Assembly: GCF_056746865.1 (NCBI RefSeq) | Contig: NZ_CM163382.1 | Reading direction: 5' to 3' (one strand) | Length of the DNA: 64,000 nt | Shown here: positions 1 through 64,000 of the stretch, piece by piece | Layout of the letters: each line of letters starts with the position of its first letter | How positions within the stretch are numbered: the first letter of the stretch is position 1 | The notes under the pieces: model-generated | What the model was told of the DNA's origin: nothing | The model's database searches: none | What the model saw: only the letters and a program-made list of their open reading frames with translations | Made by a program: the position numbers and the translations under genes

Positions 1-174
1 CTTACATAATTAAGGAGAACAAAATGGAACTTAATACACGCCAACAATTTGTATTACTTAAATAGACCAGTGAAGGTACGCATCAGAACATCCGGTGAAG
101 TGATTAATATTTCGTTGAATATTTCTCCCGATTTTTGAAACCTGCTGCTGTAGAAATTCTGAACAGGAGGAATT

Positions 175-459
175 ATGCCTTTAGCAGCCAAACTCACCGA
201 CAAAGGCACCCAGCACGACGGTTATTACGAGACCGTCATCACCGCCGGGTCATCCACCGTCTTTATCGATGGTCTTCCCGCAGCCCGTCAGGGAGATCCG
301 CTGACGCCGCATGCTAAACCGAAGCATCCCCCTCATCCCCGTAAAATCGCCAGAGGTTCTTCAACCGTCTTTATTGACGGCCTGCCCGCCGCCAGAAGCG
401 GTGATGCTGTTGACTGCGGCGGCGTGGTTATTGGTGGCGGTACGGTAAATATAGGCTGA
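175..459 (+). CDS. PAAR-domain protein (T6SS spike-sharpening protein), 94 aa
   Basis: Translation contains two GLPAAR(Q/S)GD motifs and a glycine-rich tail; GGAGG RBS 8 nt upstream of ATG; lies 18 nt upstream of vgrG. Confidence 0.75.
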   Translation: MPLAAKLTDKGTQHDGYYETVITAGSSTVFIDGLPAARQGDPLTPHAKPKHPPHPRKIARGSSTVFIDGLPAARSGDAVDCGGVVIGGGTVNIG

Positions 460-477
460 TATGTCTGAGAGGTATTT

Positions 478-2883
478 ATGTCCTTAAAAGGTCTTCGCTT
501 TACGCTGGAGGTTGACGGCCAGGAGCCGGACACCTTTGCAGTGGTGAATTTCAGGTTAATCCAGAACCAGTCATATCCGTTTGTGATGAGTGTGGATGTT
601 GCCAGCGACTCTTTTATGCAGACGGCGGAGATGCTGCTGGAGAAGAAGGCGACACTGACCATCTGGCAGGGCGCAGTGGCGCAGCGTTATGTCACCGGCG
701 TGGTGGCGGGTTTTGGCATGCAGGAGAATAACGGCTGGCAGATGCGTTATCACCTGCGTATTGAGCCGCCGTTATGGCGGTGCGGGCTGCGGCAGAACTT
801 TCGTATCTTCCAGCAGCAGGATATCCGGACGATATCGGCCACGTTACTGAACGAGAACGGCGTCACGGAGTGGACGCCGCTGTTTTATGAGGACCATCCG
901 GCGCGGGAGTTCTGTGTCCAGTACGGGGAGTCGGACCTGGCGTTTCTGTCCCGGCTATGGGCGGAGGAGGGTCTTTTCTTCTTTGAGCGGTTTGCGGCGG
1001 ACAGTCCGGAGCAGAAGCTGACGCTGTGCGACGATGTGGCGGGGCTGTCACAGGCGGGGGAGTTTCCGTTTAACCCGGACACATCGGCAGGAGCGGAGAC
1101 GGAGTGTGTCAGTATGTTCCGTTATGAGGCGCATGTCCGCCCGTCATCGGTGCAGAGCCAGGATTACACCTTTAAGGTGCCGGACTGGCCGGGGATGTAT
1201 GAGCAGCAGGGTGAGAACCTGAACGGACAGCTGGAGCAGTATGAGATATTTGATTATCCGGGAAGGTACAAGGATGAACAGCACGGCAAGGATTTCACGC
1301 TGTACCAGATGGAGAGCCTGCGCAGTGATGCGGAAAAGGCCACAGGGCAGAGTAATTCGCCGAAGCTGTGGCCGGGAACGCGGTTTATGCTGACGGGGCA
1401 TCCGCAGAAGATGCTGAACCGTGAATGGCAGGTGGTACAGAGCATACTGTCAGGAAACCAGCCGCAGGCGCTGCACGGCAGCCAGGGAAAGGGAACCACG
1501 CTGGGCAATCAGTTAGAGGTGATACCGGCGGACCGGACGTGGCGTCCACGGCTGCAAAACAAACCGAAGGTGGACGGGCCACAGAGCGCCATTGTCACCG
1601 GTCCTGCGGGAGAGGAAATCTTCTGCGACGAACACGGACGTGTGCGAGTGCAGTTTCACTGGGACAGGTATAACCCGGCAACGGAGGCGAGTTCATGCTG
1701 GGTGAGGGTGTCGCAGGCGTGGGCGGGGCCGGGGTTCGGTAACCTGGCGATACCACGGGTGGGTCAGGAGGTGATAGTGGACTTCCTGAACGGCGACCCG
1801 GACCAGCCGATAATCATGGGGCGGACGTACCATGAGGACAACCGTTCGCCGGGCGACCTGCCGGGAACGAAGACGCAGATGACCATCCGGTCAAAAACCT
1901 ATAAAGGAAGCGGATTTAACGAGCTGCGGTTTGAAGACGCCACCAGTAATGAGCAGGTGTATATCCATGCCCAGAAGAACATGGATACGGAGGTGCTCAA
2001 CGACCGGACAACGGATGTGAAACATGACCATACGGAAACCATCGGGAACGACCAGAAGATAACGGTGGTGAAGGGGCAGACGGTTCAGGTCGGGACCAGA
2101 AAAGAAGGGGGCCACGACCAGAGTATCACGGTGGCGAACGACCGGTGCATCACGGTACGTAATGACCAGACGCTGCAGGTGACGAATGACCGGACGGTGA
2201 GCGTGAGTAATGATGACGGCCTGTACGTCAGAAATGACCGTAAAGTGACGGTGGAAGGGAAGCAGGAGCATAAGACGACGGGGAACCATATCAGTCTGGT
2301 GGAGGGAAAGCACAGCCTGGTGGTGAAGGGGGACCTGGCGAGGAAGGTGAGTGGCGCGCTGGGGATAAAGGTGGACGGGGATATCGTGCTGGAGAGCAGC
2401 AGCCGGATAAGCCTGAAGGTGAGTGGCTCGTTTGTGGTCATCCATTCAGGGGGCGTGGACATCGTCGGGCCGAAAATCAATCTCAATAGCGGCGGTAGTC
2501 CGGGGACGCCGGTGCCGGCGCTGCAACCGGCGGTGCTGAAGACACTGGGGGATGAGAAGAGTGGTGATGGCAGTGATTCCGGAGAAGAAAATGAAGACTC
2601 TGGAGGGAACTGCGTGACCGGAAGTGGTGGTGATGATCGAGGTGACGATGAGGATGAACCTGAAAAATATACTCTCCAGTTCCATTTTACAGACGATGAC
2701 GGGATACCGTATTCAGAAACCCGCTACATTGCCTTCTTTGAGGATGGCACGCAGACCCGCGGAGAAACGGATGAAGAGGGGTATACAGAGCGTTTTTTTG
2801 TATCTAGCAAACATGAAATTAAAGTGAAGTTGTTATTTGCGAATGATGATTTTCTCTCAATGGAAGGACACTATGGACGATAA
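478..2883 (+). CDS. vgrG: Type VI secretion spike protein VgrG (gp27/gp5-like) with C-terminal acidic linker and extension domain, 801 aa
   Basis: N-terminus MSLKGLRFTLEVDG, conserved core GPAGEEIFCDEHGRVRV...QAWAGPGFGNLAIPRVGQEVIVDFLNGDPDQPIIMGRTYH, followed by gp5-like beta-helix octapeptide repeats (VxNDRTxxV...), then a D/E/G/S-rich linker and about 100 aa C-terminal domain. Confidence 0.9.
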   Translation: MSLKGLRFTLEVDGQEPDTFAVVNFRLIQNQSYPFVMSVDVASDSFMQTAEMLLEKKATLTIWQGAVAQRYVTGVVAGFGMQENNGWQMRYHLRIEPPLWRCGLRQNFRIFQQQDIRTISATLLNENGVTEWTPLFYEDHPAREFCVQYGESDLAFLSRLWAEEGLFFFERFAADSPEQKLTLCDDVAGLSQAGEFPFNPDTSAGAETECVSMFRYEAHVRPSSVQSQDYTFKVPDWPGMYEQQGENLNGQLEQYEIFDYPGRYKDEQHGKDFTLYQMESLRSDAEKATGQSNSPKLWPGTRFMLTGHPQKMLNREWQVVQSILSGNQPQALHGSQGKGTTLGNQLEVIPADRTWRPRLQNKPKVDGPQSAIVTGPAGEEIFCDEHGRVRVQFHWDRYNPATEASSCWVRVSQAWAGPGFGNLAIPRVGQEVIVDFLNGDPDQPIIMGRTYHEDNRSPGDLPGTKTQMTIRSKTYKGSGFNELRFEDATSNEQVYIHAQKNMDTEVLNDRTTDVKHDHTETIGNDQKITVVKGQTVQVGTRKEGGHDQSITVANDRCITVRNDQTLQVTNDRTVSVSNDDGLYVRNDRKVTVEGKQEHKTTGNHISLVEGKHSLVVKGDLARKVSGALGIKVDGDIVLESSSRISLKVSGSFVVIHSGGVDIVGPKINLNSGGSPGTPVPALQPAVLKTLGDEKSGDGSDSGEENEDSGGNCVTGSGGDDRGDDEDEPEKYTLQFHFTDDDGIPYSETRYIAFFEDGTQTRGETDEEGYTERFFVSSKHEIKVKLLFANDDFLSMEGHYGR

Positions 2884-3664
2884 TAATCAAACTTCTGGAC
2901 AACCAAAGCCAGAGCCAGAAGAATGTGTGAAAGAGCAAAAAATAACTGATCATTTTAAAATAATGATTGATAAGGCTCGTAAGGCACAAAAGTTGGTTTT
3001 GATAAAAAGAGCAGATGATCTTTTGAGATGGGGAGCACAGGAGGAATATGATTTCAGTAAGATCTTTGGTGTTAAAGGAAATAAGGAGGTTAATATAAGA
3101 AAATATGGACATAATACAGGTAGGCGCATGAATGCTAGATTTCTTATGATGGATGGTGTGAGAAGATTAATGATTATAGCTAATGATTTAACAATGAGCA
3201 GTTTTATAAATTATACAGGTTGTAATGAATTTGCAGCATTCGTCAGCCCAAGTAAGGATATGCCCTATATAATTAACATAGGCGCAAAATTTGAGTATAG
3301 AGATGGCAAAAAAAATCCAGTAACGGGAAAGGATTCTCATGTTGCTACTTTATGTCATGAAATGTCTCATATTCAGTGGTATTATGGGGATAATAAAAAA
3401 GGTGGTATGTGGTCACAGGATTATACAACTACTGATAAATATTCAACGTGCAAAGAGGATGAAGTTTCATATGACGAACATATCCGTATTGCAACTAAAC
3501 TGATCTCTAAACAAAAAGATCAAATATTCGAGAATGCATATAACATAGAAAGATATTTTGAAATAAGATTAATTGAAAGTGAGATAGACTCGATTAATGA
3601 TGAAATATTAAGCAATTCAGTTAAGAAAAAAATAGCGGAATTAGAAAAAGCACTTCTCCATTAA
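2873..3664 (+). CDS. Putative HExxH zinc-metallopeptidase-like protein; candidate VgrG-associated cargo effector
   Basis: ORF overlapping the vgrG stop (ATG at 2873, alternative ATG at 2837); motif ATLCHEMSHIQW (HExxH); abrupt drop to AT-rich composition; no confident family assignment. Confidence 0.5.
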   Translation: MDDNNQTSGQPKPEPEECVKEQKITDHFKIMIDKARKAQKLVLIKRADDLLRWGAQEEYDFSKIFGVKGNKEVNIRKYGHNTGRRMNARFLMMDGVRRLMIIANDLTMSSFINYTGCNEFAAFVSPSKDMPYIINIGAKFEYRDGKKNPVTGKDSHVATLCHEMSHIQWYYGDNKKGGMWSQDYTTTDKYSTCKEDEVSYDEHIRIATKLISKQKDQIFENAYNIERYFEIRLIESEIDSINDEILSNSVKKKIAELEKALLH

Positions 3665-3716
3665 CTAATAAGTCGAGAAATATATTAATGCTGCAAGCTA
3701 TAAAAAAATCATAATA

Positions 3717-4346
3717 ATGACAATCGTAAATATTATATTTTTCTATTCCTTTCAATCGACTGCGGATGAAATGGTTTTAATAAAAAAATACGGGTTTGGG
3801 CTTGAGAGAGATATCAAAGGAAGGCCATTAATTTATCCTATCGAAAATTATGATGAGTGTAAGAAAAAATGCAATCATATGAATTATATAGCGGATGTCA
3901 ATGCTCAATTAGCTATGAGTAAAAAAAACAACAGGATTTTTGCTAACATAACCTTTACTAACAATAGCTCTACCACGTATTTTTTTTCTAAATATTACCT
4001 ACCTATGAAAGTAAAAGATGGAAAAGGAGATGAATATGATGCGATATGCAAAAAACCATTCAGAATCAACTCTGGGAATATCACGTTGGACTACTTAGGT
4101 GGTTCATGTCCTTTTGAAATTAATACGAATCCTGAACGGTGGAATACTATTAAACCAGGTCGTAGTTTTTTGTTGAGTATAACCTTAAATGATATGTATG
4201 CCTTTATACCAGGAGATAATTATTATTTTATAAAATCATCTGGCTATAAATTTGTTAATGACAAGTGGTTTACACTCAAATCAATCAATAATATTTTTCT
4301 TTATTTTTTAAATTTAAAAATTAATTGTGCTGATGATTTTTTTTGA
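3717..4346 (+). CDS. Hypothetical protein, AT-rich; candidate immunity/accessory protein of the vgrG cargo
   Basis: 209-aa ORF immediately downstream of the HExxH gene, same strand; no recognisable motif; start codon uncertain. Confidence 0.35.
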   Translation: MTIVNIIFFYSFQSTADEMVLIKKYGFGLERDIKGRPLIYPIENYDECKKKCNHMNYIADVNAQLAMSKKNNRIFANITFTNNSSTTYFFSKYYLPMKVKDGKGDEYDAICKKPFRINSGNITLDYLGGSCPFEINTNPERWNTIKPGRSFLLSITLNDMYAFIPGDNYYFIKSSGYKFVNDKWFTLKSINNIFLYFLNLKINCADDFF

Positions 4347-4528
4347 TATTAATAATTTTACTACATGTGATAATTTGTTATTAGATGAAAAAAAATACTT
4401 TTTTATTAATCAGTTATGGGCAATTGAGGATGAAAAAAATTCTATTTACGTCACCCCTGATGAAATTTCTATAAGTATAGACGGCGATAACTTAAAGTTG
4501 CCATATTAGGAATCTGTGAAAGAACAAG

Positions 4529-5017
4529 GTGCGCCGCTTTTTTGTACTAAATAATTCGCATTTTAGTCACGGCAGAGAAGAAATCCATCTTCATATTGTT
4601 TGCGATGTCCCTGATGAACTTATTGATTTCACGTTTGAATGGAAAGGTCAGAAGAAATTATGCGTGGCAGTCTCCTTTTGGTCAATAATAGCAGAACAAA
4701 AGAAAGAGCCAGAAATGACGGTCAGATATTATATCAGTTCTGCTGATTTAACCGCAAAAAAGTTCGCCACAGCGATACGAAATCACTGGCACGTGGAGAA
4801 TAAGCTGCACTGGCGTCTGGACGTGGTAATGAACGAAGACGACTGCAAAATAAGAAGAGGAAACGCCGCAGAATTATTTTCAGGGATACGGCACATCGCT
4901 ATTAATATTTTAACGAATGATAAGGTATTCAAGGCAGGGTTAAGACGCAAGATGCGAAAAGCAGCTATGGACAGAGACTACCTCGCGTCAGTCCTTGCGG
5001 GGAGCGGGCTTTCGTAA
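4529..5017 (+). pseudogene. H-repeat (ISAs1-family) transposase, C-terminal fragment
   Basis: Translation ...[63 protein letters not shown]...[20 protein letters not shown] matches the C-terminal half of Rhs-associated H-rpt proteins (YhhI/YdcC-like); N-terminal half is absent. Confidence 0.75.
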
Positions 5018-5125
5018 TCTTGCCCTGGCGATCGAATAGCGCAGATGACGGTGCTCTAAATTTGAATCTAATAAGCCGGTGTTATTTTTCATCCACTATT
5101 AAAATCTTGACACAACGAGGCAACA

Positions 5126-5686
5126 ATGAAAAAAAGCAAAAAAATTAAAACAATGAACCATCAAAATAATAGCGGGATACAAAATCAACCAGACTATCAC
5201 ATCGAAATAGAAAGAAAAAATATGGTAAGATTGCTTGATGAACGTATTGATAAAGTTTACGGTTCATTGCTAGGACCAATGAAAAAGAAAAATATAGATA
5301 AAATACGTCATTTTACACTTGATGTAATGGTGTTTATTCTTGACACGAACCCTCGTGTTTGTAATAAATTATCCAGGGAAATAATATCTTTAGCGCAAAA
5401 TACCTTCATTGAAAAAAACGTTAATTTTTCAACTTTTAATAATGAACAGCATAGAATAAGGGAGTATATGAATGAAGGTGGTGGAATACGATGGTTTACA
5501 TGGGATAACCCCGAGATATCTTTTGTTCGTGCATCTTTTGGCCTTTTTGTCAAAATGGAAACAAAAGGTGATCATGAACATACACTAAGTGACACATTTC
5601 TTCAGATTGTTGAGTGTGTTAATTTAAATATAGGACTTATTGCAAAAGATGAACTGGTAAAAATCATCAATAAACACTTTATGTAA
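5126..5686 (+). CDS. Hypothetical protein (186 aa), AT-rich island ORF
   Basis: Clean ORF with A-rich upstream region; no recognisable domain; located in the low-GC region downstream of vgrG. Confidence 0.35.
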   Translation: MKKSKKIKTMNHQNNSGIQNQPDYHIEIERKNMVRLLDERIDKVYGSLLGPMKKKNIDKIRHFTLDVMVFILDTNPRVCNKLSREIISLAQNTFIEKNVNFSTFNNEQHRIREYMNEGGGIRWFTWDNPEISFVRASFGLFVKMETKGDHEHTLSDTFLQIVECVNLNIGLIAKDELVKIINKHFM

Positions 5687-6045
5687 AAATATACTTCTGT
5701 ATGAAGTTATAATAATACAGTGAAAATCATCAAATTATTAATTAATGATGCTCTTTGTTATTATTTACTTTTTACAATTGAATCAGGGGTTTTATTTTCT
5801 GTAGTAAAGTTGTATTTTTGCTAAAGGTGATAAAGTACAGGTGTTTATATTAAATTAGAACTCCCCTTAATTATCATAAATACAAAGAGGTGAAAACATG
5901 CGGGGGTGTTTTCGTTAAATAATACCATGGTGAATTAATAACATGCTATCAGTGATATACATATTTTCTCTAACAAAGTTTTAGTAAAATTACGCGTAGT
6001 AAGAAGATTCCGCCAAAGATTCCATATAATAATATTAAGGTTGTT

Positions 6046-6681
6046 ATGAATAAAGGTAATAGATTACAACAGTTAGAAGATGCGTGTCGTGATATTATTA
6101 AAATTAACATGTGGTATGAACTCCCCGATTATGTATTTTTTTCAATATCTGACACCATCGATGGGACGAGTGATGAATTCGCAATAAATGTGTATAAAAA
6201 TATCGATAAAAGTCTTCTTGAAATATTATTGCATCCATCTGTTTTACTGTCAGTTGTTGAGTCCTTACAAAGTAATACTATAGCTGAGTATATCGTGAAA
6301 TTGTCTGAAATAGAGATGAATTATGACGACTTGCTAATATCGGATGTTAAATCATGTCTTTTTATCAACTATGGATTCAATAACAGTGAATCGGTTGCGC
6401 TATTTAATAAGATTTACCGCGAATTAAAAGATATTGTAAAATCATCAAGAGTACATATAGATCATGAGAAAGATATTTTTGATGGCCTTAATCAAATCTT
6501 GGCTTTTTCCGATAATAATAAACATGAGTATTTTTTATATATAAAGGCATATTGGCTCAGTTTATACTTTTGTGAAATTTCACAGAACGTGAGAGAAAGA
6601 GATAAGTTGTCATTTTATTATAATGAATTTTCTGTCCGATTTCCTAATGTTGTCCTATATCCGTCATGCTACAAATTGTAA
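6046..6681 (+). CDS. Hypothetical protein (211 aa), AT-rich island ORF
   Basis: Clean ORF in the low-GC region; no recognisable domain. Confidence 0.35.
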   Translation: MNKGNRLQQLEDACRDIIKINMWYELPDYVFFSISDTIDGTSDEFAINVYKNIDKSLLEILLHPSVLLSVVESLQSNTIAEYIVKLSEIEMNYDDLLISDVKSCLFINYGFNNSESVALFNKIYRELKDIVKSSRVHIDHEKDIFDGLNQILAFSDNNKHEYFLYIKAYWLSLYFCEISQNVRERDKLSFYYNEFSVRFPNVVLYPSCYKL

Positions 6682-7073
6682 GGCTTGGCACCTGAAATTC
6701 ATTGTTAATTCGAGACGCTTGATTGTCCACTATATCAAAACAGTCATACCTCGGAATTTTCTCGCATTAGTCCATACGGTATTCAATATTCGCAACTGTG
6801 CCCTGAAATAAAAAACTGCAAAACTGCTTTTTCTTGACCTGTCCCAATCACGCAAGACTACTTTTAGTAGAGACCTCCAGCTATGTCGATTTTAGTGCCG
6901 CCCGCGCATTTTATACAAAACAGGGCTTTATTAATGAAGCTATAATACGCAATTACTATGATGTTGGTGAGGATAAATTAATCTTCACTAAAAATATGCA
7001 ATCGTGAGATAAAATATGCTTTTAACTCATATTGAAACATTGCTTAAGCAACTTGGTTGCTGCATATGATTCT

Positions 7074-7643
7074 TTAGCCCGCGGTGACTCGCTTGCCGCT
7101 GGTAACAAACGTGCCAGCACCTAAGTGATGTAGTTTATTGAGTTTATCATCATCAAACTGCCAGCGGCCTTCGACAAATACCCGTGCGTCTGCCGCTGCT
7201 GATACCACCTCGCCAAACAGCGTGTCGTATTTTTCTTGCGCGGAAGTCGCAGGTAGCAAGCGGCACTCCATCCACGCCAGACATTTTTCCTCGACCAGAG
7301 GCAAACCAAGTACCGGACCTTTCACTACTGGAATGCCGTAGCAATTAAATTTATCTTCTTCACGACCCGACACACTTCCCACCGCCCACGTCCAGTTAGT
7401 TGCTGCAACGCCCGGGATAACGATGCCAAATTTACCGTTACGTTCAATCAACTCCCTGGTCCATGTCGATTTATCTACCACGATCGCAACACGTGGCGGT
7501 TCAAACTCTACCGGCATCGACCAGGCCGCAGCCATCACATTACGTCGCTGTGATTTTTCATCAAAAGTTGTTATCAAAATAGTTGGGCCATGATTTAACA
7601 GACGGCTGGCATGGTGTAATTCGACAGGGATGAATCGGCTCAC
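7074..7643 (-). CDS. yddH: Flavin reductase-like domain protein YddH
   Basis: 189-aa translation MSRFIPVELHHASRLLNHGPTILITT... matches remembered E. coli YddH. Confidence 0.8.
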   Translation of the reverse strand: MSRFIPVELHHASRLLNHGPTILITTFDEKSQRRNVMAAAWSMPVEFEPPRVAIVVDKSTWTRELIERNGKFGIVIPGVAATNWTWAVGSVSGREEDKFNCYGIPVVKGPVLGLPLVEEKCLAWMECRLLPATSAQEKYDTLFGEVVSAAADARVFVEGRWQFDDDKLNKLHHLGAGTFVTSGKRVTAG

Positions 7644-7817
7644 GGTATCGCCTCGCTAAGAAGGGGGTTTTAAAAGCGTAGCTCGTAACGCTATAAGTAA
7701 CGAAATTAACGGGATTGGCGATTTGCGAACGTGATGCATGTCCGCGATCGCACAAAATAGCCGGTGCGGCGTCTATTCCAGGTTATAAGTTGAGAAAACC
7801 ACTAAGGGAAACGCCTG

Positions 7818-8663
7818 ATGACGCCCATTCTGAATCATTATTTTGCCCGTATTAACTGGTCGGGAGCTGCTGCGGTCAATATTGATACGCTGCGTGCATT
7901 GCACCTGAAACACAATTGCACCATTCCATTCGAAAACCTCGACGTTTTGCTGCCAAGGGAAATACAGCTTGATGATCAATCGCTGGAAGAGAAACTGGTG
8001 ACAGCCCGTCGTGGTGGTTACTGTTTTGAGCAGAATGGCGTGTTTGAGCGGGTGTTACGCGAGCTGGGGTTTAACGTTCGCAGCTTGTTAGGGCGCGTAG
8101 TGTTATCAAATCCGCCAGCATTACCGCCGCGCACCCATCGTTTGTTGTTGGTGGAACTGGAAGGGGAAAAATGGATTGCTGATGTCGGTTTCGGTGGACA
8201 GACGCTAACCGCGCCGATTCGTTTAGTTCCCGATCTCGTGCAGATCACGCCACACGGAGAGTATCGGTTGTTACAGGAGGGTGATGATTGGGTGTTGCAG
8301 TTTAATCATCATCAGCACTGGCAGTCGATGTACCGTTTTGATCTCTGCGAGCAGCAACAAAGCGATTATGTAATGGGCAATTTCTGGTCTGCGCACTGGC
8401 CGCAGTCGCATTTTCGCCATCATTTGCTGATGTGCCGCCATTTGCCGGACGGCGGCAAGCTGACACTGACCAATTTTCATTTTACCCATTATGAAAATGG
8501 GCACGCGGTGGAGCAGCGAAATCTACCAGATGTGGCGTCGTTATATGCCGTGATGCAGGAACAGTTTGGTCTGGGCGTAGATGATGCGAAACATGGCTTT
8601 ACTGTGGATGAGTTAGCGATGGTGATGGCGGCGTTTGATACGCACCCGGAGGCGGGAAAATAA
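7818..8663 (+). CDS. nhoA: N-hydroxyarylamine O-acetyltransferase
   Basis: 281-aa translation MTPILNHYFARINWSG... with arylamine N-acetyltransferase catalytic region GGYCFEQN; length matches NhoA. Confidence 0.9.
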   Translation: MTPILNHYFARINWSGAAAVNIDTLRALHLKHNCTIPFENLDVLLPREIQLDDQSLEEKLVTARRGGYCFEQNGVFERVLRELGFNVRSLLGRVVLSNPPALPPRTHRLLLVELEGEKWIADVGFGGQTLTAPIRLVPDLVQITPHGEYRLLQEGDDWVLQFNHHQHWQSMYRFDLCEQQQSDYVMGNFWSAHWPQSHFRHHLLMCRHLPDGGKLTLTNFHFTHYENGHAVEQRNLPDVASLYAVMQEQFGLGVDDAKHGFTVDELAMVMAAFDTHPEAGK

Positions 8664-8734
8664 TTTATGTCAGGTTGCCGGATGCGGCGTAATGAACTGC
8701 ACCCCAAATGTTGGACATAATCTGACATCTGAAG

Positions 8735-9265
8735 GTGCAGTTTATGAAACATTCATTTGAAGTAAAACTTGCCGCTGTAAATCATTACCTGGCTGGTCAT
8801 GCAGGCATCATTTCTACGGTAAAACTCTTTCAACTTTCTCACACCAGCCTCTCACACTGGATTAATCTTTTTCTTCTTCACGGTCCTCGGGCACTGGATT
8901 GCAGACACAAGCGTAGCTATTCTCCTGAAGATAAACTTTGCGTGGTTCTTTATGCTCTCGGGCATTCTGAGTCTCTACCCCGGGTAGCTGCCCGGTTTAA
9001 CATTCCCAGCCACAACACGGTTAAAAACTGGATAAAAGGCTACCGCAAATCTGGTAATGAGGCCTTTATCAGGCGCAGGAAGGAGAAAAGCATGACCCGT
9101 TCTGATGATACCCATGAAAACGAGGCAAACATGACGCCGGAAGAGATGAAGAATGAGCTGCGTTATCTTCGCGCAGAAAATGCATATCTGAAAGCCATGC
9201 AGGAGCATCTCCTGGAAAAAAAGCGCCAGGAGCTGGAGAAAAAACGAAAGTCATCCGGAGCCTGA
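8735..9265 (+). CDS. IS3-family transposase OrfA (HTH DNA-binding and leucine-zipper part)
   Basis: 176 aa; HTH region followed by heptad leucine repeat (NELRYLRAENAYLKAMQEHLLEKKRQELEKKRK); ends just after an A6 run. Confidence 0.8.
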   Translation: MQFMKHSFEVKLAAVNHYLAGHAGIISTVKLFQLSHTSLSHWINLFLLHGPRALDCRHKRSYSPEDKLCVVLYALGHSESLPRVAARFNIPSHNTVKNWIKGYRKSGNEAFIRRRKEKSMTRSDDTHENEANMTPEEMKNELRYLRAENAYLKAMQEHLLEKKRQELEKKRKSSGA

Positions 9266-9369
9266 GGTGCGGACACTGCCAGTCTGACCTGTTAAAGGCT
9301 GCAGGGCTGGCCAGAAGCACGCTGTACTACCAGCTGTCACTGCAGAAGGCTAAGGACAAGTATGCTGAT

Positions 9370-10124
<755 letters not shown>

Positions 10125-10173
10125 AAACGCCTTATCCGGCATACATAGACCTGATAAGCGAAGCGCATCAGGC
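10125..10173. repeat. REP/BIME palindromic units (right half of the IS-interrupted PU plus an adjacent PU)
   Basis: aaacgccttatccggcatac...gacctgataagcgaagcgcatcaggc matches the REP consensus family (GCCTGATGCG / CGCTTATCAGGCCTAC). Confidence 0.6.
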
Positions 10174-10180
10174 AACGGTT

Positions 10181-11074
10181 TCAGAATTCAATTGCCCATT
10201 CGGCATGAAACAAAATCACCGCTGTGCCAGAAATGGTGACTTTCTCCGGTTGGTTATTGCGAATTGTCACCGTCACTTCAATCACGCCGTCACGCCCCAA
10301 TGCGCGCCCCTGATGGCCTTTAACATGCAACACGTTGCCATCGTGGGGCAATACGTTGTGATGTACCAACCATGCACCCATCGGGCCATTGGCATTGCCA
10401 GTCACCGGATCTTCCACAATACCAATCGCAGGCGAGAACATGCGACCATCGGTTTCATTTTTGCCTGGGCGGATCTGGAACGGGAAGAAACCATTGCAGC
10501 CAATCTGTTTGCTGATAGCGGTCAGCGCAGCAAGATCAGGCGAAAGGGCGTCGATATCCACTTCTGGTTTCAGTGGGATCATCACTTTTGAGTGTCCTGT
10601 GGTTGCCACCTGAATTGGCAAGCCTGACAAAATATCGTCCTCAGTGAGATGAAGCGCGTTGATAATCGCTGCACGTGTTTCACCTTCCAGCGGTGGCTCA
10701 AAGCCCGGCGTACCTTGTTCCAGCGAAATACGATAATCATCGTTGTGATTTTCGATAGTCACGCGATGTTTTCCTGACAGTGACGTTTGCCAGACCGTGC
10801 AATTTCCTAAACCTAACACCTTCGCACGTACATAGTGCGCAGCTACTGTCGCGTGACCACAAATCGGCACTTCAACTGTTGGCGTAAAGTAGCGGATGCG
10901 CACATCGCTGTCGTCGCTGTGCAGCAGAAAAGCAGTTTCCGAATGACCTAATTCGCGGGCGATAAGCTGCATTTGCGCTTCACTGAGATTATCGGCGGGG
11001 AAAACAACACCGGCAGAATTGCCGCGAAACGGTTGTGAGGTAAAAGCATCGACGTGGTACACCTGCGGTTTCAT
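10181..11074 (-). CDS. yddE: PhzF-family (phenazine biosynthesis-like) isomerase YddE
   Basis: 297-aa translation MKPQVYHVDAFTSQPFRGNSAGVVF... typical of PhzF/DAP-epimerase-like fold proteins; matches YddE. Confidence 0.85.
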   Translation of the reverse strand: MKPQVYHVDAFTSQPFRGNSAGVVFPADNLSEAQMQLIARELGHSETAFLLHSDDSDVRIRYFTPTVEVPICGHATVAAHYVRAKVLGLGNCTVWQTSLSGKHRVTIENHNDDYRISLEQGTPGFEPPLEGETRAAIINALHLTEDDILSGLPIQVATTGHSKVMIPLKPEVDIDALSPDLAALTAISKQIGCNGFFPFQIRPGKNETDGRMFSPAIGIVEDPVTGNANGPMGAWLVHHNVLPHDGNVLHVKGHQGRALGRDGVIEVTVTIRNNQPEKVTISGTAVILFHAEWAIEF

Positions 11075-11152
11075 TAACGTTCTCCTGTGGCTGGAGAACT
11101 ATCATAGCCTGCAAGTGGCCGGAGAGCGAAGGGCTATCCGGCCAGGGTGAAA

Positions 11153-11833
11153 TTATCGCCGCGAGCGCACAATCTGATACCGACGAGTAAAGTACTCAAA
11201 CGGCGCGCTCCACACATGCACCAGTCGGGTGAACGGGAAGAGCAGGAAGATGGTCATTCCCAACACCAGATGCAGGCGGAAAACGAACGCTACGCCGTTA
11301 AGCATTTCTGACGATCCACCACGGAAAGTGACAATGCTTTGCGCCCAACCCACCAGCTTCATCATTTCGCTACCATCAGGATACTGTGCTGAAAACGGTA
11401 TGGTACTTAGCCCCAGCAGACACTGAATCAGCAAAATGCTCATGATGATAATATCCGGCGTAGTGGAAGTGGCACGCACGCGCTGATTAGTCAGCCTGCG
11501 CCACAGCAGTCCTGCGCCGCCAATCAACGTCAATACACCGCAAATACCACCGAGCACCATCGCCATCTGCTGTTTTACCGCCACCGGCAGAAACCACGCG
11601 TACATCCAGTGCGGCGTTAACATGCCGAACAGGTGCCCGAAGAAAATCCCCAAAATGCCGATATGGAACAGATTCGACCATATCACCATCCCGCGTTTAT
11701 CGAGCATCTGACTCGAGGAGGCGCGCCAGGTATACTGCCCGTAGTCGTAGCGCAGCCAGCTGCCGAGGAAAAACACTGTCGCACAAATGTACGGGTAGAT
11801 ATCATAAAAAAAGACGTTCAGATACTGAATCAT
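11153..11833 (-). CDS. narV: Respiratory nitrate reductase 2 gamma subunit (cytochrome b)
   Basis: 226 aa, multi-pass membrane protein with conserved His heme ligands; operon position downstream of narW. Confidence 0.9.
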
Positions 11834-12525
11834 TTCCCACCTCCCGCACTGATGTCGACATACTGCGGCGCGACATCCTGGCTAAAGCGTCGCTGATATT
11901 GATTAAGCGGCGAGCTGTCACACGCCGTGGCGTTATCTTCAATAAACTTCACCTGTTCCTCTTCCCACACCGCATCCAGTGCCTGGCGGGTGTCATCGCG
12001 CTCCTCACTGTTCACCTGTTTTGTGACACTGTCACTTGAAAGTGTACTTCCTGCCAGTTGCAACAGGGTGTCAAATAACGCGTACCACGGTGCCTCGCGT
12101 TGTTTTAAGCGTCCGCCAAGCAGGGCGAGGATCGGCGCAACGTTGAGCAAGCCTTCTTTCGCCTGATCGTCCGGCAGTACGCTTAAGTACTCCAGATACA
12201 GCGGTAGATAATCGGGCAGTTCTCGACAATCCAACTGCAGGCCGACCTTTTCATACTCCGCCAGCAGGTCCACCATTGCCTGGCCGCGATCGCGGGACTC
12301 GGCATGAACATGTTCGAACAGCAGCAGCGATGTGGTACGTCCACGGTCAAACACTTCGCACCATTCGGCCTGTTTATCCAGCAGCGGCGCGTTAAGCAGG
12401 TTGCGGGTAAAATCCGTAAGCATCGGTGCGTCGCGGCGGATCAACGCCAGCGCGTCCTCCTTACATTCCCATAACAGCTCGTCCGGATACTCCATCAACA
12501 GGCCGATCACTTTGAGGATCTGCAT
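11830..12525 (-). CDS. narW: Nitrate reductase 2 delta subunit / assembly chaperone
   Basis: 231 aa NarJ-family chaperone; stop/start overlaps with narV and narY (translational coupling). Confidence 0.9.
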
Positions 12526-14069
12526 TATTCGCCCTCCGCTTTGTCGCGTACTTCGGTGATGTTGATGGCATCGATACGGCTACTGTTGAACAGGTTGAAT
12601 TTGCTGTCCGAGCCGTGGCAACCGTCGCCAAAGGTAAAACCGCAGCCATTGCGTTCTGCGAAGGCATCGCCCGCCATTTCCCGATGACTGGTTGGAATGA
12701 CAAAACGGTCTTCATAGTTGGCAATGGCGAGGTAGCGATACATCTCTTCGACCTGGGCGACGCTCAGGCCTACTTCGTCAATGGCGCGGGTATCGGTAAC
12801 GCCTTCCACGGTTTGTGAACGCATATAGTGGCGCATCGCCATCATCCGTTTTAGCGCCCGCAGTACCGGACCGGTATCGCCGGCACTTAACATATTGGCG
12901 AGATATTGCACAGGAATACGCAGGCTCTCGATGGCTGGCAGCACGCCTTCGCTTTTCGGCAAACCGCCCGCATCTGCGTAGGACTGAATCGGTGACAGCG
13001 GAGGAACGTACCAGACCATCGGCAGGGTGCGGTATTCAGGGTGCAGCGGTAGCGCCAGTTTCCAGTCCATCGCCATTTTGTAGACTGGCGAACGCTGGGC
13101 AGCTTCAATCACGTTTTGTGGAATACCTTGTTTCAGGGCTTCCTCGATCACTGAGGGATCGTGTGGATCGAGGAATACTTCGCACTGGCGTTCATAGAGG
13201 TCAACTTCACGCTCGGTGCTCGCCGCTTCCTCGATGCGGTCAGCGTCGTAAAGCAGCACGCCCAGATACCGGATGCGACCCACGCAGGTTTCTGAGCACA
13301 CGGTGGGTTGGCCTGACTCAATTCGTGGGTAACAGAAGATACATTTTTCTGACTTGCCGCTTTTCCAGTTGAAGTAGATTTTTTTGTACGGACAACCGCT
13401 AATGCACAAACGCCAGCCACGGCATTTATCCTGATCGATCAGCACAATGCCGTCTTCTTCGCGTTTGTAGATAGCGCCGCTTGGGCAGGTCGCCACGCAA
13501 CTGGGATTGAGGCAGTGTTCGCACAAGCGCGGCAGGTACATCATGAAGGTGTTTTCAAACTGCCCGTACATCTCCTTTTGCATGGCCTCGAAGTTGCGGT
13601 CACGGGCGCGTTTTTCGAATTCGCCGCCCAACAATTCTTCCCAGTTTGGCCCCCAGATCACTTTGTCCATCCGTTTGCCGTCAATCAGTGAACGCGGACG
13701 AGCAGTAGGGATATGTTTGCCTTCCGGTGCGCTATGCAAATGTTCGTAGTCGAAAGTGAAAGGTTCGTAGTAATCATCAATCTGCGGCACCACCGGGTTA
13801 GCGAAGATTTTGGTTATTACGCCCATCTTGCTGCCCAGACGCGGGCGGATCTTGCCATTCACATCACGCACCCAGCCGCCTTGCCACTCTTCCTGATCTT
13901 CCCAGTTTTTCGGATAACCAATGCCCGGTTTGGTTTCGACGTTGTTAAACCATGCGTACTCCATGCCTTCGCGTCCGGTCCAGACGTTTTTACAGGTCAC
14001 CGAACAGGTATGGCAGCCGATACATTTATCGAGGTTAAGCACCATGCCGACTTGCGAACGTATTTTCAT
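12525..14069 (-). CDS. narY: Respiratory nitrate reductase 2 beta subunit (Fe-S)
   Basis: 514 aa with multiple CxxCxxCxxxCP ferredoxin-type cysteine clusters. Confidence 0.9.
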   Translation of the reverse strand: MKIRSQVGMVLNLDKCIGCHTCSVTCKNVWTGREGMEYAWFNNVETKPGIGYPKNWEDQEEWQGGWVRDVNGKIRPRLGSKMGVITKIFANPVVPQIDDYYEPFTFDYEHLHSAPEGKHIPTARPRSLIDGKRMDKVIWGPNWEELLGGEFEKRARDRNFEAMQKEMYGQFENTFMMYLPRLCEHCLNPSCVATCPSGAIYKREEDGIVLIDQDKCRGWRLCISGCPYKKIYFNWKSGKSEKCIFCYPRIESGQPTVCSETCVGRIRYLGVLLYDADRIEEAASTEREVDLYERQCEVFLDPHDPSVIEEALKQGIPQNVIEAAQRSPVYKMAMDWKLALPLHPEYRTLPMVWYVPPLSPIQSYADAGGLPKSEGVLPAIESLRIPVQYLANMLSAGDTGPVLRALKRMMAMRHYMRSQTVEGVTDTRAIDEVGLSVAQVEEMYRYLAIANYEDRFVIPTSHREMAGDAFAERNGCGFTFGDGCHGSDSKFNLFNSSRIDAINITEVRDKAEGE

Positions 14070-17000
14070 TTTTTCGCCTCCTGTACCTGATCGCGACCTT
14101 CATCATCCAGCCAGTTAACGTTCTTCATCTTGCGGATCATGATGAATTCGTCGCGGTTCGAGCCGACGGTGCCGTAGTAGTTAAAGCCCCAGGCCAGCTG
14201 CGCGTAACCGCCAATCATATGCGTTGGTTTCGGACAAACGCGGGTGACCGAGTTATGAATGCCGCCGCGCATGCCAGTTACTTCCGAACCAGGAATATTC
14301 ATAATGCGTTCCTGGGCGTGATACATCATGGTCATACCCGGCGGTACACGTTGGCTGACCACCGCGCGGGCAGTCAGCGCGCCGTTGGCGTTAAACACTT
14401 CCACCCAGTCGTTATCGACAATGGTCAGTTCACGGGCATCGGTTTCGCTGATCCAGACAATTGGTCCACCGCGAGAGAGCGTCAGCATTAGCAGGTTTTC
14501 ACTGTAGGTTGAGTGAATGCCCCATTTCTGGTGCGGCGTCAGGAAGTTAAGTGCTTTTTCCGGGAAGCCGTTTGGCGGTATCTGGCGCATTTCACTGACG
14601 CTACGGGTGTCGATAGGCGGGCGATAAGCCACCAGGCTTTCACCAAAAGCACGCATCCACGGATGATCCTGATAAAGCTGCTGGCGTCCCGACAGCGTGC
14701 GCCACGGAATTAACTCATGAACGTTGGTGTATCCCGCGTTATAGGAGACGTGATCGCTTTCCAGACCAGACCATGTGGGGCTGGAGATAATTTTACGTGG
14801 CTGCGCCTGAATATCGCGAAAGCGAATCTTCTCGTCCTCTTTGTGCAGCGCCAGATGGGTATGTTCGCGTCCGGTGATCTCGCCCAGCGCCTGCCACGCT
14901 TTGACTGCAACATGACCGTTGGTTTCCGGTGCCAGCGCCAGAATCACTTCTGATGCGTCAATGGCGGTGTCAATCAGCGGACGCCCCTGTGCTGGGCCTT
15001 CACGCTTGGTGTAGTTGAGTTTGCCGAGGAAATCGATTTCATCCTGGGTATTCCACGAAATCCCTTTACCGCCGTTGCCAAGTTTGTCCATCAATGGCCC
15101 GAGCGAGGTAAAGCGTTCATAGGTAGCAGGGTAGTCGCGTTCCACCGCCACAATATTGGGCGCAGTTTTACCTGGAATCAGATCGCATTCGCCTTTGCGC
15201 CAGTCGAGCACTTCACACGGCTGTGAGAGTTCTGCCGGAGAGTCATGCAGCAGTGGTTGTAATACCACGTCGGTTTCTTTGCCAAGATGGCCCACGCACG
15301 CTTGCGAAAAGGCTTTGGCAATACCTTTGTAGATTTCCCAGTCGCTGCGTGATTCCCACGCCGGATCGACCGCCGCAGATAGGGGATGAATAAACGGATG
15401 CATATCCGAGGTGTTCATATCGTCTTTTTCGTACCAGGTGGCGGTGGGCAGAACGATATCGGAGAACAGGCAGGTACTGGACATACGGAAGTCGAGCGTC
15501 ACCAGCAGGTCGAGCTTGCCTTCAATCGCCGCAGTTTGCCACTCGACTTCTTCTGGTTTGATCCCGTCGCTGGCACCGAGTTCCTGACCCTGAATCCCAC
15601 TTTCGGTTCCCAGCAGATACTTCTGCATATACTCGTGGCCTTTGCCGGAGGAGCCAAGCAGGTTAGAACGCCAGACAAACAAATTACGCGGATGATTGCT
15701 GCCGCTATCTGGTTGTTCGCAGGCCATGCGTAAATCGCCCGAATTCAGCGCCTGGGCGGTAAATTCTGTGGGGGATAATCCGGCCTTGTCGGCTTCAGCT
15801 TTAATCCCGAGCGGGTTACGCCCCAGCTGCGGCGCAGAAGGTAGCCAGCCCATACGTTCGGCACGAACGTTGAAATCAATCAGATGACCGCTGTACTTAC
15901 TGGCATCGGCGAGCGGTGAAAGTAACTCCTGAGCAGAGACTTTTTCATAGCGCCATTGGCTGGAATGATTGTAGAAAAACGAGGTGCTGTTCATCTGGCG
16001 CGGTGGTCGGTTCCAATCGAGCGCAAAGGCCAGCGGCAACCAGCCGGTTTGCGGGCGCAGTTTTTCCTGACCGACATAGTGTGCCCAGCCGCCACCGCTT
16101 TGCCCGACACAACCGCAGAAGATCAGCATGTTGATCATTCCCCGGTAGTTCATGTCCATGTGGTACCAGTGGTTAACACCTGCGCCGAGGATAATCATCG
16201 AGCGTCCATGCGTTTTATGGGCAGTATCGGCAAATTCACGAGCGATGGTTTCAATATACTGGCGCGGCACACCGGTAATTTGCTCACCCCAGGCTGGGGT
16301 GTACGGTTTGATTTCAGCGTAATCTTTCGCGCTGTTTTCATCTTCCAGCCCGCGATCGAGGCCGTAATTCGCCAGTACCAAATCATAAACGCTGACCACC
16401 GGACAGGTGCTGCCATCGGCTAATGTCAGGTTTTTAACGGGTAATTGACGCACCAGGACAGGATTGTTTTTTACGCTGCGAAAATGCGGATTTTCAATGC
16501 CGCCAAAGTAGGGGAAGGCCACGCCTGCAACGGCATCATGTTGACCGAGCAGAGTTAACGACAATTCGGTTTCCGTACCGGCGGCAATGGATTCAAGATT
16601 CCATTTGCCTTTTTCTCCCCAGCGAAAACCAATCGAACCGTTCGGCACCACCAGTTCACCTGCGGTATTAACCGCCACGGTTTTCCACTGCGGATTGTTG
16701 CTTTCGCCCAGTCCATTCACCAGGTCAGATGCGCGGACCATGCGCCCGGGAACGTAGCTGCCGTCGTCGCGAGGTTCCAGCATTACCAGCATCGGCATGT
16801 CGCTGTAGCGGCGGCAGTAGTTGATAAAATAATCGCTGGGATTATCGAGATGAAACTCTTTTAAAATGACATGGCCCATTGCCATCGCCAGGGCGCTATC
16901 AGTGCCTTGTTTCGGTGCCAGCCACTGGTCGCACAATTTGGCCACTTCAGAGTAGTCAGGGGTAATGGCGATGGTTTTAGTGCCTTTGTAGCGTACTTCG

Positions 17001-17806
17001 GTAAAGAAGTGGGCGTCCGGCGTACGTGTCTGAGGTACGTTAGACCCCCAGGCGATGATGTAGCTGGAGTTATACCAGTCGGCAGATTCTGGCACGTCGG
17101 TTTGCTCGCCCCAGGTCATCGGCGAGGCAGGCGGCAGGTCGCAATACCAGTCATAGAAACTTAAACAGGTGCCACCTAACAGCGACAGATAACGTGTTCC
17201 GGCGGCGTAAGAAACCATCGACATCGCCGGGATCGGCGAGAAACCGGCAACGCGATCCGGGCCGTAAGTTTTGATGGTCCAGACGTTAGCGGCAGCAATC
17301 AGCTGATTTAGCTCCTGCCAGTTAGAGCGGATAAAGCCGCCGCGTCCACGTACTTGTTTGTAGCTCAGGCACTTTTGCGGATCGTTCATAATCGATGCCC
17401 ACGCCAGTACCGGATCGCTGTGTTGCTTGAGGGCTTCGCGCCACAGTTCAATCAGTCGTTTACGAATGAGCGGGTATTTCAGACGGTTAGCGCTGTAGAG
17501 ATACCAGGAGTAACTTGCGCCACGCGGGCAGCCGCGAGGTTCATGATTGGGCAGGTCAGGGCGAGTGCGCGGGTAGTCGGTCTGTTGGATTTCCCAGGTC
17601 ACCAGACCATTTTTAACGTAGATTTTCCAGCTACAGGAGCCTGTACAGTTAACACCGTGGGTGGAACGCACGATTTTGTCGAACTGCCAACGCTGGCGAT
17701 AGCTGTCCTCCCAGTCGCGGTTGCTATGCATCACCTGTCCGTGACCATCGGCAAAGGTTTCGCCCTTTTGTTTGAAGTAGCGAAAGCGATCCAAAAGTTT
17801 ACTCAT
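14066..17806 (-). CDS. narZ: Respiratory nitrate reductase 2 alpha subunit (molybdopterin)
   Basis: Translation from MSKLLDRFRYFKQKGETFADGHGQ... gives 1246 aa, the known NarZ length; the ORF-track start at 17929 is an upstream in-frame extension and is rejected. Confidence 0.9.
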   Translation of the reverse strand: MSKLLDRFRYFKQKGETFADGHGQVMHSNRDWEDSYRQRWQFDKIVRSTHGVNCTGSCSWKIYVKNGLVTWEIQQTDYPRTRPDLPNHEPRGCPRGASYSWYLYSANRLKYPLIRKRLIELWREALKQHSDPVLAWASIMNDPQKCLSYKQVRGRGGFIRSNWQELNQLIAAANVWTIKTYGPDRVAGFSPIPAMSMVSYAAGTRYLSLLGGTCLSFYDWYCDLPPASPMTWGEQTDVPESADWYNSSYIIAWGSNVPQTRTPDAHFFTEVRYKGTKTIAITPDYSEVAKLCDQWLAPKQGTDSALAMAMGHVILKEFHLDNPSDYFINYCRRYSDMPMLVMLEPRDDGSYVPGRMVRASDLVNGLGESNNPQWKTVAVNTAGELVVPNGSIGFRWGEKGKWNLESIAAGTETELSLTLLGQHDAVAGVAFPYFGGIENPHFRSVKNNPVLVRQLPVKNLTLADGSTCPVVSVYDLVLANYGLDRGLEDENSAKDYAEIKPYTPAWGEQITGVPRQYIETIAREFADTAHKTHGRSMIILGAGVNHWYHMDMNYRGMINMLIFCGCVGQSGGGWAHYVGQEKLRPQTGWLPLAFALDWNRPPRQMNSTSFFYNHSSQWRYEKVSAQELLSPLADASKYSGHLIDFNVRAERMGWLPSAPQLGRNPLGIKAEADKAGLSPTEFTAQALNSGDLRMACEQPDSGSNHPRNLFVWRSNLLGSSGKGHEYMQKYLLGTESGIQGQELGASDGIKPEEVEWQTAAIEGKLDLLVTLDFRMSSTCLFSDIVLPTATWYEKDDMNTSDMHPFIHPLSAAVDPAWESRSDWEIYKGIAKAFSQACVGHLGKETDVVLQPLLHDSPAELSQPCEVLDWRKGECDLIPGKTAPNIVAVERDYPATYERFTSLGPLMDKLGNGGKGISWNTQDEIDFLGKLNYTKREGPAQGRPLIDTAIDASEVILALAPETNGHVAVKAWQALGEITGREHTHLALHKEDEKIRFRDIQAQPRKIISSPTWSGLESDHVSYNAGYTNVHELIPWRTLSGRQQLYQDHPWMRAFGESLVAYRPPIDTRSVSEMRQIPPNGFPEKALNFLTPHQKWGIHSTYSENLLMLTLSRGGPIVWISETDARELTIVDNDWVEVFNANGALTARAVVSQRVPPGMTMMYHAQERIMNIPGSEVTGMRGGIHNSVTRVCPKPTHMIGGYAQLAWGFNYYGTVGSNRDEFIMIRKMKNVNWLDDEGRDQVQEAKK

Positions 17807-17900
17807 GACATAACTCCTGCTCCAGGAATGAATTGGGATCTGATGCCTTGTCGGATGCGACACGGTTGTAGCCTGATAAGACGTGTCTGGCATCGATCTC

Positions 17901-19289
17901 TTATTTTTGGCTGAACTTCCGCCGACCATAAACCAGCCAGGTCAGCAGCACACAAACGATGTAGAAGATTAAAAACACTTTCATCGCGCCTACCGGAGAG
18001 CCGGTCATATTGAGCGACATGCCAAACGCCTGCGGAATGAAAAAGCCGCCCACTGCGCCAATGGCTGAGATAAAGCCCAGAGCCGCCGCCGTTTCGGTGA
18101 CGGCTTCTCTCTGAGCTTGCTCATCACTACCGCCTTTCATCTTCACCCGATAAATGGTTATCTGGCGAAAGATGACGGCGATCATCTGGAAAGTAGAACC
18201 ACTTCCCAGACCTGCGGTCAGAAACAACCCCATAAATACGGCGTAAAATGCGATGAAATTACCGGAGCCTGTGCCCGGTAAGGTAAGGAACAGCAGGGCG
18301 CTGAAAATCGCCATAAAAATGAAGTTGATCAACGTCACCCGCACGCCGCCGAATTTATCGGAAATAGCACCACCAACCGACCGCGCGATGGCACCAATAA
18401 ATGGGCCAAAGAACGCCAGGCGCAGAATATTCACATCAGGGAACTGAGTTTTCGCCAGCATGGCAAAACCCGCAGAAAAACCGATAAACGAACCGAAGGT
18501 GGCAAGGTAAAGCAGGCTCAGCAGCCAGAGATGCAGGCGTTGTAACACTGGCAGCTGGTCGGCAATTGACGCGCGTGAACTGGCGATATCATTCATCCCT
18601 GACCAGGCGGCGATCGTGGCAATCGCCAGTAATGGCACCCAAATCCATGCGGCATTCGCCAGCGACATCACCGAACCGTCGGCCTGCGGTACGCCATTGA
18701 CGCCGAGAAAGGCAAATACGGGTATAAAAATGACCAGCGGTGCAACCAGCTGCATCACACTTACACCTAAGTTTCCTAATCCGCCATTAATCCCAAGTGC
18801 GCTCCCTTGTTTGGCTTTTGGGAAGAAGAAACTGATATTGCCCATGCTCGAAGCAAAGTTCGCACCTGCAAAACCGCATAGCAAAGCGATAACGATAAAT
18901 ATCCCAAAAGGAGTATTCGGATTCTGCACGGCAATTCCGAGCCAGACGCAAGGAATAATCAGGATTGCAGTACTAAAAACCGTCCATCGGCGTCCACCAA
19001 ATATAGGCACCATAAAGGAGTAGGGAACACGCAATAATGCGCCAGAAACGGAGGGTAATGCGGTTAATAAAAAGAGTTGATCGGTAGTGAAATTAAAACC
19101 GATTTTATTGAGATTAACAGTAACTGCGCTAAATAGCATCCAGACACAGAAGGCAAGAAGTAGACAACTGACTGATATCCAGAGGTTTCTTCGTGCAATA
19201 TGTTTTCCTTTATTTTCCCAGAAGGCCGGATTTTCTGGTTTCCAGTCGCGCAAAAGATAACGACTAGTTTTCTCATTTTGCAGTGCCAT
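17901..19289 (-). CDS. narU: Nitrate/nitrite transporter NarU (MFS, NNP family)
   Basis: Translation from MALQNEKTSRYLLRDWKPENPAFWENKGKH... gives 462 aa; ORF-track start at 19331 is a 14-codon extension. Confidence 0.9.
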   Translation of the reverse strand: MALQNEKTSRYLLRDWKPENPAFWENKGKHIARRNLWISVSCLLLAFCVWMLFSAVTVNLNKIGFNFTTDQLFLLTALPSVSGALLRVPYSFMVPIFGGRRWTVFSTAILIIPCVWLGIAVQNPNTPFGIFIVIALLCGFAGANFASSMGNISFFFPKAKQGSALGINGGLGNLGVSVMQLVAPLVIFIPVFAFLGVNGVPQADGSVMSLANAAWIWVPLLAIATIAAWSGMNDIASSRASIADQLPVLQRLHLWLLSLLYLATFGSFIGFSAGFAMLAKTQFPDVNILRLAFFGPFIGAIARSVGGAISDKFGGVRVTLINFIFMAIFSALLFLTLPGTGSGNFIAFYAVFMGLFLTAGLGSGSTFQMIAVIFRQITIYRVKMKGGSDEQAQREAVTETAAALGFISAIGAVGGFFIPQAFGMSLNMTGSPVGAMKVFLIFYIVCVLLTWLVYGRRKFSQK

Positions 19290-19600
19290 ATTGTTCCTCA
19301 CATGTACACATTGGTAATGAAAAAAAGACAAAACAGGAGGTAAGGCGCAATAGCCAGTTATTAGAATTAAGGATGAATTAGGTGAAGTGCTGATTGAAAG
19401 AATAGATAAGAAAGCGTAACCGCGGGGGCAGAATGGGGATTAAACAGACAGATATGTGTTACTAAATGTAACTAACAAGCTAACCATTAAACGGATGTTA
19501 AGCTATGTATGCATGTCATGATCCAACCCTTCAGATGATGAATCCAAAGGGTTTATATTTTCAACAAGACCAGACACTTATAGAATTAGTGATGATTTAT

Positions 19601-20896
19601 TCACTGAAAAGGCCATGAGCTGGAGGAAAACGATCTGTCCAGAAAGTCTATCGGTTCCTCTCTTATCGCCTCATTGTAATAATCGTTATTACAGTAAGTA
19701 TTGTTTATTTCATCTAATGTCATATTTTTAATTTTTATATTCATCTGATTTACAACTTCTTCTGTTTTATAAGTGTGTATATTATATGGGGTATATGCTT
19801 CTTTAATAGTATAGTGAAACAATTCGTTATCCACATCTACTCCTTCAGAGTGAATTTCAAATGCACCAGGCGAAAGAATTGCCAGGCCAGTATTAAGCTT
19901 AAGTGCTGGGGAAAATAAATTAAATAACATGAGCTGCATAGTAGGGCAATTGTTCTTCCCAGAAACATTTAAAAAATTTAAGTTTTTGCTCTGTTTTATT
20001 ATGGGGAATAAAGTTCCAATATCGGACGTATTCTTAGTGTCAATGCGGGTTATTTTATTATTGTCCAGCCTTAAACTTTTGATAGATGAAAGATAAGTCA
20101 GGAAATGAAGGTTTATTTTTTCCAACTGATTGTTCGCAGCGTTTAATGTCTGAATATTGCAGAAGTTGCTAAAGAATATTTTAATTTCAGAAAGCAAGTT
20201 GTTGTTGATAAGTAACGTATTCAAGTTGGGAAATAAGGTATTATGTAAACTTGTTAGTTTATTATGGGATAGATCCAGAAGTAAGAGTTCATCTTTATTT
20301 CCTGCAACAATATCAGTTAATTGATTGTGGCTGAGATTCAGGTACTGCAGCCTTTCGCAACATTCTAATTGCACAAACTCTAGTTGATTATGTGCCGCAC
20401 TAAAATAAGTAATTGATGAAAGCCTATCTATATCAATATTTCTGAGAGAATTATTATTCATAGATATATGTGTAATGCTTACATTTCTACCTTGAGGAAA
20501 ATTTATTGACTCAAGAGCATTACTATTCAGACTAAGGTTGATGAGTCTATCGTAGGTGGTTGCATCAAAATGTTTGAGTTGGTTCTCATCAAGATTGATA
20601 GAGGTGAAGTTTTGCAGTCCTGGTGGTTGAGTAGTTAAATTAAGCCCTGATAAATCAATATTATTCTGTTTCGACAAAAAAGCACAATTTATCCTTTTAG
20701 CGGCTTCGTTTCGGCATTCCGGACGATGGATTTCACCTGTAAGTATGCGTTCTGCTTTCCATTGATTTAATTCGAGCATCCAGTTAAGTTCATTTTTTTC
20801 TGGATGTTGCTGTATGGATTGTGGATTTATTTTATTAAATATTGAAGGGAATTTCATAACTGCTCCGTAGTAATACTTTCTTTTCTGATTTATCAC
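19601..20896 (-). CDS. Leucine-rich repeat protein, IpaH/YopM-like (LPX-type LRR), no NEL E3-ligase domain; yddK-like
   Basis: 431 aa; N-terminal cap W...W...GE...R.EAAKRINCAF...IDLSGLNLTTQPP followed by about 20-residue LRRs (LxxLxLxxNxLxxI); AT-rich. Confidence 0.7.
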   Translation of the reverse strand: MINQKRKYYYGAVMKFPSIFNKINPQSIQQHPEKNELNWMLELNQWKAERILTGEIHRPECRNEAAKRINCAFLSKQNNIDLSGLNLTTQPPGLQNFTSINLDENQLKHFDATTYDRLINLSLNSNALESINFPQGRNVSITHISMNNNSLRNIDIDRLSSITYFSAAHNQLEFVQLECCERLQYLNLSHNQLTDIVAGNKDELLLLDLSHNKLTSLHNTLFPNLNTLLINNNLLSEIKIFFSNFCNIQTLNAANNQLEKINLHFLTYLSSIKSLRLDNNKITRIDTKNTSDIGTLFPIIKQSKNLNFLNVSGKNNCPTMQLMLFNLFSPALKLNTGLAILSPGAFEIHSEGVDVDNELFHYTIKEAYTPYNIHTYKTEEVVNQMNIKIKNMTLDEINNTYCNNDYYNEAIREEPIDFLDRSFSSSSWPFQ

Positions 20897-20918
20897 CCTT
20901 GATAAATCAGGATGTGTT

Positions 20919-31529: not shown

Positions 31530-33227
31530 TTAGATGGAGGTACGGCGGTAGTCGCGGTATTCGGCCTGCCAGAAATTATCATCAATGGCCTGTTGCAGAG
31601 CTTCGGCGGAGGTTTTCACCGCCACGCCTTGCTGCTGCGCCATTTTGCCAACCGCAAAGGCAATTGCGCGGGAGACTTTCTGAATATCTTTCAGTTCCGG
31701 TAGTACCAGACCTTCGCCGTTCAGGACCAGCGGCGAATACTGAGCAAGCGTTTCACTTGCCGACATCAGCATCTCATCGGTGATACGTGACGCGCCGGAA
31801 GCAATAACGCCCAGCCCGATGCCCGGGAAAATAAAGGCGTTGTTACACTGGGCGATAGGGTAGATTTTATCTTTCCATACCACTGGGTTAAACGGACTGC
31901 CAGTGGCGACCAGCGCGTTACCTTCAGTCCAGGCGATAATGTCCTGCGGTGTGGCTTCCACGCGTGAAGTCGGGTTAGACAGCGGCATCACGATCGGACG
32001 CGGACAGTGTTTATGCATCTCACGGATGATCTCTTCCGTAAACAGCCCGGTCTGTCCTGAGACGCCAATCAGAATATCTGGTTTTACATTACGCACCACA
32101 TCCAGCAGTGACAGCACATCGCTGTCGGTATCCCAGTCACTGAGGTTTTCGCGTTTCTGCACCAGTTTGGTCTGGAAAGGCAGCAGGTTCGGCATCTTGT
32201 CGGTCAGCAGGCCAAAGCGATCGACCATAAAGACTTTCTGCCGCGCCGCTTCCTCGCTTAATCCTTCGCGCTGGGTCTGGGCGATGATCATTTCGGCAAT
32301 GCCGCATCCCGCTGAACCTGCGCCAAGGAAGACGATTTTTTTCTCGCTCAGTTGACCACCCGCCGCGCGGCTGGCTGCGATCAGTGTGCCGACCGTTACC
32401 GCCGCGGTGCCCTGAATGTCATCGTTAAAAGAACAAATTTCATTGCGATAGCGGTTAAGTAACGGCATCGCATTTTTTTGTGCGAAGTCTTCAAACTGCA
32501 ACAGCACGTCCGGCCAGCGTTGTTTCACAGCCTGGATAAATTCATCAACGAATTCATAGTATTCGTCGTCAGTGATACGCGGATTACGCCAGCCCATATA
32601 CAGCGGATCGTTAAGCAGCTGTTGGTTGTTCGTTCCGACATCCAGCACCACCGGAAGGGTATACGCCGGGCTGATGCCGCCACAAGCGGTATAGAGCGAC
32701 AGTTTACCGATCGGAATGCCCATCCCGCCGATGCCCTGGTCACCAAGCCCCAGAATACGTTCGCCGTCAGTCACCACAATCACTTTAATATTATGGTTCG
32801 GCACGTTTTGCAGAATATCGTCCATATTGTGGCGGTTCTGGTAAGAGATAAACACGCCGCGTGAACGGCGGTAGATCTCAGAAAAACGCTCACAGGCTGC
32901 GCCGACGGTTGGGGTATAAATAACAGGCATCATCTCATCAAGATGATTGTTTACCAGACGGTAGAAGAGGGTTTCGTTAGTGTCCTGGATGTTACGCAGG
33001 TAGATGTGTTTGTCGATTTCGGTTTTGAATCCCTGATACTGGATCCATGCTCGTTCCGCTTGTTCTTCGATGGTTTCGACCACTTCCGGCAGTAACCCCA
33101 GCAGGTTGAAGTTACGGCGTTCTTCCATGCTGAAGGCGCTGCCTTTATTCAACAACGGAAATTCCAGCAGTACAGGGCCAGCGTAAGGAATATAAAGCGA
33201 ACGCTGTTTTTTTGTTTTTGGTTCCAT
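31530..33227 (-). CDS. maeA: NAD-dependent malic enzyme
   Basis: Translation from [23 protein letters not shown]... gives 565 aa, matching MaeA (SfcA). Confidence 0.9.
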
Positions 33228-33383
33228 GTCACTCACTCTTTTTTGAATATCCATCCCTGGCACGCTTTTATCGTCTTTGCTTTACCGCCAGGGCGTCGGC
33301 CCCAAGTATAAAGCAGATAAAAACAAAAACACCATTGCGCAGGCAATGGTGTTTAATCGTCATTGAGGACTGATGGTTATGAA

Positions 33384-33521
33384 TTACTTTTCAGCGGGGC
33401 GTTTTCTGCCGGTTGGGTTATTTACCACGCTGGATTTGTCACCTTCGGTAACTATTTTGCGCTGGTTAGAAATTTTATGGTCCAGTCCAAGAATATGACG
33501 TGCCTGACGGTTCGATTTCAT
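33384..33521 (-). CDS. sra: Stationary-phase-induced ribosome-associated protein (protein D), 45 aa
   Basis: Hand translation of the minus strand gives [45 protein letters not shown]; below the ORF-track size cutoff. Confidence 0.85.
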
Positions 33522-33622
33522 TTTAACTCCTCAATCCTGTTGCTAGTTTTAAGGACAACATCGCCGTAGCGAAGAAACACGTGCTAAACCCCTAAATTAG
33601 GTTGCCGATCAAGCATAGCACC

Positions 33623-33838
33623 TTAAAGCGTAGGGTGCTGGCCACTGACCACATAATTGATCGTTTGCTGGTAGATATCACTGAGGATGTCGTTATCAGA
33701 AGCTTCCACCCATTTGGTCAGCTCCATGAGAATGTCATCTTCAGTGACAACACCGTGCTCTGCCCGAAGGCCTTGCTCAATGGCATTAACCAGAGCGGGT
33801 TCTGCTGTTGAATTTTCTGCCTGATAATAAGTAAACAT
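33623..33838 (-). CDS. bdm: Biofilm-dependent modulation protein
   Basis: Translation from MFTYYQAENSTAEPALVNAIEQGLRAEHGVV... gives 71 aa; ORF-track extension rejected. Confidence 0.85.
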   Translation of the reverse strand: MFTYYQAENSTAEPALVNAIEQGLRAEHGVVTEDDILMELTKWVEASDNDILSDIYQQTINYVVSGQHPTL

Positions 33839-34182
33839 AGCGATTCTCCGTGTCTGTGTATTTTTGGTGTCTGCTACGGATCGCAGATATATAAAGCACA
33901 TTCAGCATGGCAAATATTTGCCGCTTCGTTGTTAAGATTAGTCCTGGTTGATAATTTTTATATTATAACACCATGATATTCATAGGGATTGTAATTGGGG
34001 CGATCCGATTAATATTGATACAATATCTTTTGGATTATATATTCCCCGTTATCTATTGTGGGAATTTAATTTAAGTACAGAGATAATGTTTTCGCCGGAT
34101 TTTATTCGGAATATCCTGCTTATCCTCGTGCGGTTTCTCACGTAGTCTATAATTTCCTTTTTAAGCCCACAGGAGAGCAACA

Positions 34183-34614
34183 ATGACAATCCATAAGAAA
34201 GGTCAGGCACACTGGGAAGGCGATATCAAACGCGGGAAGGGAACTGTATCCACCGAGAGCGGCGTGCTGAACCAACAGCCGTATGGATTTAACACGCGTT
34301 TTGAAGGCGAAAAAGGAACCAACCCTGAAGAACTGATTGGCGCAGCGCATGCCGCATGTTTCTCAATGGCGCTTTCATTAATGCTGGGGGAAGCGGGATT
34401 CACGCCAACATCGATTGATACCACCGCCGATGTGTCGCTGGATAAAGTGGATGCAGGTTTTGCGATTACTAAAATCGCACTGAAGAGCGAAGTTGCGGTG
34501 CCGGGTATTGATGCCTCTACTTTTGACGGCATTATCCAGAAAGCAAAAGCAGGATGCCCGGTTTCTCAGGTACTGAAAGCTGAAATTACGCTTGATTACC
34601 AGTTGAAATCGTAA
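34183..34614 (+). CDS. osmC: Osmotically inducible peroxiredoxin OsmC
   Basis: 143 aa, MTIHKKGQAHWEGDIKRGKGTVSTESG..., OsmC/Ohr family. Confidence 0.9.
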   Translation: MTIHKKGQAHWEGDIKRGKGTVSTESGVLNQQPYGFNTRFEGEKGTNPEELIGAAHAACFSMALSLMLGEAGFTPTSIDTTADVSLDKVDAGFAITKIALKSEVAVPGIDASTFDGIIQKAKAGCPVSQVLKAEITLDYQLKS

Positions 34615-34619
34615 AGCGT

Positions 34620-34665
34620 TGCCGGATGACGCGTCAGGCGCGTGATTGCCTGATGCGTTGTTAGC
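34620..34665. repeat. REP-like palindrome / probable bidirectional terminator between convergent osmC and ddpF
   Basis: gccggatgacgcgtcaggcgcgtgattgcctgatgcgt forms an imperfect hairpin with REP-type GCCTGATGCG motif. Confidence 0.4.
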
Positions 34666-34669
34666 GTCT

Positions 34670-35596
34670 CTACAGCGCCCGCCAGCACCGGATCTCACGT
34701 CCGTCCTCCCTTATTGTTAATGATTGCCGGACTTCACATCCGTGGGTTGCCAGAGGGCAGCGTTCGCGGAAAAAACAGCCTTGTGGCAACGTGCGGTTTC
34801 CTGGTAGATCCGTTTTACGTAATGCCCATTCTTCCTCCAGCGGTTTATCAATGGCGGGGAGGGAATCCAGCAATAATCGGGTGTATGGATGTGCCGGAGC
34901 TGTCAGCACCTGTTGCGCGTCTCCTAGTTCCACAATCTGTCCGAGATACATCACCGCCACCCGATCGCTCATATGACGTATCACCGAGACATTGTGTGAA
35001 ATCAGCACATAAGTCAGCCCGCGATTTTCCTGTAGCGTTACCAGTAAATTGAGGATCTGCGCCTGCACGGAGATATCCAGCGCCGAGGTTGGTTCATCAA
35101 GCACAATCACGTCAGGCTGCGAAGAGAGTGCTCTGGCAATGGCGATACGTTGCCGCTGCCCGCCTGAGAACGCATGAGGCAAGCGATCGAGATACTCCGG
35201 ACGAATACCCACCTGCACAGCCAGCTCCTCTGCCAACGCTCGCCGCTGTTGTTCACTACTACGCTTAGCTATCCAGAGCGGTTCTGTGATGATGCGCCAC
35301 ACCGGTAAGCGCGGATTGAGCGAAGAGAGCGGGTCCTGAAACACCATCTGCATAATGCGTTGTGATCTTGAACGGATGTACTGCCCGTGGCTCGGTTGCA
35401 GCATACCCATTAAAAGCTGTGCGAGGGTGCTTTTGCCGCAGCCTGACTCACCGACGATCCCTAAGGTTTCACTACGACGGATCTGTAAATCAATACCATT
35501 GATGGCATGAACATGTTCCGTAGTTTTACCAAGCCAGTTTTTTCGGGCCGGGAAATTGATATGGACGTCGCGTAACGTTAATAACGTGTCAGACAC
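34670..35596 (-). CDS. ddpF: D,D-dipeptide ABC transporter ATP-binding protein
   Basis: Walker A GESGCGKST, ABC signature LSGGQRQR; 308 aa if started at GTG 35596 (ORF-track extension to 35650 rejected). Confidence 0.8.
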   Translation of the reverse strand: MSDTLLTLRDVHINFPARKNWLGKTTEHVHAINGIDLQIRRSETLGIVGESGCGKSTLAQLLMGMLQPSHGQYIRSRSQRIMQMVFQDPLSSLNPRLPVWRIITEPLWIAKRSSEQQRRALAEELAVQVGIRPEYLDRLPHAFSGGQRQRIAIARALSSQPDVIVLDEPTSALDISVQAQILNLLVTLQENRGLTYVLISHNVSVIRHMSDRVAVMYLGQIVELGDAQQVLTAPAHPYTRLLLDSLPAIDKPLEEEWALRKTDLPGNRTLPQGCFFRERCPLATHGCEVRQSLTIREDGREIRCWRAL

Positions 35597-36575
35597 TAAT
35601 GACCTCCTGCTGAGGATACCAACAGGCGCAGCGGTGGTTGTTGTCACCATACGCTGTTAGCGCCGGGACGTTTTCACACTGTGCACCTGCCGCATAGCAA
35701 CGATCGCGAAAAGCGCAGCCGTCAGGCAAATGGGTGAGGTTTGGTACCGTCCCCGGAATAGCGGGTAATGGCTGGCGCGGTATTCCATGTTCCGGTGCGC
35801 ATTGCAGCAAACCAATGGTATACGGATGCCGGGGATGATGGATAACGTCTGCCGTCACGCCGCTCTCAATCACGCTTCCGGCATACATCACGTAAACGCT
35901 ATCGCACAGTTGCGACACCACGGCCATATCATGGCTGATGAACAGTACCGCAGTTCCACTGGCGCGGGCTTTATGTTTAAGCAGACGCAGTACCTGCAAC
36001 TGTACCGTGACGTCCAGCGCCGTAGTCGGTTCGTCGGCAATAATCAATTGCGGCTCGCAGGAGAATGCCAGCGCAATCATTACCCGCTGTCGCATACCAC
36101 CTGAAAGCTCAAACGGATAGCGCGACATAACTTCCACGGCATCCGGGATTTGCATCTCTTCCAGCAGGGCAATCGCTTTAGCTCTGGCTTCCCGACGACT
36201 TTTTGGTTGATGATGGCGGATCACGTCCATCATCTGAAGACCTATTCGACGTGTCGGATTAAGGGCGGTCATCGGTTCCTGAAAGATCATCGCCACTCGT
36301 GCGCCGCGCCACTGACGAAGCTGTTTTTCCCGAGCGTTAAGAGCATCTTCTCCCAGCAGTGAAATATGTCCCCGATGTACGCAATAACTGCCCGTCGGTA
36401 ACAGACGCATAATCAACATTGCAGTGACTGATTTACCCGAGCCGGATTCTCCCACCAGACCGACAATTTCACCGCGGTTGATTTTCAATGACACATTGTT
36501 GAGCGCGTGAACATCACCGTTAAAACCGGGGAAACTCAAATGCAGTTGTTGAATGTCCAGAACGGGTTGGGTCAT
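35589..36575 (-). CDS. ddpD: D,D-dipeptide ABC transporter ATP-binding protein
   Basis: 328 aa; Walker A GESGSGKS, LSGGMRQR signature. Confidence 0.85.
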   Translation of the reverse strand: MTQPVLDIQQLHLSFPGFNGDVHALNNVSLKINRGEIVGLVGESGSGKSVTAMLIMRLLPTGSYCVHRGHISLLGEDALNAREKQLRQWRGARVAMIFQEPMTALNPTRRIGLQMMDVIRHHQPKSRREARAKAIALLEEMQIPDAVEVMSRYPFELSGGMRQRVMIALAFSCEPQLIIADEPTTALDVTVQLQVLRLLKHKARASGTAVLFISHDMAVVSQLCDSVYVMYAGSVIESGVTADVIHHPRHPYTIGLLQCAPEHGIPRQPLPAIPGTVPNLTHLPDGCAFRDRCYAAGAQCENVPALTAYGDNNHRCACWYPQQEVISV

Positions 36576-37468
36576 GACTGCTTTCCTCCTGCTTTCGGGT
36601 CAAGCAGATCGCGAATACCATCACCAAAGAGATTAAACCCGACGGCGGTAAGCAAAATCGCTGCCCCCGGAAATGCGCAATACCACCATTGATCGAGCAC
36701 ATAGTTGCGACCATTCGCCACCATCGCCCCCCATTCAGCACTTGGTTGTTGAGCACCCAGGCCAATAAATCCCAACGTGGCGGCCATTAAAATCGCGCTA
36801 CCGATATCCAGCGATGCCTGCACAATCAGCGGCGGCAGGGAGTTACGTAAAATATGCCAGTTGATCAGATGCCAACGCGACGCACCAAAGGTTTTCGCCG
36901 CCTGAACATAGGTATACTGGCGAACAACTAATGTTTGCCCCCGCGCCAGGCGCACATAAAAGGGAATTCGCACAATAGCAATCGCCAGCATGGCGTTAAA
37001 CAAACTCGGCCCGAGAGCGGCTGCCAGTGCCATTGTCAGCACCAGCGAAGGAATCGACAGCATAATGTCCATGATGCGCATGATAATCGCGTCTGCGCGT
37101 CCGCCAAGCACACCGGATAGACACCCGAGTAGCGACCCCATCATACCTGCAATGGCGACCACCACTAATCCGGCGAGAATTGATTGCTGACTGCCGACCA
37201 GTACGCGGCTAAACAGATCGCGTCCCACTTCATCGGTGCCAAACCAGTGCGCCGCAGAAGGCGGCAAAAGGCGGGCGGTTAAATCAATGGCGTTGGGATC
37301 ATGCGTCGCCAGCCACGGTGAAAAAATCATCATCAGTAGCATTAATACAATGATGACTGCGCCGGTCACGGTAAGCGGGCTGCCTTTCAGCATCCATACC
37401 AGTTTTGCACCGTTAAATCGCGTTTGTTTTGGTGGGCGCACGGCTGACGTTTCCTCGCTTAGCATCAT
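36572..37468 (-). CDS. ddpC: D,D-dipeptide ABC transporter permease
   Basis: 298 aa DppC/OppC-type permease; overlapping stop/start with neighbours. Confidence 0.85.
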   Translation of the reverse strand: MMLSEETSAVRPPKQTRFNGAKLVWMLKGSPLTVTGAVIIVLMLLMMIFSPWLATHDPNAIDLTARLLPPSAAHWFGTDEVGRDLFSRVLVGSQQSILAGLVVVAIAGMMGSLLGCLSGVLGGRADAIIMRIMDIMLSIPSLVLTMALAAALGPSLFNAMLAIAIVRIPFYVRLARGQTLVVRQYTYVQAAKTFGASRWHLINWHILRNSLPPLIVQASLDIGSAILMAATLGFIGLGAQQPSAEWGAMVANGRNYVLDQWWYCAFPGAAILLTAVGFNLFGDGIRDLLDPKAGGKQS

Positions 37469-38487
37469 TCACCACCTCCACGTCCGATACGCGGATCAAT
37501 CCACAAATAGAGCAAATCCACCACCAGGTTGACCAGCACATAAGCAAACGAAACCACGACGGCAAATCCCATCACCGCAGGGAAGTCGAGCGCCTGTATT
37601 GATGTCACTACCCATGCCCCCATTCCGGGCCAGGCAAAAACGGTTTCGGTGAGCACTGCGCCATACAACAAATCGCCCAGCGCCAGACCCAATACGGTAA
37701 TCGAAGGGATCAACGCATTGGGTAGCGCATAACATAAAACGATATACCAGCCGGGCAAGCCGCTGGCCCGGGCGGTACGAATGTAATCTTCACTCAATTG
37801 TTCCAGCATAGCTGAGCGGATCTGGCGAGCGACAATTCCCAGGTGAACGAACGCCAGCGTTAATGCCGGTAAGATGAGATGTTGCAGCGCATTGAAGAAG
37901 ACTTCACCGTTGCCTTCAAGCAGCGCATCGAGCAGATAAAAGCCGGTAACGTGCGTTGGTGGATCCAGCCAGTCATCAAGCCTTCCGCCGCCGGGAAGAA
38001 TTTGCAGATGACCATAAAACAGCACAATGACGCCCAGCCCAAGCCAGAACGCAGGTGTGGAGATTCCGGTAATGGCCATTATTCGCACCAGATGATCCAG
38101 CCAGCGATTTCGCCAGACTGCAGAGAGTATGCCCAGCGGGATGCCAATCAGGAGTGCCAGCAGCAGGGCACAAAAAGCCAGTTCCAGCGTCGCCGGGAAA
38201 AATATACGCAACTCTTCCAGCACCGGACGCCCGGTACGAATGGATGTTCCCAGGTCACCCTGAAACAGGTCGCTGACGTAGCGGTAAAACTGTACGTACA
38301 GTGGCTGGTCCAGTCCCAGTTGCTGGCGAATATTATCCACGATAGCATCGCTGGCGCGGTCACCCGCCAGTAACCGCGCCGGATCGCCGGGGATCAGGTG
38401 CGAGATAATAAACGTTATCACACAGACGCCCGCCACCACGAGCACCAGCCCCCAGCAGCGTTGGCGTAAAATACTCCAGAAGGTCAC
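37465..38487 (-). CDS. ddpB: D,D-dipeptide ABC transporter permease
   Basis: 340 aa DppB/OppB-type permease. Confidence 0.85.
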   Translation of the reverse strand: MTFWSILRQRCWGLVLVVAGVCVITFIISHLIPGDPARLLAGDRASDAIVDNIRQQLGLDQPLYVQFYRYVSDLFQGDLGTSIRTGRPVLEELRIFFPATLELAFCALLLALLIGIPLGILSAVWRNRWLDHLVRIMAITGISTPAFWLGLGVIVLFYGHLQILPGGGRLDDWLDPPTHVTGFYLLDALLEGNGEVFFNALQHLILPALTLAFVHLGIVARQIRSAMLEQLSEDYIRTARASGLPGWYIVLCYALPNALIPSITVLGLALGDLLYGAVLTETVFAWPGMGAWVVTSIQALDFPAVMGFAVVVSFAYVLVNLVVDLLYLWIDPRIGRGGGE

Positions 38488-38488
38488 G

Positions 38489-40039
38489 TTATTTACTCAT
38501 GGTATTGATATTGAAGACCTGTTCCAGCATGGGATTGAACACAAAACCTTTCACCTCTTTGTTCATCGCCAGTTGGTAGTTTTTCTGGAACAGGTACACA
38601 TAAGCAGCGTCATCAATGACGATTTTCTGTGCCTGCTGGTAGTCCCGAGTACGCTGCGTCTGGTCGGTGGTCGCTAGCGCATTGCGCAGTAACTTATCGA
38701 CCTCACTGTTTTCATAGAACGAGCGGTTACCCGGCAGACCTTTTTTGTCTGACTCAAACCAGTAATTCATAAACATATACGGGTCGGCAAAATCCGGACT
38801 CCAGTTGCCAATCGCAATGTCATAATCACCTTTTCCCACTCTGTCGCGCATGGTGGCGTTCGCCAGCTTTTCCAGCTTCACGTTGATGCCCAGCTTGTTG
38901 AGACTGGATTGTGTCGCCAGAGCAATAGGCTCCCAGTTCGGATCATTATCAGAATAGAGAAACGTCAGGCTGGTGGGTTTGCTCGTCACTTTATCCCATT
39001 CGGCTTTGGCTTTCGTTTCGTCATGGTTGTATTGCATTGCCGTCGCATCGTATCCCCACATGCCTTCCGGAATCGGGCCGCGCATTTGTTTTCCGTTACC
39101 ACTCAGAATGCCGTTAACCATACCCTGATAATCGGTAGACCAGGAAATGGCCCGACGCAGATCCGCCTGATTAAGTGGCGCTTTGCTGTTATTCAGATAC
39201 AGATAGGTGACGCGCAGTGACGGATACTCTGCCACATTGACTTTGTTTTCCTGCTTCAGTGCGTTGAGTTGATCCACCGGCAGCGCATCGGCAATGTCAA
39301 TGTCGCCACGGGAGAGCTGCAGGCGACGGGAAGCACTTTCACCGATAATTTTTACCGATACCCGTTTGAAATTCGGTTTATTGCCGGGGTAATGCGGATT
39401 TGGCACCAGAACTAATTGCTGACCTTTTTGCCAGCTTTTCAGCATAAACGGTCCGGAGCCAGCGGTATTTTGCGCGAGGAAACCACGGGCATCATCCGCC
39501 GCATGCTCCTTTAAGACCGCCGGATTGATAATGGATGCACCGTCATTCGCCAGCGTGTAGAGGAACGGTGCGAATGGCTGGCTAAGGGTAAACCTCACTG
39601 TATGTTCGTCGGGAGCATCAATCTTTAAATCTTTGGGAAATGCTTCTGCTGGCCCCTGGCCGATTTTTAGTAACCGCTCAAAAGAGAGTTTTACTGCTTC
39701 GGCAGTGACAGGAGTGCCATCGGCAAATTTAGCATTATCCTTCAGGGTGAATGTCCACTCTTTTTGATCGTCAGACGCTTTCCAGCTACTCGCCAGATCG
39801 CCTTCAACGTCGGTTGAGCCTTTATCACCGTCCGTTTTGTACTGAACCAGTCGCTGATAAGACGGGTAGGTCACTGTCCAGTCGTTATTATCAATTGTCA
39901 CCGCTGGGTCGAGGGTTTGTGGGTCGGCAGCTTTACCGATCACCAGCATATCTTTCGGTACGGCGGCGTGCGCAACCGGCATTGTTGTGGCAAGGACGAT
40001 CGCGAGCAATGTAGGACGAAACGAAATCGATCTCTTCAT
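38489..40039 (-). CDS. ddpA: D,D-dipeptide periplasmic binding protein
   Basis: Translation from MKRSISFRPTLLAIVLATTMPVAHAA (signal peptide) gives 516 aa; family 5 SBP. Confidence 0.85.
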   Translation of the reverse strand: MKRSISFRPTLLAIVLATTMPVAHAAVPKDMLVIGKAADPQTLDPAVTIDNNDWTVTYPSYQRLVQYKTDGDKGSTDVEGDLASSWKASDDQKEWTFTLKDNAKFADGTPVTAEAVKLSFERLLKIGQGPAEAFPKDLKIDAPDEHTVRFTLSQPFAPFLYTLANDGASIINPAVLKEHAADDARGFLAQNTAGSGPFMLKSWQKGQQLVLVPNPHYPGNKPNFKRVSVKIIGESASRRLQLSRGDIDIADALPVDQLNALKQENKVNVAEYPSLRVTYLYLNNSKAPLNQADLRRAISWSTDYQGMVNGILSGNGKQMRGPIPEGMWGYDATAMQYNHDETKAKAEWDKVTSKPTSLTFLYSDNDPNWEPIALATQSSLNKLGINVKLEKLANATMRDRVGKGDYDIAIGNWSPDFADPYMFMNYWFESDKKGLPGNRSFYENSEVDKLLRNALATTDQTQRTRDYQQAQKIVIDDAAYVYLFQKNYQLAMNKEVKGFVFNPMLEQVFNINTMSK

Positions 40040-40052
40040 GACAGTTTCCTGA

Positions 40053-40634
40053 TTAACTGGCGTGCTGTGTGCCAGGGGATATAAAACAGGTGAATTGATC
40101 AGCGAGTAGTGGGTAACTCGCTGCCTGGGGTAATTCGAAGTGCCACCATTCGCTCGGGATACCGACAAAGCCACCGCCAGTCATAATCGCATTCAGCAAC
40201 AGCCGATTGCGCTGAGCGGCGGGCGGGACGGAAGGGTGATAAGCATGGGAACGTTCGTGCATTTCATCAAACTCTGCACCCATATCCAGTATGTTCCCGT
40301 GCTCATCACGAAGCGTCAGGTCGATCGCCGTGCCACGGCTGTGATTAGAACCGACCGTCACATCAACAACATATTGCGGGTCTGGGCAGGCTTGCCACAA
40401 CATCGCCTGTGCTTGTTGTGGGCGATACGCATCGTAAATCACCAGTTGTAAGCCTGACAGCTGGGCGATACTGATACTTTTCGCCAGCGCGGTAATCGCA
40501 TCCTTGTGTAACAGACAACGCGCTTGCTGATAAATAGCTTTACCTGTGATGTTATCAGCGCAGGCGTATTTCAATTCGATCTCCAGATCAGGGAAGATCA
40601 CGGCTAAATCAACCAGTTCGGTGGTATCTGACAT
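40053..40634 (-). CDS. ddpX: D-alanyl-D-alanine dipeptidase (VanX homolog)
   Basis: 193 aa; VanX-type Zn motifs SNHSRGTAIDLTL and EWWHFE. Confidence 0.9.
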   Translation of the reverse strand: MSDTTELVDLAVIFPDLEIELKYACADNITGKAIYQQARCLLHKDAITALAKSISIAQLSGLQLVIYDAYRPQQAQAMLWQACPDPQYVVDVTVGSNHSRGTAIDLTLRDEHGNILDMGAEFDEMHERSHAYHPSVPPAAQRNRLLLNAIMTGGGFVGIPSEWWHFELPQAASYPLLADQFTCFISPGTQHAS

Positions 40635-40891
40635 AAACGGTTCCTGTATAAGACAAAAATTGCTGCGCTTTCCGCTTATGCAGATCTCATGCCACGCCGG
40701 GATAAGCGCCAGAATGTTGGCTTAAAGTTATATTTTTTAACTTTTGATCAACATTTGTGCAGCGTAGTGCAGTTTTGGTGCAAGAGGGGAAGTTAAGGAA
40801 GGAATCTCCCGGAATCGTAGCTGAAATCACAGTATTTAAGTGACAGTGTCACGTTAAATGAAAACCCGCGAGTGCGGGCGGGAGAAAATTG

Positions 40892-43291
40892 TCAGATTTT
40901 CAGCGGTAACACGCTGCTAATCCAGCCAGGAATTTCTTCGGCGGGTAGGGGGCGGGAAAAGAAATATCCCTGAATAACGCGACAGTGAATCTTGCGTAGC
41001 ATCTCAAATTGTTCTTTGGTTTCGACGCCTTCTGCCACGACGGTTAAATTGAGGCTTTGCCCAATGCTGGTAATGGCTTCAAGTAAGGCTCGGATGCGTT
41101 TTTCGGTCAGACAACGATCGACAAAGCTTTTGTCAATTTTGATTTCCGTTACCGGAAGACTGACTAAGCGGGATAAACCAGAAAAACCCGTGCCGAAATC
41201 ATCGACAGATAAACCTACGCCCATATCGCGCAGGATCTGAATGCGCTTAAAGATTTCGGTATCGTGTTCCATCATCATGCTTTCCGTGATTTCCACCGTC
41301 AGCTGGTGGCCGTCAATACCCCAGGCTTGCATTGCATCAGACACCTGATTAGGCAGCTGATTACTGCGAAAGTGCAACGCCGACAAGTTAACGGATAACG
41401 CCGGGATATGAATATTCTGGCTACGCCATTCTGCTAACTGACGACAAGCTTCCGCGATGACCCAGCGTCCAATATTTTCGATTTCACCGATCTCTTCTGC
41501 GAGAGGAATAAACCGTGAAGGGGGCACATGACCATGCAGGGGATCGTGCCAGCGAGCAAGGGCTTCGATGCCGTAGAGCTCACCCGTTTCTGCGAAGATT
41601 TGCGGCTGGTAAACCAGTTTTAGTTGGTTATTGCTAATCGCTTCTTTCAGCGCCGCGCCTAAAACCAAACGCTCTTTTACCATTTCGTTCATCGCCGGGC
41701 TGAAGAACTGCCAGCCGTTACCGCCATTCTTGCGAATATAATCCATTGCATTGTGAGCAGTGGAGAGCAGGTAATCGCGGTTTTTACCCACGTCGTAGCT
41801 GATGCCAATGCTCAAGGTGAGCGGGAATGGTTTATCGTCAATCATTATCGGCTTGCTGACCACATTCCGTAGCTCATCGGCGATTTGGGTTATGTTACTG
41901 ACGTCGTTTTCCAGGCTCACGAGGACAAACTGCGTACCTTCGATACGACAGAGATACTGATCCGGTTTGAGTTTTTCACGAAAGCGATTGACCACTTCCA
42001 GCAATGCCTGATCGGCCCACGCATAGCCAAGGCTATCAATCACATCCTGAATATGGTCAACACCGATGAGATACACCACCGGAGAGACGGCTTTGTCGAC
42101 CAGGTCATCGAGGTAATTGTGCAGGTTATTGCGATTTGGCAGACCGGTCATCGGATCAAATTGGATGAGTTGTTCAATATGCTGACGGCTTTTTTCCTGT
42201 TCCAGCGCCAGCGCGGCCATATGCTGGCTGATATCTGCCACGCGTTCGATAAAGGCGCTGGTTTCTGCTCCTGACGAGGTTTTAATTTGCAGGATCCCCG
42301 CAGGCGCACCATCACGCTGACGAATGGTCGCTGACCAGCTTTGCGCATTTTGAACTTCTGCACCGTGCGAAGATGACGCCCAGTGTAGCGGCATCCCGTT
42401 GCGCAGCGCGAACAGCGAAACATGCGATTCGTTGAGTACAGATTCGATGTTACGACAAATAATTTCCCCCATTTCATGAAATGGCGGGCTGCTGCACATG
42501 GCGGCGAGAATATTGCCTTCAAGCTGGCGGATTTGCCGTTCTTCGGTGATATCCGAGAAAGTCATTACCAGGTTCTGCAGATGCGCGAGCACATCATAGA
42601 CCGGGCTGATAGAGGCTTTAATCCAGATTTTTTCACCGGTGCGCGTCAACAGCAGAAATTCGTCCTGATCGCGGGCGGTTTTCCATAGCAACTGTTGTAA
42701 ACGAATGCGGTTATCAGCAGGGAATTCTGGAATGTTCAGGAGTGTATCGGGCTGCATACCGCTGGCTTCGCTAATGCAGTAACCAAACATTTCGGTAAAT
42801 GCACGATTGCACTGCACAATATGGCGTTCCGGATCGAGGACAATCACTGGTCGGTCGAGATGGTCAACGGCAATAATCAATTGTCGGGTCTGTTCTTTTT
42901 GCGCCATTTCTACGCTGGCATCCCGTACCAGCGCCAGGTAATAAACTTTCCCCTCGGCGCTCACTTTCGATAGCGCAAAACGGGTCCAGATTTTACTGCC
43001 GTCTTTTTTCTCCAGCTGCAGCTCCCGACTCATCCCCTCGACGCGCGCTTTACCGCCTTCACGGTTGTGACGGATGTATTCAGGATGCGCGGGACGCAAA
43101 TCCCGCGGAATCAGCATATCAATGTTATTGCCAATAACTTCTTCACGTTTGTACCCCCAGAGCTTCTCTGCGGCGGGGTTGAAAAACATCACTTCATCAT
43201 TTTCGTTAATTAACACCGCGCCCATCATATTTTGCTCAAGGGCGGGGAAAAAAATGCCATCGGCGGCATTATCCGCATCGGTTAGCTTCAT
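40892..43291 (-). CDS. dosP: Heme/oxygen-sensing c-di-GMP phosphodiesterase (PAS-PAS-GGDEF-EAL)
   Basis: Translation from MKLTDADNAADGIFFPALEQN... gives 799 aa; EAL domain motifs (EAL-R, DDFGTG) at C-terminus. Confidence 0.9.
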   Translation of the reverse strand: MKLTDADNAADGIFFPALEQNMMGAVLINENDEVMFFNPAAEKLWGYKREEVIGNNIDMLIPRDLRPAHPEYIRHNREGGKARVEGMSRELQLEKKDGSKIWTRFALSKVSAEGKVYYLALVRDASVEMAQKEQTRQLIIAVDHLDRPVIVLDPERHIVQCNRAFTEMFGYCISEASGMQPDTLLNIPEFPADNRIRLQQLLWKTARDQDEFLLLTRTGEKIWIKASISPVYDVLAHLQNLVMTFSDITEERQIRQLEGNILAAMCSSPPFHEMGEIICRNIESVLNESHVSLFALRNGMPLHWASSSHGAEVQNAQSWSATIRQRDGAPAGILQIKTSSGAETSAFIERVADISQHMAALALEQEKSRQHIEQLIQFDPMTGLPNRNNLHNYLDDLVDKAVSPVVYLIGVDHIQDVIDSLGYAWADQALLEVVNRFREKLKPDQYLCRIEGTQFVLVSLENDVSNITQIADELRNVVSKPIMIDDKPFPLTLSIGISYDVGKNRDYLLSTAHNAMDYIRKNGGNGWQFFSPAMNEMVKERLVLGAALKEAISNNQLKLVYQPQIFAETGELYGIEALARWHDPLHGHVPPSRFIPLAEEIGEIENIGRWVIAEACRQLAEWRSQNIHIPALSVNLSALHFRSNQLPNQVSDAMQAWGIDGHQLTVEITESMMMEHDTEIFKRIQILRDMGVGLSVDDFGTGFSGLSRLVSLPVTEIKIDKSFVDRCLTEKRIRALLEAITSIGQSLNLTVVAEGVETKEQFEMLRKIHCRVIQGYFFSRPLPAEEIPGWISSVLPLKI

Positions 43292-43315
43292 GATTACCTC
43301 TGCATCCTGGCGCAT

Positions 43316-44698
43316 CTAAAGACTGGCTTTCCAGAGTTCAACACGGTTTCTACCTCGTCTTTTGGCGATATACAGAGCTTCATCGGCTATTTGAATGAGG
43401 CGCTCATAGTCAGGATGACCATTAAACATGGCGGCACCGATGGAAAGTGAGAGGGCAATATCTTCGCCGTTTGCGGCTTTCAGTTTGGTTTTCTCCACCC
43501 GACTGCGAATACGTTCTGCGGTACGTAACGTTTCGTTTTCCGAAGCTTCAGTCAAAACAATGATAAATTCATCGCCCCCGTAGCGGAAAACATAATCACT
43601 ACTGCGGACGTTGTCATAAAAGGCCTGAGAGATTTTACGCAGAATTTCATCGCCAGTGTTATGACCCCACGTATCGTTAATCTCTTTGAATTTATCAACG
43701 TCAATAATCAGCACTGACAGCGGTGTACCGGTCCGGTTGGCATGGGCAATTTCGCGTTTGAAGATCGTCGGCAGGAAACGGCGGTTAAGTAATTTCGTCA
43801 GTACATCCATACCGACTTCGTGGCGCGATACTTCTTCAAACAATTCACGCAGCAAGGTAATAATTTGCGATACGGTATTTCTTATCTGTAATAAAAATTT
43901 TACCCGTAAACTTCTGTTATTCAAATTCCTGGTGTTACGCATGGTTTGATTGAAAATACCGTCGAAATCCTGAATCAGACGGGAGATATGGCCCACTTCG
44001 GCTATGCCGCTAAAATAATGTCGACCTTTATGGTTAAACCACAGGCCAAAATCAGCCTGGCTTAAAGGCAAACTACTGCCTAAATCAGAATCCAGCAGGA
44101 CTTTATAGATAATATCTATTTCCCATGAAAGTAATGAGGCTATTTGCCGCTCTTTTTCTTCTTCGGCATTTTCCAGTAACGAGAAGATACGATAGTTTTC
44201 ATCTTCCTTTGAGGCACTACTGTCACTAAAGGTAAACGCGCGGGTCATCACTTCCATAGCGATATCAATACTGTTAATAGAGAAATGGTAGACCTGAAGT
44301 TTTTCTGCGGCGGAATAATCCGAAGAGAAGATGACTGGATAGAGGATTTTTTTCAGCACCCGAAACCCCATCTCGACAATTTCTACCGGAATTCCTATGC
44401 GGGCATGCACTTCCGCGACGGTATGCTGGATTTGTATTAGCCTTTCGACATCGTCAACCTGGGCAGAAAGCACGTTAATAATCCAGCGTTCCATCGCACT
44501 TTTCAACTGCCGCTCAACTTGTTCATTACTCAAGAATTCTTCGGCATGCGGGTCGATACGGACAATTCGGTAAAACTCAATACTCAGATAATGGGCATGC
44601 GCAACGGCAATTTCCGCGGCTTTAGCACGAATGAGCGGATCTGCTTGTTCGACAAGCCCGGTCCACTCATCTTTCATTCTTTTAAAATACATCTCCAT
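43316..44698 (-). CDS. dosC: Globin-coupled diguanylate cyclase
   Basis: 460 aa; N-terminal sensor globin, C-terminal GGDEF (RYGGDEF). Confidence 0.9.
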   Translation of the reverse strand: MEMYFKRMKDEWTGLVEQADPLIRAKAAEIAVAHAHYLSIEFYRIVRIDPHAEEFLSNEQVERQLKSAMERWIINVLSAQVDDVERLIQIQHTVAEVHARIGIPVEIVEMGFRVLKKILYPVIFSSDYSAAEKLQVYHFSINSIDIAMEVMTRAFTFSDSSASKEDENYRIFSLLENAEEEKERQIASLLSWEIDIIYKVLLDSDLGSSLPLSQADFGLWFNHKGRHYFSGIAEVGHISRLIQDFDGIFNQTMRNTRNLNNRSLRVKFLLQIRNTVSQIITLLRELFEEVSRHEVGMDVLTKLLNRRFLPTIFKREIAHANRTGTPLSVLIIDVDKFKEINDTWGHNTGDEILRKISQAFYDNVRSSDYVFRYGGDEFIIVLTEASENETLRTAERIRSRVEKTKLKAANGEDIALSLSIGAAMFNGHPDYERLIQIADEALYIAKRRGRNRVELWKASL

Positions 44699-45073
44699 AA
44701 TTCACACCCTTATAAGGCTGGGAAAGCAGACGGAATCAAAACGAAACGCAACGTGCGAGGTCGACTAACTGCACCATATTCTCCTGAAATATGAAGATAT
44801 ACTGAAAACAAATAAGCGACTTAGGACAGTTTCAATCTACGCTACTGTTCTTCAGAAGAGTATAGCCCATCGTAATTATTTTTCGGTGACAGCGAATATC
44901 GTATGTTTTTTCATATTCATACATTTTTACTAGGGGATTTATGACTGTTTAACTAAGTGTGGTTAATTGCGTAGTTAATTTGACTTAAGTAAGCATGATT
45001 ACTAGTGGGATATTTCAAGAGGGTAACAAGCCGGGGGGAAAGCACCGGCTTGTTACAAAGTAAGAATGGGAGT

Positions 45074-46393
45074 TTAACTGCCCCAACGACTTTGCAGATA
45101 GCTGACCGCTTGTTGAGTCTGTGGCTTATTCAGATAGTCCTCACGGAACAAGATTGTGCCGCTAATTTCTGGCACGGCATCGTTAAGATCGAGCTGCTTT
45201 TTCAGTTCCGGCACGCCGCCGTTAATCATCCAGTCTGGCTCTATCTTTGAAGGTTCACCCACTTTATAGAAGGCGATACCGATATACAGGCGGGTCCTGG
45301 TCGGTTTAACGACATCCGCCCACCATTTTGCCAAAACGTCATAACGTGCGGCACTCCGTGAGAACGGCCAGTAAATTTGGGGAGCAATGTAATCCAGCAA
45401 TCCTTGTTCCACCCATCGACGGGTGTCAGCGTAGGATTCGTCATAGGCTGCCGCGCCTCGGGTATCGGAACCGAGCGGATCGTGTGATCGGTTACGCCAC
45501 ACGCCTGCCGGGCTAACGCCAAATTCGACTTCCGGCTTAATGCTTTTAATGGTGTGCGATACCTTCGCAATTAACTGCTGAGTATTGTTGCGCCGCCAGT
45601 CTGCTTTTGACGCAAATGCGCCTCCGTATTTGCGGTACGTTTCGTTATCATTTAGCCGTGAACCCGGTGACTCAGTATAGAAATAGTCGTCAAACTGCAC
45701 GCCATCTACCGGATAGCGGGAAACCACTTCCGCGACTATTGATGTGATCCAGTCCTGAACTTCAGGGATGCCCGGGTCGAGGACAAAGCGATCGCCGGAC
45801 GTTCTGATCCAGTCGCGGTGTTGCACATAGACGCTCGCTGGTTGTTGAGCCAGAGTGCTATTCAGTTCCCTGATAGTACCGGGCTTCGTATTAACCGATA
45901 CGCGATAGGGGTTAAACCATGCGTGTACTTTCATCCCACGCTTGTGGGCTTCGTCGAGCATGAATTGCAGCGGATCGTAACCCGGATTTTCACCAATCTT
46001 ACCGGTCATAAGATCGGACCACGGCAAAATTTTCGATGGCCACAGGGCGGTACCGTCTGGCTTGACCTGGAAAAAGACCGTGTTTATGCCGAGACGTTGC
46101 AGATGATCCAGTTTGTCGATCATCGCCTGTTGTTGTACACGGGCCCGGCTGGTGGTGTTACTAATGTTAACCGAGGAAACCGGTGGCCAGTCGAGGCGAG
46201 ACACCGTGGCCAGCCAGATGCCACGCATCGGTTGTGACGATTGTTGCGTCGTGGCTGGTGGCTTTGAACCCGCTGGTGGTGTCACCATGGACTCTGGAGG
46301 CGTGCTTTTACAACTACACAGTAAAAGTGCCAGTGCAACCAGTATCGCTGGTCTTCTAATCGCTAATTTCTCGTTTCGGGAGCAGATATCCAT
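45074..46393 (-). CDS. yddW: Lipoprotein YddW (glycoside hydrolase-like family 10 / DUF187)
   Basis: 439 aa; lipobox LLLCSC near N-terminus; length and sequence match YddW. Confidence 0.8.
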   Translation of the reverse strand: MDICSRNEKLAIRRPAILVALALLLCSCKSTPPESMVTPPAGSKPPATTQQSSQPMRGIWLATVSRLDWPPVSSVNISNTTSRARVQQQAMIDKLDHLQRLGINTVFFQVKPDGTALWPSKILPWSDLMTGKIGENPGYDPLQFMLDEAHKRGMKVHAWFNPYRVSVNTKPGTIRELNSTLAQQPASVYVQHRDWIRTSGDRFVLDPGIPEVQDWITSIVAEVVSRYPVDGVQFDDYFYTESPGSRLNDNETYRKYGGAFASKADWRRNNTQQLIAKVSHTIKSIKPEVEFGVSPAGVWRNRSHDPLGSDTRGAAAYDESYADTRRWVEQGLLDYIAPQIYWPFSRSAARYDVLAKWWADVVKPTRTRLYIGIAFYKVGEPSKIEPDWMINGGVPELKKQLDLNDAVPEISGTILFREDYLNKPQTQQAVSYLQSRWGS

Positions 46394-46523
46394 ATGTGCT
46401 GGTTTCCGGTAAACAGATGTGCGCTCATTCTCGTACTTATCCCGGTTAAGTCAATACGACAGCAAGCACGAAAAAGGGAGCGATGAATTATCGCTCCCTT
46501 ATCTTATAACCATTCAGACATGG

Positions 46524-48059
46524 TTAGTGTTTCTTGTCATTCATCACAATATAGTGTGGTGAACGTGCACGCGGGTGCAGGAAGAAGTGACCTTTTGGTG
46601 CGTTCTTACTGTTGATTGGCTCCAGAGTGACGCCAGTATTCGCTTTGCCTTTACGATCATGAACAGCATAGAGAATAAAGGGCAGGGCAAGTACCACCAG
46701 GAAACTAACGACCAGTAATTCAACATACATATCGGTAGAGTCACCCTGGATGTTATCCGGCGGCAGGAAGGAAACAATAAACGCCATAATTGAAGTCAGC
46801 AGACCGACAACAGCCACGACCAGTTTCACCCCTTTACCACCAGGGATATTAAATGTGCGTTTTAAGTCAGGATGTTTAAGAACCAACACAATGTAGCCAA
46901 TAAACAGCATGAAATAAGCACACAGATAAATCACCACCGTCAGCGCCAGTGCGATCAGGAAGGACATGTTGTTACCGCCACCGGTATTGGTGAGGATGAT
47001 CAACGCGATAGAAGTAATCACCAGCTGCGAAATGACCAGCGTTACCGGTACGCCATTTTTGTTCATTTTAGCGAATGCCGCTGGCAGCAGGTTTTTCTGC
47101 GCTGTGACATACATCCCGCGAGAAGGACCAACAATCCAGGAGGCGATTTCCGCCAGAACACCCAGCAACAGCAGTGCGGAGATCACGCGAACCGTCCACT
47201 CAATTTCCGGTGCCACATGGGACATCAGAACGGTAAAGGTTTGCATTACACCTGCGGAGAGGTTGATTTCATTACCCGGAATGACCATCGCAATAGACAA
47301 ACCGCCAACAGAGCTTAAGCAGATTGCCGCCACCATCAGCAGTAACATAGCCAGTGGATAGTCGCGCCCTGGATTGCTCATTTCATTGACGTGGGTTGCG
47401 GAAGCTTCAACGCCCATATAACTCAAAATGAAGGCAACAAATACAACCAGGGTGCCCACTTTAGAGAAGTCAGGGAAGAAGGTCTTCGCATCCATTTCGA
47501 TAGCAACGGGGGCACCGGAGTGCAGATAAATAGCCGCTAATGCGATCAAAATAAATGCAGGTAACAGGATACCGGCGAAGAAGCCAACTTTAGCAATTCG
47601 CGCCGTGTATTTCGTGCCACCAAACTGCGTTAATGCCAGCGCCCAAAGAATGATGAGTGCTGCAATAGTTTTGGTAATAGGGTCTTCATTCAGCGCTGGC
47701 CATTTCAGGATGTAGGAGAGTGCCCCTAACACGAAATAGAGCATCGGAATAAAACCAATGGCGATTTGCAGATAGCCAAATGAGATCGCTGCAAATCCCC
47801 ACCTCGGCCCCAGAGTATTTGATACCCAGGCGAAGACACCACCTTCTTCCCAGCCGTCGACGGTGGCCATTTCCGCAGCACAAAGTCCCACGGGAATAAA
47901 CCATAAAATCCCGCCTAATAGCAGGAAGAAGACTAATGAAAAGCCCGATGTTGCGAAGGTAGGGTATTCATAAACAGCCATTACCATCGATGCCGTTATG
48001 GCAAAGAATCCGAGTAATGTGAGCTGCTTAGCTTTACCTGTCTGTACTGATGTAGCCAT
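46524..48059 (-). CDS. gadC: Glutamate:GABA antiporter
   Basis: 511 aa APC-family transporter, [36 protein letters not shown]... Confidence 0.9.
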
Positions 48060-48214
48060 ATTATCCCCCTAAAACGGTATTCCTGTCGGAACCGCACCTG
48101 TTTTGTTCTGAAGCGTATTCAGAACAATATTTTCCGTTGCTAATGCCAGTGAACAGACTTTGGAAATTGTCCCGAAACGGGTTCGTTTCGGGACACCGTT
48201 ACCGTTAAACGTTA

Positions 48215-49615
48215 TCAGGTATGTTTAAAGCTGTTCTGCTGGGCAATACCCTGCAGTTTCGGGTGATCGCTGAGATATTTCAGGGAGGCTTTGTAGTCTT
48301 CCAGCAACAGTTCAGCAAAGTCCATTTCGAAGCCGCGACGACACATAATGCGCATCACCACGATGTCGGTGGCTTCACCGCCGAGAGTGAAGGCCGGAAC
48401 CTGCCAGCCGCGCAGACGCAGACGTTCAGAGAGGTCGTACAGGGTGTATCCCGGATCTTCACCCTCTTTCAGTTTGAAGCAAACCGCCGGGATGCCTTCG
48501 TCCGGGCGACCGGTACAGATGAACTCATACGGCCCCAGTTTGGCGATTTCATCCGCCAGATAAGCGGCAACCTGGTAAGAGGCGTTCTGTACTTTGGTAT
48601 AGCCTTCACGACCGAGGCGCAGGAATTCATAGTACTGTGCAATTACCTGACCCGCCGGGCGGGAGAAGTTGATGGCGAAAGTCCCAATCTGACCACCGAG
48701 GTAGTCAACGTTGAACACCAGTTCCTGCGGCAGCGCTTCTTCATCACGCCAGATAACCCAGCCGCAGCCCAGCGGAGCCAGACCGAATTTATGGCCTGAA
48801 GCACTGATCGATTTCACACGCGGCAGGCGGAAGTCCCAGACGATATCCGGGGCAACGAACGGTGCCAGGAAGCCACCGCTGGCAGCGTCGATGTGCATGT
48901 CGATGTCGATACCGGTGTCGGCCTGGAATTTATCCAGCGCATCGTGCAGCGGCTGCGGGAACTCATAGTTACCGGTGTAGGTCACGCCAAAAGTCGGCAC
49001 CACACCGATGGTGTTTTCGTCGCAGGCTTCAATCATGCGTTTCGGGTCCATAAACAACTGACCGGGGCGCATAGGGATCTCACGCAGCTCCACATCCCAG
49101 TAGCGGGCGAATTTATGCCAGCAGATTTGCACCGGACCGCACACCAGGTTTGGTTTATCCGTTGGTTTGCCTGCAGCTTCCATACGCTTGCGCCAACGCC
49201 ATTTCATCGCCATCCCGCCGAGCATACAGGCCTCGGAAGAACCAATGGTGTTGGTGCCAACGGCCTGACCATTTTTCGGCGCAGGCGCATGCCACAGATC
49301 GGCAACCATGTTTACGCAACGCAGGTCGATGGCTGCAGATTGCGGATATTCTTCTTTGTCGATCCAGTTTTTGTTAATGGATAAATCCATCAACTTATGG
49401 ACATTTTCGTCGTCCCAGGTCTGGCAGAAAGTGGCCAGGTTCTGACGAGCGTTGCCATCAAGATATAATTCGTCATTGATAATCTGGAATGCGACATCAT
49501 CGCGCATTTCGTGCAGCGGAAATCGTTTTGATTCTGCGATAGTGGAAATAGACTTCGCACCAAAACGTGAATCGAGTAGTTCCGACCTTAAATCCGTTAC
49601 TTGCTTCTTATCCAT
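48215..49615 (-). CDS. gadB: Glutamate decarboxylase beta (PLP-dependent)
   Basis: Translation from [23 protein letters not shown]... gives 466 aa; PLP lysine motif [10 protein letters not shown]. Confidence 0.9.
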
Positions 49616-49694
49616 TTTAAACTCCTTAAAATGATTGGATCGCATTAAAAAAGTAGGATTTATCGATAAAGTAAGCAAGTGCAAAGGACTCGGG

Positions 49695-49714
49695 TTTAAA
49701 TAACAAAATCCTAA
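49695..49714 (-). promoter_or_regulatory. GAD box (GadE binding site) in gadB promoter
   Basis: Minus-strand sequence TTAGGATTTTGTTATTTAAA matches the 20-bp gad box consensus, about 80 nt upstream of the gadB start. Confidence 0.8.
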
Positions 49715-49977
49715 TGTTATTTATCGTGAAATATTACGAGAATAATGTTTTTTCATTAAAAAACAATGCAATAGAGAATTTTTTGGTGGTGGTAAAGTGT
49801 TTTATGTTGTTATTTTTATGCGCTTTCTACGCCTCCTGAATTATCACGTAAAAATCAGTCCTTAAAATATCACTATTAGTACTTGGTTATTATTTTGAAC
49901 GCATTTATAAAATTATTACATAAAAATAGCGAATATTGCTAAAATCCCCCGCCAACGAGGTGTTGACGGGGCTGTTA

Positions 49978-52773
49978 TTATTTTGGCAATAATACTCCGG
50001 TATAGGTATTCACCGGATGAGAAAGATATTGTTTAACGGCAGTGTTAACATTCTCTACCGTCATTTGTTTCAACAATTGCTCCTGCTCAGTCCATGCTGC
50101 AGGATCGTCATATTGAATAAGACTATTTACAATGGTGTTCGCTAATTGTTGAACGCTACGCTGTTGGATATCGAGGCTGCGCTGAACGTTTTGCTGGTAT
50201 TCGTTCAGTTCTTGCTCACTGATCCCTTTAGCCAGACGCTTAACCATCACTTCATTCGCTAACGTTAACAGTTCATCATGTCGTTCCGGTTGACAAGTAA
50301 AAGCCAGCAAATGACTGATATCTTTGGCCTGAGGATCAACCGAGAGGCGAGAAGAAACGCTGTATGCCCCAGAGGCCTGTTCACGAATATTAATGCGTAG
50401 ATCTTTTGCCAGTGCGACGTTAAAAGCATCGAGCGCCATACGCATCGCCAGATTAACCGGTGTCCGGGAATCATAACGCTTCCACTGTGAAACCTGTGCC
50501 ACAGGTTCATTTTGTTCTTTTACAGTAACCGATGCGTTGTCCGTCGCGCGAGTTAATGGTTTACCTGCGGCTAATGGCGAATCAGAGTGTTTGATTGATC
50601 CTAAGTAACGCGTAATTAACGCCACGAGTTTGTCTTCTGCGACATTACCGACAATGACAAACGTGATATCCGCTGGAGATGAAAACAACTTGCGATCGGC
50701 AGCCAGCGCATCTGCGGCAGTAAACTGTGCAATCTGATTTTCTTGCAGTAATTTCGTGCGGTCATCAGCATAGCGCGTCTCATACATCTGCTGGGCGAAT
50801 TTCTCCGCTGGACGCTGGTCGAGTGTTTTCAACGCCTGAATTTGAGCATTTTGTAGCGATGCCCAAATATTATCGTTAATCGTGCTGTGGGTGATTCGCT
50901 GGTTAATCAACTGAAAACCAGGTTCAGGGTTATTAGCCCGCGCGCTAACGGAGAGCAACGTATTCATGCCACTGACTTTACTGCTCATGGTTACCGAGTT
51001 TTCCGCACTCCAGCGTTTCAGGCTGGAAGAGGAGAGTTCACCAACGCCGCTTCCGCTTACTGCTTTATTTGCCAGCGCGATAAGTGATTTTTGCTGCGCA
51101 GGGAAACTTAAATCGCCTTTATTCGATACGGCAGTAATTTGTAGCTTTTGCTCTTCACCCGCGGATTTTGCCAGAATAACCCTGGCACCATTGGAAAGTG
51201 TTAATGATGTCAGATTCTCAGCCAGCGTTTCTTTGCTGCTAATTTCCGCCTGTGGGTCAGCGTCTACTGTTAACGATAAATTTCTGCCTGGGAAGATGTA
51301 AGCCGCCAGCTTTTTGTTGGCGTACTCTTTTTCCAGCGCCAGGATAGCCGCAGGAGACAATGCTTTTTTGGCAGCAACCTCATTGTTTACCATTTGCTCC
51401 CAAAATGCATCCTGGTTCTTTCTTAACTGCTGCCATTTTTCCGCCAGACTTTGCACGGTAATTTGCTGCCACAGACGTTTCGAAAGTTGATATGTCTCTT
51501 CCGGCGACAAGAACGGCGTATTATTTAATGAGCTGGATGCCAGGCGACTGGTCAGCATACGTAAATCACGTTCAGCTTGCTGATCAACCGCATTTTTCAG
51601 CCAGGTGAGGCGGGTAGATTTGACATCATCGAGTTCTTCAGCAGAAAAACCATGCTGATCAATAGTTGCCAACTCTGCCATTAATGCATTCGCAGCATCC
51701 TGCATATTATCGTCTCGTGCATTTACACGGAAAAACAGCGACTGATAATCGGGTGCAATTTTAACGCTGCGCGCAGTGCCGCCAGAAATAGTCTTCAACT
51801 CGCCCGACTGTATGCGTTCCTGCAGACGCTGATTGAACAGCTGAACCAACATGCTCCATTCAGCTTGTTCGATAAAGCTTTGCTCATCGCTCACTTGCAC
51901 CATTGGCAGGCGATAATAGAGTGCGATGCCGTTCACCCGGTTTTCTTTATCCTTAATGATATTAAAGCGCAGGTGGTTTTCGGCTTTTGTCGGCCAGACG
52001 CGATTTTCAGCTGCTTTGTTAGCCGGAAGCTTACTTAAATTGTCCTTTATCAGCGCCAGCGCTTCTTTACTGTCGATATCGCCGACCACGATAAAGGTCA
52101 TATTATTTGGTTGATACCAGCGTTGATAAAATTGGCGCAATTGTGCCGGTGTGACCGTAGCGACAGTATCCATCAGGCCGATAGGTTCACGGTCTAAATT
52201 ACGGGTATTAGCCAGCAGGAAAGGGCGGCGCGCCTGAGAGGTGCGCCATTTCGCATCCTGATGGGCACGCCATTCCTCAGTAATTACGCCACGTTCAGCG
52301 TCTACTTCGAGTTTTTCAAAGGTTGCGGCATTACTCCATTCACTGAAGATTGCCATCACTTGTTGCAGATTTTGTTTCTGCGTAGTCGGCAAACTCACCT
52401 GATACACCGTTTCGTCATAGCTGGTATAGGCATTAACATCGCGACCAAAACGCAGGCCCATTGACTCAAATGTTTCGATGACTTTATTACCCGGCCATGT
52501 TTTTGTGCCGTTAAACATCATATGTTCTACAAAATGAGCCACGCCGCGCTCATTGTCCTCTTCCTGCAATGAACCGGTATGAATTTGCAGCCATAAATTT
52601 ACCTGATCCTTTGGTTGAGCATGCGGATAAATCATATATCGCAAGCCATTGTCCAGTTGCCCGGTAATTAACTTTTCATCCTGCGGTAAGGCGGCGGCAA
52701 TCAGTCGCCCGGGGAGCAACAGAGTTGCCACTAACGTCAGTAAGAAACAGAGGTTTCTCATAATTATCTCCAT
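49978..52773 (-). CDS. pqqL: Periplasmic M16-family zinc peptidase PqqL
   Basis: About 931 aa from MEIIMRNL...; inverted zinc-binding motif HFVEHMMF (HxxEH) near N-terminus; signal peptide. Confidence 0.85.
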   Translation of the reverse strand: MEIIMRNLCFLLTLVATLLLPGRLIAAALPQDEKLITGQLDNGLRYMIYPHAQPKDQVNLWLQIHTGSLQEEDNERGVAHFVEHMMFNGTKTWPGNKVIETFESMGLRFGRDVNAYTSYDETVYQVSLPTTQKQNLQQVMAIFSEWSNAATFEKLEVDAERGVITEEWRAHQDAKWRTSQARRPFLLANTRNLDREPIGLMDTVATVTPAQLRQFYQRWYQPNNMTFIVVGDIDSKEALALIKDNLSKLPANKAAENRVWPTKAENHLRFNIIKDKENRVNGIALYYRLPMVQVSDEQSFIEQAEWSMLVQLFNQRLQERIQSGELKTISGGTARSVKIAPDYQSLFFRVNARDDNMQDAANALMAELATIDQHGFSAEELDDVKSTRLTWLKNAVDQQAERDLRMLTSRLASSSLNNTPFLSPEETYQLSKRLWQQITVQSLAEKWQQLRKNQDAFWEQMVNNEVAAKKALSPAAILALEKEYANKKLAAYIFPGRNLSLTVDADPQAEISSKETLAENLTSLTLSNGARVILAKSAGEEQKLQITAVSNKGDLSFPAQQKSLIALANKAVSGSGVGELSSSSLKRWSAENSVTMSSKVSGMNTLLSVSARANNPEPGFQLINQRITHSTINDNIWASLQNAQIQALKTLDQRPAEKFAQQMYETRYADDRTKLLQENQIAQFTAADALAADRKLFSSPADITFVIVGNVAEDKLVALITRYLGSIKHSDSPLAAGKPLTRATDNASVTVKEQNEPVAQVSQWKRYDSRTPVNLAMRMALDAFNVALAKDLRINIREQASGAYSVSSRLSVDPQAKDISHLLAFTCQPERHDELLTLANEVMVKRLAKGISEQELNEYQQNVQRSLDIQQRSVQQLANTIVNSLIQYDDPAAWTEQEQLLKQMTVENVNTAVKQYLSHPVNTYTGVLLPK

Positions 52774-52817
52774 GCGAAAACCGGGCAAATTTACCCGGTT
52801 AAGTAAAATCCGAACTA

Positions 52818-64000: not shown

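Follow-up and report, generated by a model that had tools for sequence, protein, structure and literature searches.

A transthyretin-like domain at the C-terminus of an Escherichia coli VgrG as the probable carrier of the adjacently encoded zinc-protease toxin

The end of the VgrG protein encoded near the start of the analysed DNA (64,000 nucleotides of contig NZ_CM163382.1, assembly GCF_056746865.1; hereafter the window) is most likely the part that carries the zinc-protease toxin of the adjacent gene. We infer that the last 111 residues of this VgrG bind a peptidase M35 family protein as a transthyretin (TTR)-type cargo-loading module, a reading to which we assign a probability of roughly 75%. 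The features on which this reading is built are the following (positions in the window, all on the + strand).

175..459, +, PAAR protein gene, 94 aa (NCBIfam NF033420 T6SS_PAAR_dom, E-value 1.4e-46, full length; the RefSeq annotation agrees)
478..2517, +, vgrG core, aa 1-680: gp27-like base, OB domain and gp5-like beta-helix needle (Pfam, NCBIfam and PDB matches)
2548..2658, +, acidic low-complexity linker GDEKSGDGSDSGEENEDSGGNCVTGSGGDDRGDDEDE, aa 691-727 (composition; low pLDDT)
2659..2835, +, TTR-like beta-sandwich core, aa 728-786
2836..2880, +, VgrG C-terminal tail FANDDFLSMEGHYGR, aa 787-801, the last codons of which double as the translation-initiation region of the effector
2873..3664, +, effector carried as cargo, a 263-aa zinc metallopeptidase of the M35 (aspzincin) family (HEMSH located at about nt 3356-3370)
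3717..4509, +, putative immunity gene with hydrophobic N-terminus MTIVNIIFFYSFQSTA (homologous ORFs lie behind M35 genes)

The window originates from an E. coli chromosome, where the genes form an island flanked by yncG and yddH/nhoA, in the order PAAR, vgrG, "peptidase M35", a hypothetical gene, an ISAs1 transposase fragment and two more hypothetical genes. The PAAR gene is the opening gene of this PAAR-vgrG-effector-immunity island. The first 7 kb of the window are 100% identical to strain EF5-18-41 and were present as a whole in 174 of 5426 complete E. coli genomes; nearly all of the 5426 matched a part of the 7 kb, which we read as the vgrG core. The DNA of the C-terminal domain was found in 659 of these genomes (~12%), CFT073 and strains pathogenic to birds among them. 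Exactly at the C-terminal extension of vgrG, the GC content begins to drop from 58% to a level of about 30%.

The vgrG ORF (478-2883, +; stop codon TAA at 2881-2883) encodes an 801-aa protein with the Pfam domains Phage_GPD (34-328), Phage_base_V (385-451) and Gp5_trimer_C (468-621). Its core was matched by the NCBIfam model TIGR03361 (E-value 6.5e-181) and by the VgrG1 structures 4MTK and 7Q5P (E-values about 1e-88, with alignments that stop at about aa 679), and the canonical matches (Pfam, NCBIfam and all PDB VgrGs) reach only to about aa 680 ("...NLNSGGSPGT"). A start of the extension at position 2500, as put forward in an earlier sequence-only reading, lies about 16 codons ahead of the linker and still within the end of the needle. 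The same reading was right about a G/S/D/E-rich acidic linker after the beta-helix: the 37 residues of aa 691-727 consist to 86% of D/E/G/S/N (33% in the remaining VgrG) and have a net charge of -13. In an AlphaFold2 model built from a 100-sequence alignment the pLDDT is about 50 over aa 681-724, so that the linker is predicted to be disordered. Among relatives its composition is conserved and its sequence and length are variable, with DNA identity to strain 33F4 going down to 50%, as expected of an entropic tether. By this prediction the acidic linker is a flexible tether. No toxin domain was found within the VgrG polypeptide, which ends at the TAA stop; the M35 ORF lies in another frame and has its own Shine-Dalgarno (SD) sequence and ATG.

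The segment behind the linker comprises 74 aa from aa 728 (nt 2659), namely a beta-sandwich of ~60 aa and a 14-aa tail. A compact, beta-rich domain of about 100 aa had been expected here; its compactness and beta-structure hold, since AlphaFold2 predicted a five-strand beta-sandwich over aa 731-786 (pLDDT 88-96), after which come a short helix of low support and a flexible end, and its length does not. In this model of the domain alone, the pLDDT declines along the tail from 84 to 43. As a single sequence, the domain matched no Pfam family even at E≤10, and the part of VgrG behind the core had no PDB match; at E≤1e-3 none of 100 members of the domain family matched any Pfam family. A word-indexed search with the 74-aa domain recovered only 15 fragments and frameshifted artefacts. 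Instead, 1.84 billion representative proteins were searched exhaustively with a profile, which yielded 144 matches at E≤1e-3. Beta-propeller (PD40/TolB-like) proteins (P0060, P0081, P0088 and others), spuriously matched through "DG..TD..G"-like repeats, were excluded, and 112 good domain copies were kept. In 107 of the 112 the domain ends at most 22 residues from the C-terminus of the protein; the remaining copies are the first of a tandem pair. The inspected sequences had a VgrG beta-helix or a DUF2345-type region upstream of the domain. The segment defines a family whose copies lie mostly at protein C-termini; it is no chance extension of the ORF.

When the family profile (alignment A2) was compared with the PDB, it matched 6H56 at aa 9-67 (E-value 2.4e-10), which is the TTR-like segment in front of the metallopeptidase of VgrG2b, and 6SJL at aa 781-835 (E-value 1.3e-9), which is the Tle1-binding TTR domain of EAEC VgrG1. 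The predicted domain has the transthyretin/prealbumin-like beta-sandwich fold, and its closest relatives in both sequence and fold are VgrG TTR adaptors, not adhesins. By these matches the domain belongs to the known kind of VgrG TTR cargo adaptor, as a further case of an established loading device and no new mechanism. These profile matches and the predicted fold bear out the suggestion of the sequence-only reading that the extension is TTR-like; of the two folds it had named for comparison, TTR and DUF2345, the latter found no match. Neither PF10106 nor PF13296 matched the VgrG of the window, and no DUF2345 gene was found in the window either. Because the DUF2345 extension is absent, this VgrG is filed under the TTR adaptor only and outside COG4532 (DUF2345 + TTR).

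[quoted passage not shown] There the TTR domain sits on a flexible linker, and PAAR caps the needle independently of it (PMC10715212); according to an AlphaFold prediction, Tle3 and the VgrG of AIEC behave likewise (PMC9860674). In EAEC VgrG1 the TTR domain is preceded by helices and by a DUF2345 extension of the needle; the VgrG of the window lacks both and has a strongly acidic linker of 37 aa instead. The cargo differs as well (the lipase Tle1 in EAEC, an M35 peptidase in the window), and in the EAEC system Tle1 makes extra contacts with needle and base and the bound enzyme is inhibited. In P. aeruginosa, VgrG4b/PldA and VgrG5/PldB use TTR adaptors (PMC6684961, PMC7043769), and swaps of the TTR domain switch cargo specificity (PMC7043769), a result that, going by the published description, matches the cassette-type co-inheritance in the window described below. 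VgrG4b and VgrG5 are DUF2345-type VgrGs with phospholipase D cargoes, in contrast to the M35 cargo and the DUF2345-free VgrG of the window. An E. coli PAR locus consisting of VgrG, a stand-alone DUF2345 protein and M35 encodes an M35 protein with toxicity towards bacteria, against which the product of a downstream immunity gene protects (PMC10673891). It resembles the window, by name and description, in having an E. coli type VI secretion system (T6SS) cargo metallopeptidase named M35, but there the connection to VgrG is made by a DUF2345 protein of its own, for which the window has neither gene nor domain. Our literature search found no paper joining peptidase M35 with type VI secretion, the "M35" locus of PMC10673891 being DUF2345-mediated. 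The system described here differs from the characterised TTR adaptors in the absence of DUF2345, the long acidic tether, an M35 peptidase in place of a lipase and a recombination junction inside the adaptor.

In P. aeruginosa VgrG2b (PA0262; PDB 6H56) the TTR-like segment precedes a metallopeptidase (PMC6899460, PMC7043769). As in VgrG2b, a TTR-like segment in the window lies beside a zinc metallopeptidase toxin, and the immunity gene downstream encodes a protein that is either periplasmic or hydrophobic at its N-terminus. The peptidase of VgrG2b is part of the same chain, located after DUF2345 and of another metallopeptidase family (DUF4157-like), whereas that of the window is a separate, translationally coupled protein with the M35 fold. 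One could regard the domain as a non-binding remnant of a VgrG2b-type evolved VgrG that was split by a stop codon, with the peptidase loaded via PAAR, Hcp or an unseen adaptor. The direct succession of TTR-like segment and zinc metallopeptidase in one polypeptide of VgrG2b (PMC6899460), the match of our domain profile to that very segment and the overlap of the two ORFs of the window by only 11 nt would suit such an origin. A non-binding remnant would not be expected to keep its core across about 100 lineages, as this domain does, and the M35 protein is unrelated to the VgrG2b peptidase, so that we consider this explanation improbable.

The ORF downstream of vgrG carries the HExxH motif noted from the sequence alone (as HEMSH), and this zinc site is combined with a later Asp ligand on an aspzincin fold. 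The Pfam model PF14521 gave an E-value of 0.005 across 56 residues only, below the Pfam threshold, and NCBIfam gave no match for this ORF; by its predicted fold the protein is a divergent member of M35. Members of its family share an N-terminus with a polar leader followed by C-[VI]-x4-[IV]-T-[DN]-x-F-K-x-M (up to F-K kept in 11 paired and 11 unpaired members), an HExxH with an Asp about 17 residues further on, and the C-terminal motif NAYNIERYFE. Compared with the aspzincins GfMEP (1G12), AsaP1 (2X3A) and deuterolysin (1EB6), the T6SS protein has an extra N-terminal region of ~70 aa (polar leader, strand and two helices), in this clade adds a C-terminal helix of ~45 aa, and lacks a signal peptide or propeptide.

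The putative immunity gene of the window is split into 3717-4346 and 4327-4509, an apparent frameshift compared with intact homologues of 266-286 aa. Such homologues lie directly 3' of M35 in L003 (279 aa), L007 (273 aa), L009 (286 aa), L011 (276 aa) and L012 (266 aa) and have clear signal or anchor sequences. A GTG start further upstream, which would equip the immunity protein with a classical signal peptide, was rejected, the codon being GTC. The hydrophobic N-terminus, together with the signal or anchor sequences of the homologues, speaks for the periplasm of the target cell as the place where the M35 protein, like VgrG2b, probably acts.

The linkage between domain and peptidase was examined in 11 M35-family loci.

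Window: E. coli, the locus described above
L002: CFT073
L003: 33F4, in the main T6SS-1 cluster, after hcp
L009: Trabulsiella
L011: Salmonella
L012: Buttiauxella
L013: Franconibacter
L014 and L015: E. coli, between clpV-like and tssM/IcmF-like genes, which we read as the T6SS-2 cluster
L016: metagenome contig
L017: Rahnella

[quoted passage not shown] Two spike backbones carry the domain, one with a short needle and acidic linker and one with a DUF2345-extended needle without acidic linker; in the relatives L013-L017 it is DUF2345 that precedes the TTR-like domain. A genome scan with alignment A3 gave only four loci, and a metagenome scan with alignment A7 gave 49, nearly all of them redundant E. 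coli types. The domain also occurs with partners other than M35, namely an Ntox44 protein (L006) and unrelated proteins of 300-410 aa (L005, L008, L010 and L060-L067), and the several partner families of one domain fit a general adaptor in which a variable part sets specificity. A short motif, V-x-Q-Q-x-I-[ST], was seen in four of the non-M35 loci (L005, L006, L008 and L010) and is absent from the L060-L067 family; as it is too short for statistics, we do not claim it as an N-terminal recognition strand common to all cargoes.

Comparison with CFT073, where this chromosomal site is occupied by another M35 clade, placed an exchange junction within the domain.

2758..2790, +, approximate position of a recombination breakpoint within the TTR-like domain (identity drop against CFT073; GC3 drop)

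In 60-nt windows, nucleotide identity to CFT073 is 77-100% (mostly at least 90%) up to about position 2757 and about 50% thereafter. The vgrG core (GC3 0.74), the linker (0.46) and the opening part of the domain (0.56; 2651-2760) have higher values than the last 41 vgrG codons (0.29; 2761-2883), which match the M35 gene (0.25) and the immunity gene (0.27). The two drops inside the domain define the exchange unit as last strand and tail, effector and immunity gene; the last ~40 codons of vgrG travel with the two genes behind it. The tail types track the M35 clades in that "…EGHYGR" occurs with enzymes of 263-268 aa, "TNDYYIFEVNCNEHQ" goes with a 200-aa enzyme and "…NIDMxxGGVxE" and its relatives go with a third clade. 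Neither the swapping of the 3' part of the domain together with the effector nor a tail type that follows the effector clade would be expected of a generic, cargo-independent binder, and it is hence scarcely probable, given also that the nearest sequence and fold relatives are VgrG TTR adaptors and not adhesins, that the beta-sandwich is an Ig-like target- or envelope-binding module (adhesin or CnaB/Big-like) aiding engagement or crossing of the prey envelope.

A possible, rather doubtful elaboration of the adaptor reading is that the TTR-like domain is a two-part adaptor that doubles as the recombination joint of VgrG cargo cassettes. The 5' two-thirds (…FHFTDDDGIPYSETRYIAFFEDG…GETD.EGYTE) would then be a conserved anchor common to different VgrG backbones, and the last strand and tail would be exchanged along with the effector and immunity genes. 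Such an arrangement would resemble the demarcation motifs of Rhs and CdiA toxins, and downstream of it one would expect orphan effector and immunity genes that had been displaced. If true, this unannotated domain family would let E. coli, including the T6SS-2 cluster of ExPEC, deploy an entire family of M35 peptidase toxins.

The junction between vgrG and the effector gene contains the initiation signals of the latter.

2862..2875, +, SD sequence GGAAGGA (2862-2868) and ATG (2873-2875) of the M35 gene, within the vgrG codons E-G-H-Y-G

The M35 start precedes the vgrG stop, giving an 11-nt overlap; among the 11 M35 loci the start lies 8-14 nt ahead of the stop in 10 and two nt past it in L013. 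In junction DNA from 16 loci, a purine-rich SD-like stretch was present in the last vgrG codons of 11/11 M35 pairs and 4/5 others, and at the SD-bearing junctions the effector start overlaps or abuts the vgrG stop. The last six or seven vgrG codons hold both SD and ATG of the effector in all 11 M35 pairs. The E-G and G-G residues that recur in the extreme tail are explained by this dual coding, which also implies that the two genes are coupled in translation. The clade-specific tail (…EGHYGR) was considered as a binding determinant, an idea weakened by its being unplaced in both structural models (pLDDT about 37 in the fused model described below); the SD and ATG that it contains account for its conservation. 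A programmed +1 ribosomal frameshift within the overlap (2837-2880), by which some translations would yield an evolved VgrG with the peptidase attached, is extremely improbable, for although the M35 frame is +1 relative to vgrG and open for 12 codons upstream of its ATG, the overlap lacks a slippery motif, the strong SD and ATG at the right spacing in 11/11 pairs are a signature of re-initiation or coupling, and the effector start of L013 lies past the vgrG stop.

As a stand-in for multimer prediction, a fused construct of VgrG aa 719-801, a 30-residue GS linker and the M35 protein was modelled from an alignment (A5) of 11 paired, 10 M35-only and 41 domain-only rows. The model (pTM 0.71, mean pLDDT 83.6) contains a new strand at M35 aa 19-23 (model residues 132-136; pLDDT about 71).

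2927..2941, +, beta-strand predicted near the N-terminus of the effector (VKEQK, aa 19-23), in the motif C-[VI]-x4-[IV]-T-[DN]-x-F-K (candidate strand complementing the sandwich)

In the fused model the first strand of the domain lengthens from three to eight residues, and sandwich matches are longer by about 15-20 aligned residues than with the domain alone. This weakly suggests that the N-terminal strand of the effector extends the sandwich, as published for Tle1-VgrG1.

Based on these observations, which support the tie between the extension and the HExxH ORF suggested by the sequence-only reading, we propose the following course of loading and delivery. The disordered acidic tether of 37 residues would let the chain exit the tip of the trimeric gp5 needle, while the PAAR protein encoded just upstream could still cap the needle, the three chains presumably passing around it. 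At the end of each tether the transthyretin-like half-sandwich of ~60 residues would capture the M35 metallopeptidase, at one effector per VgrG chain, and most likely by beta-strand (fold) complementation, in which the effector strand at aa about 19-25 (...CVKEQKIT...) may join the edge of the sandwich. VgrG and effector would be made close together by coupled translation, as the ribosome-binding site and start codon of the effector sit within the last vgrG codons. The spike would deliver the peptidase into a neighbouring bacterium, with the periplasm as probable site of action, and the downstream protein with the hydrophobic N-terminus would protect the producer. Over evolutionary time, a single low-GC cassette moves that unites the effector and immunity genes with the last strand and tail (the 3' third) of the domain, and the exchange junction falls in the conserved 5' part of the domain.

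The adaptor reading provides an orphan PAAR-vgrG island with a cargo and with a concrete, testable mode of loading. It points to a T6SS toxin family of M35-fold peptidases in Enterobacterales, with one clade located in the T6SS-2 cluster of E. coli, and it extends the VgrG TTR adaptor, so far known with lipase cargoes and DUF2345-type spikes, to a plain short needle with an acidic tether. For want of a Pfam model, surveys of vgrG loci that rely on domains overlook this adaptor. As the mechanism is already known, the gain lies in annotation and experimental leads rather than in a new principle, and the value of the finding is that of an annotation and a pointer to a candidate toxin family.

The TTR-like domain that forms the C-terminus of the window VgrG was found both disrupted and duplicated in related loci. 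In E. coli MS 200-1 (L004 5175-7970) its coding region is interrupted by an IS21-family element (istA/istB), which splits it from the M35 metallopeptidase gene; the insertion amounts to a naturally occurring adaptor knock-out. Two tandem C-terminal copies of the domain are present in the VgrG proteins P0016 (locus L005, 493-3045), P0017, P0020, P0025, and P0036, and in L005 the tandem-domain VgrG is followed by a 303-aa protein of no recognised family.

The same domain was identified in two E. coli loci (L014 and L015) flanked by clpV-like and tssM/IcmF-like genes, surroundings that we read as the T6SS-2 cluster:

998-3508, vgrG of the DUF2345 type, the protein of which ends in the same TTR-like domain as the window VgrG
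3501-4289, gene directly 3' of this vgrG, encoding a 246-262-aa 'hypothetical protein'

The cluster of this 'hypothetical protein' comprises 754 member sequences. The protein belongs, distantly (30-34% identity), to the same M35 family as the window effector, has a HELTH/HELSH motif, and is a candidate effector of this putative T6SS-2 cluster.

The following features were recorded in the window downstream of the M35 effector gene:

3717-4509, putative immunity gene 3' of the effector gene, split into two overlapping frames
within 4529-6681, ISAs1 transposase fragment 3' of the effector-immunity pair
5126-5686, low-GC ORF of 186 aa, also 3' of the pair
6046-6681, low-GC ORF of 211 aa, also 3' of the pair
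8735-10100, IS1397 (IS3-family) copy just 3' of nhoA
21600-22900 (L018 5602-6858), leucine-rich-repeat protein gene between narU and ompC

The two frames of the putative immunity gene (3717-4346, 209 aa; 4327-4509, 60 aa) correspond to an unbroken single ORF in the homologues from strain 33F4 (279 aa), Escherichia sp. L007 (273 aa), Trabulsiella (286 aa), and Salmonella (276 aa). Since the same split was also seen in strains with 100% identity across the island, it represents a frameshift that has become fixed or else a truncation that is tolerated. The two low-GC ORFs had no NCBIfam match and may be additional orphan immunity or cargo remnants. The IS1397 copy and the leucine-rich-repeat gene are both unrelated to the VgrG adaptor finding.

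At the chromosomal site of the island CFT073 (L002) carries an M35 gene of another clade together with its own immunity gene, and a copy of the window-type immunity gene (…KKIIIMTIVNIIFFYSFQSTADEMVLIKKYGFG…) persists in frameshifted form farther downstream (L002 6921-7891); this copy is an orphan left behind by cassette displacement. In E. coli ESDR8 (L068 1315-4495) the same yncG-yddH site is occupied by PAAR, a vgrG in truncated form, and cpe1/cpi1, a cysteine protease effector and its immunity gene. Behind these lies an orphan M35 gene, itself truncated, that retains on its 5' side the final ~46 nt of the window-type vgrG tail. The yncG-yddH site gathers displaced effector modules, as Rhs loci likewise do.

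Follow-up and report, generated by a model that had tools for sequence, protein, structure and literature searches.

Among T6SS effectors, the systems closest to the locus analysed here come from two strains of E. coli. The M35-peptidase of "module 5" in BCE049 (O2:K1) is reported to inhibit the growth of E. coli when it carries a PelB leader and not when it is in the cytoplasm, and deletion of the whole BCE049 locus left mouse survival unchanged (Front Vet Sci 2021, PMC7904677). In strain PAR, the effector M35-PAR is toxic, is neutralised by the downstream AKO63_2956, and binds VgrG only via a C-terminal VgrG fragment (Commun Biol 2023, PMC10673891). M35 type enzymes are zinc-dependent endopeptidases that cleave before Lys and hold their zinc through His, His and Asp.

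We consider it very likely that ORF 2873-3664 of the window (the whole 64,000-nucleotide stretch of DNA analysed here) encodes an antibacterial T6SS cargo effector of the same kind, an aspzincin zinc endopeptidase, followed by its cognate immunity gene. The initial annotation had read the pair as a candidate VgrG-linked metallopeptidase effector with a candidate immunity gene, and this reading is supported by fold, active-site conservation and conserved gene order; it is further backed by the published periplasm-only toxicity of the BCE049 copy, by homology to M35-PAR and AKO63_2956, and by orphan copies of the immunity gene. The accompanying remark that neither protein could be placed in a named family by eye, and that the pair may be poorly characterised, has to be given up for the effector, which is an M35-like aspzincin, is annotated in RefSeq and has been published as toxic in near-identical form; the toxin type is thus already known. 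The genes surrounding and including the effector are as follows.

175-459, + strand: PAAR spike-tip protein gene, 94 aa, the island's first gene (NCBIfam NF033420 T6SS_PAAR_dom, E 1.4e-46; annotated as PAAR in identical genomes)
478-2883, + strand: vgrG/tssI spike gene, 801 aa (TIGR03361, E 6.5e-181)
2665-2856, + strand: VgrG C-terminal domain of ~64 residues (aa ~730-793, EKYTLQFHFTDDDGIPY...), after an acidic Gly/Asp-rich linker; proposed TTR-like effector-docking domain
2873-3664, + strand: M35-like (aspzincin) zinc metallopeptidase effector gene, 263 aa (RefSeq WP_000342577.1, "peptidase M35")
4529-5017, + strand: ISAs1-family (H-repeat) transposase fragment, distal to the effector-immunity module (NF033564, E 7.5e-34)

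The effector ATG lies inside the CAC TAT GGA of vgrG, the 3' end of which reads GGA CGA TAA. Since vgrG ends at 2883 and the effector starts at 2873, the two genes share 2873-2883, the 11-nt overlap recognised from the outset, and a Shine-Dalgarno-like GGAAGGA stands 4-5 nt 5' of the start. The AT-richness that had also been remarked on is borne out by a fall in GC from 0.55-0.60 within vgrG to 0.28-0.35 across 2750-6750. This low-GC island, flanked in E. coli by yncG and yddH, extends past the ISAs1 fragment to about 6750; the fragment itself matches NF033564 over profile positions 201-314 only and is annotated as an incomplete pseudogene. The effector was found directly after vgrG/PAAR in an order kept across taxa: vgrG, effector and a gene of 228-276 aa follow one another also in Salmonella, in Buttiauxella and in a main T6SS cluster of E. 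coli, and the three loci that were read have a vgrG-effector overlap of 11 or 14 nt. About 9% of complete E. coli genomes carry the module, and the exact effector sequence of the window occurs on at least 1000 contigs.

Three motifs bear on the placement of the effector among the aspzincins.

3356-3370, + strand: HEMSH, residues 162-166, with putative zinc ligands His162 and His166 and putative catalytic Glu163 (conservation in alignment A2)
3419-3421, + strand: codon of Asp183, the probable third zinc ligand (the Asp of the aspzincin GTxD; Asp in 68/71 sequences)
3533-3559, + strand: NAYNIERYF, aa 221-229, counterpart of the M35 motif NADNxEYF (invariant among 19 close relatives)

HEMSH is the only HExxH in the ORF, as the initial annotation had stated, and it is no chance match, because His, Glu and His are kept across 71 relatives (alignment A2: His162 in 70, Glu163 and His166 in all 71); it aligns with the HExxH of AsaP1 and GfMEP. 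A Thr or Ser two residues N-terminal of the Asp183 position is present in 71/71 sequences. The spacing from second His to Asp is 9 residues in 43 relatives, equal to that between His121 and Asp130 of GfMEP, and 17 in the subfamily of the window, where GTxDxxYG has degenerated to GGMWSQDYT, the YG is absent and 8 residues are inserted between HExxH and Asp. Within NAYNIERYF, position 223 is D or Y across the 71 sequences, and E226 and Y228 are kept in 65 and 60 of them; Tyr223 of the window subfamily occupies the place of the GfMEP Asp that hydrogen-bonds His117.

Structure prediction, which had been put forward as a check for a zincin fold, bears this assignment out: the AF2 model of the effector (pLDDT 92.1, pTM 0.87) has the predicted three-dimensional fold of an aspzincin, and Foldseek matched it to four structures, with no other significant match. 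Profile searches, likewise proposed earlier, were divided in their outcome. The single sequence remained below significance against Pfam, Aspzincin_M35 (PF14521) being reached at E 0.005, while a family profile of 19 sequences found AsaP1 (E 1.8e-6) and GfMEP (E 1.3e-3) in the PDB. A precomputed PF14521 match exists for two distant relatives, and distant relatives occur as fusions to VgrG (P0113) or PAAR (P0080) with the canonical HEMSH...GTxDxxYG...NADNFEYY. The effector has in common with the M35 aspzincins GfMEP (1G12/1GE6), AsaP1 (2X3A) and deuterolysin (1EB6) the HExxH, the later Asp after Thr/Ser-x, and a C-terminal NA(D/Y)NxExY motif. It differs from them in its low identity (only 17-22%), in the inserted residues and the Tyr just described, in about 26 predicted disordered N-terminal residues and a predicted C-terminal helix (235-262), and in that it has neither signal peptide nor propeptide and would be delivered by a T6SS instead.

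The "T6SS effector locus1" of BCE049 is the same yncG-yddH island, with yncG, PAAR, VgrG (96% identical), effector and yddH in the same order, and its sole M35 peptidase is identical to the window effector at 262 of 263 residues; we equate this protein, FQU84_RS13640 (FQU84_13640), with "module 5" by gene order and annotation, not by a printed sequence. BCE049 differs in having a second PAAR-VgrG-DUF2169 module upstream and an immunity gene split in two ORFs. M35-PAR, taken by gene order and annotation, again not by a printed sequence, to be L006:12631-13419, is 30% identical to the window effector. Both protein families are common to the two loci, with 31% identity in the immunity core, and M35-PAR is placed after a vgrG that bears the same C-terminal domain. 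In contrast to the effector of the window, it is a paralogue in the metV T6SS cluster, with a VgrG core of another type, a vgrG frameshifted into two ORFs and an immunity protein of 308 aa.

It could be asked whether the target of the protease is the eukaryotic host cell rather than bacteria, as for NleD, a type III effector of the peptidase M91 type, or for the secreted toxin AsaP1. Among bacterial relatives of solved structure, AsaP1 is the closest, and a fish pathogen uses it as an extracellular toxin; the island is found in pathogenic E. coli lineages; and the single-sequence Pfam search also gave a weak, sub-significant match to Peptidase_M91, "Effector protein", at E 0.027. We nevertheless regard a host target as very improbable. 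The neighbouring gene comes from a family whose members have signal peptides and include a validated immunity protein, which argues against such a target because immunity genes serve only against toxins that act on bacteria; moreover, orphan immunity copies occur, E. coli is harmed by the toxin in the periplasm only, and mice survived equally well after loss of the BCE049 locus. A dual role, against both bacteria and host, may exist.

The Pfam domains of VgrG (Phage_GPD, Phage_base_V and two copies of Gp5_trimer_C) reach residue 621, and over the core (residues 1-620) there is 95% identity with a VgrG inside a complete T6SS cluster (L013). The C-terminal domain behaves differently: it shares 52-55% identity with both PAR VgrGs, whereas the core of the intact PAR VgrG, that of the metV cluster, is only 27.5% identical, and it was found upstream of each M35-family effector examined. 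The domain thus follows the effector family and not the spike type. It gave a weak, position-congruent match to residues 781-829 of the 841 of EAEC VgrG1 (6SJL), which at E 1.7 is not significant; this extreme C-terminus is what we take to be the TTR domain. The likeness to EAEC VgrG1 and Tle1 lies in a small, beta-rich C-terminal domain after a gp5-like spike, proposed to dock a cargo effector encoded directly downstream; the cargo there is a phospholipase, not a protease.

The gene following the effector is more difficult to read, and in the window it is represented by these elements.

3688-3714, + strand: remnant of the true immunity start, MLQAIKKS followed by a stop; MLQAIKKIII, a charged signal-peptide start, in the intact allele (comparison with L009:4816-5637)
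3702-3708, + strand: A7 tract, A8 in intact alleles (allele comparison)
3717-4346, + strand: immunity-gene ORF as read in the window, 209 aa (WP_021544301.1), with residual signal peptide MTIVNIIFFYSFQSTA and then a conserved core with an invariant Cys pair
4337-4344, + strand: T8 tract, T7 in intact alleles, which makes the premature TGA at 4344-4346 (allele comparison)
4345-4509, + strand: out-of-frame rest of the immunity gene, ...DINNFTTC...IDGDNLKLPY, contained in the mechanical ORF 4327-4509 (sequence against the intact allele)

The ORF 3717-4346 of the initial annotation does exist downstream on the same strand, at 209 aa, although it covers only part of the gene: alleles found intact elsewhere begin with an ATG at 3688, end at 4509 and encode a secreted protein of 273 aa. 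The one-base changes in the A run and the T run account for the loss of the signal-peptide start and of 54 C-terminal residues. The truncation of this ORF at both ends is a new detail.

ORF 3717-4346 shows no recognised domain in Pfam (best E 0.012), NCBIfam or PADLOC (no match), and it might for that reason be taken for an accessory protein or adaptor in effector loading. We hold this to be extremely unlikely. Its product shares 31% and 28% identity with the proteins encoded behind the two PAR effectors, and the homologue AKO63_2956 neutralises the toxicity of M35-PAR; the binding role in PAR has been given to the VgrG C-terminal fragment. Members of the family (alignment A3) bear N-terminal signal peptides for export and invariant cysteines. 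T6SS adaptors, by contrast, are cytoplasmic. The gene is also retained where the effector is missing: about 130 complete genomes, among them CFT073, Nissle and ATCC 25922, carry the immunity half without the window effector, and the immunity gene stands alone in roughly 2% of complete E. coli genomes; in CFT073, the one immunity-only locus read, it lies behind a different M35 effector of 200 aa. Sequence comparison thus supports the view that the "hypothetical protein" downstream of the effector is its putative immunity gene, one whose annotation often goes wrong, since indels in homopolymers cut it short or break it up. The structure model of the immunity protein is poor (pLDDT 46).

The state of this allele bears on a further possibility, namely that the module is a decaying relic in the window strain, its effector undelivered or its immunity gene non-functional. 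No T6SS core genes lie within the 64-kb window, which together with the doubly truncated allele implies that the module may here be inactive or self-harmful; the C-terminal segment lost here is a conserved part of the homologues from Salmonella, Buttiauxella and PAR (A3), other strains have immunity genes with further frameshifts or splits as well as a shortened 253-aa effector, and the ISAs1 fragment sits beside the module. We think this unlikely, if the most plausible of the alternatives. The widespread effector is intact, as are PAAR and VgrG; the 209-aa allele retains the conserved core and the hydrophobic segment with its S-T-A cleavage-type end, and is found in exact form on 478 contigs; and among the loci read, two paralogous immunity proteins of 203 and 228 aa likewise do without the C-terminal segment. 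Orphan vgrG islands, in addition, normally rely on a T6SS whose genes lie at another place in the genome.

The same tracts raise the question of whether the immunity gene is a slippage-prone contingency locus. Its 822 bp contain 7 homopolymer runs that are 7 nt or longer, where about 0.8 would be expected, and all indel differences between the compared strains sit in such runs; all four combinations of the A- and T-tract states are common alleles, and the A7 state is present on two different SNP backgrounds. We give this idea little credence. Should the tracts switch the export of the immunity protein, or its length, on and off beside a toxin that remains intact, cells of one population would differ in their immunity to a T6SS toxin, and this could drive kin discrimination or self-intoxication.

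For the effector-immunity pair we envisage the following pathway, in which delivery by a T6SS, a direct block of the toxin by its immunity protein, the part played by the TTR-like domain and the nature of the substrate are inferred. The effector would be co-translated with the upstream VgrG, dock non-covalently onto its small TTR-like C-terminal domain, and reach the periplasm of Gram-negative neighbours on the PAAR-VgrG spike. There, with Zn2+ presumably held by His162, His166 and Asp183 and with Glu163 as probable general base, it would hydrolyse an envelope substrate, perhaps a protein or else a peptide of the cell wall; by analogy with the Lys-N enzymes, the aspzincin toxin clade could attack an envelope linkage that involves lysine or diaminopimelate. 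The downstream gene would supply the cognate periplasmic immunity protein, with Sec signal peptide and conserved Cys pair, of which the window encodes a shortened allele, minus the charged signal-peptide start and the 54-residue C-terminal segment. The module would be one of the interchangeable toxin cassettes on orphan vgrG islands of E. coli, for use in contact-dependent competition.

A similar strategy is known from the VgrG2b C-terminal domain/Tpe1 (DUF4157) family, with the immunity protein PA0261/Tpi in P. aeruginosa, where an HExxH metallopeptidase delivered by the T6SS is toxic only in the periplasm (Cell Rep 2019, PMC6899460). There too a periplasm-exposed immunity protein neutralises the toxin, and cargo, VgrG-fused and PAAR-fused forms occur. 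The enterobacterial immunity proteins of that family are described as lipoproteins (DUF7480 in S. arizonae), and VgrG2b is a thermolysin-like gluzincin, a zincin of another class with Glu983 as third ligand. Membership of the effector itself among the DUF4157 gluzincins, that is, an HExxH with a downstream Glu and likeness to 6H56, was considered and was not found. Because VgrG2b is a gluzincin with Glu983 as third ligand, the label "M35 domain of VgrG2b" used in the 2023 paper on PAR is a loose one. For annotation, this means that the effector is a true M35-like aspzincin, outside the VgrG2b/DUF4157 family with which it was equated.

The effector-immunity reading of this locus is well supported, and it had precedents that the initial annotation, which placed neither gene in a named family and thought that the pair might be poorly characterised, did not see: RefSeq already names the effector "peptidase M35", periplasmic toxicity has been shown for a near-identical copy, and experiments have validated a paralogous effector and immunity protein. 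The gene structure described there stands. The effector gene opens at an ATG at 2873, with GGAAGGA 4-5 nt upstream, and encodes 263 residues; the vgrG TAA ends at 2883, so that the two genes overlap by 11 nt. The product contains exactly one HExxH, HEMSH at residues 162-166, and the 209-aa immunity ORF follows downstream. To this we add four points: the effector is firmly assigned to the aspzincin fold and set apart from VgrG2b; the downstream "hypothetical protein" is probably the immunity protein; VgrG carries a putative effector-specific C-terminal domain; and the immunity gene of the window is truncated at both ends.

Features of the island and its surroundings
478-2883: VgrG gene
2873-3664: effector gene
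3717-4346, same strand as the effector gene: probable immunity gene
4529-5017: ISAs1-family (H-repeat) transposase fragment directly after the effector-immunity module, matching the C-terminal third of the profile only
5126-5686: AT-rich ORF, 186 aa (WP_000748591.1 in identical genomes), between the ISAs1 fragment and yddH
6046-6681: AT-rich ORF, 211 aa (WP_001032567.1 in identical genomes), between the ISAs1 fragment and yddH
8735-9265 and 9370-10092: two ORFs (together 8735-10092) between nhoA and yddE

The toxicity evidence comes from strain BCE049, whose "T6SS effector locus1" (FQU84_13600-13645) was the source of a tested "M35-peptidase from module 5" (PMC7904677). Comparison of the locus sequences identifies effector locus1 as the same yncG-yddH island as in the window, and the product of its sole M35 gene is identical to the window effector at 262 of 263 residues. 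Fused to a PelB leader this peptidase inhibited the growth of E. coli, which it did not do in the cytoplasm, and deletion of the locus left mouse survival unchanged (PMC7904677). The validated paralogue is M35-PAR (AKO63_2955) of strain PAR, toxic when exported and neutralised by AKO63_2956 (PMC10673891). The metV T6SS cluster of PAR contains a frameshifted vgrG followed by genes for 262 and 308 aa, and also an intact vgrG followed by genes for 246 and 203 aa; we infer from gene order and the split vgrG which of these ORFs bear the AKO63 numbers. The window effector shares 30% and 34% identity with the two PAR effectors, and the product of 3717-4346 shares 31% and 28% with the two proteins encoded downstream of them.

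The window comes from an E. coli chromosome. Of 5426 complete E. coli genomes, 666 gave a megablast match to the stretch 2400-4600, and in three the match is exact across all 2201 bases. The annotated gene order in these three runs yncG, PAAR protein, TssI/VgrG, "peptidase M35", hypothetical protein, ISAs1 transposase fragment, two hypothetical proteins, yddH, nhoA, an IS3-family element, yddE and the narZ operon. The PAAR-VgrG-"peptidase M35" region between yncG and yddH is an orphan vgrG island; the 64-kb window contains no T6SS core genes, its remainder outside the island is core genome, and GC content falls from 0.55-0.60 in vgrG to 0.28-0.35 at ~2750-6750. Cassettes are swapped at the yncG-yddH site (CFT073, L008 2522-7797; BCE049, L019 17159-26834), and in BCE049 an additional PAAR-VgrG-DUF2169-PAAR-like module lies upstream. 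Other strains have shorter ISAs1-family fragments at this position. Pfam, NCBIfam and PADLOC scans matched neither 5126-5686 nor 6046-6681; the two ORFs could be leftovers of earlier cassettes, or else orphan immunity genes. The counterpart of 8735-10092 in an identical genome is annotated as an IS3-like IS1397-family transposase, and an insertion of this type is absent from the same site in 118UI, CFT073 and BCE049.

In the VgrG, the usual gp27/gp5 domains extend to residue 621; an acidic Gly/Asp-rich linker and a C-terminal domain of ~64 residues (EKYTLQFHFTDDDGIPY...) come next. The VgrG core is 95% identical to a VgrG encoded in a complete main T6SS cluster, next to hcp/tssBC (L013 2615-5014), and the VgrG ahead of the BCE049 M35 gene, 96% identical to that of the window, was grouped with "T6SS2" (PMC7904677). 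With the intact VgrG of the PAR metV cluster (L006 5771-8281) the core shares only 27.5% identity; despite this, the C-terminal domain is 52-55% identical to those of both PAR VgrGs, and it is found in every VgrG preceding an M35-family effector in the loci read. In PAR, M35-PAR binds VgrG only via a C-terminal VgrG fragment encoded as a separate ORF (PMC10673891). The conservation of the domain together with these pull-downs makes it the likely docking site of the effector. It also has a weak, position-matched but non-significant similarity (E 1.7) to residues 781-829 of the 841 in EAEC VgrG1, which we take to be the TTR domain carrying the cargo Tle1. According to the structure paper on VgrG2b, delivery of the EAEC VgrG1 cargo effector depends importantly on the TTR fold of that VgrG (PMC6899460). 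On the effector side, residues 1 to ~26 are predicted to be disordered in the AlphaFold2 model, and VgrG- and PAAR-fused relatives align with the effector only from about residue 25 on; the first ~26 residues may be a docking peptide.

The product of 3717-4346 aligns with proteins encoded immediately after effector homologues in Salmonella, a main E. coli T6SS cluster, Buttiauxella and PAR. In most of these proteins a hydrophobic leader at the N-terminus ends in a small-x-Ala site followed by Asp-Glu, and two cysteines are invariant in the alignment, features that would fit an exported, disulfide-bonded immunity protein and hence agree with a toxin acting in the periplasm. The protein falls in no Pfam, NCBIfam or PADLOC family, its Pfam matches being sub-threshold only; a profile search for further homologues returned E. 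coli-type sequences only, lacking Pfam domains or names, and structure prediction from a 7-sequence alignment was unreliable (pLDDT 46). A 276-aa immunity protein in a 2026 paper on Salmonella arizonae SPI-20/21 is irrelevant here, its partner being an unrelated lysozyme-like effector, as is the VgrG2b-like metallopeptidase of the same paper. About 130 complete genomes, including CFT073, Nissle 1917 and ATCC 25922, contain only the immunity half of the query. In CFT073 (L008 2522-7797) an orphan, frameshifted copy of the window immunity gene lies behind another "peptidase M35", of 200 aa, and the small ORFs that follow this effector as its own; an immunity half standing alone, as here behind a different effector, is classic for orphan immunity genes. 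One protein from an ENA metagenome contig (P0042, 116 aa) is a chimeric ORF in which the HEMSH region of the effector (…CHEMSHIQWYYGDNNKGGMWTQDY…) runs straight into the C-terminal half of the immunity core, which suggests a deletion fusing the two genes in some population.

The intact immunity allele encodes 273 aa beginning MLQAIKKIIIMTIVN... (e.g. in strain CUVET21-H2), and the window allele differs from it by two single-base changes. A run of eight A is reduced to seven, such that the ATG at 3688 opens an 8-codon ORF with its stop at 3714; the main ORF now begins at 3717, and its signal peptide lacks the initial Lys-Lys. In addition, a run of seven T is extended to eight, giving a TGA at 4344-4346 and shifting the last 54 residues, a segment conserved in Salmonella, Buttiauxella and PAR, into the frame of an ORF at 4327-4509. 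Exact-sequence look-ups found all four tract combinations to be common.

Immunity alleles by A and T tract length
273 aa: A8, T7; at least 1000 contigs
219 aa: A8, T8; at least 1000 contigs
209 aa (window): A7, T8; 478 contigs
263 aa: A7, T7, on a different SNP background; 294 contigs

In the region 3688-4509, seven homopolymer runs are 7 nt or longer, where ~0.8 would be expected; 0 of 500 shuffles reached seven. The effector gene is similar in composition and contains two. Phase variation of the immunity gene through these tracts has a low probability: the Salmonella orthologue has no run of at least 7 nt, and an enrichment that is not conserved makes a selected contingency locus less likely. 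Every indel separating five compared E. coli genomes falls inside a homopolymer run of the immunity gene, which, together with the lack of such runs in Salmonella, points mainly to slippage as the cause of decay or variation in this AT-rich gene.

Family searches with the effector sequence alone gave only sub-threshold Pfam matches (Aspzincin_M35, E 0.005; Peptidase_M91, E 0.027), no match in NCBIfam or PADLOC scans and nothing significant in the PDB. A word-indexed search yielded 29 relatives in Escherichia, Salmonella, Buttiauxella, Franconibacter and Rahnella, whose invariant positions include H162, E163, H166, D183 and the block N221-A-Y-N-x-E-R-Y-F229. Against the PDB sequence set, the profile of the effector alignment matched two M35 enzymes, AsaP1 (2X3A, E 1.8e-6) and peptidyl-Lys metalloendopeptidase (1G12, E 1.3e-3). 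Searched exhaustively against 1.84 billion representatives, the profile reached 257 proteins at E ≤ 1e-3; the distant relatives include one fusion to VgrG (909 aa) and one to PAAR (372 aa), with canonical aspzincin motifs in the fusion C-terminal domains, HEMSH...GT(R/K)D...YG...(N/H)AD(N/S)F(E/Q)(M/Y)(F/Y). A literature search joining "aspzincin" and type VI secretion found no papers.

The zincin fold that had been proposed as a check is borne out by a confident AlphaFold2 model (pLDDT 92.1, pTM 0.87; 71-sequence alignment), for which Foldseek returned four structures and no other significant match. Across the 71 sequences, E163, H166 and Thr/Ser181 are present in all, H162 in 70 and D183 in 68. 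Predicted fold and aligned active-site residues together place the effector as an aspzincin with a derived motif. We rejected its filing in the VgrG2b/Tpe family, since a link to VgrG2b (6H56) was sought and none was found. In the peptidyl-Lys metalloendopeptidase GfMEP, two of the zinc ligands, His121 and Asp130, are separated by the same 9 residues as the second His and the Asp in 43 of the 71 sequences. The window subfamily departs from GfMEP in an 8-residue insertion between these positions, which brings the spacing to 17, and in Tyr223, which replaces the GfMEP Asp154 that hydrogen-bonds His117.

Follow-up and report, generated by a model that had tools for sequence, protein, structure and literature searches.

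The variable island between yncG and yddH in the E. coli host of the 64,000-nucleotide stretch of DNA analysed here (the window) holds two AT-rich open reading frames, ORF A and ORF B, which lie behind the remnant of an H-repeat (H-rpt) transposase, and the question that they raise is what such genes are and why they are kept. An earlier note, made from the letters alone, had suggested that they might be orphan immunity or toxin-tip cassettes left over at an ancestral rhs locus. Here we argue that they are most likely two independent, immunity-only orphan genes of polymorphic toxins of type VI secretion systems (T6SS), a functional assignment that rests on synteny and purifying selection. The features of the locus are as follows.

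1..34, + strand: final 34 nt of an H-rpt (ISAs1) left-end fragment that is 157 nt long and precedes the PAAR gene (match to the K-12 ydcC element)
175-459, + strand: PAAR, part of the context cassette 175..4509
478-2883, + strand: VgrG, same cassette
2873-3664, + strand: M35-like metallopeptidase effector, same cassette
3688-4509, + strand: probable immunity gene of the M35-like effector, last gene of the cassette
4511..5027, + strand: internally deleted H-rpt/ISAs1 element (left-end copy, right end, transposase matches)
5074..5123, + strand: vestige of the cognate Rhs-CT toxin gene, from its 3' end (...CNPLLKIFGIM..TG*; local alignment to the L013 toxin)
5126..5686, + strand: ORF A, 186 aa, putative orphan immunity gene of a family cognate to a deaminase-like Rhs C-terminal toxin (synteny of homologs)
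5687..6045, no strand: AT-rich non-coding spacer, all six frames interrupted by stops
6046..6681, + strand: ORF B, 211 aa, putative orphan immunity gene of a family cognate to bacterial EndoU (PF14436) RNase toxins (synteny of homologs)
6834..7007, + strand: GNAT acetyltransferase remnant, C-terminal 57 codons (intact gene, 155 aa, in strain MB53)
7074-7643, - strand: yddH, which follows the right edge of the variable island

Two hypothetical proteins in a remodelled island

In RefSeq, ORF A (WP_000748591.1) and ORF B (WP_001032567.1) are both named "hypothetical protein", and neither accession is mentioned in any paper in the literature. Their GC contents of 30.5% and 30.2%, against 47.6% for the window, bear out the AT-rich composition that had been noticed at 5126-5686 and 6046-6681. 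A stop-free run of 186-211 codons at this composition would have a chance of about 1e-7 to 1e-8 by our own arithmetic, and both ORFs are conserved at full length in other genera. The earlier remark that they carry no recognisable motifs holds across Pfam, NCBIfam, PADLOC and sequence as well as profile searches of the PDB. AlphaFold2, working from shallow alignments, predicted both proteins to be all-helical, with pLDDT values of 54.8 for ORF A and 66.6 for ORF B; the ORF B model returned only noise from a Foldseek search of the PDB (best E=0.9, TM<0.31), and the ORF A model was too poor to serve as a query. Given such weak models and an empty Foldseek result, neither protein can be tied by structure to an immunity protein already known.

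The genes around the two ORFs are in several cases damaged. The probable immunity gene of the M35-like effector is split in the window into 3717-4346 and 4327-4509 by homopolymer indels. At the other end, the variable island closes, ahead of yddH, with the GNAT remnant, whose 5' part was lost through a 464-nt deletion with a junction at about 6846-6848, as seen from comparison with MB53. A TacA-GNAT pair lies close to an ORF B homolog in locus L020, and this prompted the idea that the GNAT remnant derives from a TacT-type toxin; it was rejected, since the two GNATs share no similarity and MB53 has no antitoxin ORF upstream. The spacer between ORF A and ORF B (5687-6045) contains no toxin remnant, Rfam match or terminator and is 87.6% identical to its MB53 counterpart, as against 96-97% for the ORFs on either side. 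An Rfam search of the wider region 4300-7100 likewise gave no match.

As to the mobile element, the truncated ISAs1-type ORF recognised earlier at 4529-5017 is indeed there, within a remnant that is slightly larger (4511-5027). The ORF matches NF033564 (transpos_ISAs1) of NCBIfam at E=7.5e-34 over model positions 201-314 of 314 and DDE_Tnp_1 of Pfam at E=6.8e-9, and window positions 4565-5028 share 95% identity with the 3'-terminal 464 nt of ydcC, the H-rpt gene of K-12, which identifies an ISAs1-type DDE transposase in the form of a remnant. Positions 4511-4565 are a second, diverged (76%) copy of the H-rpt left end, and the right end was set at 5027/5028, the point where three H-rpt copies diverge; the two ends together make 4511-5027 one internally deleted element, in which 55 nt of left end (4511-4565) are fused to the 3' 463 nt (4565-5027). 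The N-terminal two-thirds of the transposase are deleted, the truncated frame runs from 4529/4556 to 5017, and RefSeq annotates a transposase pseudogene without its N-terminus. The element is incomplete: its right end is intact, but of the left end only 55 diverged nt are present. Another left-end fragment, of 157 nt, precedes the PAAR gene: window positions 1-34 match the K-12 ydcC element (L011 8794-8827) at 100%, and the remainder, which lies outside the window, was read in the identical strain EF5-18-41 (L001 5079-5235), with 94% identity between L001 5107-5235 and L011 8698-8827. Strain MB53 possesses both ORF A and ORF B without any H-rpt, so that H-rpt is their neighbour and not their carrier.

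ORF A relatives follow a deaminase-like Rhs tip

Outside yncG-yddH, all ORF A relatives on sufficiently long contigs (from Citrobacter, other E. coli and a metagenome) directly follow one family of Rhs C-terminal toxin domain (Rhs-CT). In Citrobacter portucalensis (L005), VgrG and DUF2169 genes are followed by a 1481-aa Tox-PAAR-like/DUF6531/RHS protein and then, after a 3-nt gap, by the ORF A homolog P0006 (60% identity). In E. coli L013/L014 the tip belongs to an orphan Rhs fragment of 440 aa, behind which come, after 3 nt, P0002 (72%) and then an intact H-rpt; in E. coli L012/L015 a remnant of that tip is followed by P0002 and H-rpt; in the metagenomic loci L018/L019 an orphan tip (71% identical) precedes the relative P0027 by about 27-60 nt. 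ORF A relatives thus track a single tip, 70-100% identical, across four contexts. The distinct loci number only four or five because the family is tiny, even after a word-indexed profile search that widened it by two members.

The tip starts after DPIGL...DPNGL and contains the motifs CAEVDA and C(T/V)TCNP, that is, the [HC]AE ... CxxC zinc pattern of deaminases. Its match to the YwqJ-deaminase family PF14431 (E=7.4e-5, 23.4 bits) lies under the Pfam cutoff of 25.9, that to PF00383 (dCMP_cyt_deam_1) has E=0.004, and a sequence search of the PDB gave no match. The toxin cognate to the ORF A family looks deaminase-like and may be a zinc deaminase (CAE...CxxC).

Toxin remnants were sought with tblastn and shuffle-controlled local alignment in 5029-5125 and 5687-6045. 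Directly upstream of ORF A, at 5074-5123, about 50 nt with one 10-nt and one 1-nt deletion align co-linearly with the L013 toxin gene of E. coli, at its 3' end, with a score of 16.5 (shuffles: mean 8.7, maximum 15.5, 0 of 2000 reaching 16.5) and represent a vestige of the cognate toxin gene; the alignment is significant against the L013 toxin only and not against that of Citrobacter. The GAGG ribosome-binding site of ORF A falls inside this vestige, and blastn homology upstream of ORF A begins 24 nt before the ATG.

ORF B relatives follow EndoU RNases

In seven contexts, ORF B relatives, with identities as low as 27%, come immediately after an EndoU RNase domain or the decayed tail of one. In Pseudocitrobacter the order is DUF2169, Tox-PAAR-like, a 272-aa ORF, EndoU (PF14436, 3e-15) and the ORF B homolog P0018; Shigella flexneri has an 88-aa EndoU remnant before P0025, locus L017 an EndoU tail before P0024, and E. 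albertii and L020 have decayed EndoU tails before their homologs (E=6e-4 and 6e-5). Even the remote members P0034 (27%) and P0033 (34%) come after EndoU ORFs, in an Rhs-fragment array and a VgrG-DUF4123 orphan array. The gap between EndoU ORF and ORF B homolog is 10-17 nt in L006, L023, L025 and L027. The scaffolds that carry EndoU beside this family are of the DUF2169/PAAR-like and VgrG-DUF4123/Pyocin_S-like types, an Rhs-fragment array and stand-alone remnants, and the only complete EndoU example belongs to a DUF2169/PAAR-like-associated effector; the cognate toxin of ORF B is not Rhs-specific. In the window itself, the same remnant search (tblastn and shuffle-controlled alignment) found no significant toxin scar upstream of ORF B (5687-6045). 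The family is very small, since a profile HMM search of 1.84 billion representatives recovered 16 proteins only. It is in Citrobacter, Pseudocitrobacter and further enterobacteria that the deaminase-like Rhs tip and EndoU were seen beside these two immunity families.

Probable immunity genes without toxins

In complete systems, homologs of both families lie directly downstream of a toxin C-terminal domain and in the same orientation. One immunity family goes with one toxin family, whatever the scaffold or host, save for a distant ORF B relative (P0030, L028) that sits downstream of flgN with no toxin nearby. Since their relatives directly follow T6SS toxins, the two genes are most likely antidotes left behind without their toxins. 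The idea of orphan immunity cassettes thereby gains support, with homologs directly after Rhs-CT for ORF A and after EndoU for ORF B, and the linkage of homologs to Rhs/T6SS loci, whose absence was to have counted against it, is present and tight for both families. The toxin-tip alternative does not: both ORFs correspond to the immunity genes and not to toxin tips. Descent from an rhs locus is shown for ORF A alone, with its Rhs-CT vestige and Rhs-linked relatives; we infer that an rhs gene may once have stood at this exact site in the window's lineage.

The window gave no tblastn match to either cognate toxin, and toxin DNA is absent, at the DNA-level sensitivity of blastn, from 5,426 complete E. 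coli genomes, 186 and 237 of which are matched by the immunity parts. With toxins undetected in both places, the two ORFs appear to be immunity-only orphans. The DPxGL-type junction that the earlier note had proposed to look for upstream is missing as well: a six-frame search found no DPxGL in any frame of 1-8000 and no YD-repeat at or near the locus. Elsewhere in the 64-kb window DPxGL occurs just twice, as stray strings 16-20 kb downstream. Nor is there a CT fragment from PxxxxDPxGL onwards, as classical orphan rhs-CT/rhsI pairs would have it, about 50 nt of toxin gene preceding ORF A and nothing preceding ORF B.

The two genes are found apart elsewhere, ORF A without ORF B in L005, L012, L013 and L018 and ORF B without ORF A in L006, L009, L016, L017, L020, L022 and L025, and they are therefore independent modules. 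Deep comparisons yield dN/dS values of 0.20-0.29 for the two ORFs (0.26-0.29 for ORF B), the sign of purifying selection. Within the species the value is 0.44 for ORF B and 0.82 for ORF A, the latter on 18 substitutions only and compatible with relaxed selection. The Shine-Dalgarno-like sites GAGG (ORF A) and AAGG (ORF B) are kept across homologs.

Alternative explanations

One could argue that both ORFs are decaying, non-functional relics, that is, former immunity genes which confer no protection now and have merely not yet been lost. The cognate toxins are undetected in the 5,426 E. coli genomes; ORF A has its elevated within-species dN/dS; about 50 genomes lack ORF A and two-thirds of ORF B owing to a deletion that starts within H-rpt; and in the window the M35-adjacent gene, H-rpt and the GNAT gene have each suffered damage. 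Promoter signals are not above chance either, a scan that was uninformative having returned 12 promoter-like sites where 14.3 were expected and no terminators; AT-rich acquired DNA in E. coli is commonly silenced by H-NS. However, 186 genomes have the two ORFs in intact form, the ORFs are 96-97% identical to those of MB53 when the flanking non-coding DNA is only 86-88% identical, the dN/dS of ORF B is 0.44 within the species and 0.26-0.29 in deep comparisons, and the ribosome-binding sites are retained. Moreover, orphan immunity genes are expressed and protective in E. coli EC93 (PMC3150448). We thus regard decay as a rather unlikely, if serious, account of the two ORFs.

Very improbable, in our view, is a single two-gene module (toxin-antitoxin, effector-immunity or anti-phage) travelling as H-rpt cargo. 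Its appeal is that the two genes lie side by side in one orientation and that E. coli always has them together, in single copy (237 genomes), next door to a mobile-element remnant; yet each is found alone outside E. coli, PADLOC reports no match, 359 nt of non-coding spacer separate them, and, besides the H-rpt-free MB53, the right end of H-rpt (5027) lies upstream of both. That ORF B is an aminopeptidase, as NCBI and UniRef name several members of its family, is scarcely credible: no peptidase family was found in Pfam or NCBIfam even at permissive E-values, none came from the PDB sequence, profile or fold searches, the invariant columns hold neither HExxH nor another metallopeptidase motif, and the same protein is a "hypothetical protein" in other records. 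The name is best seen as a mislabel of one of the two families.

Proposed role and significance

If ORF A and ORF B are orphan immunity genes, as we favour, each immunity protein would be made in the cytoplasm, where it would bind and block its cognate toxin domain upon injection by a neighbouring cell. The strain, itself seemingly encoding neither toxin at yncG-yddH, would thereby be guarded against those rare attackers, from E. coli, Citrobacter, Pseudocitrobacter and the like, that bear the toxins. Expression, binding, neutralisation and a present-day benefit are what we infer for such genes. Cross-protection is uncertain because, compared with the homologs that lie beside recognisable toxin sequence, the alleles of the window reach no more than 58-72% identity for ORF A and 53-63% for ORF B. 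More speculatively, and with considerable doubt, the yncG-yddH site of some E. coli may serve as a modest reserve of immunity-only genes, directed at toxins that the species itself hardly ever carries, so that ORF A and ORF B would provide functional cross-genus defence and ORF A would inhibit a new deaminase toxin of interbacterial warfare by nature, much as DddI does DddA.

Orphan immunity genes are a well-known, ordinary kind of feature, and it is the two families here that are unnamed; no new kind of system is revealed and the practical value is modest. Nevertheless, the annotation "orphan T6SS/Rhs immunity protein" is defensible for WP_000748591 (deaminase-like Rhs-CT) and WP_001032567 (EndoU), and an uncharacterised deaminase-like Rhs toxin tip is pointed to together with its presumed inhibitor. 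The locus also records the remodelling of the rhsE site by H-rpt elements, a VgrG-effector cassette and deletions. If expressed, the two genes would shape which T6SS-armed competitors these E. coli lineages withstand. Many of the lineages with ORF A and ORF B come from human and poultry sources.

Comparison with known systems

Immunity-only arrays are known as the orphan immunity arrays of Vibrio cholerae and as the acquired interbacterial defence (AID) systems of Bacteroidales. They too hold immunity genes without effectors, presumably against non-kin attackers; unlike them, the present locus has two genes only and no array driven by a recombinase or integrase, the one link to mobility being a dead ISAs1. 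An example of an EndoU toxin/immunity pair is CdiA-CT/CdiI of E. coli STEC_O31, whose toxin is a bacterial EndoU (PF14436) like that cognate to ORF B. ORF B has no sequence or profile similarity to any chain in PDB-wide searches, and it therefore appears to represent a distinct immunity family.

The comparison with the K-12 ydcD region that had been suggested proved instructive, as the island of the window occupies the site of rhsE-ydcD-H-rpt. Like the window, rhsE-ydcD-yncI-ydcC(H-rpt) of K-12 lies between yncG and yddH and has AT-rich downstream ORFs, and the H-rpt family is the same, with the 95% nucleotide identity extending over the shared 464 nt. The locus in the present strain has no rhs core, however, and its VgrG-M35 cassette takes the place held by rhsE; K-12, in turn, has no counterpart of ORF A or ORF B and carries pptA where the window has these two genes and the GNAT remnant.

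A further likeness in organisation is to the orphan rhs-CT/rhsI and cdiA-CT/cdiI modules (PMC3150448; Koskiniemi et al. 2014, PMC3967940). Whereas these keep a recognisable toxin-CT fragment from the DPxGL or VENN junction onwards, the locus here has lost its toxin parts save for about 50 nt before ORF A, so that no re-loadable toxin is left. Common to both are small immunity ORFs with their own translation signals, placed downstream of an Rhs/T6SS locus and beside IS remnants, with homologs that sit behind full-length toxins in other strains or species, and ORF A keeps a fragment of a toxin gene. For CDI and Rhs systems it is established that orphan immunity genes can still be expressed and protective (Poole et al. 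2011, PMC3150448).

Genomic setting of the locus

The window derives from the E. coli chromosome, and positions 2800-7100 are 100% identical in many complete genomes, for example that of strain EF5-18-41, where the order is yncG, PAAR, VgrG, 'peptidase M35', hypothetical, ISAs1 pseudogene, two hypotheticals, yddH, nhoA, IS1397, yddE and narVWYZ. The K-12 interval from yncG to yddH holds yncH, rhsE, ydcD, yncI, ydcC (the H-repeat, H-rpt, an ISAs1-type insertion sequence) and pptA; given these shared flanks, the features listed here sit in a variable island at the rhsE site, and beyond it the window consists of ordinary core chromosome. An IS3-family element (8735-10092; IS1397 in RefSeq) between nhoA and yddE is absent there in K-12 and in the divergent E. 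coli strain MB53.

Features of the island (window coordinates; L001, EF5-18-41 DNA)
1-34 and 4511-5027: H-rpt pieces (L001 5079-5235 and 9712-10228)
5074-5123: toxin gene scar
5126-5686 (+): ORF A, 186 aa, WP_000748591.1
6046-6681 (+): ORF B, 211 aa, WP_001032567.1
6834-7007: GNAT acetyltransferase remnant, last 57 codons; deletion junction near 6846-6848

ORF A and ORF B are real genes

Both AT-rich ORFs of the earlier note are present, with a GC content of 30.5% (ORF A) and 30.2% (ORF B) versus 47.6% for the window, and its remark that neither had recognisable motifs holds in Pfam, NCBIfam, PADLOC and PDB, where no match was found. They are real genes under purifying selection. Full-length relatives in other genera (58-72% identical for ORF A, 53-63% for ORF B) retain many invariant columns, and dN/dS by the Nei-Gojobori method in these deep comparisons is 0.20-0.21 and 0.26-0.29, respectively; within the species the ORF A value, based on no more than 18 substitutions, is 0.82 and that of ORF B 0.44. 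Between the window and MB53, ORF A is 96.8% and ORF B 96.2% identical, compared with 86-88% for the flanking and intervening non-coding DNA, and Shine-Dalgarno-like sites (GAGG ahead of ORF A, AAGG ahead of ORF B) are kept among homologs. AlphaFold2 predicts both proteins to be all-helical, ORF A with 7 helices (pLDDT 54.8) and ORF B with 13 (pLDDT 66.6), and a Foldseek search of the ORF B model against the PDB returned nothing credible. 'Aminopeptidase' is the name given to the ORF B family in several RefSeq and UniRef records, and 'hypothetical protein' that of identical or near-identical proteins in other entries; none of the tests run supported such an activity, and the label is probably a propagated misannotation.

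Each family follows its own toxin domain

The same toxin tip precedes every ORF A relative found outside the yncG-yddH interval on contigs long enough to tell. In Citrobacter portucalensis, VgrG and DUF2169 genes are followed by a 1481-aa protein with Tox-PAAR-like, DUF6531, RHS repeat and RHS core domains and a tip of about 130 aa after DPIGL...DPNGL, and the homolog P0006 begins 3 nt later. An Rhs array in the E. coli assemblies L013/L014 carries a main Rhs with a Tox-SHH tip, its immunity gene, and an orphan 440-aa Rhs fragment bearing the Citrobacter tip (80% identical), with the homolog P0002 3 nt on and then an intact H-rpt; in L012/L015, also E. coli, a truncated copy of this tip precedes P0002 and an H-rpt. 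An orphan tip (71% identical) likewise precedes the homolog P0027 on a metagenomic enterobacterial contig. The tip, with motifs HGKCAEVDA and C(T/V)TCNP, is probably a deaminase, at scores below threshold (YwqJ-deaminase, E=7.4e-5, 23.4 bits against a 25.9-bit cutoff; dCMP_cyt_deam_1, E=0.004).

In the window, no toxin sequence is detectable upstream of either ORF except a 50-nt stretch, 5074-5123, which is co-linear with the last ~60 nt of the L013 toxin gene, the aligned stretch including a 10-nt deletion. Its alignment score of 16.5 was reached by none of 2000 shuffles (mean 8.7, maximum 15.5), and the stretch is a physical remnant of the lost toxin gene.

ORF B relatives are preceded by EndoU toxins, with one exception. 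An exhaustive search of 1.84 billion representatives returned just 16 proteins matching the ORF B profile. In three assemblies of Pseudocitrobacter faecalis the order is DUF2169, Tox-PAAR-like, a 272-aa ORF, EndoU_bacteria (3e-15) and the homolog P0018; P0025 of Shigella flexneri follows the C-terminal remnant of an EndoU domain (88 aa, 71% identical), P0024 in the comparison DNA L017 follows an EndoU tail, and decayed tails (E=6e-4 and 6e-5) lie ahead of P0021 in E. albertii and P0020 in L020. EndoU ORFs also end 10-15 nt ahead of the distant full-length relatives P0034 and P0033 (27% and 34% identical to ORF B). One of the two belongs to an array that includes Rhs fragments, and the toxin ORF there, cut off by the contig boundary, starts '...PFGLL', compatible with a DPxGL junction; the other lies in a VgrG-DUF4123 locus whose orphan Pyocin_S-like toxin-immunity pairs form a row. 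The exception is the distant P0030 (a 401-aa call in L028), located downstream of flgN, where no toxin occurs in the vicinity. Since these EndoU domains sit on different scaffolds, the ORF B family tracks EndoU across delivery scaffolds.

In three independent assemblies (L006 3235-4400, L007, L008) the P. faecalis EndoU effector appears as a pair of overlapping ORF calls, of 272/278 aa and 135 aa. Its N-terminal part shares 37% identity with the N-terminus of an L017 protein of 367 aa that has a different C-terminus, which suggests a polymorphic family, frameshifted or genuinely split in P. faecalis.

None of the outside loci described holds both A and B, and thus the two are separate modules, not a pair. 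Every frame of the 359-nt spacer between them is interrupted by stops, and neither an Rfam match nor a terminator was found in it. Among 5,426 complete E. coli genomes, blastn found DNA of neither toxin; matches to the immunity portions occur in 186 genomes (ORF A) and 237 (ORF B), always singly and always at this locus. The DPxGL junctions that the earlier note envisaged upstream of the ORFs did not materialise: neither these nor YD-repeats occur at or near the locus, and the 64-kb window has two stray DPxGL strings only, 16-20 kb downstream.

History of the island

The H-rpt transposase remnant proposed in the earlier note at 4529-5017 is confirmed as a C-terminal ISAs1 transposase fragment (NF033564, E=7.5e-34, model positions 201-314 of 314; DDE_Tnp_1, 6.8e-9), the 3' 464 nt of K-12 ydcC matching 4565-5028 at 95% identity. 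The point of divergence of three H-rpt copies sets the right end at 5027/5028, and a second, diverged left-end copy (76%) occupies 4511-4565; the stretch 4511-5027 is thus an H-rpt with an internal deletion. Another left-end fragment, of 157 nt, precedes the PAAR gene, its last 34 nt being window 1-34, so that H-rpt pieces with left ends just 76% identical to each other flank the 4.5-kb PAAR-VgrG-M35 cassette on both sides. Strain 18KM2445, without the cassette, has a single H-rpt uninterrupted at the corresponding point; together with the bracketing, this suggests that the cassette was gained or lost via H-rpt at the rhsE site.

Within the cassette, VgrG has an acidic C-terminal extension of ~110 residues past its gp5-like repeats, and its stop overlaps the start annotated by RefSeq for the M35-like effector by 11 nt (2873-2883), consistent with translational coupling of spike protein and cargo effector. 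The following gene (within 2873-4509) is one 273-aa ORF in strain DG351-2 (WP_001544554); two homopolymer changes, A7 for A8 at 3701 and T8 for T7 at 4337, split the window copy into 3717-4346 and 4327-4509. Should this gene provide immunity to the effector, the frameshift is either an artefact of sequencing, a case of phase variation or a true inactivation.

MB53, whose homology to the window begins at 5056, keeps ORF A and ORF B together with a complete GNAT gene (155 aa), and has neither H-rpt nor the VgrG cassette. In their place, directly upstream of ORF A (L002 7826-8918), lie three small ORFs of 90, 108 and 129 aa that match nothing in Pfam and may be further orphan immunity genes. In 18KM2445 a deletion runs from inside H-rpt to window position 6441, within ORF B, and such truncations occur in ~50 genomes. 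In the window lineage the cassette sits between H-rpt fragments, and the GNAT gene has been cut short by a deletion of 464 nt; the remnant is unrelated to the TacT-type GNAT near the L020 ORF B homolog. We infer from these three layouts that the immunity genes were at the site before H-rpt and VgrG inserted, and hence that they are not H-rpt cargo.

Proposed function

The earlier note offered orphan immunity genes or toxin tips from an ancestral rhs locus. Homologs directly after toxin domains support the assignment of both ORFs as immunity genes and argue against toxin tips. As to origin, ORF A alone is demonstrably Rhs-derived, and ORF B is assigned as the immunity gene of an EndoU toxin, with no tie to Rhs. 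Each protein would bind and inactivate a cognate toxin domain delivered by a T6SS-armed neighbour, as is established for polymorphic toxin systems (Poole et al. 2011, PMC3150448).

The two ORFs are co-oriented with the vgrG operon with no terminator predicted in between, so read-through from it is possible. Silencing of such AT-rich DNA by H-NS is plausible. Features of this type, orphan immunity genes, are well known, and ORF A and ORF B represent two small unnamed families of them.

Follow-up and report, generated by a model that had tools for sequence, protein, structure and literature searches.

The -1 frameshift site of the IS3-family element IS1397 in the window (the whole stretch of 64,000 nucleotides that was analysed) is, with a probability that we put at roughly 85%, the slippery heptamer A_AAA_AAG at 9217-9223, which would act as part of the IS1397 recoding signal. 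This signal is already published and is a textbook recoding signal of the IS3 family; nothing is new here except a small evolutionary note on a possible relocation of the site. The initial annotation had described the region as a programmed -1 frameshift region of an OrfAB transposase, and the PGAP annotation of identical DNA, the protein domains and the published signal all bear this out and place the transposase in the IS3 family. The slippery site that it had proposed, a run of six adenines further downstream, does not fit the data.

The IS1397 element and its insertion site

The element in the window is a copy of the known IS1397 (IS3 family, IS150 group), and 1461 bp of the window are 100% identical to RefSeq copies named 'IS3-like element IS1397 family transposase'. 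The element and its flanks consist of the following features:

8693-10124, + strand: IS1397, 1432 bp with ends 5'-TG...CA-3', defined by its inverted repeats and by 100% identity to annotated copies
8693-8717, + strand: left terminal inverted repeat (IRL), arm TGAACTGCACCCCAAATGTTGGACA, which pairs with 10100-10124
10100-10124, + strand: right terminal inverted repeat (IRR), 25-bp arm, from an inverted-repeat search
8677-8692, + strand: left half of the target REP/palindromic unit, GCCGGATGCGGCGTAA
10125-10140, + strand: right half of the target REP/palindromic unit, AAACGCCTTATCCGGC

Both terminal repeats have 25-bp arms (TGAAC...GTTCA) and the length of 1432 bp fits the range of the IS3 family (about 1.2-1.5 kb). 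IS1397 lies between nhoA (7818-8663, + strand) and yddE (10181-11074, - strand), inside a REP/palindromic unit; REP targeting by IS1397 has been described (PMC1525189). When the two flanks are joined, they rebuild the REP unit GCCGGATGCGGCGTAAACGCCTTATCCGGC, and the insertion point is the loop of the palindromic unit. Identical copies are present in other E. coli genomes, many of them at the same nhoA-yddE site, and among the 5,426 complete genomes of the species about 1,700 have a near-full copy of IS1397; other strains have an empty nhoA-yddE site. In strain N3 the empty site reads gcggcgTAAAcgcc and the empty allele (L086:118-147) gccggatgcggcgTAAAcgccttatccggc. Compared with this allele, the filled site (gcggcgTAA-IS-AAAcgcc) has a net gain of 2 bp (AA), a number that is to be read with the reservation that the REP loop may be polymorphic. 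Target duplications typical of the IS3 family are 3-5 bp, and the apparent net duplication of 2 bp here is below this range.

Two further observations concern the element as a whole. An inverted repeat of 12 nt with 92% complementarity connects 8692-8703 with 8734-8745: ATGAACTGCACC pairs with GGTGCAGTTTAT, and the latter covers the likely Shine-Dalgarno (SD) sequence and the first bases of the ATG of orfA (8744). This pairing could hide the orfA start in transcripts that read in from outside. The IS1397 copy of E. coli UPEC 26-1 has a CDS span that is 5 nt shorter (opposite window positions ~9305-9310) and carries the annotation of a 'frameshifted' pseudogene, an example of a decayed copy among the thousands of IS1397 in E. 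coli.

Reading frames and domains

IS1397 has two overlapping reading frames:

8744-9265, + strand: orfA, encoding a 173-aa HTH DNA-binding protein, stop codon TGA at 9263-9265; the exact 173-aa sequence is present in NCBI
9157-9262, + strand: orfA/orfB overlap, 106 nt, preceded by an orfB-frame stop codon (TGA, 9154-9156)
9223-10092, + strand: orfB frame after the slip, encoding HTH_21 and the rve DDE integrase core, stop codon TAA at 10090-10092

Translation of all frames agrees with the initial annotation on the stop codon of orfA and on the -1 relation of the two frames (orfA codons start at mod3 = 2, orfB codons at mod3 = 1). The orfB frame had been thought to be open from about 9220; it is in fact open from 9157. 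The layout, with orfB in -1 phase and overlapping orfA, is as in the IS3 family, and joining 8744-9223 to 9223-10092 results in an OrfAB protein of 449 aa. In strain 2017C-4173W12, which has identical DNA, PGAP annotates one CDS in two pieces, with the remark 'programmed frameshift', that corresponds to 8744-10092 of the window.

Pfam searches identified HTH_28 on OrfA (E 7e-17) and HTH_21, rve (1.5e-21) and rve_2 on the -1 frame. The fused OrfAB protein scores 386 bits against the NCBIfam model NF033516 (IS3 family transposase; cutoff 160), and the alignment runs from residue 62 to residue 442, across the junction between OrfA and OrfB.

The slippery heptamer

The candidate recoding signal has the following parts:

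9217-9223, + strand: slippery heptamer A_AAA_AAG in orfA phase, from motif phase, fusion proteins in NCBI and the published cluster A_AAA_AAG_5
9201-9205, + strand: SD-like AGGAG, 11 nt before the heptamer, the likely upstream stimulator
9227-9264, + strand: predicted stimulatory hairpin of 38 nt with a spacer of 3 nt and a first stem of 4 bp; its 3' arm contains the orfA stop codon
9239-9244, + strand: A6 run in the phase G_AAA_AAA, with an in-phase A_AAA tetramer only; it forms the top pair and apical loop of the 38-nt hairpin

The orfA codons CTG GAA AAA AAG CGC contain a run of seven adenines (9216-9222) that was overlooked by the initial annotation; it is longer than the A6 run and begins just before the interval of 9220-9270 to which the frameshift had been assigned. 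We listed every in-phase motif of the 106-nt overlap: A_AAA_AAG at 9217-9223 is the only in-phase X_XXZ_ZZN heptamer. In-phase tetramers are found within this heptamer (A_AAA at 9217, A_AAG at 9220) and at three positions outside of it (A_AAT at 9178, A_AAA at 9241 and A_AAG at 9247). The sequence AAAAAAG is present 24 times in the 64-kb window when both strands are counted, with about 18 expected, and we estimate the chance that the overlap contains one with the required strand and phase at roughly 0.005. Five aligned IS1397 copies (97-100% identical) show no change in the heptamer or the GGAG; this conservation within E. coli says little, because the divergence between IS1397 copies is so small (aln_div 0.02, PMC4066793 Table S4).

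The phase of the motif, the frames, the hairpin and their accord with annotation and literature are all direct observations. In E. coli, the complete sets of tetramers and heptamers were measured by Sharma et al. 2014 (PMC4066793), and A_AAA_AAG was among the three most efficient -1 heptamers; in the surveyed ISfinder entries of the IS1 and IS3 families, this motif and A_AAA_AAA together account for 72% of all heptamers. IS1397 is cluster A_AAA_AAG_5 of that study (59 genes, SD 1.00, hairpin 1.00; Tables S4, S6 and S8), with a hairpin of 38 nt, a spacer of 3 nt, a first stem of 4 bp, the motif at codon 160 and a product of 449 aa. According to these authors, -1 PRF of IS1397 is 'safely inferred', not demonstrated. 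In the window, codon 160 of orfA is the AAG at 9221-9223, matching the published motif position, and heptamer, hairpin length, spacer, SD and product length are the same as in the reference IS1397, with no difference of substance. Comparison with the reference element speaks against the specific site of the initial annotation, as the published A_AAA_AAG at codon 160 precedes the A6 run by 22 nt.

IS150 and IS911 have the same A_AAA_AAG, the same two-ORF 0/-1 layout and a downstream hairpin, and IS911 also shares the upstream SD with IS1397 (PMC4066793). The differences are in the dimensions: the hairpin has 38 nt in IS1397 but 48 nt in IS150 and 57 nt in IS911, and the spacer has 3 nt in IS1397 and 6 nt in the other two. 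Frameshifting was demonstrated in IS150 and IS911, and only inferred in IS1397.

Probable stimulatory elements and competing folds

Hairpins were predicted with ViennaRNA, using the rules of PMC4066793, both after the heptamer and after the A6 run. These rules allow a start 4-10 nt after the motif and require a G-C closing pair with at least 3 further pairs and a dG of at least 7.6 kcal/mol; an SD-like sequence that precedes the motif by 6-17 nt is an optional stimulator, and the AGGAG at 9201-9205 is within this distance. The 38-nt hairpin agrees with the rules (offset 4, dG -12.4 kcal/mol) and is more stable than shuffled sequences (z -3.43; 2 of 200 shuffles were as good). Its lower stem reaches from C9227-G9264 to G9230-C9261 and is followed by a 2x2 internal loop, its upper stem reaches from C9233-G9258 to A9239-U9251 with A9253 bulged, and the apical loop is 9240-9250. 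The same hairpin is listed in PMC4066793 Table S8 (HP 38 nt, SP 3, st1 4). With 3 nt, the spacer is close to the lower limit of what is usual, which counts against the heptamer as the shift site. The common 97.7% variant of IS1397 differs at 9257 (G>A) and 9300 (T>C); the change at 9257 converts a G-U pair of the 38-nt hairpin to A-U and makes it slightly stronger (dG -13.1). No pseudoknot partner for the hairpin loop AAAAACGAAAG was seen when 9265-9400 was inspected by eye, and a search of the frameshift region against Rfam returned no family match, only chance hits with E of 2 or more.

The region 9199-9239 contains four GGAG-type segments close together (CAGGAG at 9200-9205, CUCCUG at 9209-9214, CCAGGAG at 9226-9232 and CUGGAG at 9233-9238), and these permit mutually exclusive hairpins. 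The alternative hairpin 9200-9214 (-8.0 kcal, z -2.5) would sequester the upstream SD, and the alternative hairpin 9206-9235 (-11.0 kcal, z -2.8) would have the slippery heptamer in its loop. The copy of E. coli MS6198 differs at 9228, 9244, 9257 and 9260: 9228 A>T places U opposite U within the lower stem of the 38-nt hairpin and 9244 A>G reduces the A6 run to A5G, and this copy is still annotated as a programmed-frameshift transposase.

Proposed mechanism

Most ribosomes that translate orfA would terminate at the UGA at 9263 and produce OrfA, the 173-aa HTH protein. A fraction would slip back by one base on A_AAA_AAG, with the two lysyl-tRNAs on AAA (9218-9220) and AAG (9221-9223) re-pairing on AAA AAA (9217-9222). 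Reading would then resume at GCG 9223 in the orfB frame, resulting in the 449-aa OrfAB protein with the junction ...LLEKK/APGAGEKTKVIRSLR.... The slip is probably promoted by pairing of the AGGAG, 11 nt upstream, with the 16S rRNA and by the 38-nt hairpin, 3 nt downstream, while the A6 run would be part of the hairpin loop and not a shift site. Slippage itself on the heptamer, and its rate, are inferred.

Fusion proteins in NCBI

Fusion proteins were built for every possible junction, and their exact sequences were looked up in NCBI. The product of a slip at the heptamer (...LLEKK/APGAGEKTKV...) matches a 449-aa entry named IS1397 family transposase. Every IS1397 fusion protein retrieved from NCBI has its junction within 9216-9224, and two NCBI proteins could be reproduced, solely with junctions in this interval: P0001 with a re-read base at any position from 9216 to 9223, and P0031, found on 234 contigs, with a re-read base at 9224. 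Identical DNA has led to two NCBI versions, ...EKK-A-PGAG (base 9216-9223) and the commoner ...EKK-P-PGAG (base 9224), and the difference between A and P at residue 161 is an annotation convention. We had also considered that the 'KKPPGAG' junction reflects a DNA polymorphism in the heptamer, and rejected this, as the junction arises from a re-read base at 9224 on identical DNA. All of the about 130 full-length IS1397 proteins that were retrieved (~130 of ~130) have EKK(A/P)PGAGEKTK or single-residue variants of it.

Alternative explanations

The initial annotation had proposed the A6 run, within GAAAAAAC at 9238-9245, as a possible slippery site. A -1 slip there would be either a single A-site slip on A_AAA (9241-9244) or a near-tandem slip on G_AAA_AAA, and the junction would then read ...EKKRQELEKK/TKVIRSLR.... 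The run is indeed inside the overlap and its A_AAA is an in-phase tetramer, and some IS3/IS1 elements have A_AA.A tetramers (PMC4066793). As the slippery site, however, we consider it very unlikely: in the phase GAG AAA AAA CGA it offers no heptamer for tandem slippage, it is placed in the loop of the 38-nt hairpin, ribosomes meet the heptamer at 9217-9223 before they reach it, and the published analysis names the heptamer and not the A6 run. Further, six tetramers are active, with measured rates between 0.26% and 5.6% even in the presence of the strong IS3 pseudoknot, and A_AA.A is the least efficient of them, whereas A_AAA_AAG is a top-tier heptamer (PMC4066793). Fusion proteins with an A6 junction (...KKRQELEKK/TKV...) are absent from NCBI by exact lookup, and none is among the about 130 retrieved IS1397 proteins. 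The A6 run may still serve as a minor second shift site, because an AGGAG (9228-9232) is situated 9 nt upstream and a hairpin of 62 nt (9250-9311, dG -23.4 kcal/mol) that agrees with the structural rules of PMC4066793 starts 5 nt 3' of the run; as a weaker add-on, the tetramer with this hairpin of its own could permit some further slippage, at a low level, ahead of the orfA stop codon. This 62-nt hairpin overlaps and competes with the 38-nt hairpin. It was rejected as the main stimulator: it is no more stable than shuffled sequences (z -0.61) and it is disrupted in the commonest 97.7% variant, where 9257 G>A and 9300 T>C cost it two pairs and the best fold of the segment begins 5 nt further downstream.

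Two explanations need no slippage of the ribosome. RNA polymerase could add an extra A at the A7 run, which would create a single frame for the same 449-aa protein. The reading GAA AAA AAA GCG gives the exact P0001 sequence, and because of this protein sequence cannot separate transcriptional from ribosomal slippage; moreover, transcriptional slippage is used by some IS elements (PMC1088944). In bacteria, however, productive slippage and counter-selection are seen at runs of about 9 A/T, in few species of 8 (PMC1088944), and the run here has 7; a ribosomal signal requires a heptamer in the correct phase, a hairpin at a suitable distance and an SD before it, none of which is required for transcriptional slippage, to which we assign a very low probability. 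There could also be no recoding at all, with OrfB (240 aa) translated independently from GTG 9370 as a separate polypeptide that acts together with OrfA. This GTG is the first canonical start codon (ATG, GTG or TTG) in the orfB frame, but no Shine-Dalgarno sequence is readable before it, similarity to the relatives in the orfB frame extends a further 132 nt upstream, up to 9238, and 9370 is precisely where the HTH_21 match begins, with position 6 of the profile, which means that a start there would clip the domain. With the full-length transposase model NF033516 aligning across the junction and the OrfAB fusion protein being the transposase in the IS3 family (PMC4066793), independent initiation appears extremely unlikely. 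The suspicion of the initial annotation that a start at 9370 understates the product was well founded, as the two-piece CDS of PGAP, the homology up to 9238 and the clipped HTH_21 domain show. A slip on A_AAA_AAG at 9217-9223 is the reading that we prefer.

Relatives of IS1397 and the position of the shift site

Relatives were searched in one genome per species; 580 were found, and the best 80 of these were analysed. They have 50-58% OrfB identity, with the exception of one partial E. coli copy with 99%, and none of these best 80 of 580 relatives has an identity between 58% and 99%. A protein search for relatives of intermediate identity returned only variants with 99% identity or more. The 80 relatives correspond to 58 distinct frameshift regions from Bacillota, Enterobacteriaceae and others.

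All 58 distinct regions have the same orfA/orfB layout as IS1397 and an in-phase heptamer in the overlap (A_AAA_AAG in 48, A_AAA_AAA in 10). In all 58, the heptamer encodes KK right after a conserved Y-L, and in 45 of the 58 the sequence is ENAYL/KK. About 6 nt past the heptamer, the relatives have a covarying long-range stem, CCTTAGTT...AACTAAGG: at one of its pairs, 27 regions have GC, 16 AU and 15 GU, and at another, 50 have CG and 6 UA. IS1397 keeps ENAYL (9176-9190), but continues with CTG AAA GCC and is without the stem of the relatives:

9190-9196, + strand: homologue of the heptamer position of the relatives, G_AAA_GCC, not slippery

The heptamer of IS1397 is instead 27 nt downstream of the position used in the relatives and has a hairpin of its own. 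Because of this displacement, the conservation across the family backs only the mechanism: the heptamers of the 58 relatives support -1 frameshifting for the group, not the exact site at 9217.

The element of K. pneumoniae ATCC 13883 (L016), probably ISKpn1, has the heptamer of the family at L016:1462 and a second in-phase heptamer, A_AAA_AAT, at L016:1492, which in an orfB-frame alignment is opposite the IS1397 heptamer. We consider the chances to be about even that the frameshift cassette of IS1397 was relocated: the ancestral site would have decayed to G_AAA_GCC, the family stem would have been lost, and a new heptamer with SD and hairpin would have arisen 27 nt downstream. The K. pneumoniae element could be an intermediate.

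For annotation, the consequence is that the transposase gene is 8744-9223 joined to 9223-10092 (449 aa), rather than the 240-aa ORF from 9370, and that the heptamer is the place to annotate the shift. If the relocation is true, a slippery site and its stimulatory structure have moved within a lineage, which would be a case of turnover of recoding signals.

Follow-up and report, generated by a model that had tools for sequence, protein, structure and literature searches.

The ddpXABCDF operon of an Escherichia coli chromosome and the start codon of ddpF

In the window analysed here, a stretch of 64,000 nucleotides from contig NZ_CM163382.1, the last gene of a six-gene cluster, ddpF, is open to two readings: the longest open reading frame begins at ATG 35650 (326 aa), while the RefSeq gene, like that of K-12, begins at GTG 35596 (308 aa). 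The locus thus raises the question of which start is used, and of what the cluster as a whole encodes.

Identity and organization of the locus

The region 34670-40634 (minus strand) is, with high confidence, the E. coli ddpXABCDF operon, coding for a D-Ala-D-Ala dipeptidase and a putative peptide ABC importer; this confidence is attached to the explanation as a whole, that is, to identity, regulation, proposed pathway and the start of ddpF at GTG 35596 taken jointly. Several RefSeq E. coli chromosomes on which ddpX-ddpF are annotated match the DNA with 100% identity over 7.5 kb and, together with the K-12 product lengths, this identity supports the name ddpXABCDF that a previous reading of the letters (the sequence-only reading) had given to the locus. 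The coordinates of the six genes given in that reading were borne out exactly, all six frames being intact and co-oriented on the minus strand between osmC and dosP, with the dipeptidase gene first, then the gene for the binding protein, those for the two permeases and those for the two ATPases. Its pairing of a dipeptidase with a dipeptide permease-type importer is likewise in agreement with the domain families and with the NCBIfam equivalogs found for DdpX and DdpC.

Two details had to be corrected. Overlaps had been claimed at every junction, but only three of the five are overlaps (4 nt for ddpB-ddpC, 4 nt for ddpC-ddpD and 8 nt for ddpD-ddpF), ddpX and ddpA being separated by 13 nt and ddpA and ddpB by 1 nt. 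A ddpX/ddpA overlap arises only with a 561-aa ddpA frame opening at GTG 40174, which we rejected as an over-extension (Shine-Dalgarno duplex of -1.5 kcal/mol, versus -4.3 kcal/mol at the ATG start). Also, ddpF had been presented as the gene with a GTG start, but ddpB begins with GTG as well, both in the window and in K-12.

The genes share 96.0-97.9% nucleotide identity with those of K-12 (3.5-4% divergence in most genes), with 3-9 amino-acid differences per protein; 161 of the differing codons are synonymous and 31 non-synonymous, proportions that, as far as codon comparison goes, indicate purifying selection. The operon is missing as a whole from ~21% of complete E. coli genomes, which marks it as dispensable, and the protein database contains ddpF variants with frameshifts (P0033, P0041), so that one could regard the operon as a decaying remnant and the ambiguous ddpF start as an early sign of pseudogenisation. 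Such decay is hardly credible, and we rejected it, given the intact frames, the excess of synonymous changes, the intact catalytic, Walker and cysteine motifs and a promoter that is 99% conserved.

The start codon of ddpF

The ddpF gene (34670-35596, minus strand, in both the RefSeq and the K-12 annotation; Pfam ABC_tran and oligo_HPY) is preceded by a Shine-Dalgarno sequence, AGGAGG (35603-35608, minus strand), located within the 3' end of ddpD, 6 nt 5' of GTG 35596. The predicted duplex with the anti-Shine-Dalgarno sequence amounts to -11.0 kcal/mol for this GTG, versus -1.7 kcal/mol for ATG 35650, and duplexes of -9 kcal/mol or stronger occur at only 1.4% of the operon positions; each of the 10 E. 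coli alleles compared keeps the AGGAGG. The GTG overlaps the stop codon of ddpD, the two genes sharing the 8 nt GTGTCTGA.

The 18 codons upstream of the GTG (35597-35650, minus strand) behave as non-coding in the ddpF frame and as coding only in the ddpD frame. Over these 54 nt there are six differences from K-12, of which four are synonymous and two non-synonymous in the ddpD frame; in the frame of the extension all six are non-synonymous, one of them being a stop codon. In fact, a TAA lies immediately 5' of the ddpF GTG in K-12, O157:H7 and three other alleles (the majority type), and therefore no N-terminal extension is possible in majority-type alleles, whereas the window carries TTA at this position and is the only one of the alleles compared to show the 326-aa ORF. 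The proportions of genomes with TAA and with TTA, ~82% and ~18%, were estimated from 39 rows sampled at even intervals, the allele state having been verified in 10 sequences. The ATG at 35650 was itself seen in the window allele only, with GTG at the same position in the four close relatives sampled (4/4). On this comparison of alleles, ATG 35650 is a private polymorphism of the window allele inside ddpD, and not a start codon.

Homologs point to the same codon. DdpF is identical to K-12 DdpF at 301 of 308 residues, in an alignment that begins at the GTG codon, and 13 of 13 homologs begin at this alignment column; neither DppF nor OppF nor any ortholog compared has a counterpart of the 18-residue extension. 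In Citrobacter farmeri, a C. freundii-type contig and an Escherichia-like contig, an ATG occupies the orthologous codon and the 8-nt ddpD/ddpF overlap is the same, and in C. farmeri no in-frame start is present upstream of that ATG.

It could still be argued that in the window strain ddpF is translated from ATG 35650, instead of or besides the GTG, as the frame is open from this codon and ATG is intrinsically the better initiator. We consider this most improbable and rejected it: the ATG lacks a Shine-Dalgarno sequence, the A that creates it is private, the majority-type frame is closed, the substitutions and the homologs speak against the extension, and RefSeq annotates the 308-aa form in identical sequence. 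A start at GTG 35596, giving 308 aa, with the upstream ATG as an over-extension, is thus strongly supported by the sequence comparisons. The sequence-only reading had held that ddpF reaches 308 aa only from this GTG, and had proposed alignment to K-12 DdpF and inspection of the ribosome-binding site as checks; both came out in its favour, and Shine-Dalgarno strength, the K-12-type TAA, the substitution pattern and the orthologous Citrobacter ATG sustain the claim. A strain-specific TTA for TAA and an ATG-creating A make a naive longest-ORF track over-extend in this window, and the genuine start emerges once alleles and genera are compared; the value of the case is mostly one of annotation hygiene.

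Dipeptidase, importer and regulation

The ddpX gene (40053-40634, minus strand, RefSeq annotation) codes for a 193-aa protein of the Peptidase_M15 family (Pfam PF01427, 3e-79; MEROPS M15), which passes the NCBIfam equivalog NF007557 with 332 bits (cut-off 176). Residues R71, H98, D105, E162 and H165 align with R71, H116, D123, E181 and H184 of VanX (1R44), so that the VanX-type His-Asp-His zinc ligands (SxHxxGxAxD ... ExxH), the catalytic glutamate and Arg71 are all kept. Since the VanX equivalog NF033115 is reached with 93 bits only, below its cut-off of 320, DdpX is, by these profiles, a VanX homolog and not a VanX equivalog; its activity as a D-Ala-D-Ala dipeptidase is taken from the literature.

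DdpA (38489-40039, minus strand, RefSeq coordinates; 516 aa, ATG start) is a periplasmic family-5 solute-binding protein (Pfam SBP_bac_5, 1e-101) with an N-terminal Sec-type signal peptide (...PVAHA/A), read by eye from the sequence. The permease subunits are DdpB (37465-38487, minus strand; 340 aa; Pfam BPD_transp_1 and BPD_transp_1_N) and DdpC (36572-37468, minus strand; 298 aa, ATG start; Pfam OppC_N and BPD_transp_1). The GTG of ddpB lies 1 nt past the ddpA TAA and has no Shine-Dalgarno sequence (-2.2 kcal/mol), and ddpB is probably translated by termination-reinitiation coupling; ddpC overlaps ddpB in an ATGA. DdpC passes the NCBIfam equivalog NF007376, 'D,D-dipeptide ABC transporter permease', with 623 bits (cut-off 434). 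DdpD (35589-36575, minus strand; 328 aa, ATG start, overlapping ddpC by 4 nt; Pfam ABC_tran and oligo_HPY) and DdpF are the ATPase subunits, and Walker A, Walker B and signature motifs occur in both. With its family-5 binding protein, its pair of BPD_transp_1 permeases and its pair of ABC_tran/oligo_HPY ATPases, the system is an Opp/Dpp-type importer (PepT family).

Both ATPases carry four cysteine residues in their C-terminal domains (Cys287/293/300/318 in DdpD and Cys274/280/287/304 in DdpF), which align with Cys284/290/297/315 of DppD (PDB sequences) and are invariant in 15 sequences. In E. coli DppD the four cysteines are ligands of a [4Fe-4S] cluster, a site that holds the DppBCDF complex together (PMC12136057), and by analogy we infer that DdpD and DdpF may bind such clusters. 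One might go further and suppose that assembly of this starvation-induced importer depends on an oxidant-sensitive Fe-S cluster; if true, uptake of cell-wall dipeptides would be redox- or oxygen-gated, which would be notable for an operon directly downstream of the oxygen-sensing dosCP. Separately, the private ATG might give rise to a minor 326-aa DdpF isoform. These readings are rather doubtful.

The substrate deserves separate consideration. None of DdpA, DdpB, DdpD and DdpF reaches the cut-off of an NCBIfam equivalog, the best sub-threshold match of DdpA being NikA, with DppA also among the partial matches, and K-12 RefSeq labels all five transporter subunits 'putative'. Lessard and Walsh, in 1999, reportedly ascribed the D-Ala-D-Ala uptake in their experiments, in part at least, to the general Dpp permease. 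These points would suit an importer of another substrate (other dipeptides, D-amino-acid peptides or another small ligand), with the pairing to DdpX being functionally loose, a reading that is unlikely but carries some weight. The assignment of DdpC to the D,D-dipeptide permease equivalog stands against it, as do the dipeptidase-first six-gene layout and its junctions, kept in Citrobacter and another lineage; conservation of this order across lineages argues, at the level of gene arrangement, for a shared function. The ddp genes are, moreover, co-regulated by one NtrC/RpoN promoter (PMC8743547). D-Ala-D-Ala thus stays the putative substrate of DdpABCDF and, because the importer is still 'putative' in the K-12 annotation, the cell-wall scavenging role described in the sequence-only reading is partly inferred.

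A sigma-54 -24/-12 element, TGGCATGAGATCTGCA (GG-N10-GC; 40679-40694, minus strand), lies 45-60 nt 5' of the ddpX ATG, with one mismatch to TGGCAY-N5-TTGCW in a pattern search and a core that is the same in K-12. Such motifs are at chance level in the whole window (6 found versus 6.2 expected), so that the case for this one is made by where it lies and by the RpoN/NtrC dependence of the ddpX promoter in the literature (PMC8743547). Three TGCAC repeats, spaced by 11 and 10 nt (TGCACCAAAACTGCACTACGCTGCAC; 40757-40782, minus strand, read from the sequence), are found ~75-100 nt upstream of the element and are identical in K-12; they are candidate NtrC enhancer sites. The ddpX promoter region is 99% identical to that of K-12. 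A scan for sigma-70 promoters gave nothing relevant (1 site versus 6.3 expected).

The description of the operon as starvation-induced agrees with the literature, and the -24/-12 element and the TGCAC repeats are in keeping with the published NtrC/RpoN control. RpoN holoenzyme and NtrC bind a ddpX promoter probe in vitro, and upon nitrogen depletion ddpX mRNA rises 104-fold (PMC8743547); an NtrC ChIP-seq peak was assigned to ddpXABCDF (PMC4066584) and ddpXA are among the RpoS-dependent genes of EDL933 (PMC2907692). As ddpF mRNA rises only 2.2-fold in the same nitrogen-depletion data (PMC8743547), the distal genes may be weakly expressed or in part uncoupled.

At the end of the upstream dosP, the terminator scan identified an intrinsic-terminator-like hairpin with a T-run (40865-40882, minus strand), kept in K-12, that would insulate the ddpX promoter from dosCP transcription. 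On the other side, the 55-nt convergent spacer between osmC and ddpF (34615-34669) contains a GC-rich palindrome (GCCGGATGACGCGTCAGGCGCG...), which is REP-like by comparison with REP consensus sequences, and has an RNA fold of -19.8 kcal/mol (z = -2.3). No canonical terminator was detected after ddpF in this spacer, and the palindrome is possibly a transcript-end hairpin rather than a canonical T-run terminator. The Rfam scan of 34000-41500 returned no RNA family.

We propose that the operon is transcribed leftward (minus strand) from the sigma-54 promoter, with NtrC as activator during nitrogen starvation, and that its stationary-phase expression also depends on RpoS. DdpA would capture a periplasmic D,D-dipeptide, taken as D-Ala-D-Ala freed from peptidoglycan, DdpB and DdpC would form the membrane channel, and DdpD and DdpF, the latter initiated at GTG 35596 by means of the strong AGGAGG within the 3' end of ddpD, would act as an ATPase heterodimer, each with a four-cysteine C-terminal domain like the [4Fe-4S] type of DppD/DppF. 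In the cytoplasm, DdpX, a Zn-dependent enzyme of VanX type, would cleave D-Ala-D-Ala into two D-alanines for catabolism. The finding is correct yet ordinary and already known: the textbook picture of a VanX relative that recycles a cell-wall building block under starvation control is unchanged.

Comparison with known systems

In K-12, ddpXABCDF (b1488-b1483) has the same gene order and the same site between osmC and dosP. Its product lengths (193, 516, 340, 298, 328 and 308 aa), its start codons (GTG in the case of ddpB and ddpF) and its junction distances, as implied by the annotated coordinates, equal those of the window. Among the amino-acid differences between window and K-12 are C309Y in DdpD and G42S, adjoining Walker A, in DdpF.

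A degenerate DNA-pattern scan for the DdpF peptide TLRDVHINFP across the genome contig collection gave no match, possibly because the DdpX enzyme is reported in only about 82% of E. coli and in neither E. albertii nor E. fergusonii (PMC11226097). In Citrobacter this peptide is replaced by LQDVHVNF, and the Citrobacter orthologs were located by protein search and exact-protein contig look-ups. C. farmeri (CP011132) and the C. freundii-type contig hold six ddp-like genes, with DdpF 79-81% identical to that of the window and with junctions in the succession gap, gap, overlap, overlap and 8-nt overlap, a pattern common to the window, Citrobacter and the third lineage. The C. farmeri operon also adjoins osmC. 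Unlike ddpB and ddpF of the window, all six Citrobacter genes start with ATG; an RpiR-like (HTH_6) regulator gene lies directly 5' of ddpX, and the upstream neighbour is not dosP.

With VanX of the enterococcal vanHAX vancomycin-resistance cluster (PDB 1R44), DdpX shares the Peptidase_M15 fold family and the chemistry of D-Ala-D-Ala hydrolysis. However, ddpX is without linkage to vanH or vanA, adjoining ABC importer genes instead, and is controlled by starvation signals and not by VanRS.

The five-component architecture of E. coli DppABCDF (PDB 8Z1V-8Z1Z), including the oligo_HPY C-termini of the ATPases, matches that of Ddp, for which we found no structure or transport data in the literature. 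The Ddp subunits are nevertheless paralogs that fall far below the Dpp equivalog cut-offs (175 versus 1005 bits for DdpA and 269 versus 660 bits for DdpF) and, in contrast to Dpp, their genes are preceded by a dipeptidase gene and are under NtrC/sigma-54 control.

Identity, junctions and start codons of the operon

The 7.5-kb stretch that holds the interval 34670-40634 matches several RefSeq E. coli chromosomes at 100% identity, and gene positions were converted from the RefSeq annotation (window coordinate = locus coordinate + 32499). The six genes, all on the minus strand, are ddpX (40053-40634, 193 aa), ddpA (38489-40039, 516 aa), ddpB (37465-38487, 340 aa), ddpC (36572-37468, 298 aa), ddpD (35589-36575, 328 aa) and ddpF (34670-35596, 308 aa); ddpB and ddpF start with GTG, the other four with ATG, and all six reading frames are intact. 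The same set of six is found in K-12 MG1655, with osmC on one side and dosP on the other, and the product lengths and start codons match exactly. Nucleotide identity between the window and K-12 ddp genes is 96.0-97.9%, with 161 synonymous and 31 non-synonymous codon differences, a ratio that indicates purifying selection. The Pfam domains are those of a peptidase (Peptidase_M15 in DdpX) and of an ABC importer (SBP_bac_5 in DdpA, BPD_transp_1 and BPD_transp_1_N in DdpB, OppC_N and BPD_transp_1 in DdpC, ABC_tran and oligo_HPY in each of DdpD and DdpF). DdpX scores above the cut-off of the NCBIfam D-Ala-D-Ala dipeptidase equivalog NF007557 and DdpC above that of the equivalog 'D,D-dipeptide ABC transporter permease', while DdpA, DdpB, DdpD and DdpF reached no substrate-specific NCBIfam model. 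The annotation of identical chromosomes, the K-12 match and the domains thus agree with the assignment to ddpXABCDF in the sequence-only reading, whose coordinates, gene count and 308-aa arithmetic are also right; the locus is the known ddp operon itself, with nothing new in it.

The same reading had placed overlaps at every junction, but these occur only at ddpB/C (4 nt), ddpC/D (4 nt) and ddpD/F (8 nt), whereas gaps separate ddpX from ddpA (13 nt) and ddpA from ddpB (1 nt), an order also seen in two Citrobacter loci and a third lineage. A ddpX/ddpA overlap arises only with an over-extended 561-aa ddpA ORF from GTG 40174, which lies inside ddpX and adds 40040-40174 (minus strand) to the gene annotated from ATG 40039. 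We rejected this ORF: it has no Shine-Dalgarno sequence (-1.5 kcal/mol, vs -4.3 at ATG 40039), and in its product a typical Sec signal peptide (MKRSISFRPTLLAIVLATTMPVAHA/A) would come to lie internally, while a start at ATG 40039 would expose this predicted Sec-type signal peptide of DdpA.

The GTG start of ddpF had been presented as if it were singular; ddpB, however, also starts with GTG, in the window and in K-12. Its start lies 1 nt past the ddpA TAA stop (38485-38491, minus strand) and no recognisable Shine-Dalgarno sequence precedes it (-2.2 kcal/mol), and therefore ddpB is probably translated by termination-reinitiation coupling. The codon is GTG in K-12, the window and the third, Escherichia-like lineage, and ATG in the two Citrobacter loci.

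The start of ddpF

Five independent lines, namely the ribosome-binding site, other E. coli alleles, the restriction of the upstream ATG to the window allele, the substitution pattern and other genera, converge on GTG 35596 as the start of ddpF, as had been proposed from the sequence. The ORF track, a mechanical list of the window's ORFs, indeed over-extends the gene, giving 326 aa from ATG 35650 instead of 308; RefSeq annotates the 308-aa product on identical sequence. Inspection upstream of 35596 located AGGAGG at 35608-35603, 6 nt before the GTG, with a duplex to the anti-Shine-Dalgarno of -11.0 kcal/mol vs -1.7 for ATG 35650; values of -9 kcal/mol or stronger occur in only 1.4% of operon positions.

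Read in the ddpF frame, K-12 has a TAA codon directly before the GTG (ggaggttaTAAGTG), and so do O157:H7 and a further three sampled alleles of the majority type; therefore no N-terminal extension is possible in such alleles. Judging by 39 rows taken at even intervals from the ranked match list, and with 10 sequences checked for their allele state, we estimate that roughly four fifths of the genomes with ddp carry an allele of this type. ATG 35650 was seen only in the window allele, where the nucleotide that creates it is the DdpD C309Y polymorphism; in four close relatives (97.7-98.9% identical) the frame is open, but GTG stands at the 35650 position. Six differences separate window and K-12 over the 54-nt extension: read in the ddpD frame, 4 are synonymous and 2 non-synonymous, and read in the ddpF-extension frame all are non-synonymous, one being a stop.

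Among other genera, the homologous start codon is ATG in C. farmeri, a C. freundii-type contig and an Escherichia-like contig, all of which keep the 8-nt ddpD/ddpF overlap (ATGTCTGA); C. farmeri ddpF has no in-frame start codon upstream. Citrobacter DdpF homologs are 79-81% identical, and 13 of the 13 aligned homologs begin at the GTG 35596 column. Likeness to the E. coli DppF and OppF structures also begins at the GTG residue, with no match there for the 18 extra residues of the longer ORF. Use of ATG 35650 as the start seems to us most improbable.

Promoter region, flanks and loss of the operon

Upstream of ddpX, on the minus strand, lie a terminator-like hairpin from the terminator scan that ends dosP (40882-40865), three TGCAC repeats (40782-40757) and a sigma-54 type element, TGGCATGAGATCTGCA (GG-N10-GC; 40694-40679), whose distance to the ddpX ATG is 45-60 nt. 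Since the sigma-54 motif is at chance level across the window (6 found vs 6.2 expected), what lends this element weight is where it lies and what has been published: in vitro, both NtrC and RpoN holoenzyme bind at the ddpX promoter, nitrogen depletion raises ddpX mRNA 104-fold and ddpF mRNA 2.2-fold (PMC8743547), and an NtrC ChIP-seq peak was assigned to ddpXABCDF (PMC4066584). In EDL933, ddpXA are among the RpoS-dependent stationary-phase genes (PMC2907692). The 276-nt region upstream of ddpX is 99% identical to K-12, with the motifs untouched. The ddpX-dosP intergenic region (40635-40891; 11078-11334 in the K-12 locus, L002) likewise shows 99% identity vs 96-98% in adjacent coding sequence, so that conservation is higher in the regulatory region than in the genes. 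Citrobacter operons differ from those of E. coli in an additional gene directly upstream of ddpX, encoding a 288-aa RpiR-like (HTH_6) regulator (1531-2397 in L012, 1514-2380 in L013); the C. farmeri operon adjoins osmC, like that of E. coli.

In a Dub-seq overexpression screen, fragments carrying ddpX made cells resistant to phage N4, and those carrying the neighbouring dosP (pdeO) had the same effect (PMC7553319). Given this adjacency, linkage to dosP might account for the ddpX signal, or ddpX might have a cell-wall effect of its own.

The ddpD/F junction is present in 4292 of 5426 complete E. coli genomes and the flanks in 5412; about 21% of complete genomes miss the whole operon and its promoter. 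A pan-genome model analysis put the frequency of the enzyme in E. coli at 82% and reported none for E. albertii or E. fergusonii (PMC11226097). In strain AR_0081 (NZ_CP027534.1; locus L011, 950-1020), window ~34658-40820 has given way to about 65 nt, of which 25 nt are left over from within ddpF (window 35100-35124; 92% identity, E = 8e-5); this relic also matches the corresponding part of Citrobacter ddpF. Since a relic of ddpF remains, the ddp-less state arose by deletion, rather than by the operon never having been acquired. The 55-nt spacer between the convergent osmC and ddpF (34615-34669) contains a GC-rich palindrome (fold -19.8 kcal/mol, z = -2.3), which we take to be REP-like, and no T-run terminator; the ddp region matched no Rfam family. 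Strains without ddp keep the osmC-proximal part of this spacer, with the deletion boundary at its edge.

DdpX and the importer compared with VanX, Dpp and Opp

DdpX has no signal peptide, and its residues R71, H98, D105, E162 and H165 align with R71, H116, D123, E181 and H184 of the enterococcal dipeptidase VanX, of which it is a homolog but not an equivalog (93 bits vs a cut-off of 320). In the proposed pathway, DdpA would bind D-Ala-D-Ala, its putative substrate, in the periplasm, DdpBC and DdpDF would import it at the expense of ATP, and DdpX would cleave it to D-alanine, to be catabolised for nitrogen and carbon. Uncontrolled D-Ala-D-Ala hydrolysis has been described as potentially lethal (PMC6403190), which fits tight, starvation-only expression.

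Residue 42 of DdpF (35470-35475) is Ser in the window and Gly in K-12 and nearly all aligned homologs (RRGETLGIVGESG to RRSETLG..., seven residues ahead of Walker A); the column is otherwise nearly invariant, and the substitution is an unusual one.

The transporter subunits are still 'putative' in the K-12 RefSeq annotation. The Ddp importer is a paralog of DppABCDF and OppABCDF with a common architecture, its subunits scoring far below the NCBIfam Dpp/Opp equivalog cut-offs. The C309Y polymorphism of DdpD is not at a [4Fe-4S] ligand position: four cysteines at the C-terminus of DdpD (287/293/300/318; 35589-35720), and four at that of DdpF (274/280/287/304; 34670-34790), align with the [4Fe-4S] ligands of E. 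coli DppD (PMC12136057).

Follow-up and report, generated by a model that had tools for sequence, protein, structure and literature searches.

The segment from 40892 to 44698 of the 64,000-nucleotide stretch of DNA analysed here (hereafter the window) is almost certainly the intact dosCP operon of Escherichia coli (yddV-dos, dgcO-pdeO), a module that is already known as the textbook heme-based O2-sensing c-di-GMP pair with solved structures. It consists of two adjoining minus-strand open reading frames (ORFs), whose outer limits in the ORF list for the window fall exactly on these two positions (Table 1). A 100% identical copy of the 3807-bp stretch, with its genes annotated as dosP and dosC, is present in 20 or more complete genomes of E. 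coli. The discovery value of this locus is small, and a complete dosCP is ordinary. No sequence evidence was found that contradicts its reading as a dosCP operon.

Table 1. Coordinates of genes, domains and regulatory candidates at the dosCP locus (window numbering)
Feature	Position	Strand	Details and evidence
dosC (yddV/dgcO) CDS	43316..44698	-	460 aa + TAG stop; ORF, Pfam, RefSeq annotation of 100%-identical record
DosC sensor-globin domain (aa 26-155)	44234..44623	-	Pfam PF11563 (Protoglobin), 41.8 bits vs cutoff 25
DosC middle domain (aa 180-289)	43832..44161	-	Pfam PF21118 DosC_2nd, E=1.1e-49
DosC GGDEF catalytic domain (aa 297-452)	43343..43810	-	Pfam PF00990, E=6.9e-51
dosC-dosP spacer	43292..43315	-	24 nt; ribosome-binding site AGAGGT at 43296-43301
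dosP (yddU/dos/pdeO) CDS	40892..43291	-	799 aa + TGA stop; NCBIfam NF008467, RefSeq annotation
DosP heme-binding PAS (aa 33-132, 807-aa numbering)	42920..43219	-	Pfam PAS_9/PAS; PDB 1v9y, 1s66
DosP second PAS (aa 150-261, 807-aa numbering)	42533..42868	-	Pfam PAS_4, E=1.6e-13
DosP degenerate GGDEF (aa 386-533, 807-aa numbering)	41717..42160	-	Pfam PF00990, E=6.4e-22, 78.5 bits
DosP EAL domain (aa 555-789, 807-aa numbering)	40949..41653	-	Pfam PF00563, E=5.6e-71; PDB 4hu3
Candidate sigma-S-type extended -10 (C-TATACT, CTATACT)	44859..44865	-	161-167 nt upstream of dosC ATG; alignment
Terminator-like hairpin GCCCGC-ACTC-GCGGGT, then TTTTCATTT	40856..40882	-	~10 nt after dosP stop; scan, fold

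The K-12 strain that served as our reference (a single strain, whose DosP is UniProt P76129 according to PMC11543664) carries the same two genes, with the same lengths (460 and 799 amino acids), domain order and key residues, an identical 24-nt spacer sequence, and the same flanking genes and orientation. Neither ORF in the window is interrupted by a frameshift or a premature stop, which upholds the description of the module as intact in an initial annotation made from the DNA sequence. That annotation also proposed the module as an anchor for synteny comparisons, and the gene order ddpX-dosP-dosC-digH-gadC indeed agrees with that of K-12. The value of dosCP is a practical one, namely that it can be relied on to anchor synteny across the ddp-dosCP-digH-gadBC region.

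Pfam searches recover all of the domain types originally named (globin, GGDEF, PAS and EAL), such that the designations of DosC as a globin-coupled diguanylate cyclase and of DosP as a heme-PAS phosphodiesterase both hold. The picture is refined by a middle domain in DosC, as well as a second PAS domain and a degenerate GGDEF domain in DosP. The DosC middle domain covers the whole DosC_2nd profile (167.6 bits, cutoff 31). In the sensor globin, the distal residues Tyr43 and Gln60 and the proximal residue His98 are present, and all three are also conserved in Citrobacter. The GGDEF motif is intact at residues 374 to 378, and an RSSD sequence corresponding to the RxxD inhibition-site motif occupies residues 365 to 368. 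Structures of DosC domains in the PDB (4zva, 4zvb, 4zvc and 4zve) match with E values of 1e-77 to 1e-103, where the sensor globin corresponds to 4zva (E=3e-100) and 4zvb (E=9e-95). Because DosC is 99% identical to its characterised K-12 counterpart, it is predicted to bind heme and to possess O2-dependent cyclase activity.

Against the NCBIfam equivalog model NF008467 (‘oxygen-sensing cyclic-di-GMP phosphodiesterase DosP’; cutoff 857 bits), DosP scores 1643.1 bits in a full-length alignment (DosP residues 1-799 on profile positions 1-800). The axial ligands His77 and Met95 of the heme-PAS domain, along with Arg97, are present and are conserved across Escherichia and Citrobacter (807-aa numbering, as for the EAL residues that follow). 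The GGDEF domain located between the PAS and EAL domains appears to be degenerate (non-catalytic), as evident by the sequence EGTQF in place of GGDEF. By contrast, the catalytic and metal-binding residues of the EAL domain are present (E584-A-L, N643, E675, D705-D706, K726, E762 and Q782). The PDB entries for full-length DosP, 9bgv and 9cdr, align with scores of approximately 1800 bits, and the solved K-12 structures of both DosC and DosP match end to end.

The sequence itself shows the gene structure, the domains and key residues, a near-identical match to the characterised K-12 proteins, the synteny and the conserved junction; the binding of heme, the activities of the two enzymes, their co-transcription and the assigned promoter and terminator are drawn from the literature or inferred. 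In the proposed mechanism, the GGDEF domain of DosC would make c-di-GMP from GTP under the control of the heme in its N-terminal sensor globin, and DosP would act as an EAL c-di-GMP phosphodiesterase that is turned on by O2 binding to its N-terminal PAS heme. Between them, the two proteins would thereby act as source and sink of c-di-GMP, tuned by O2. For YddV, the O2-bound form is said, from work in the Shimizu laboratory by Kitanishi et al. in 2010, to be active. Reports of different laboratories differ on the O2 effect on DosC, the unliganded protein having also been described as the active form (PMC11543664). The activation of DosP by O2, the association of both proteins with the degradosome, and the organization of dosCP as an operon under RpoS control are described in the literature (PMC11543664, PMC5635695, PMC12360218), and the pair is reported to act locally on a PNPase-containing RNA-degradosome complex.

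Relatives outside E. coli retain the same arrangement. The neighbouring, co-oriented pair recurs in three further Escherichia genomes and in three of Citrobacter, with 24 to 27 nt between dosC and dosP and a conserved Shine-Dalgarno sequence. The Citrobacter pairs (C. sedlakii, C. amalonaticus and Citrobacter sp.; spacers of 26 to 27 nt) conserve all checked heme and catalytic residues at amino acid identities of approximately 83% for DosC and 76% for DosP. They differ from the locus examined here in that dosC ends with TGA rather than TAG, no upstream in-frame ATG is present, DosP comprises 801 amino acids, and the hairpin following dosP is of another form. More distantly, the PDE-A1-type phosphodiesterases of Komagataeibacter xylinus exhibit only about 30 to 43% identity to DosP, and no DosC-like globin cyclase was found upstream in these loci, where a tblastn search with DosC matched GGDEF domains only. 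These proteins do have the FFNPAAEKLWGY heme-PAS signature and the PAS-GGDEF-EAL layout in common with DosP, and PDE-A1 is an O2-regulated phosphodiesterase (PMC11543664).

The junction between the two genes calls for a choice of dosP start codon. The initial annotation gave a gap of 24 nt, which is correct for two genes on the same strand if dosP begins at the ATG annotated by RefSeq (43289-43291), counted from the dosC stop codon TAG at 43316-43318. A different start codon would change this gap, however, because the spacer opens with another in-frame ATG (43313-43315) that directly abuts the dosC TAG, and the longest dosP ORF, which encodes 807 amino acids and begins at 43315, leaves a gap of 0 nt. 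Translation of DosP from this abutting ATG, with translational coupling to dosC, is the strongest of the alternatives to the preferred reading, but we consider it unlikely. In its favor, the TAG-ATG arrangement is kept in all four Escherichia lineages examined, and the 807-aa form is the one employed in biochemical and structural work, where the eight extra residues MRQDAEVI are included in the constructs for 9bgv and 9cdr (PMC11543664). Against it, the upstream ATG is absent from all three orthologous Citrobacter loci, in two of which dosC and dosP even lie in different frames. In addition, a Shine-Dalgarno sequence (AGAGGT or AGGGGT) located 5 nt upstream of the MKL or MNL start is conserved in both Escherichia and Citrobacter, whereas inspection of the spacer sequence reveals no comparable element before the upstream ATG. 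The 799-aa start is the one annotated by RefSeq and used by UniProt P76129, with the eight additional residues referred to as ‘historical numbering’ (PMC11543664). This cross-genus comparison of the junction provides one small clarification, in that it identifies the MKL start of the 799-aa protein, rather than the ‘historical’ 807-aa start, as the evolutionarily conserved site predicted for dosP initiation. Translation of dosP would then proceed from its own ribosome-binding site in the spacer.

The in-frame TAG-ATG sequence was also considered as a conserved signal for read-through or coupling, and was rejected on the basis of its presence in four Escherichia lineages and absence from three Citrobacter loci (two of them out of frame). 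That it is not conserved beyond Escherichia speaks for an incidental arrangement. Suppression of amber codons does occur, for example in supE laboratory strains. Read-through or suppression of the TAG codon could in principle generate a DosC-DosP fusion of 1268 amino acids, and re-initiation at the abutting ATG could generate a minor 807-aa DosP isoform; either product, if real, would couple the cyclase and the phosphodiesterase, which reportedly function as a complex, physically or stoichiometrically, although we give such products almost no chance.

Expression of dosC and dosP from a single dosCP operon under RpoS control has been described for K-12 (PMC11543664, PMC5635695), and the layout in the window is that of an operon: both genes lie on the same strand, the short spacer carries its own ribosome-binding site, no terminator intervenes, and a hairpin follows the distal gene. 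We expect that the genes are co-transcribed from a promoter upstream of dosC in an RpoS-dependent manner in stationary phase. A scan for sigma-70 sites revealed none upstream of dosC. A candidate sigma-S-type -10 element was spotted there by eye and by phylogenetic footprinting, and it resides within a conserved block, ATGGGCTATACTYTTCAGAAG, shared by Escherichia and Citrobacter (present at two of the three Citrobacter loci, the available C. sedlakii locus being too short to show it). From this conservation, we infer that the CTATACT block may be the promoter of dosC. Transcription probably stops at the hairpin just past dosP, which matches the consensus for such elements and which, with its T-run, is also predicted by folding in K-12 and ST131; this hairpin is the probable end of the operon. 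A second terminator-like hairpin with a run of seven T nucleotides, at positions 43253-43270 of the minus strand in the 5′ end of dosP, was assessed for a role as an attenuator. The hairpin is weak (approximately -11 kcal/mol), its T-run encodes the conserved GIFFP sequence, and Citrobacter does not conserve the structure; it is therefore not considered to be a feature.

Separate transcription of the adjoining genes, with dosP expressed from a promoter inside dosC, is very improbable. Three minus-strand sigma-70-like hexamer pairs do occur within dosC, but the total of four promoter-like sites found by the scan is fewer than expected by chance (7.2 +/- 2.8 in shuffled sequences). The 24-nt spacer, in which the scan detected no terminator-like site, likewise argues against independent transcription units, as do the published descriptions of a single operon cited above. 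Furthermore, in ST131 the deletion of 43481-44739 has nevertheless left the region upstream of 44740, including the -10 block, beside an intact dosP.

The allele differs from that of the K-12 strain at 91 positions over 3807 bp (97.6% nucleotide identity), which amount to four amino acid changes in DosC (P22L, I189L, I200V and V356I) and six in DosP (I302L, I313V, L501V, H655Q, L734R and M791I; 799-aa numbering). Upstream of dosC, the window carries 12 nt more than K-12 in the form of a second AATTAACYACGC unit. That the module merely appears intact while such substitutions, for example L734R in DosP or P22L in DosC, impair its function is barely credible. The EAL-domain change L734R (L742R when numbered on the 807-aa form) is non-conservative and, in a comparison of five E. 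coli DosP sequences, occurs in this allele alone. E. coli genomes have also commonly lost dosC or dosP or carry decayed copies, both in the literature (PMC5635171) and in the genome comparisons reported here. However, none of the ten substitutions affects a checked heme-ligand or catalytic residue, all of which are intact. Position 734 is Gln in Citrobacter, which indicates that a polar residue is tolerated at this site, and at position 22 of DosC a different Escherichia species has Leu, and Citrobacter has His. Moreover, the sharing of this exact allele among the complete genomes noted above is unlike recent decay.

The statement that dosCP is intact is meaningful because only 4254 of 5426 genomes (78%) retain 80% or more of the stretch at a single location, whereas matches of some kind are found in 5407 of them. 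By this measure, roughly one in five of the sequenced E. coli genomes has lost part of dosCP. In an ST131 genome, nearly all of dosC is gone together with the ddp operon (ddpXABCDF) and dosP is intact; in an O157:H7 genome, dosP is frameshifted. Strain names, considered together with published work (PMC5635171), suggest that the ST131 deletion may be shared by the wider B2 group. The presence of both an intact dosCP and the ddp operon helps to place the strain relative to these genomes, and argues that it belongs neither to ST131 nor to that O157:H7 lineage. Among the genomes with an identical dosCP is E. coli 2017C-4173W12 (NZ_CP030768.1; DosP WP_001513298.1, DosC WP_000426278.1), which matches the whole 64-kb window with 99.987% identity and differs from it by seven substitutions and one homopolymer indel, all located outside dosCP.

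The span 40892-44698, which the initial annotation assigned to an intact dosCP module, is filled exactly by two neighboring minus-strand open reading frames. Pfam searches recovered all four of its proposed domain types (globin, GGDEF, PAS and EAL), with GGDEF and EAL motifs present: DosC was hit by Protoglobin (aa 26-155), by PF21118, the middle domain specific to DosC (E=1.1e-49), and by GGDEF (E=6.9e-51), and DosP shows two PAS stretches together with GGDEF (E=6.4e-22) and EAL (E=5.6e-71) domains. With a score of 1643 bits, DosP also clears the 857-bit cutoff of the NCBIfam equivalog 'oxygen-sensing cyclic-di-GMP phosphodiesterase DosP'. Essentially end-to-end matches were obtained with E. 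coli DosC domain structures (4zva, 4zvb, 4zvc and 4zve) and with full-length (9bgv, 9cdr), EAL (4hu3) and heme-PAS (1v9y, 1s66) structures of DosP. These matches, together with the key residues described below, bear out the identities of a globin-coupled cyclase and a heme-PAS phosphodiesterase. The initial annotation is correct in both observation and interpretation, and what it describes is a known, ordinary feature. Our analysis makes only two small additions, namely cross-genus support for the 799-aa DosP start and a population context for the term 'intact'.

Coordinates of dosCP genes and candidate regulatory elements
Feature	Position	Strand	Description
dosC ORF	43316-44698	-	460 aa; TAG stop at 43316-43318
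dosP ORF, longest form	40892-43315	-	807 aa, counted from first ATG
dosP ORF, RefSeq start	ATG 43289-43291	-	799 aa
C-TATACT	44859-44865		candidate sigma-S-type extended -10, inside ATGGGCTATACTYTTCAGAAG block
Hairpin	~45020-45053		10-bp stem, just past digH

The 24-nt gap reported between the genes (43292-43315) is reproduced under the RefSeq start, and its size hinges on the start codon chosen because the ATG of the longer ORF directly abuts the dosC stop codon in the same frame. At 43313-43318 (minus strand), the TAG thus runs straight into the in-frame ATG of the 807-aa form, and therefore dosC and dosP constitute a single reading frame broken by one amber codon. Orthologs were retrieved with a degenerate DNA pattern built for the heme-PAS peptide FFNPAAEKLWGY, which yielded dosC-dosP pairs from another three lineages of Escherichia and from three species of Citrobacter, the latter with ~83% DosC and ~76% DosP identity. 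The in-frame TAG-ATG is common to all Escherichia loci compared (four lineages), whereas Citrobacter dosC ends in TGA followed by a 26-27 nt spacer, the upstream dosP ATG is absent from all three Citrobacter loci, and the two genes are out of frame in two of them. All of these loci keep an MKL/MNL start, as well as an AGAGGT/AGGGGT Shine-Dalgarno sequence located 5 nt before it. Therefore, this junction comparison supports the 799-aa start and, with it, a spacer of 24 nt, in agreement with PMC11543664, which treats the eight residues MRQDAEVI as a historical addition to the UniProt P76129 sequence.

No terminator-like site was found in the dosC-dosP spacer. About 10 nt past the dosP stop codon lies the start of a GC-rich hairpin with TTTTCATTT after it, and this hairpin is shared by K-12 and ST131. 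The block ATGGGCTATACTYTTCAGAAG, which lies upstream of dosC amid otherwise diverged sequence, is conserved in both Escherichia and Citrobacter, and the C-TATACT within it is a putative dosC promoter element. The genes have been described as one RpoS-controlled operon induced in stationary phase (PMC11543664, PMC5635695). The hairpin just past digH suggests that this gene is a separate transcription unit. A terminator-like hairpin ~20 nt inside dosP (43253-43270, minus strand; AATGCC-GCCG-ATGGCATT, then T7) is probably incidental, as it is weak, is not conserved in Citrobacter, and has a T-run that codes for conserved residues. The digH-dosC intergenic region (~44945-44975, minus strand) exhibits a small indel polymorphism, with the 12-nt unit AATTAACYACGC present as two tandem copies in the window, O157, ST131 and TOE51, and as one copy in K-12.

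Relative to a K-12-derived genome, the dosCP stretch has 91 nucleotide differences (97.6% identity) and unchanged length. DosC differs by P22L, I189L, I200V and V356I, and DosP (799-aa numbering) by I302L, I313V, L501V, H655Q, L734R and M791I. Only L734R is non-conservative, and this change is probably neutral, judging from the Gln that occupies the site in Citrobacter. None of the substitutions affects a checked residue. These comprise DosC Tyr43, Gln60, His98, the GGDEF motif (374-378) and RSSD (365-368), and, in 807-aa numbering, DosP heme-PAS residues His77, Met95 and Arg97 and EAL-domain residues E584, N643, E675, D705, D706, K726, E762 and Q782. All are also kept by the Citrobacter orthologs. 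The degenerate GGDEF domain of DosP (EGTQF) is the same in K-12.

From the literature and our own inference, the EAL phosphodiesterase of DosP, which converts c-di-GMP to pGpG, would be switched on when O2 binds the heme-PAS domain. DosC (Kd for O2 ~20 uM) synthesizes c-di-GMP. Reports disagree on the active ligation state of DosC. One proposal is that the two proteins serve as a local rheostat acting on a PNPase-containing degradosome complex (PMC11543664, PMC5635695, PMC12360218).

The description 'intact' holds, in that both ORFs match their K-12 lengths and every checked residue is present. Complete E. coli genomes that are 100% identical over the 3807-bp stretch, which they annotate as dosP and dosC, number at least 20, and E. 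coli 2017C-4173W12 is 99.987% identical over the whole 64-kb window. The stretch is matched in 5407 of 5426 genomes. Intactness is modestly informative, because only 4254 of the 5426 carry at least 80% of it in one place, leaving ~21% of complete E. coli that do not. An ST131 genome lacks 43481-44739, which removes dosC save its last 54 codons, and also 34659-40812 (the ddpFDCBAX region). These deletions spare a 44-nt island, and the genome retains dosP and the putative promoter region upstream of dosC. The reverse pattern, decay of dosP only, is observed with O157:H7 F8798 (L007, 601-2990; annotated frameshifted, 10 nt shorter than here) and O78 strain 3 (L008, 601-2999; annotated with a 1-nt frameshift, 1 nt shorter), both with intact dosC. 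In strain N25, dosP is gone along with most of dosC. PMC5635171, citing Povolotsky & Hengge 2016, already reports that isolates often lack DosC.

The module also serves as the proposed synteny anchor, since the order ddpFDCBAX-dosP-dosC-digH-gadC-gadB-pqqL is that of K-12 over the part compared. Elsewhere in the window, a cluster adjoining yddH (~175-6700) encodes type VI secretion PAAR, VgrG (TssI) and peptidase M35 proteins, and also contains hypothetical genes and a fragment of an ISAs1 transposase; this cluster is not known to belong to the corresponding K-12 arrangement. A hypothetical gene downstream of the vgrG and peptidase M35 genes has, near its 5′ end (~3702-3708), a homopolymer that is A7 here and A8 in NZ_CP030768.1, a difference that would shift the annotated frame of the gene or may be a sequencing error. 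The near-identical record annotates an IS1397 element (IS3 family; transposase with a programmed frameshift) as inserted between nhoA and yddE (~8745-10093). Between narU and yddG (~19600-23450), where we take K-12 to hold only remnants (yddK/yddL), are genes for a leucine-rich-repeat protein and a full-length OmpC-like porin. Finally, fdnI and adhP flank a pair of genes (~29640-30200) for a HigA-family antitoxin (yddM) and a RelE/ParE-family toxin.

Follow-up and report, generated by a model that had tools for sequence, protein, structure and literature searches.

Positions 49616-49977 of the window (the whole 64-kb stretch of DNA that was analysed) correspond exactly to the gadB-pqqL intergenic region. 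The chromosomes of E. coli 118UI and several other strains carry this region at 100% identity, and 5,425 of the 5,426 complete E. coli genomes contain a matching region. The genes around it follow one another on the minus strand as digH-gadC-gadB-pqqL-yddB-yddA-ydeM-ydeN-ydeO-safA-ydeP, the order seen in K-12, and the flanking genes show 98-99% identity to their K-12 counterparts. Measured against K-12, the neighbourhood diverges most in the yddA-ydeM intergenic region (92.4% identity; 56914-57203), safA (94.4%) and the safA-ydeP intergenic region (89.3%; with safA, 61334-61773). The genes that matter most for what follows are these:

46524..48059, minus strand: gadC, glutamate:GABA antiporter, second gene of the operon (annotation of an identical genome)
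48215..49615, minus strand: gadB, glutamate decarboxylase B, 466 aa (annotation of an identical genome; translation checked)
60498..61259, minus strand: ydeO, AraC-type activator, a 253-aa ORF (ORF and annotation)
61334..61531, minus strand: safA, EvgS-to-PhoQ connector (ORF and annotation)

The promoter in 49616-49977 is followed by gadB as the first gene of its operon, the A of the ATG lying at 49615. At the nucleotide level, gadB is 98.3% identical to K-12 gadB; taken together, the gadB and gadC genes of the window are 98% identical to those of K-12, and the operon downstream of the promoter comprises a decarboxylase and a Glu/GABA antiporter. The intergenic region has a GC content of 30.4%, compared with 47.6% for the window, and the minimum among 200-bp windows is 26.5%, which bears out its description as AT-rich in the first-pass annotation. 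That annotation also placed ydeO and safA 11 kb downstream. Both genes do lie in the same window, 10.8-11.6 kb away at higher coordinates, but 'downstream' is true of the plus strand only; relative to gadB transcription, the two genes are upstream. A scan of 49300-50300 against Rfam, at E values up to 1, found no known RNA element.

The region can be resolved into a core promoter with an adjoining activator site, a distal activator region and a hairpin at the pqqL end. From the gadB start codon outwards, the features are as follows:

49615-49613, minus strand: gadB start codon ATG (sequence)
49622..49627, minus strand: Shine-Dalgarno sequence AAGGAG of gadB (sequence)
49641..49643, minus strand: inferred gadBC transcription start, with G at 49643 (back-calculated from K-12 tables)
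49650..49655, minus strand: -10 hexamer TACTTT (sequence and homology to the K-12 promoter figure in PMC2887963)
49654..49667, minus strand: RcsB box (..CGATAAATCCTA), adjoining the -10 (identical to K-12 gadB; exact boundaries inferred)
49672-49656, minus strand: -35/-10 spacer ACTTTATCGATAAATCC, 17 bp (sequence)
49673..49678, minus strand: -35 hexamer TTGCTT, 16 bp downstream of the GAD box (sequence)
49694-49679, minus strand: spacer between the GAD box and the -35, 16 bp (sequence)
49695..49714, minus strand (the gadB coding strand): GAD box TTAGGATTTTGTTATTTAAA (exact 20/20 match, unique in the window)
49807..49888, minus strand: distal activator region, orthologous to two adjacent K-12 GadX ChIP-exo sites (peaks centred at -184 and -225; Seo et al.)
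49947..49971, minus strand: terminator-like hairpin, a 10-bp G+C-rich stem followed by GAUUUU, directly after the pqqL stop codon

The first-pass annotation had reported a 20-bp site on the gadB coding strand about 80 nt upstream of the start, and an exact TTAGGATTTTGTTATTTAAA is indeed found there, spanning -99 to -80 from the gadB ATG, or roughly -71 to -52 if counted from the inferred start of transcription. The position of that start was obtained from the K-12 literature. The 'distance to TSS' values given by Seo et al. for the three gadBC peaks and the gadA peak all place the start at 49643, 28 nt before the ATG, and the statement in PMC2887963 that the box is centred 63 bp upstream would shift the start 1-2 nt further downstream. 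On this basis, the gadBC 5′ UTR would be approximately 26-28 nt long, and the start can be placed to within about 2 nt. The centre of the GAD box then lies -61.5 to -63.5 from the homology-inferred start, in agreement with the layout published for gadA and gadB, where the -35 follows 16 bp after the box and the centre of the box precedes the start by about 63 bp (PMC2887963). According to the same study, the RcsB box sits directly upstream of the -10, and its left end is C in gadB versus G in gadA.

The core promoter itself is weak. TTGCTT agrees with TTGACA, and TACTTT with TATAAT, at 3/6 positions each, and because both hexamers match at only 3/6 positions, a sigma-70 consensus scan called no minus-strand promoter in 49500-50100. 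The weak -10 match fits an activator-dependent promoter. Three short elements, CTTGC, GAT(A/T)AATCCTAC and the Shine-Dalgarno-containing TTAAGGAGTT, are all invariant in 11 Escherichia gadA and gadB promoters.

What acts at the GAD box is taken from the K-12 literature, and TTAGGATTTTGTTATTTAAA is quoted as the published GAD-box sequence in PMC4918353. In footprinting and EMSA experiments on the gadA promoter, the RcsB/GadE heterodimer bound but GadE by itself did not; RcsB and GadE together protected -50 to -76, and MBP-GadE alone protected nothing (PMC2887963). In the same work, the M1 mutation of a conserved G in the GAD box abolished both binding and GadE-dependent activation, and with its 20/20 match the box of the window retains that G. 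That study (PMC2887963) took its footprints on gadA and noted that the boxes are conserved in gadB. A further level of control was also described: at high levels, RcsB binds the box next to the gadA -10 and represses (PMC2887963).

Genome-scale data from K-12 place GadE at the orthologous site. A GadE ChIP-exo peak at gadBC, classed as activating, lies -62.5 from the transcription start (Seo et al. 2015, PMC4918353). Following conversion of the older K-12 coordinates, a step that we checked by extracting the peak sequences, this peak reads TCGTGTTTAAATAACAAAATCCTAATGTTATT, which is the GAD box with 6 nt on either side, and its footprint in the window is 49690-49721. Deletion of gadE in K-12 lowers gadB and gadC expression by about 60- to 90-fold, with gadB falling 2^6.4-fold; without GadX, gadB and gadC fall less than 2-fold (PMC4918353).

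The ChIP-exo recovery of the site, together with earlier literature that describes GadE binding to the box, might be taken to favour a site for a GadE homodimer alone. We consider this reading improbable: binding in vitro needs RcsB and MBP-GadE alone protects nothing, the left half of the box, TTAGGA, resembles an RcsB half-site, and ChIP does not distinguish between homodimer and heterodimer. Earlier GadE preparations were, moreover, contaminated with RcsB (PMC2887963). The label 'GadE binding site' in the first-pass annotation is therefore correct in pointing to the canonical site but not in naming GadE alone, since per PMC2887963 the binding species is the RcsB-GadE heterodimer; the site should be annotated RcsB-GadE, not GadE.

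Probable silencing by H-NS, which the first-pass annotation had deduced from base composition, has support beyond AT content in work on Shigella flexneri. The S. flexneri gadB regulatory fragment pulled down H-NS and was shifted by H-NS in EMSA (PMC5633597), and H-NS is listed among the additional regulators of gadA and gadBC by Seo et al., who cite strong-evidence RegulonDB entries (PMC4918353). The presence of ydeO in the window also has a regulatory counterpart, as an EvgAS > YdeO > GadE cascade ties ydeO to the gadBC promoter (PMC4222967).

Comparison with K-12 places the window's promoter in a familiar context. The orthologous K-12 locus, gadBp, likewise lies between gadB and pqqL, and its GAD box, -35, spacer, RcsB box, -10, 5′ UTR and Shine-Dalgarno sequence are identical to those of the window; the 99 bp from box to ATG differ by one substitution, at 49693, just 3′ of the box. 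The K-12 gadBC promoter with its GAD box was reportedly described by Castanie-Cornet and Foster (2001), and is treated by Castanie-Cornet et al. (2010, PMC2887963) and Seo et al. (2015, PMC4918353). Comparison with the K-12 gadA promoter, a check that had been proposed for the site, gave a box identical at 20/20 positions and at the same distance from the ATG, with the -35 core, the GATAAATCCTAC element, the -10 and the Shine-Dalgarno sequence common to both promoters. The homology between gadA and gadB starts exactly at the 5′ edge of the box and does not continue upstream of it, and gadA lacks the TTTATCGATAAA palindrome of gadB. Other K-12 targets resemble the site in one half only: the ChIP-exo sites at hdeD, gadE, yhiM, micF and iraP have the left half-site, TTAGGA or TTAAGA, in common with the GAD box, but their right halves diverge, giving 5-10 mismatches to the 20-mer. 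Of the K-12 GadE/RcsB targets compared, gadA and gadB alone have the canonical box in full.

Conservation within E. coli sets the proximal part of the region apart from the distal part. A 30-mer consisting of the GAD box and the 10 nt upstream of it is present without change in 5,364 of 5,426 complete genomes. When eight diverged E. coli alleles, selected to cover the range of identities, are aligned, the GAD box is invariant and variation affects only 2 of 99 proximal columns versus 47 of 233 distal columns. Across one genome per species for 100,044 species (298 Gb), the exact 20-mer occurs 11 times. Eight of these occurrences are in Escherichia, every one of them approximately 80 nt upstream of a gadA- or gadB-type ATG, with two copies each in the E. 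coli-group representatives and one each in E. albertii and E. whittamii. As these loci were retrieved by exact match to the box, the invariance of the box among them is circular, and it is its constant position amid diverged flanks that is informative.

Near-invariance of the box and its proximal surroundings could in principle stem from gene conversion between gadA and gadB, rather than from purifying selection on a regulatory site. Conversion between gadA and gadB is plausible; the paralogues are about 98% identical, and their homology reaches upstream exactly to the box. Yet across Escherichia lineages, gadA-type promoters differ consistently from gadB-type ones in the 16-bp tract between box and -35 and in parts of the 5′ UTR, and each type is conserved within itself, so that the promoters cluster by locus. 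These consistent differences indicate that conversion is not homogenising the tract, and yet the box is identical in both types. Mutation of the box also abolishes activation (PMC2887963). We consider conversion as the cause of the near-invariance very improbable.

The significance of the match was assessed against the composition of the surrounding DNA. No second match to TTAGGATTTTGTTATTTAAA with three or fewer mismatches exists in the 64-kb window, for which shuffled sequences give a mean of 0.02, and the next-best matches among 127,962 window positions have 5 mismatches. In 362 bp of background DNA with the AT-rich composition of this region, exact matches would be expected about 4e-8 times under a zero-order model and 1e-7 times under a first-order model; with an expectation of this size, the GAD box is not a by-product of AT-richness. 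A motif scan, the other check that had been proposed, was carried out with a crude PWM built from the five GadE ChIP-exo sites at hdeD, gadE, yhiM, micF and iraP, leaving out gadA and gadB; the sites were anchored on the common TTAGGA half-site and scored against an AT-rich background. Far from sinking below the level of the AT-rich surroundings, the GAD box comes out top among all 127,962 positions of the window, and likewise among the 12,302 in its AT-rich parts. Its margin over the second-ranked position is small (13.2 vs 12.6 bits), and exact identity and orthology are stronger evidence for the box than the PWM rank.

The idea that the 20-mer matches an AT-rich consensus merely by chance, with no regulatory role, draws on the 30% GC content of the region, the 85% A+T content of the motif and the three exact copies outside Escherichia in 298 Gb, which lie within coding sequence, but it has practically no chance of being right and can be regarded as already refuted, given the minute expectation, the lack of any other window match with fewer than 5 mismatches, the identical position in orthologous and paralogous promoters, the exactness of the box in 99% of E. 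coli genomes while the neighbouring distal DNA varies, and the K-12 ChIP-exo peak that sits on it. Those three copies (exact matches at L018 143-162, L019 6379-6398 and L021 4178-4197 of the retrieved loci) belong to unrelated Lentisphaeria and Bacteroidales MAGs, where the sequence reads LGFCYLK/N; they are coincidences and not regulatory sites, putatively in Sel1/TPR-like repeat contexts.

A published degenerate 15-mer GadE consensus, TTARGAWWWWAAATA, was also considered as a test of the site and rejected. It finds no match to the canonical box at two or fewer mismatches, and its matches in the window are no commoner than chance, which is a weakness of the string and not of the site.

Taking these lines of evidence together, and with no finding to the contrary, we are almost certain that 49616-49977 is the orthologue of the K-12 gadBC promoter region and would be activated via the GAD box by RcsB-GadE, the behaviour of this particular allele being deduced from sequence identity. 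The binders of the box and the transcriptional effects are carried over to this allele from the K-12 and Shigella literature, and would apply to it by analogy.

The mechanism that we propose for this orthologue begins with a weak TTGCTT/TACTTT promoter, which would depend on an activator at the GAD box, centred approximately 62 bp upstream of the start; that activator would be the RcsB-GadE heterodimer. The supply of GadE would be set by the EvgAS > YdeO > GadE cascade as well as by GadX/GadW, RpoS and others. Further upstream, the AT-rich DNA would offer GadX/GadW sites at about -184 and -225 and serve as a substrate for H-NS silencing, and the hairpin after pqqL would separate the gadBC promoter from upstream transcription.

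In the distal region, 49807-49847 and 49848-49888 are the counterparts of the K-12 GadX peaks at -184 and -225, respectively, as located through an alignment without relative indels; the positions of the GadX/GadW sites come only from the ChIP-exo tables of Seo et al. The GadX/GadW motif AKGKCTGWTWTTWWYMYVAK finds its best match of the whole window here, as AGGACTGATTTTTACGTGAT at 49843-49862 on the minus strand, with 2 mismatches; no other match has two or fewer. By our own count from the alignment, the K-12 version of this site has 1 mismatch. The additional mismatch in the window is due to a T-to-A change at 49859, within both the motif match and the -225 peak stretch, which is private to the window allele among the eight alleles. 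Over the distal 263 bp, 19 substitutions and 1 indel separate the window from K-12 (identity about 92%, lower than the 98-99% of the flanking genes), and alleles at least 99% identical to that of the window make up 281 of 5,406 records, or about 5% of complete genomes. We do not describe the distal region as 'hypervariable', as other AT-rich promoter regions nearby have diverged from K-12 as much or more (yddA-ydeM, 92.4%; safA-ydeP, 89.3%).

The contrast between the two parts invites a broader, speculative reading, to which we assign only a small probability. The gadBC control region may be modular in its evolution, combining a box-to-ATG RcsB-GadE module that is frozen across Escherichia with a distal GadX/GadW/H-NS module that is a fast-evolving mosaic, and the rare distal allele of the window might alter the strength or timing of gadBC counter-silencing in its lineage.

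The feature as such is already known: few regulatory elements of acid resistance in E. coli are as well characterised as the gadBC promoter with its GAD box, and an intact box only confirms the standard wiring of glutamate-dependent acid resistance in this strain. What our analysis adds is modest, namely a species-wide count of the box (about 99% exact of complete genomes), the contrast between a frozen proximal and a variable distal part, and the point that RcsB-GadE is the proper label for the site.

Within the core promoter, the -35/-10 spacer of gadB contains a perfect 12-bp palindrome, TTTATCGATAAA, at 49659-49670. The palindrome is found in all five gadB-type promoters of our alignment and is missing from the gadA-type ones. 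It is overlain by two overlapping 9/10 matches, at 49657-49666 (minus strand) and 49663-49672 (plus strand), to TCGATAAATT, the high-affinity nucleation motif of H-NS (Lang et al. 2007, PMC2094087); such matches are enriched throughout the window, with 16 at one mismatch or fewer against 6.9 expected. The palindrome could be a nucleation site for H-NS, or a site for another factor, that sets the regulation of gadB apart from that of gadA.

At the other end of the region, the hairpin that directly follows pqqL folds at -21.3 kcal/mol (z = -4.07; RNA fold) and is kept across E. coli alleles; compared with K-12, the allele of the window carries an additional G behind the stem. A consensus terminator scan did not call the hairpin at 49947-49971, because its T-run is short. 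The sole call that the scan did make, at 49996-50017, was set aside, as it lies inside the pqqL coding sequence and folding favours 49947-49971. The hairpin probably ends pqqL transcription, and would insulate the gadBC promoter from pqqL read-through.

Several minor observations concern the surroundings of the box. A 41-aa ATG ORF at 49714-49839 on the plus strand starts beside the GAD box on the opposite strand; we do not regard it as a gene, since indels disrupt its frame in other alleles of E. coli. Upstream of yddA, the plus strand has two GAD-box-like sites (56988 and 57029) with 5 mismatches each; neither has the GG of TTAGGA, and both are probably chance matches in AT-rich DNA. The same AT-rich yddA upstream region (56935-57048) contains AATGATTATC-type sequences, which may resemble Fur boxes. 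Changes in pqqL and yddB expression appear in supplementary file 3 of Seo et al. (PMC4918353).

Lastly, a natural deletion was observed in E. coli AR_0085 (NZ_CP029741.1; locus L010, about 2990-3090), where a truncated ydeN is joined to the gadB promoter at about -88. The deletion removes pqqL, yddB, yddA and ydeM as well as the TTAGGA half of the GAD box, leaving the junction ...GGTAATTATGTAAACACGAG.
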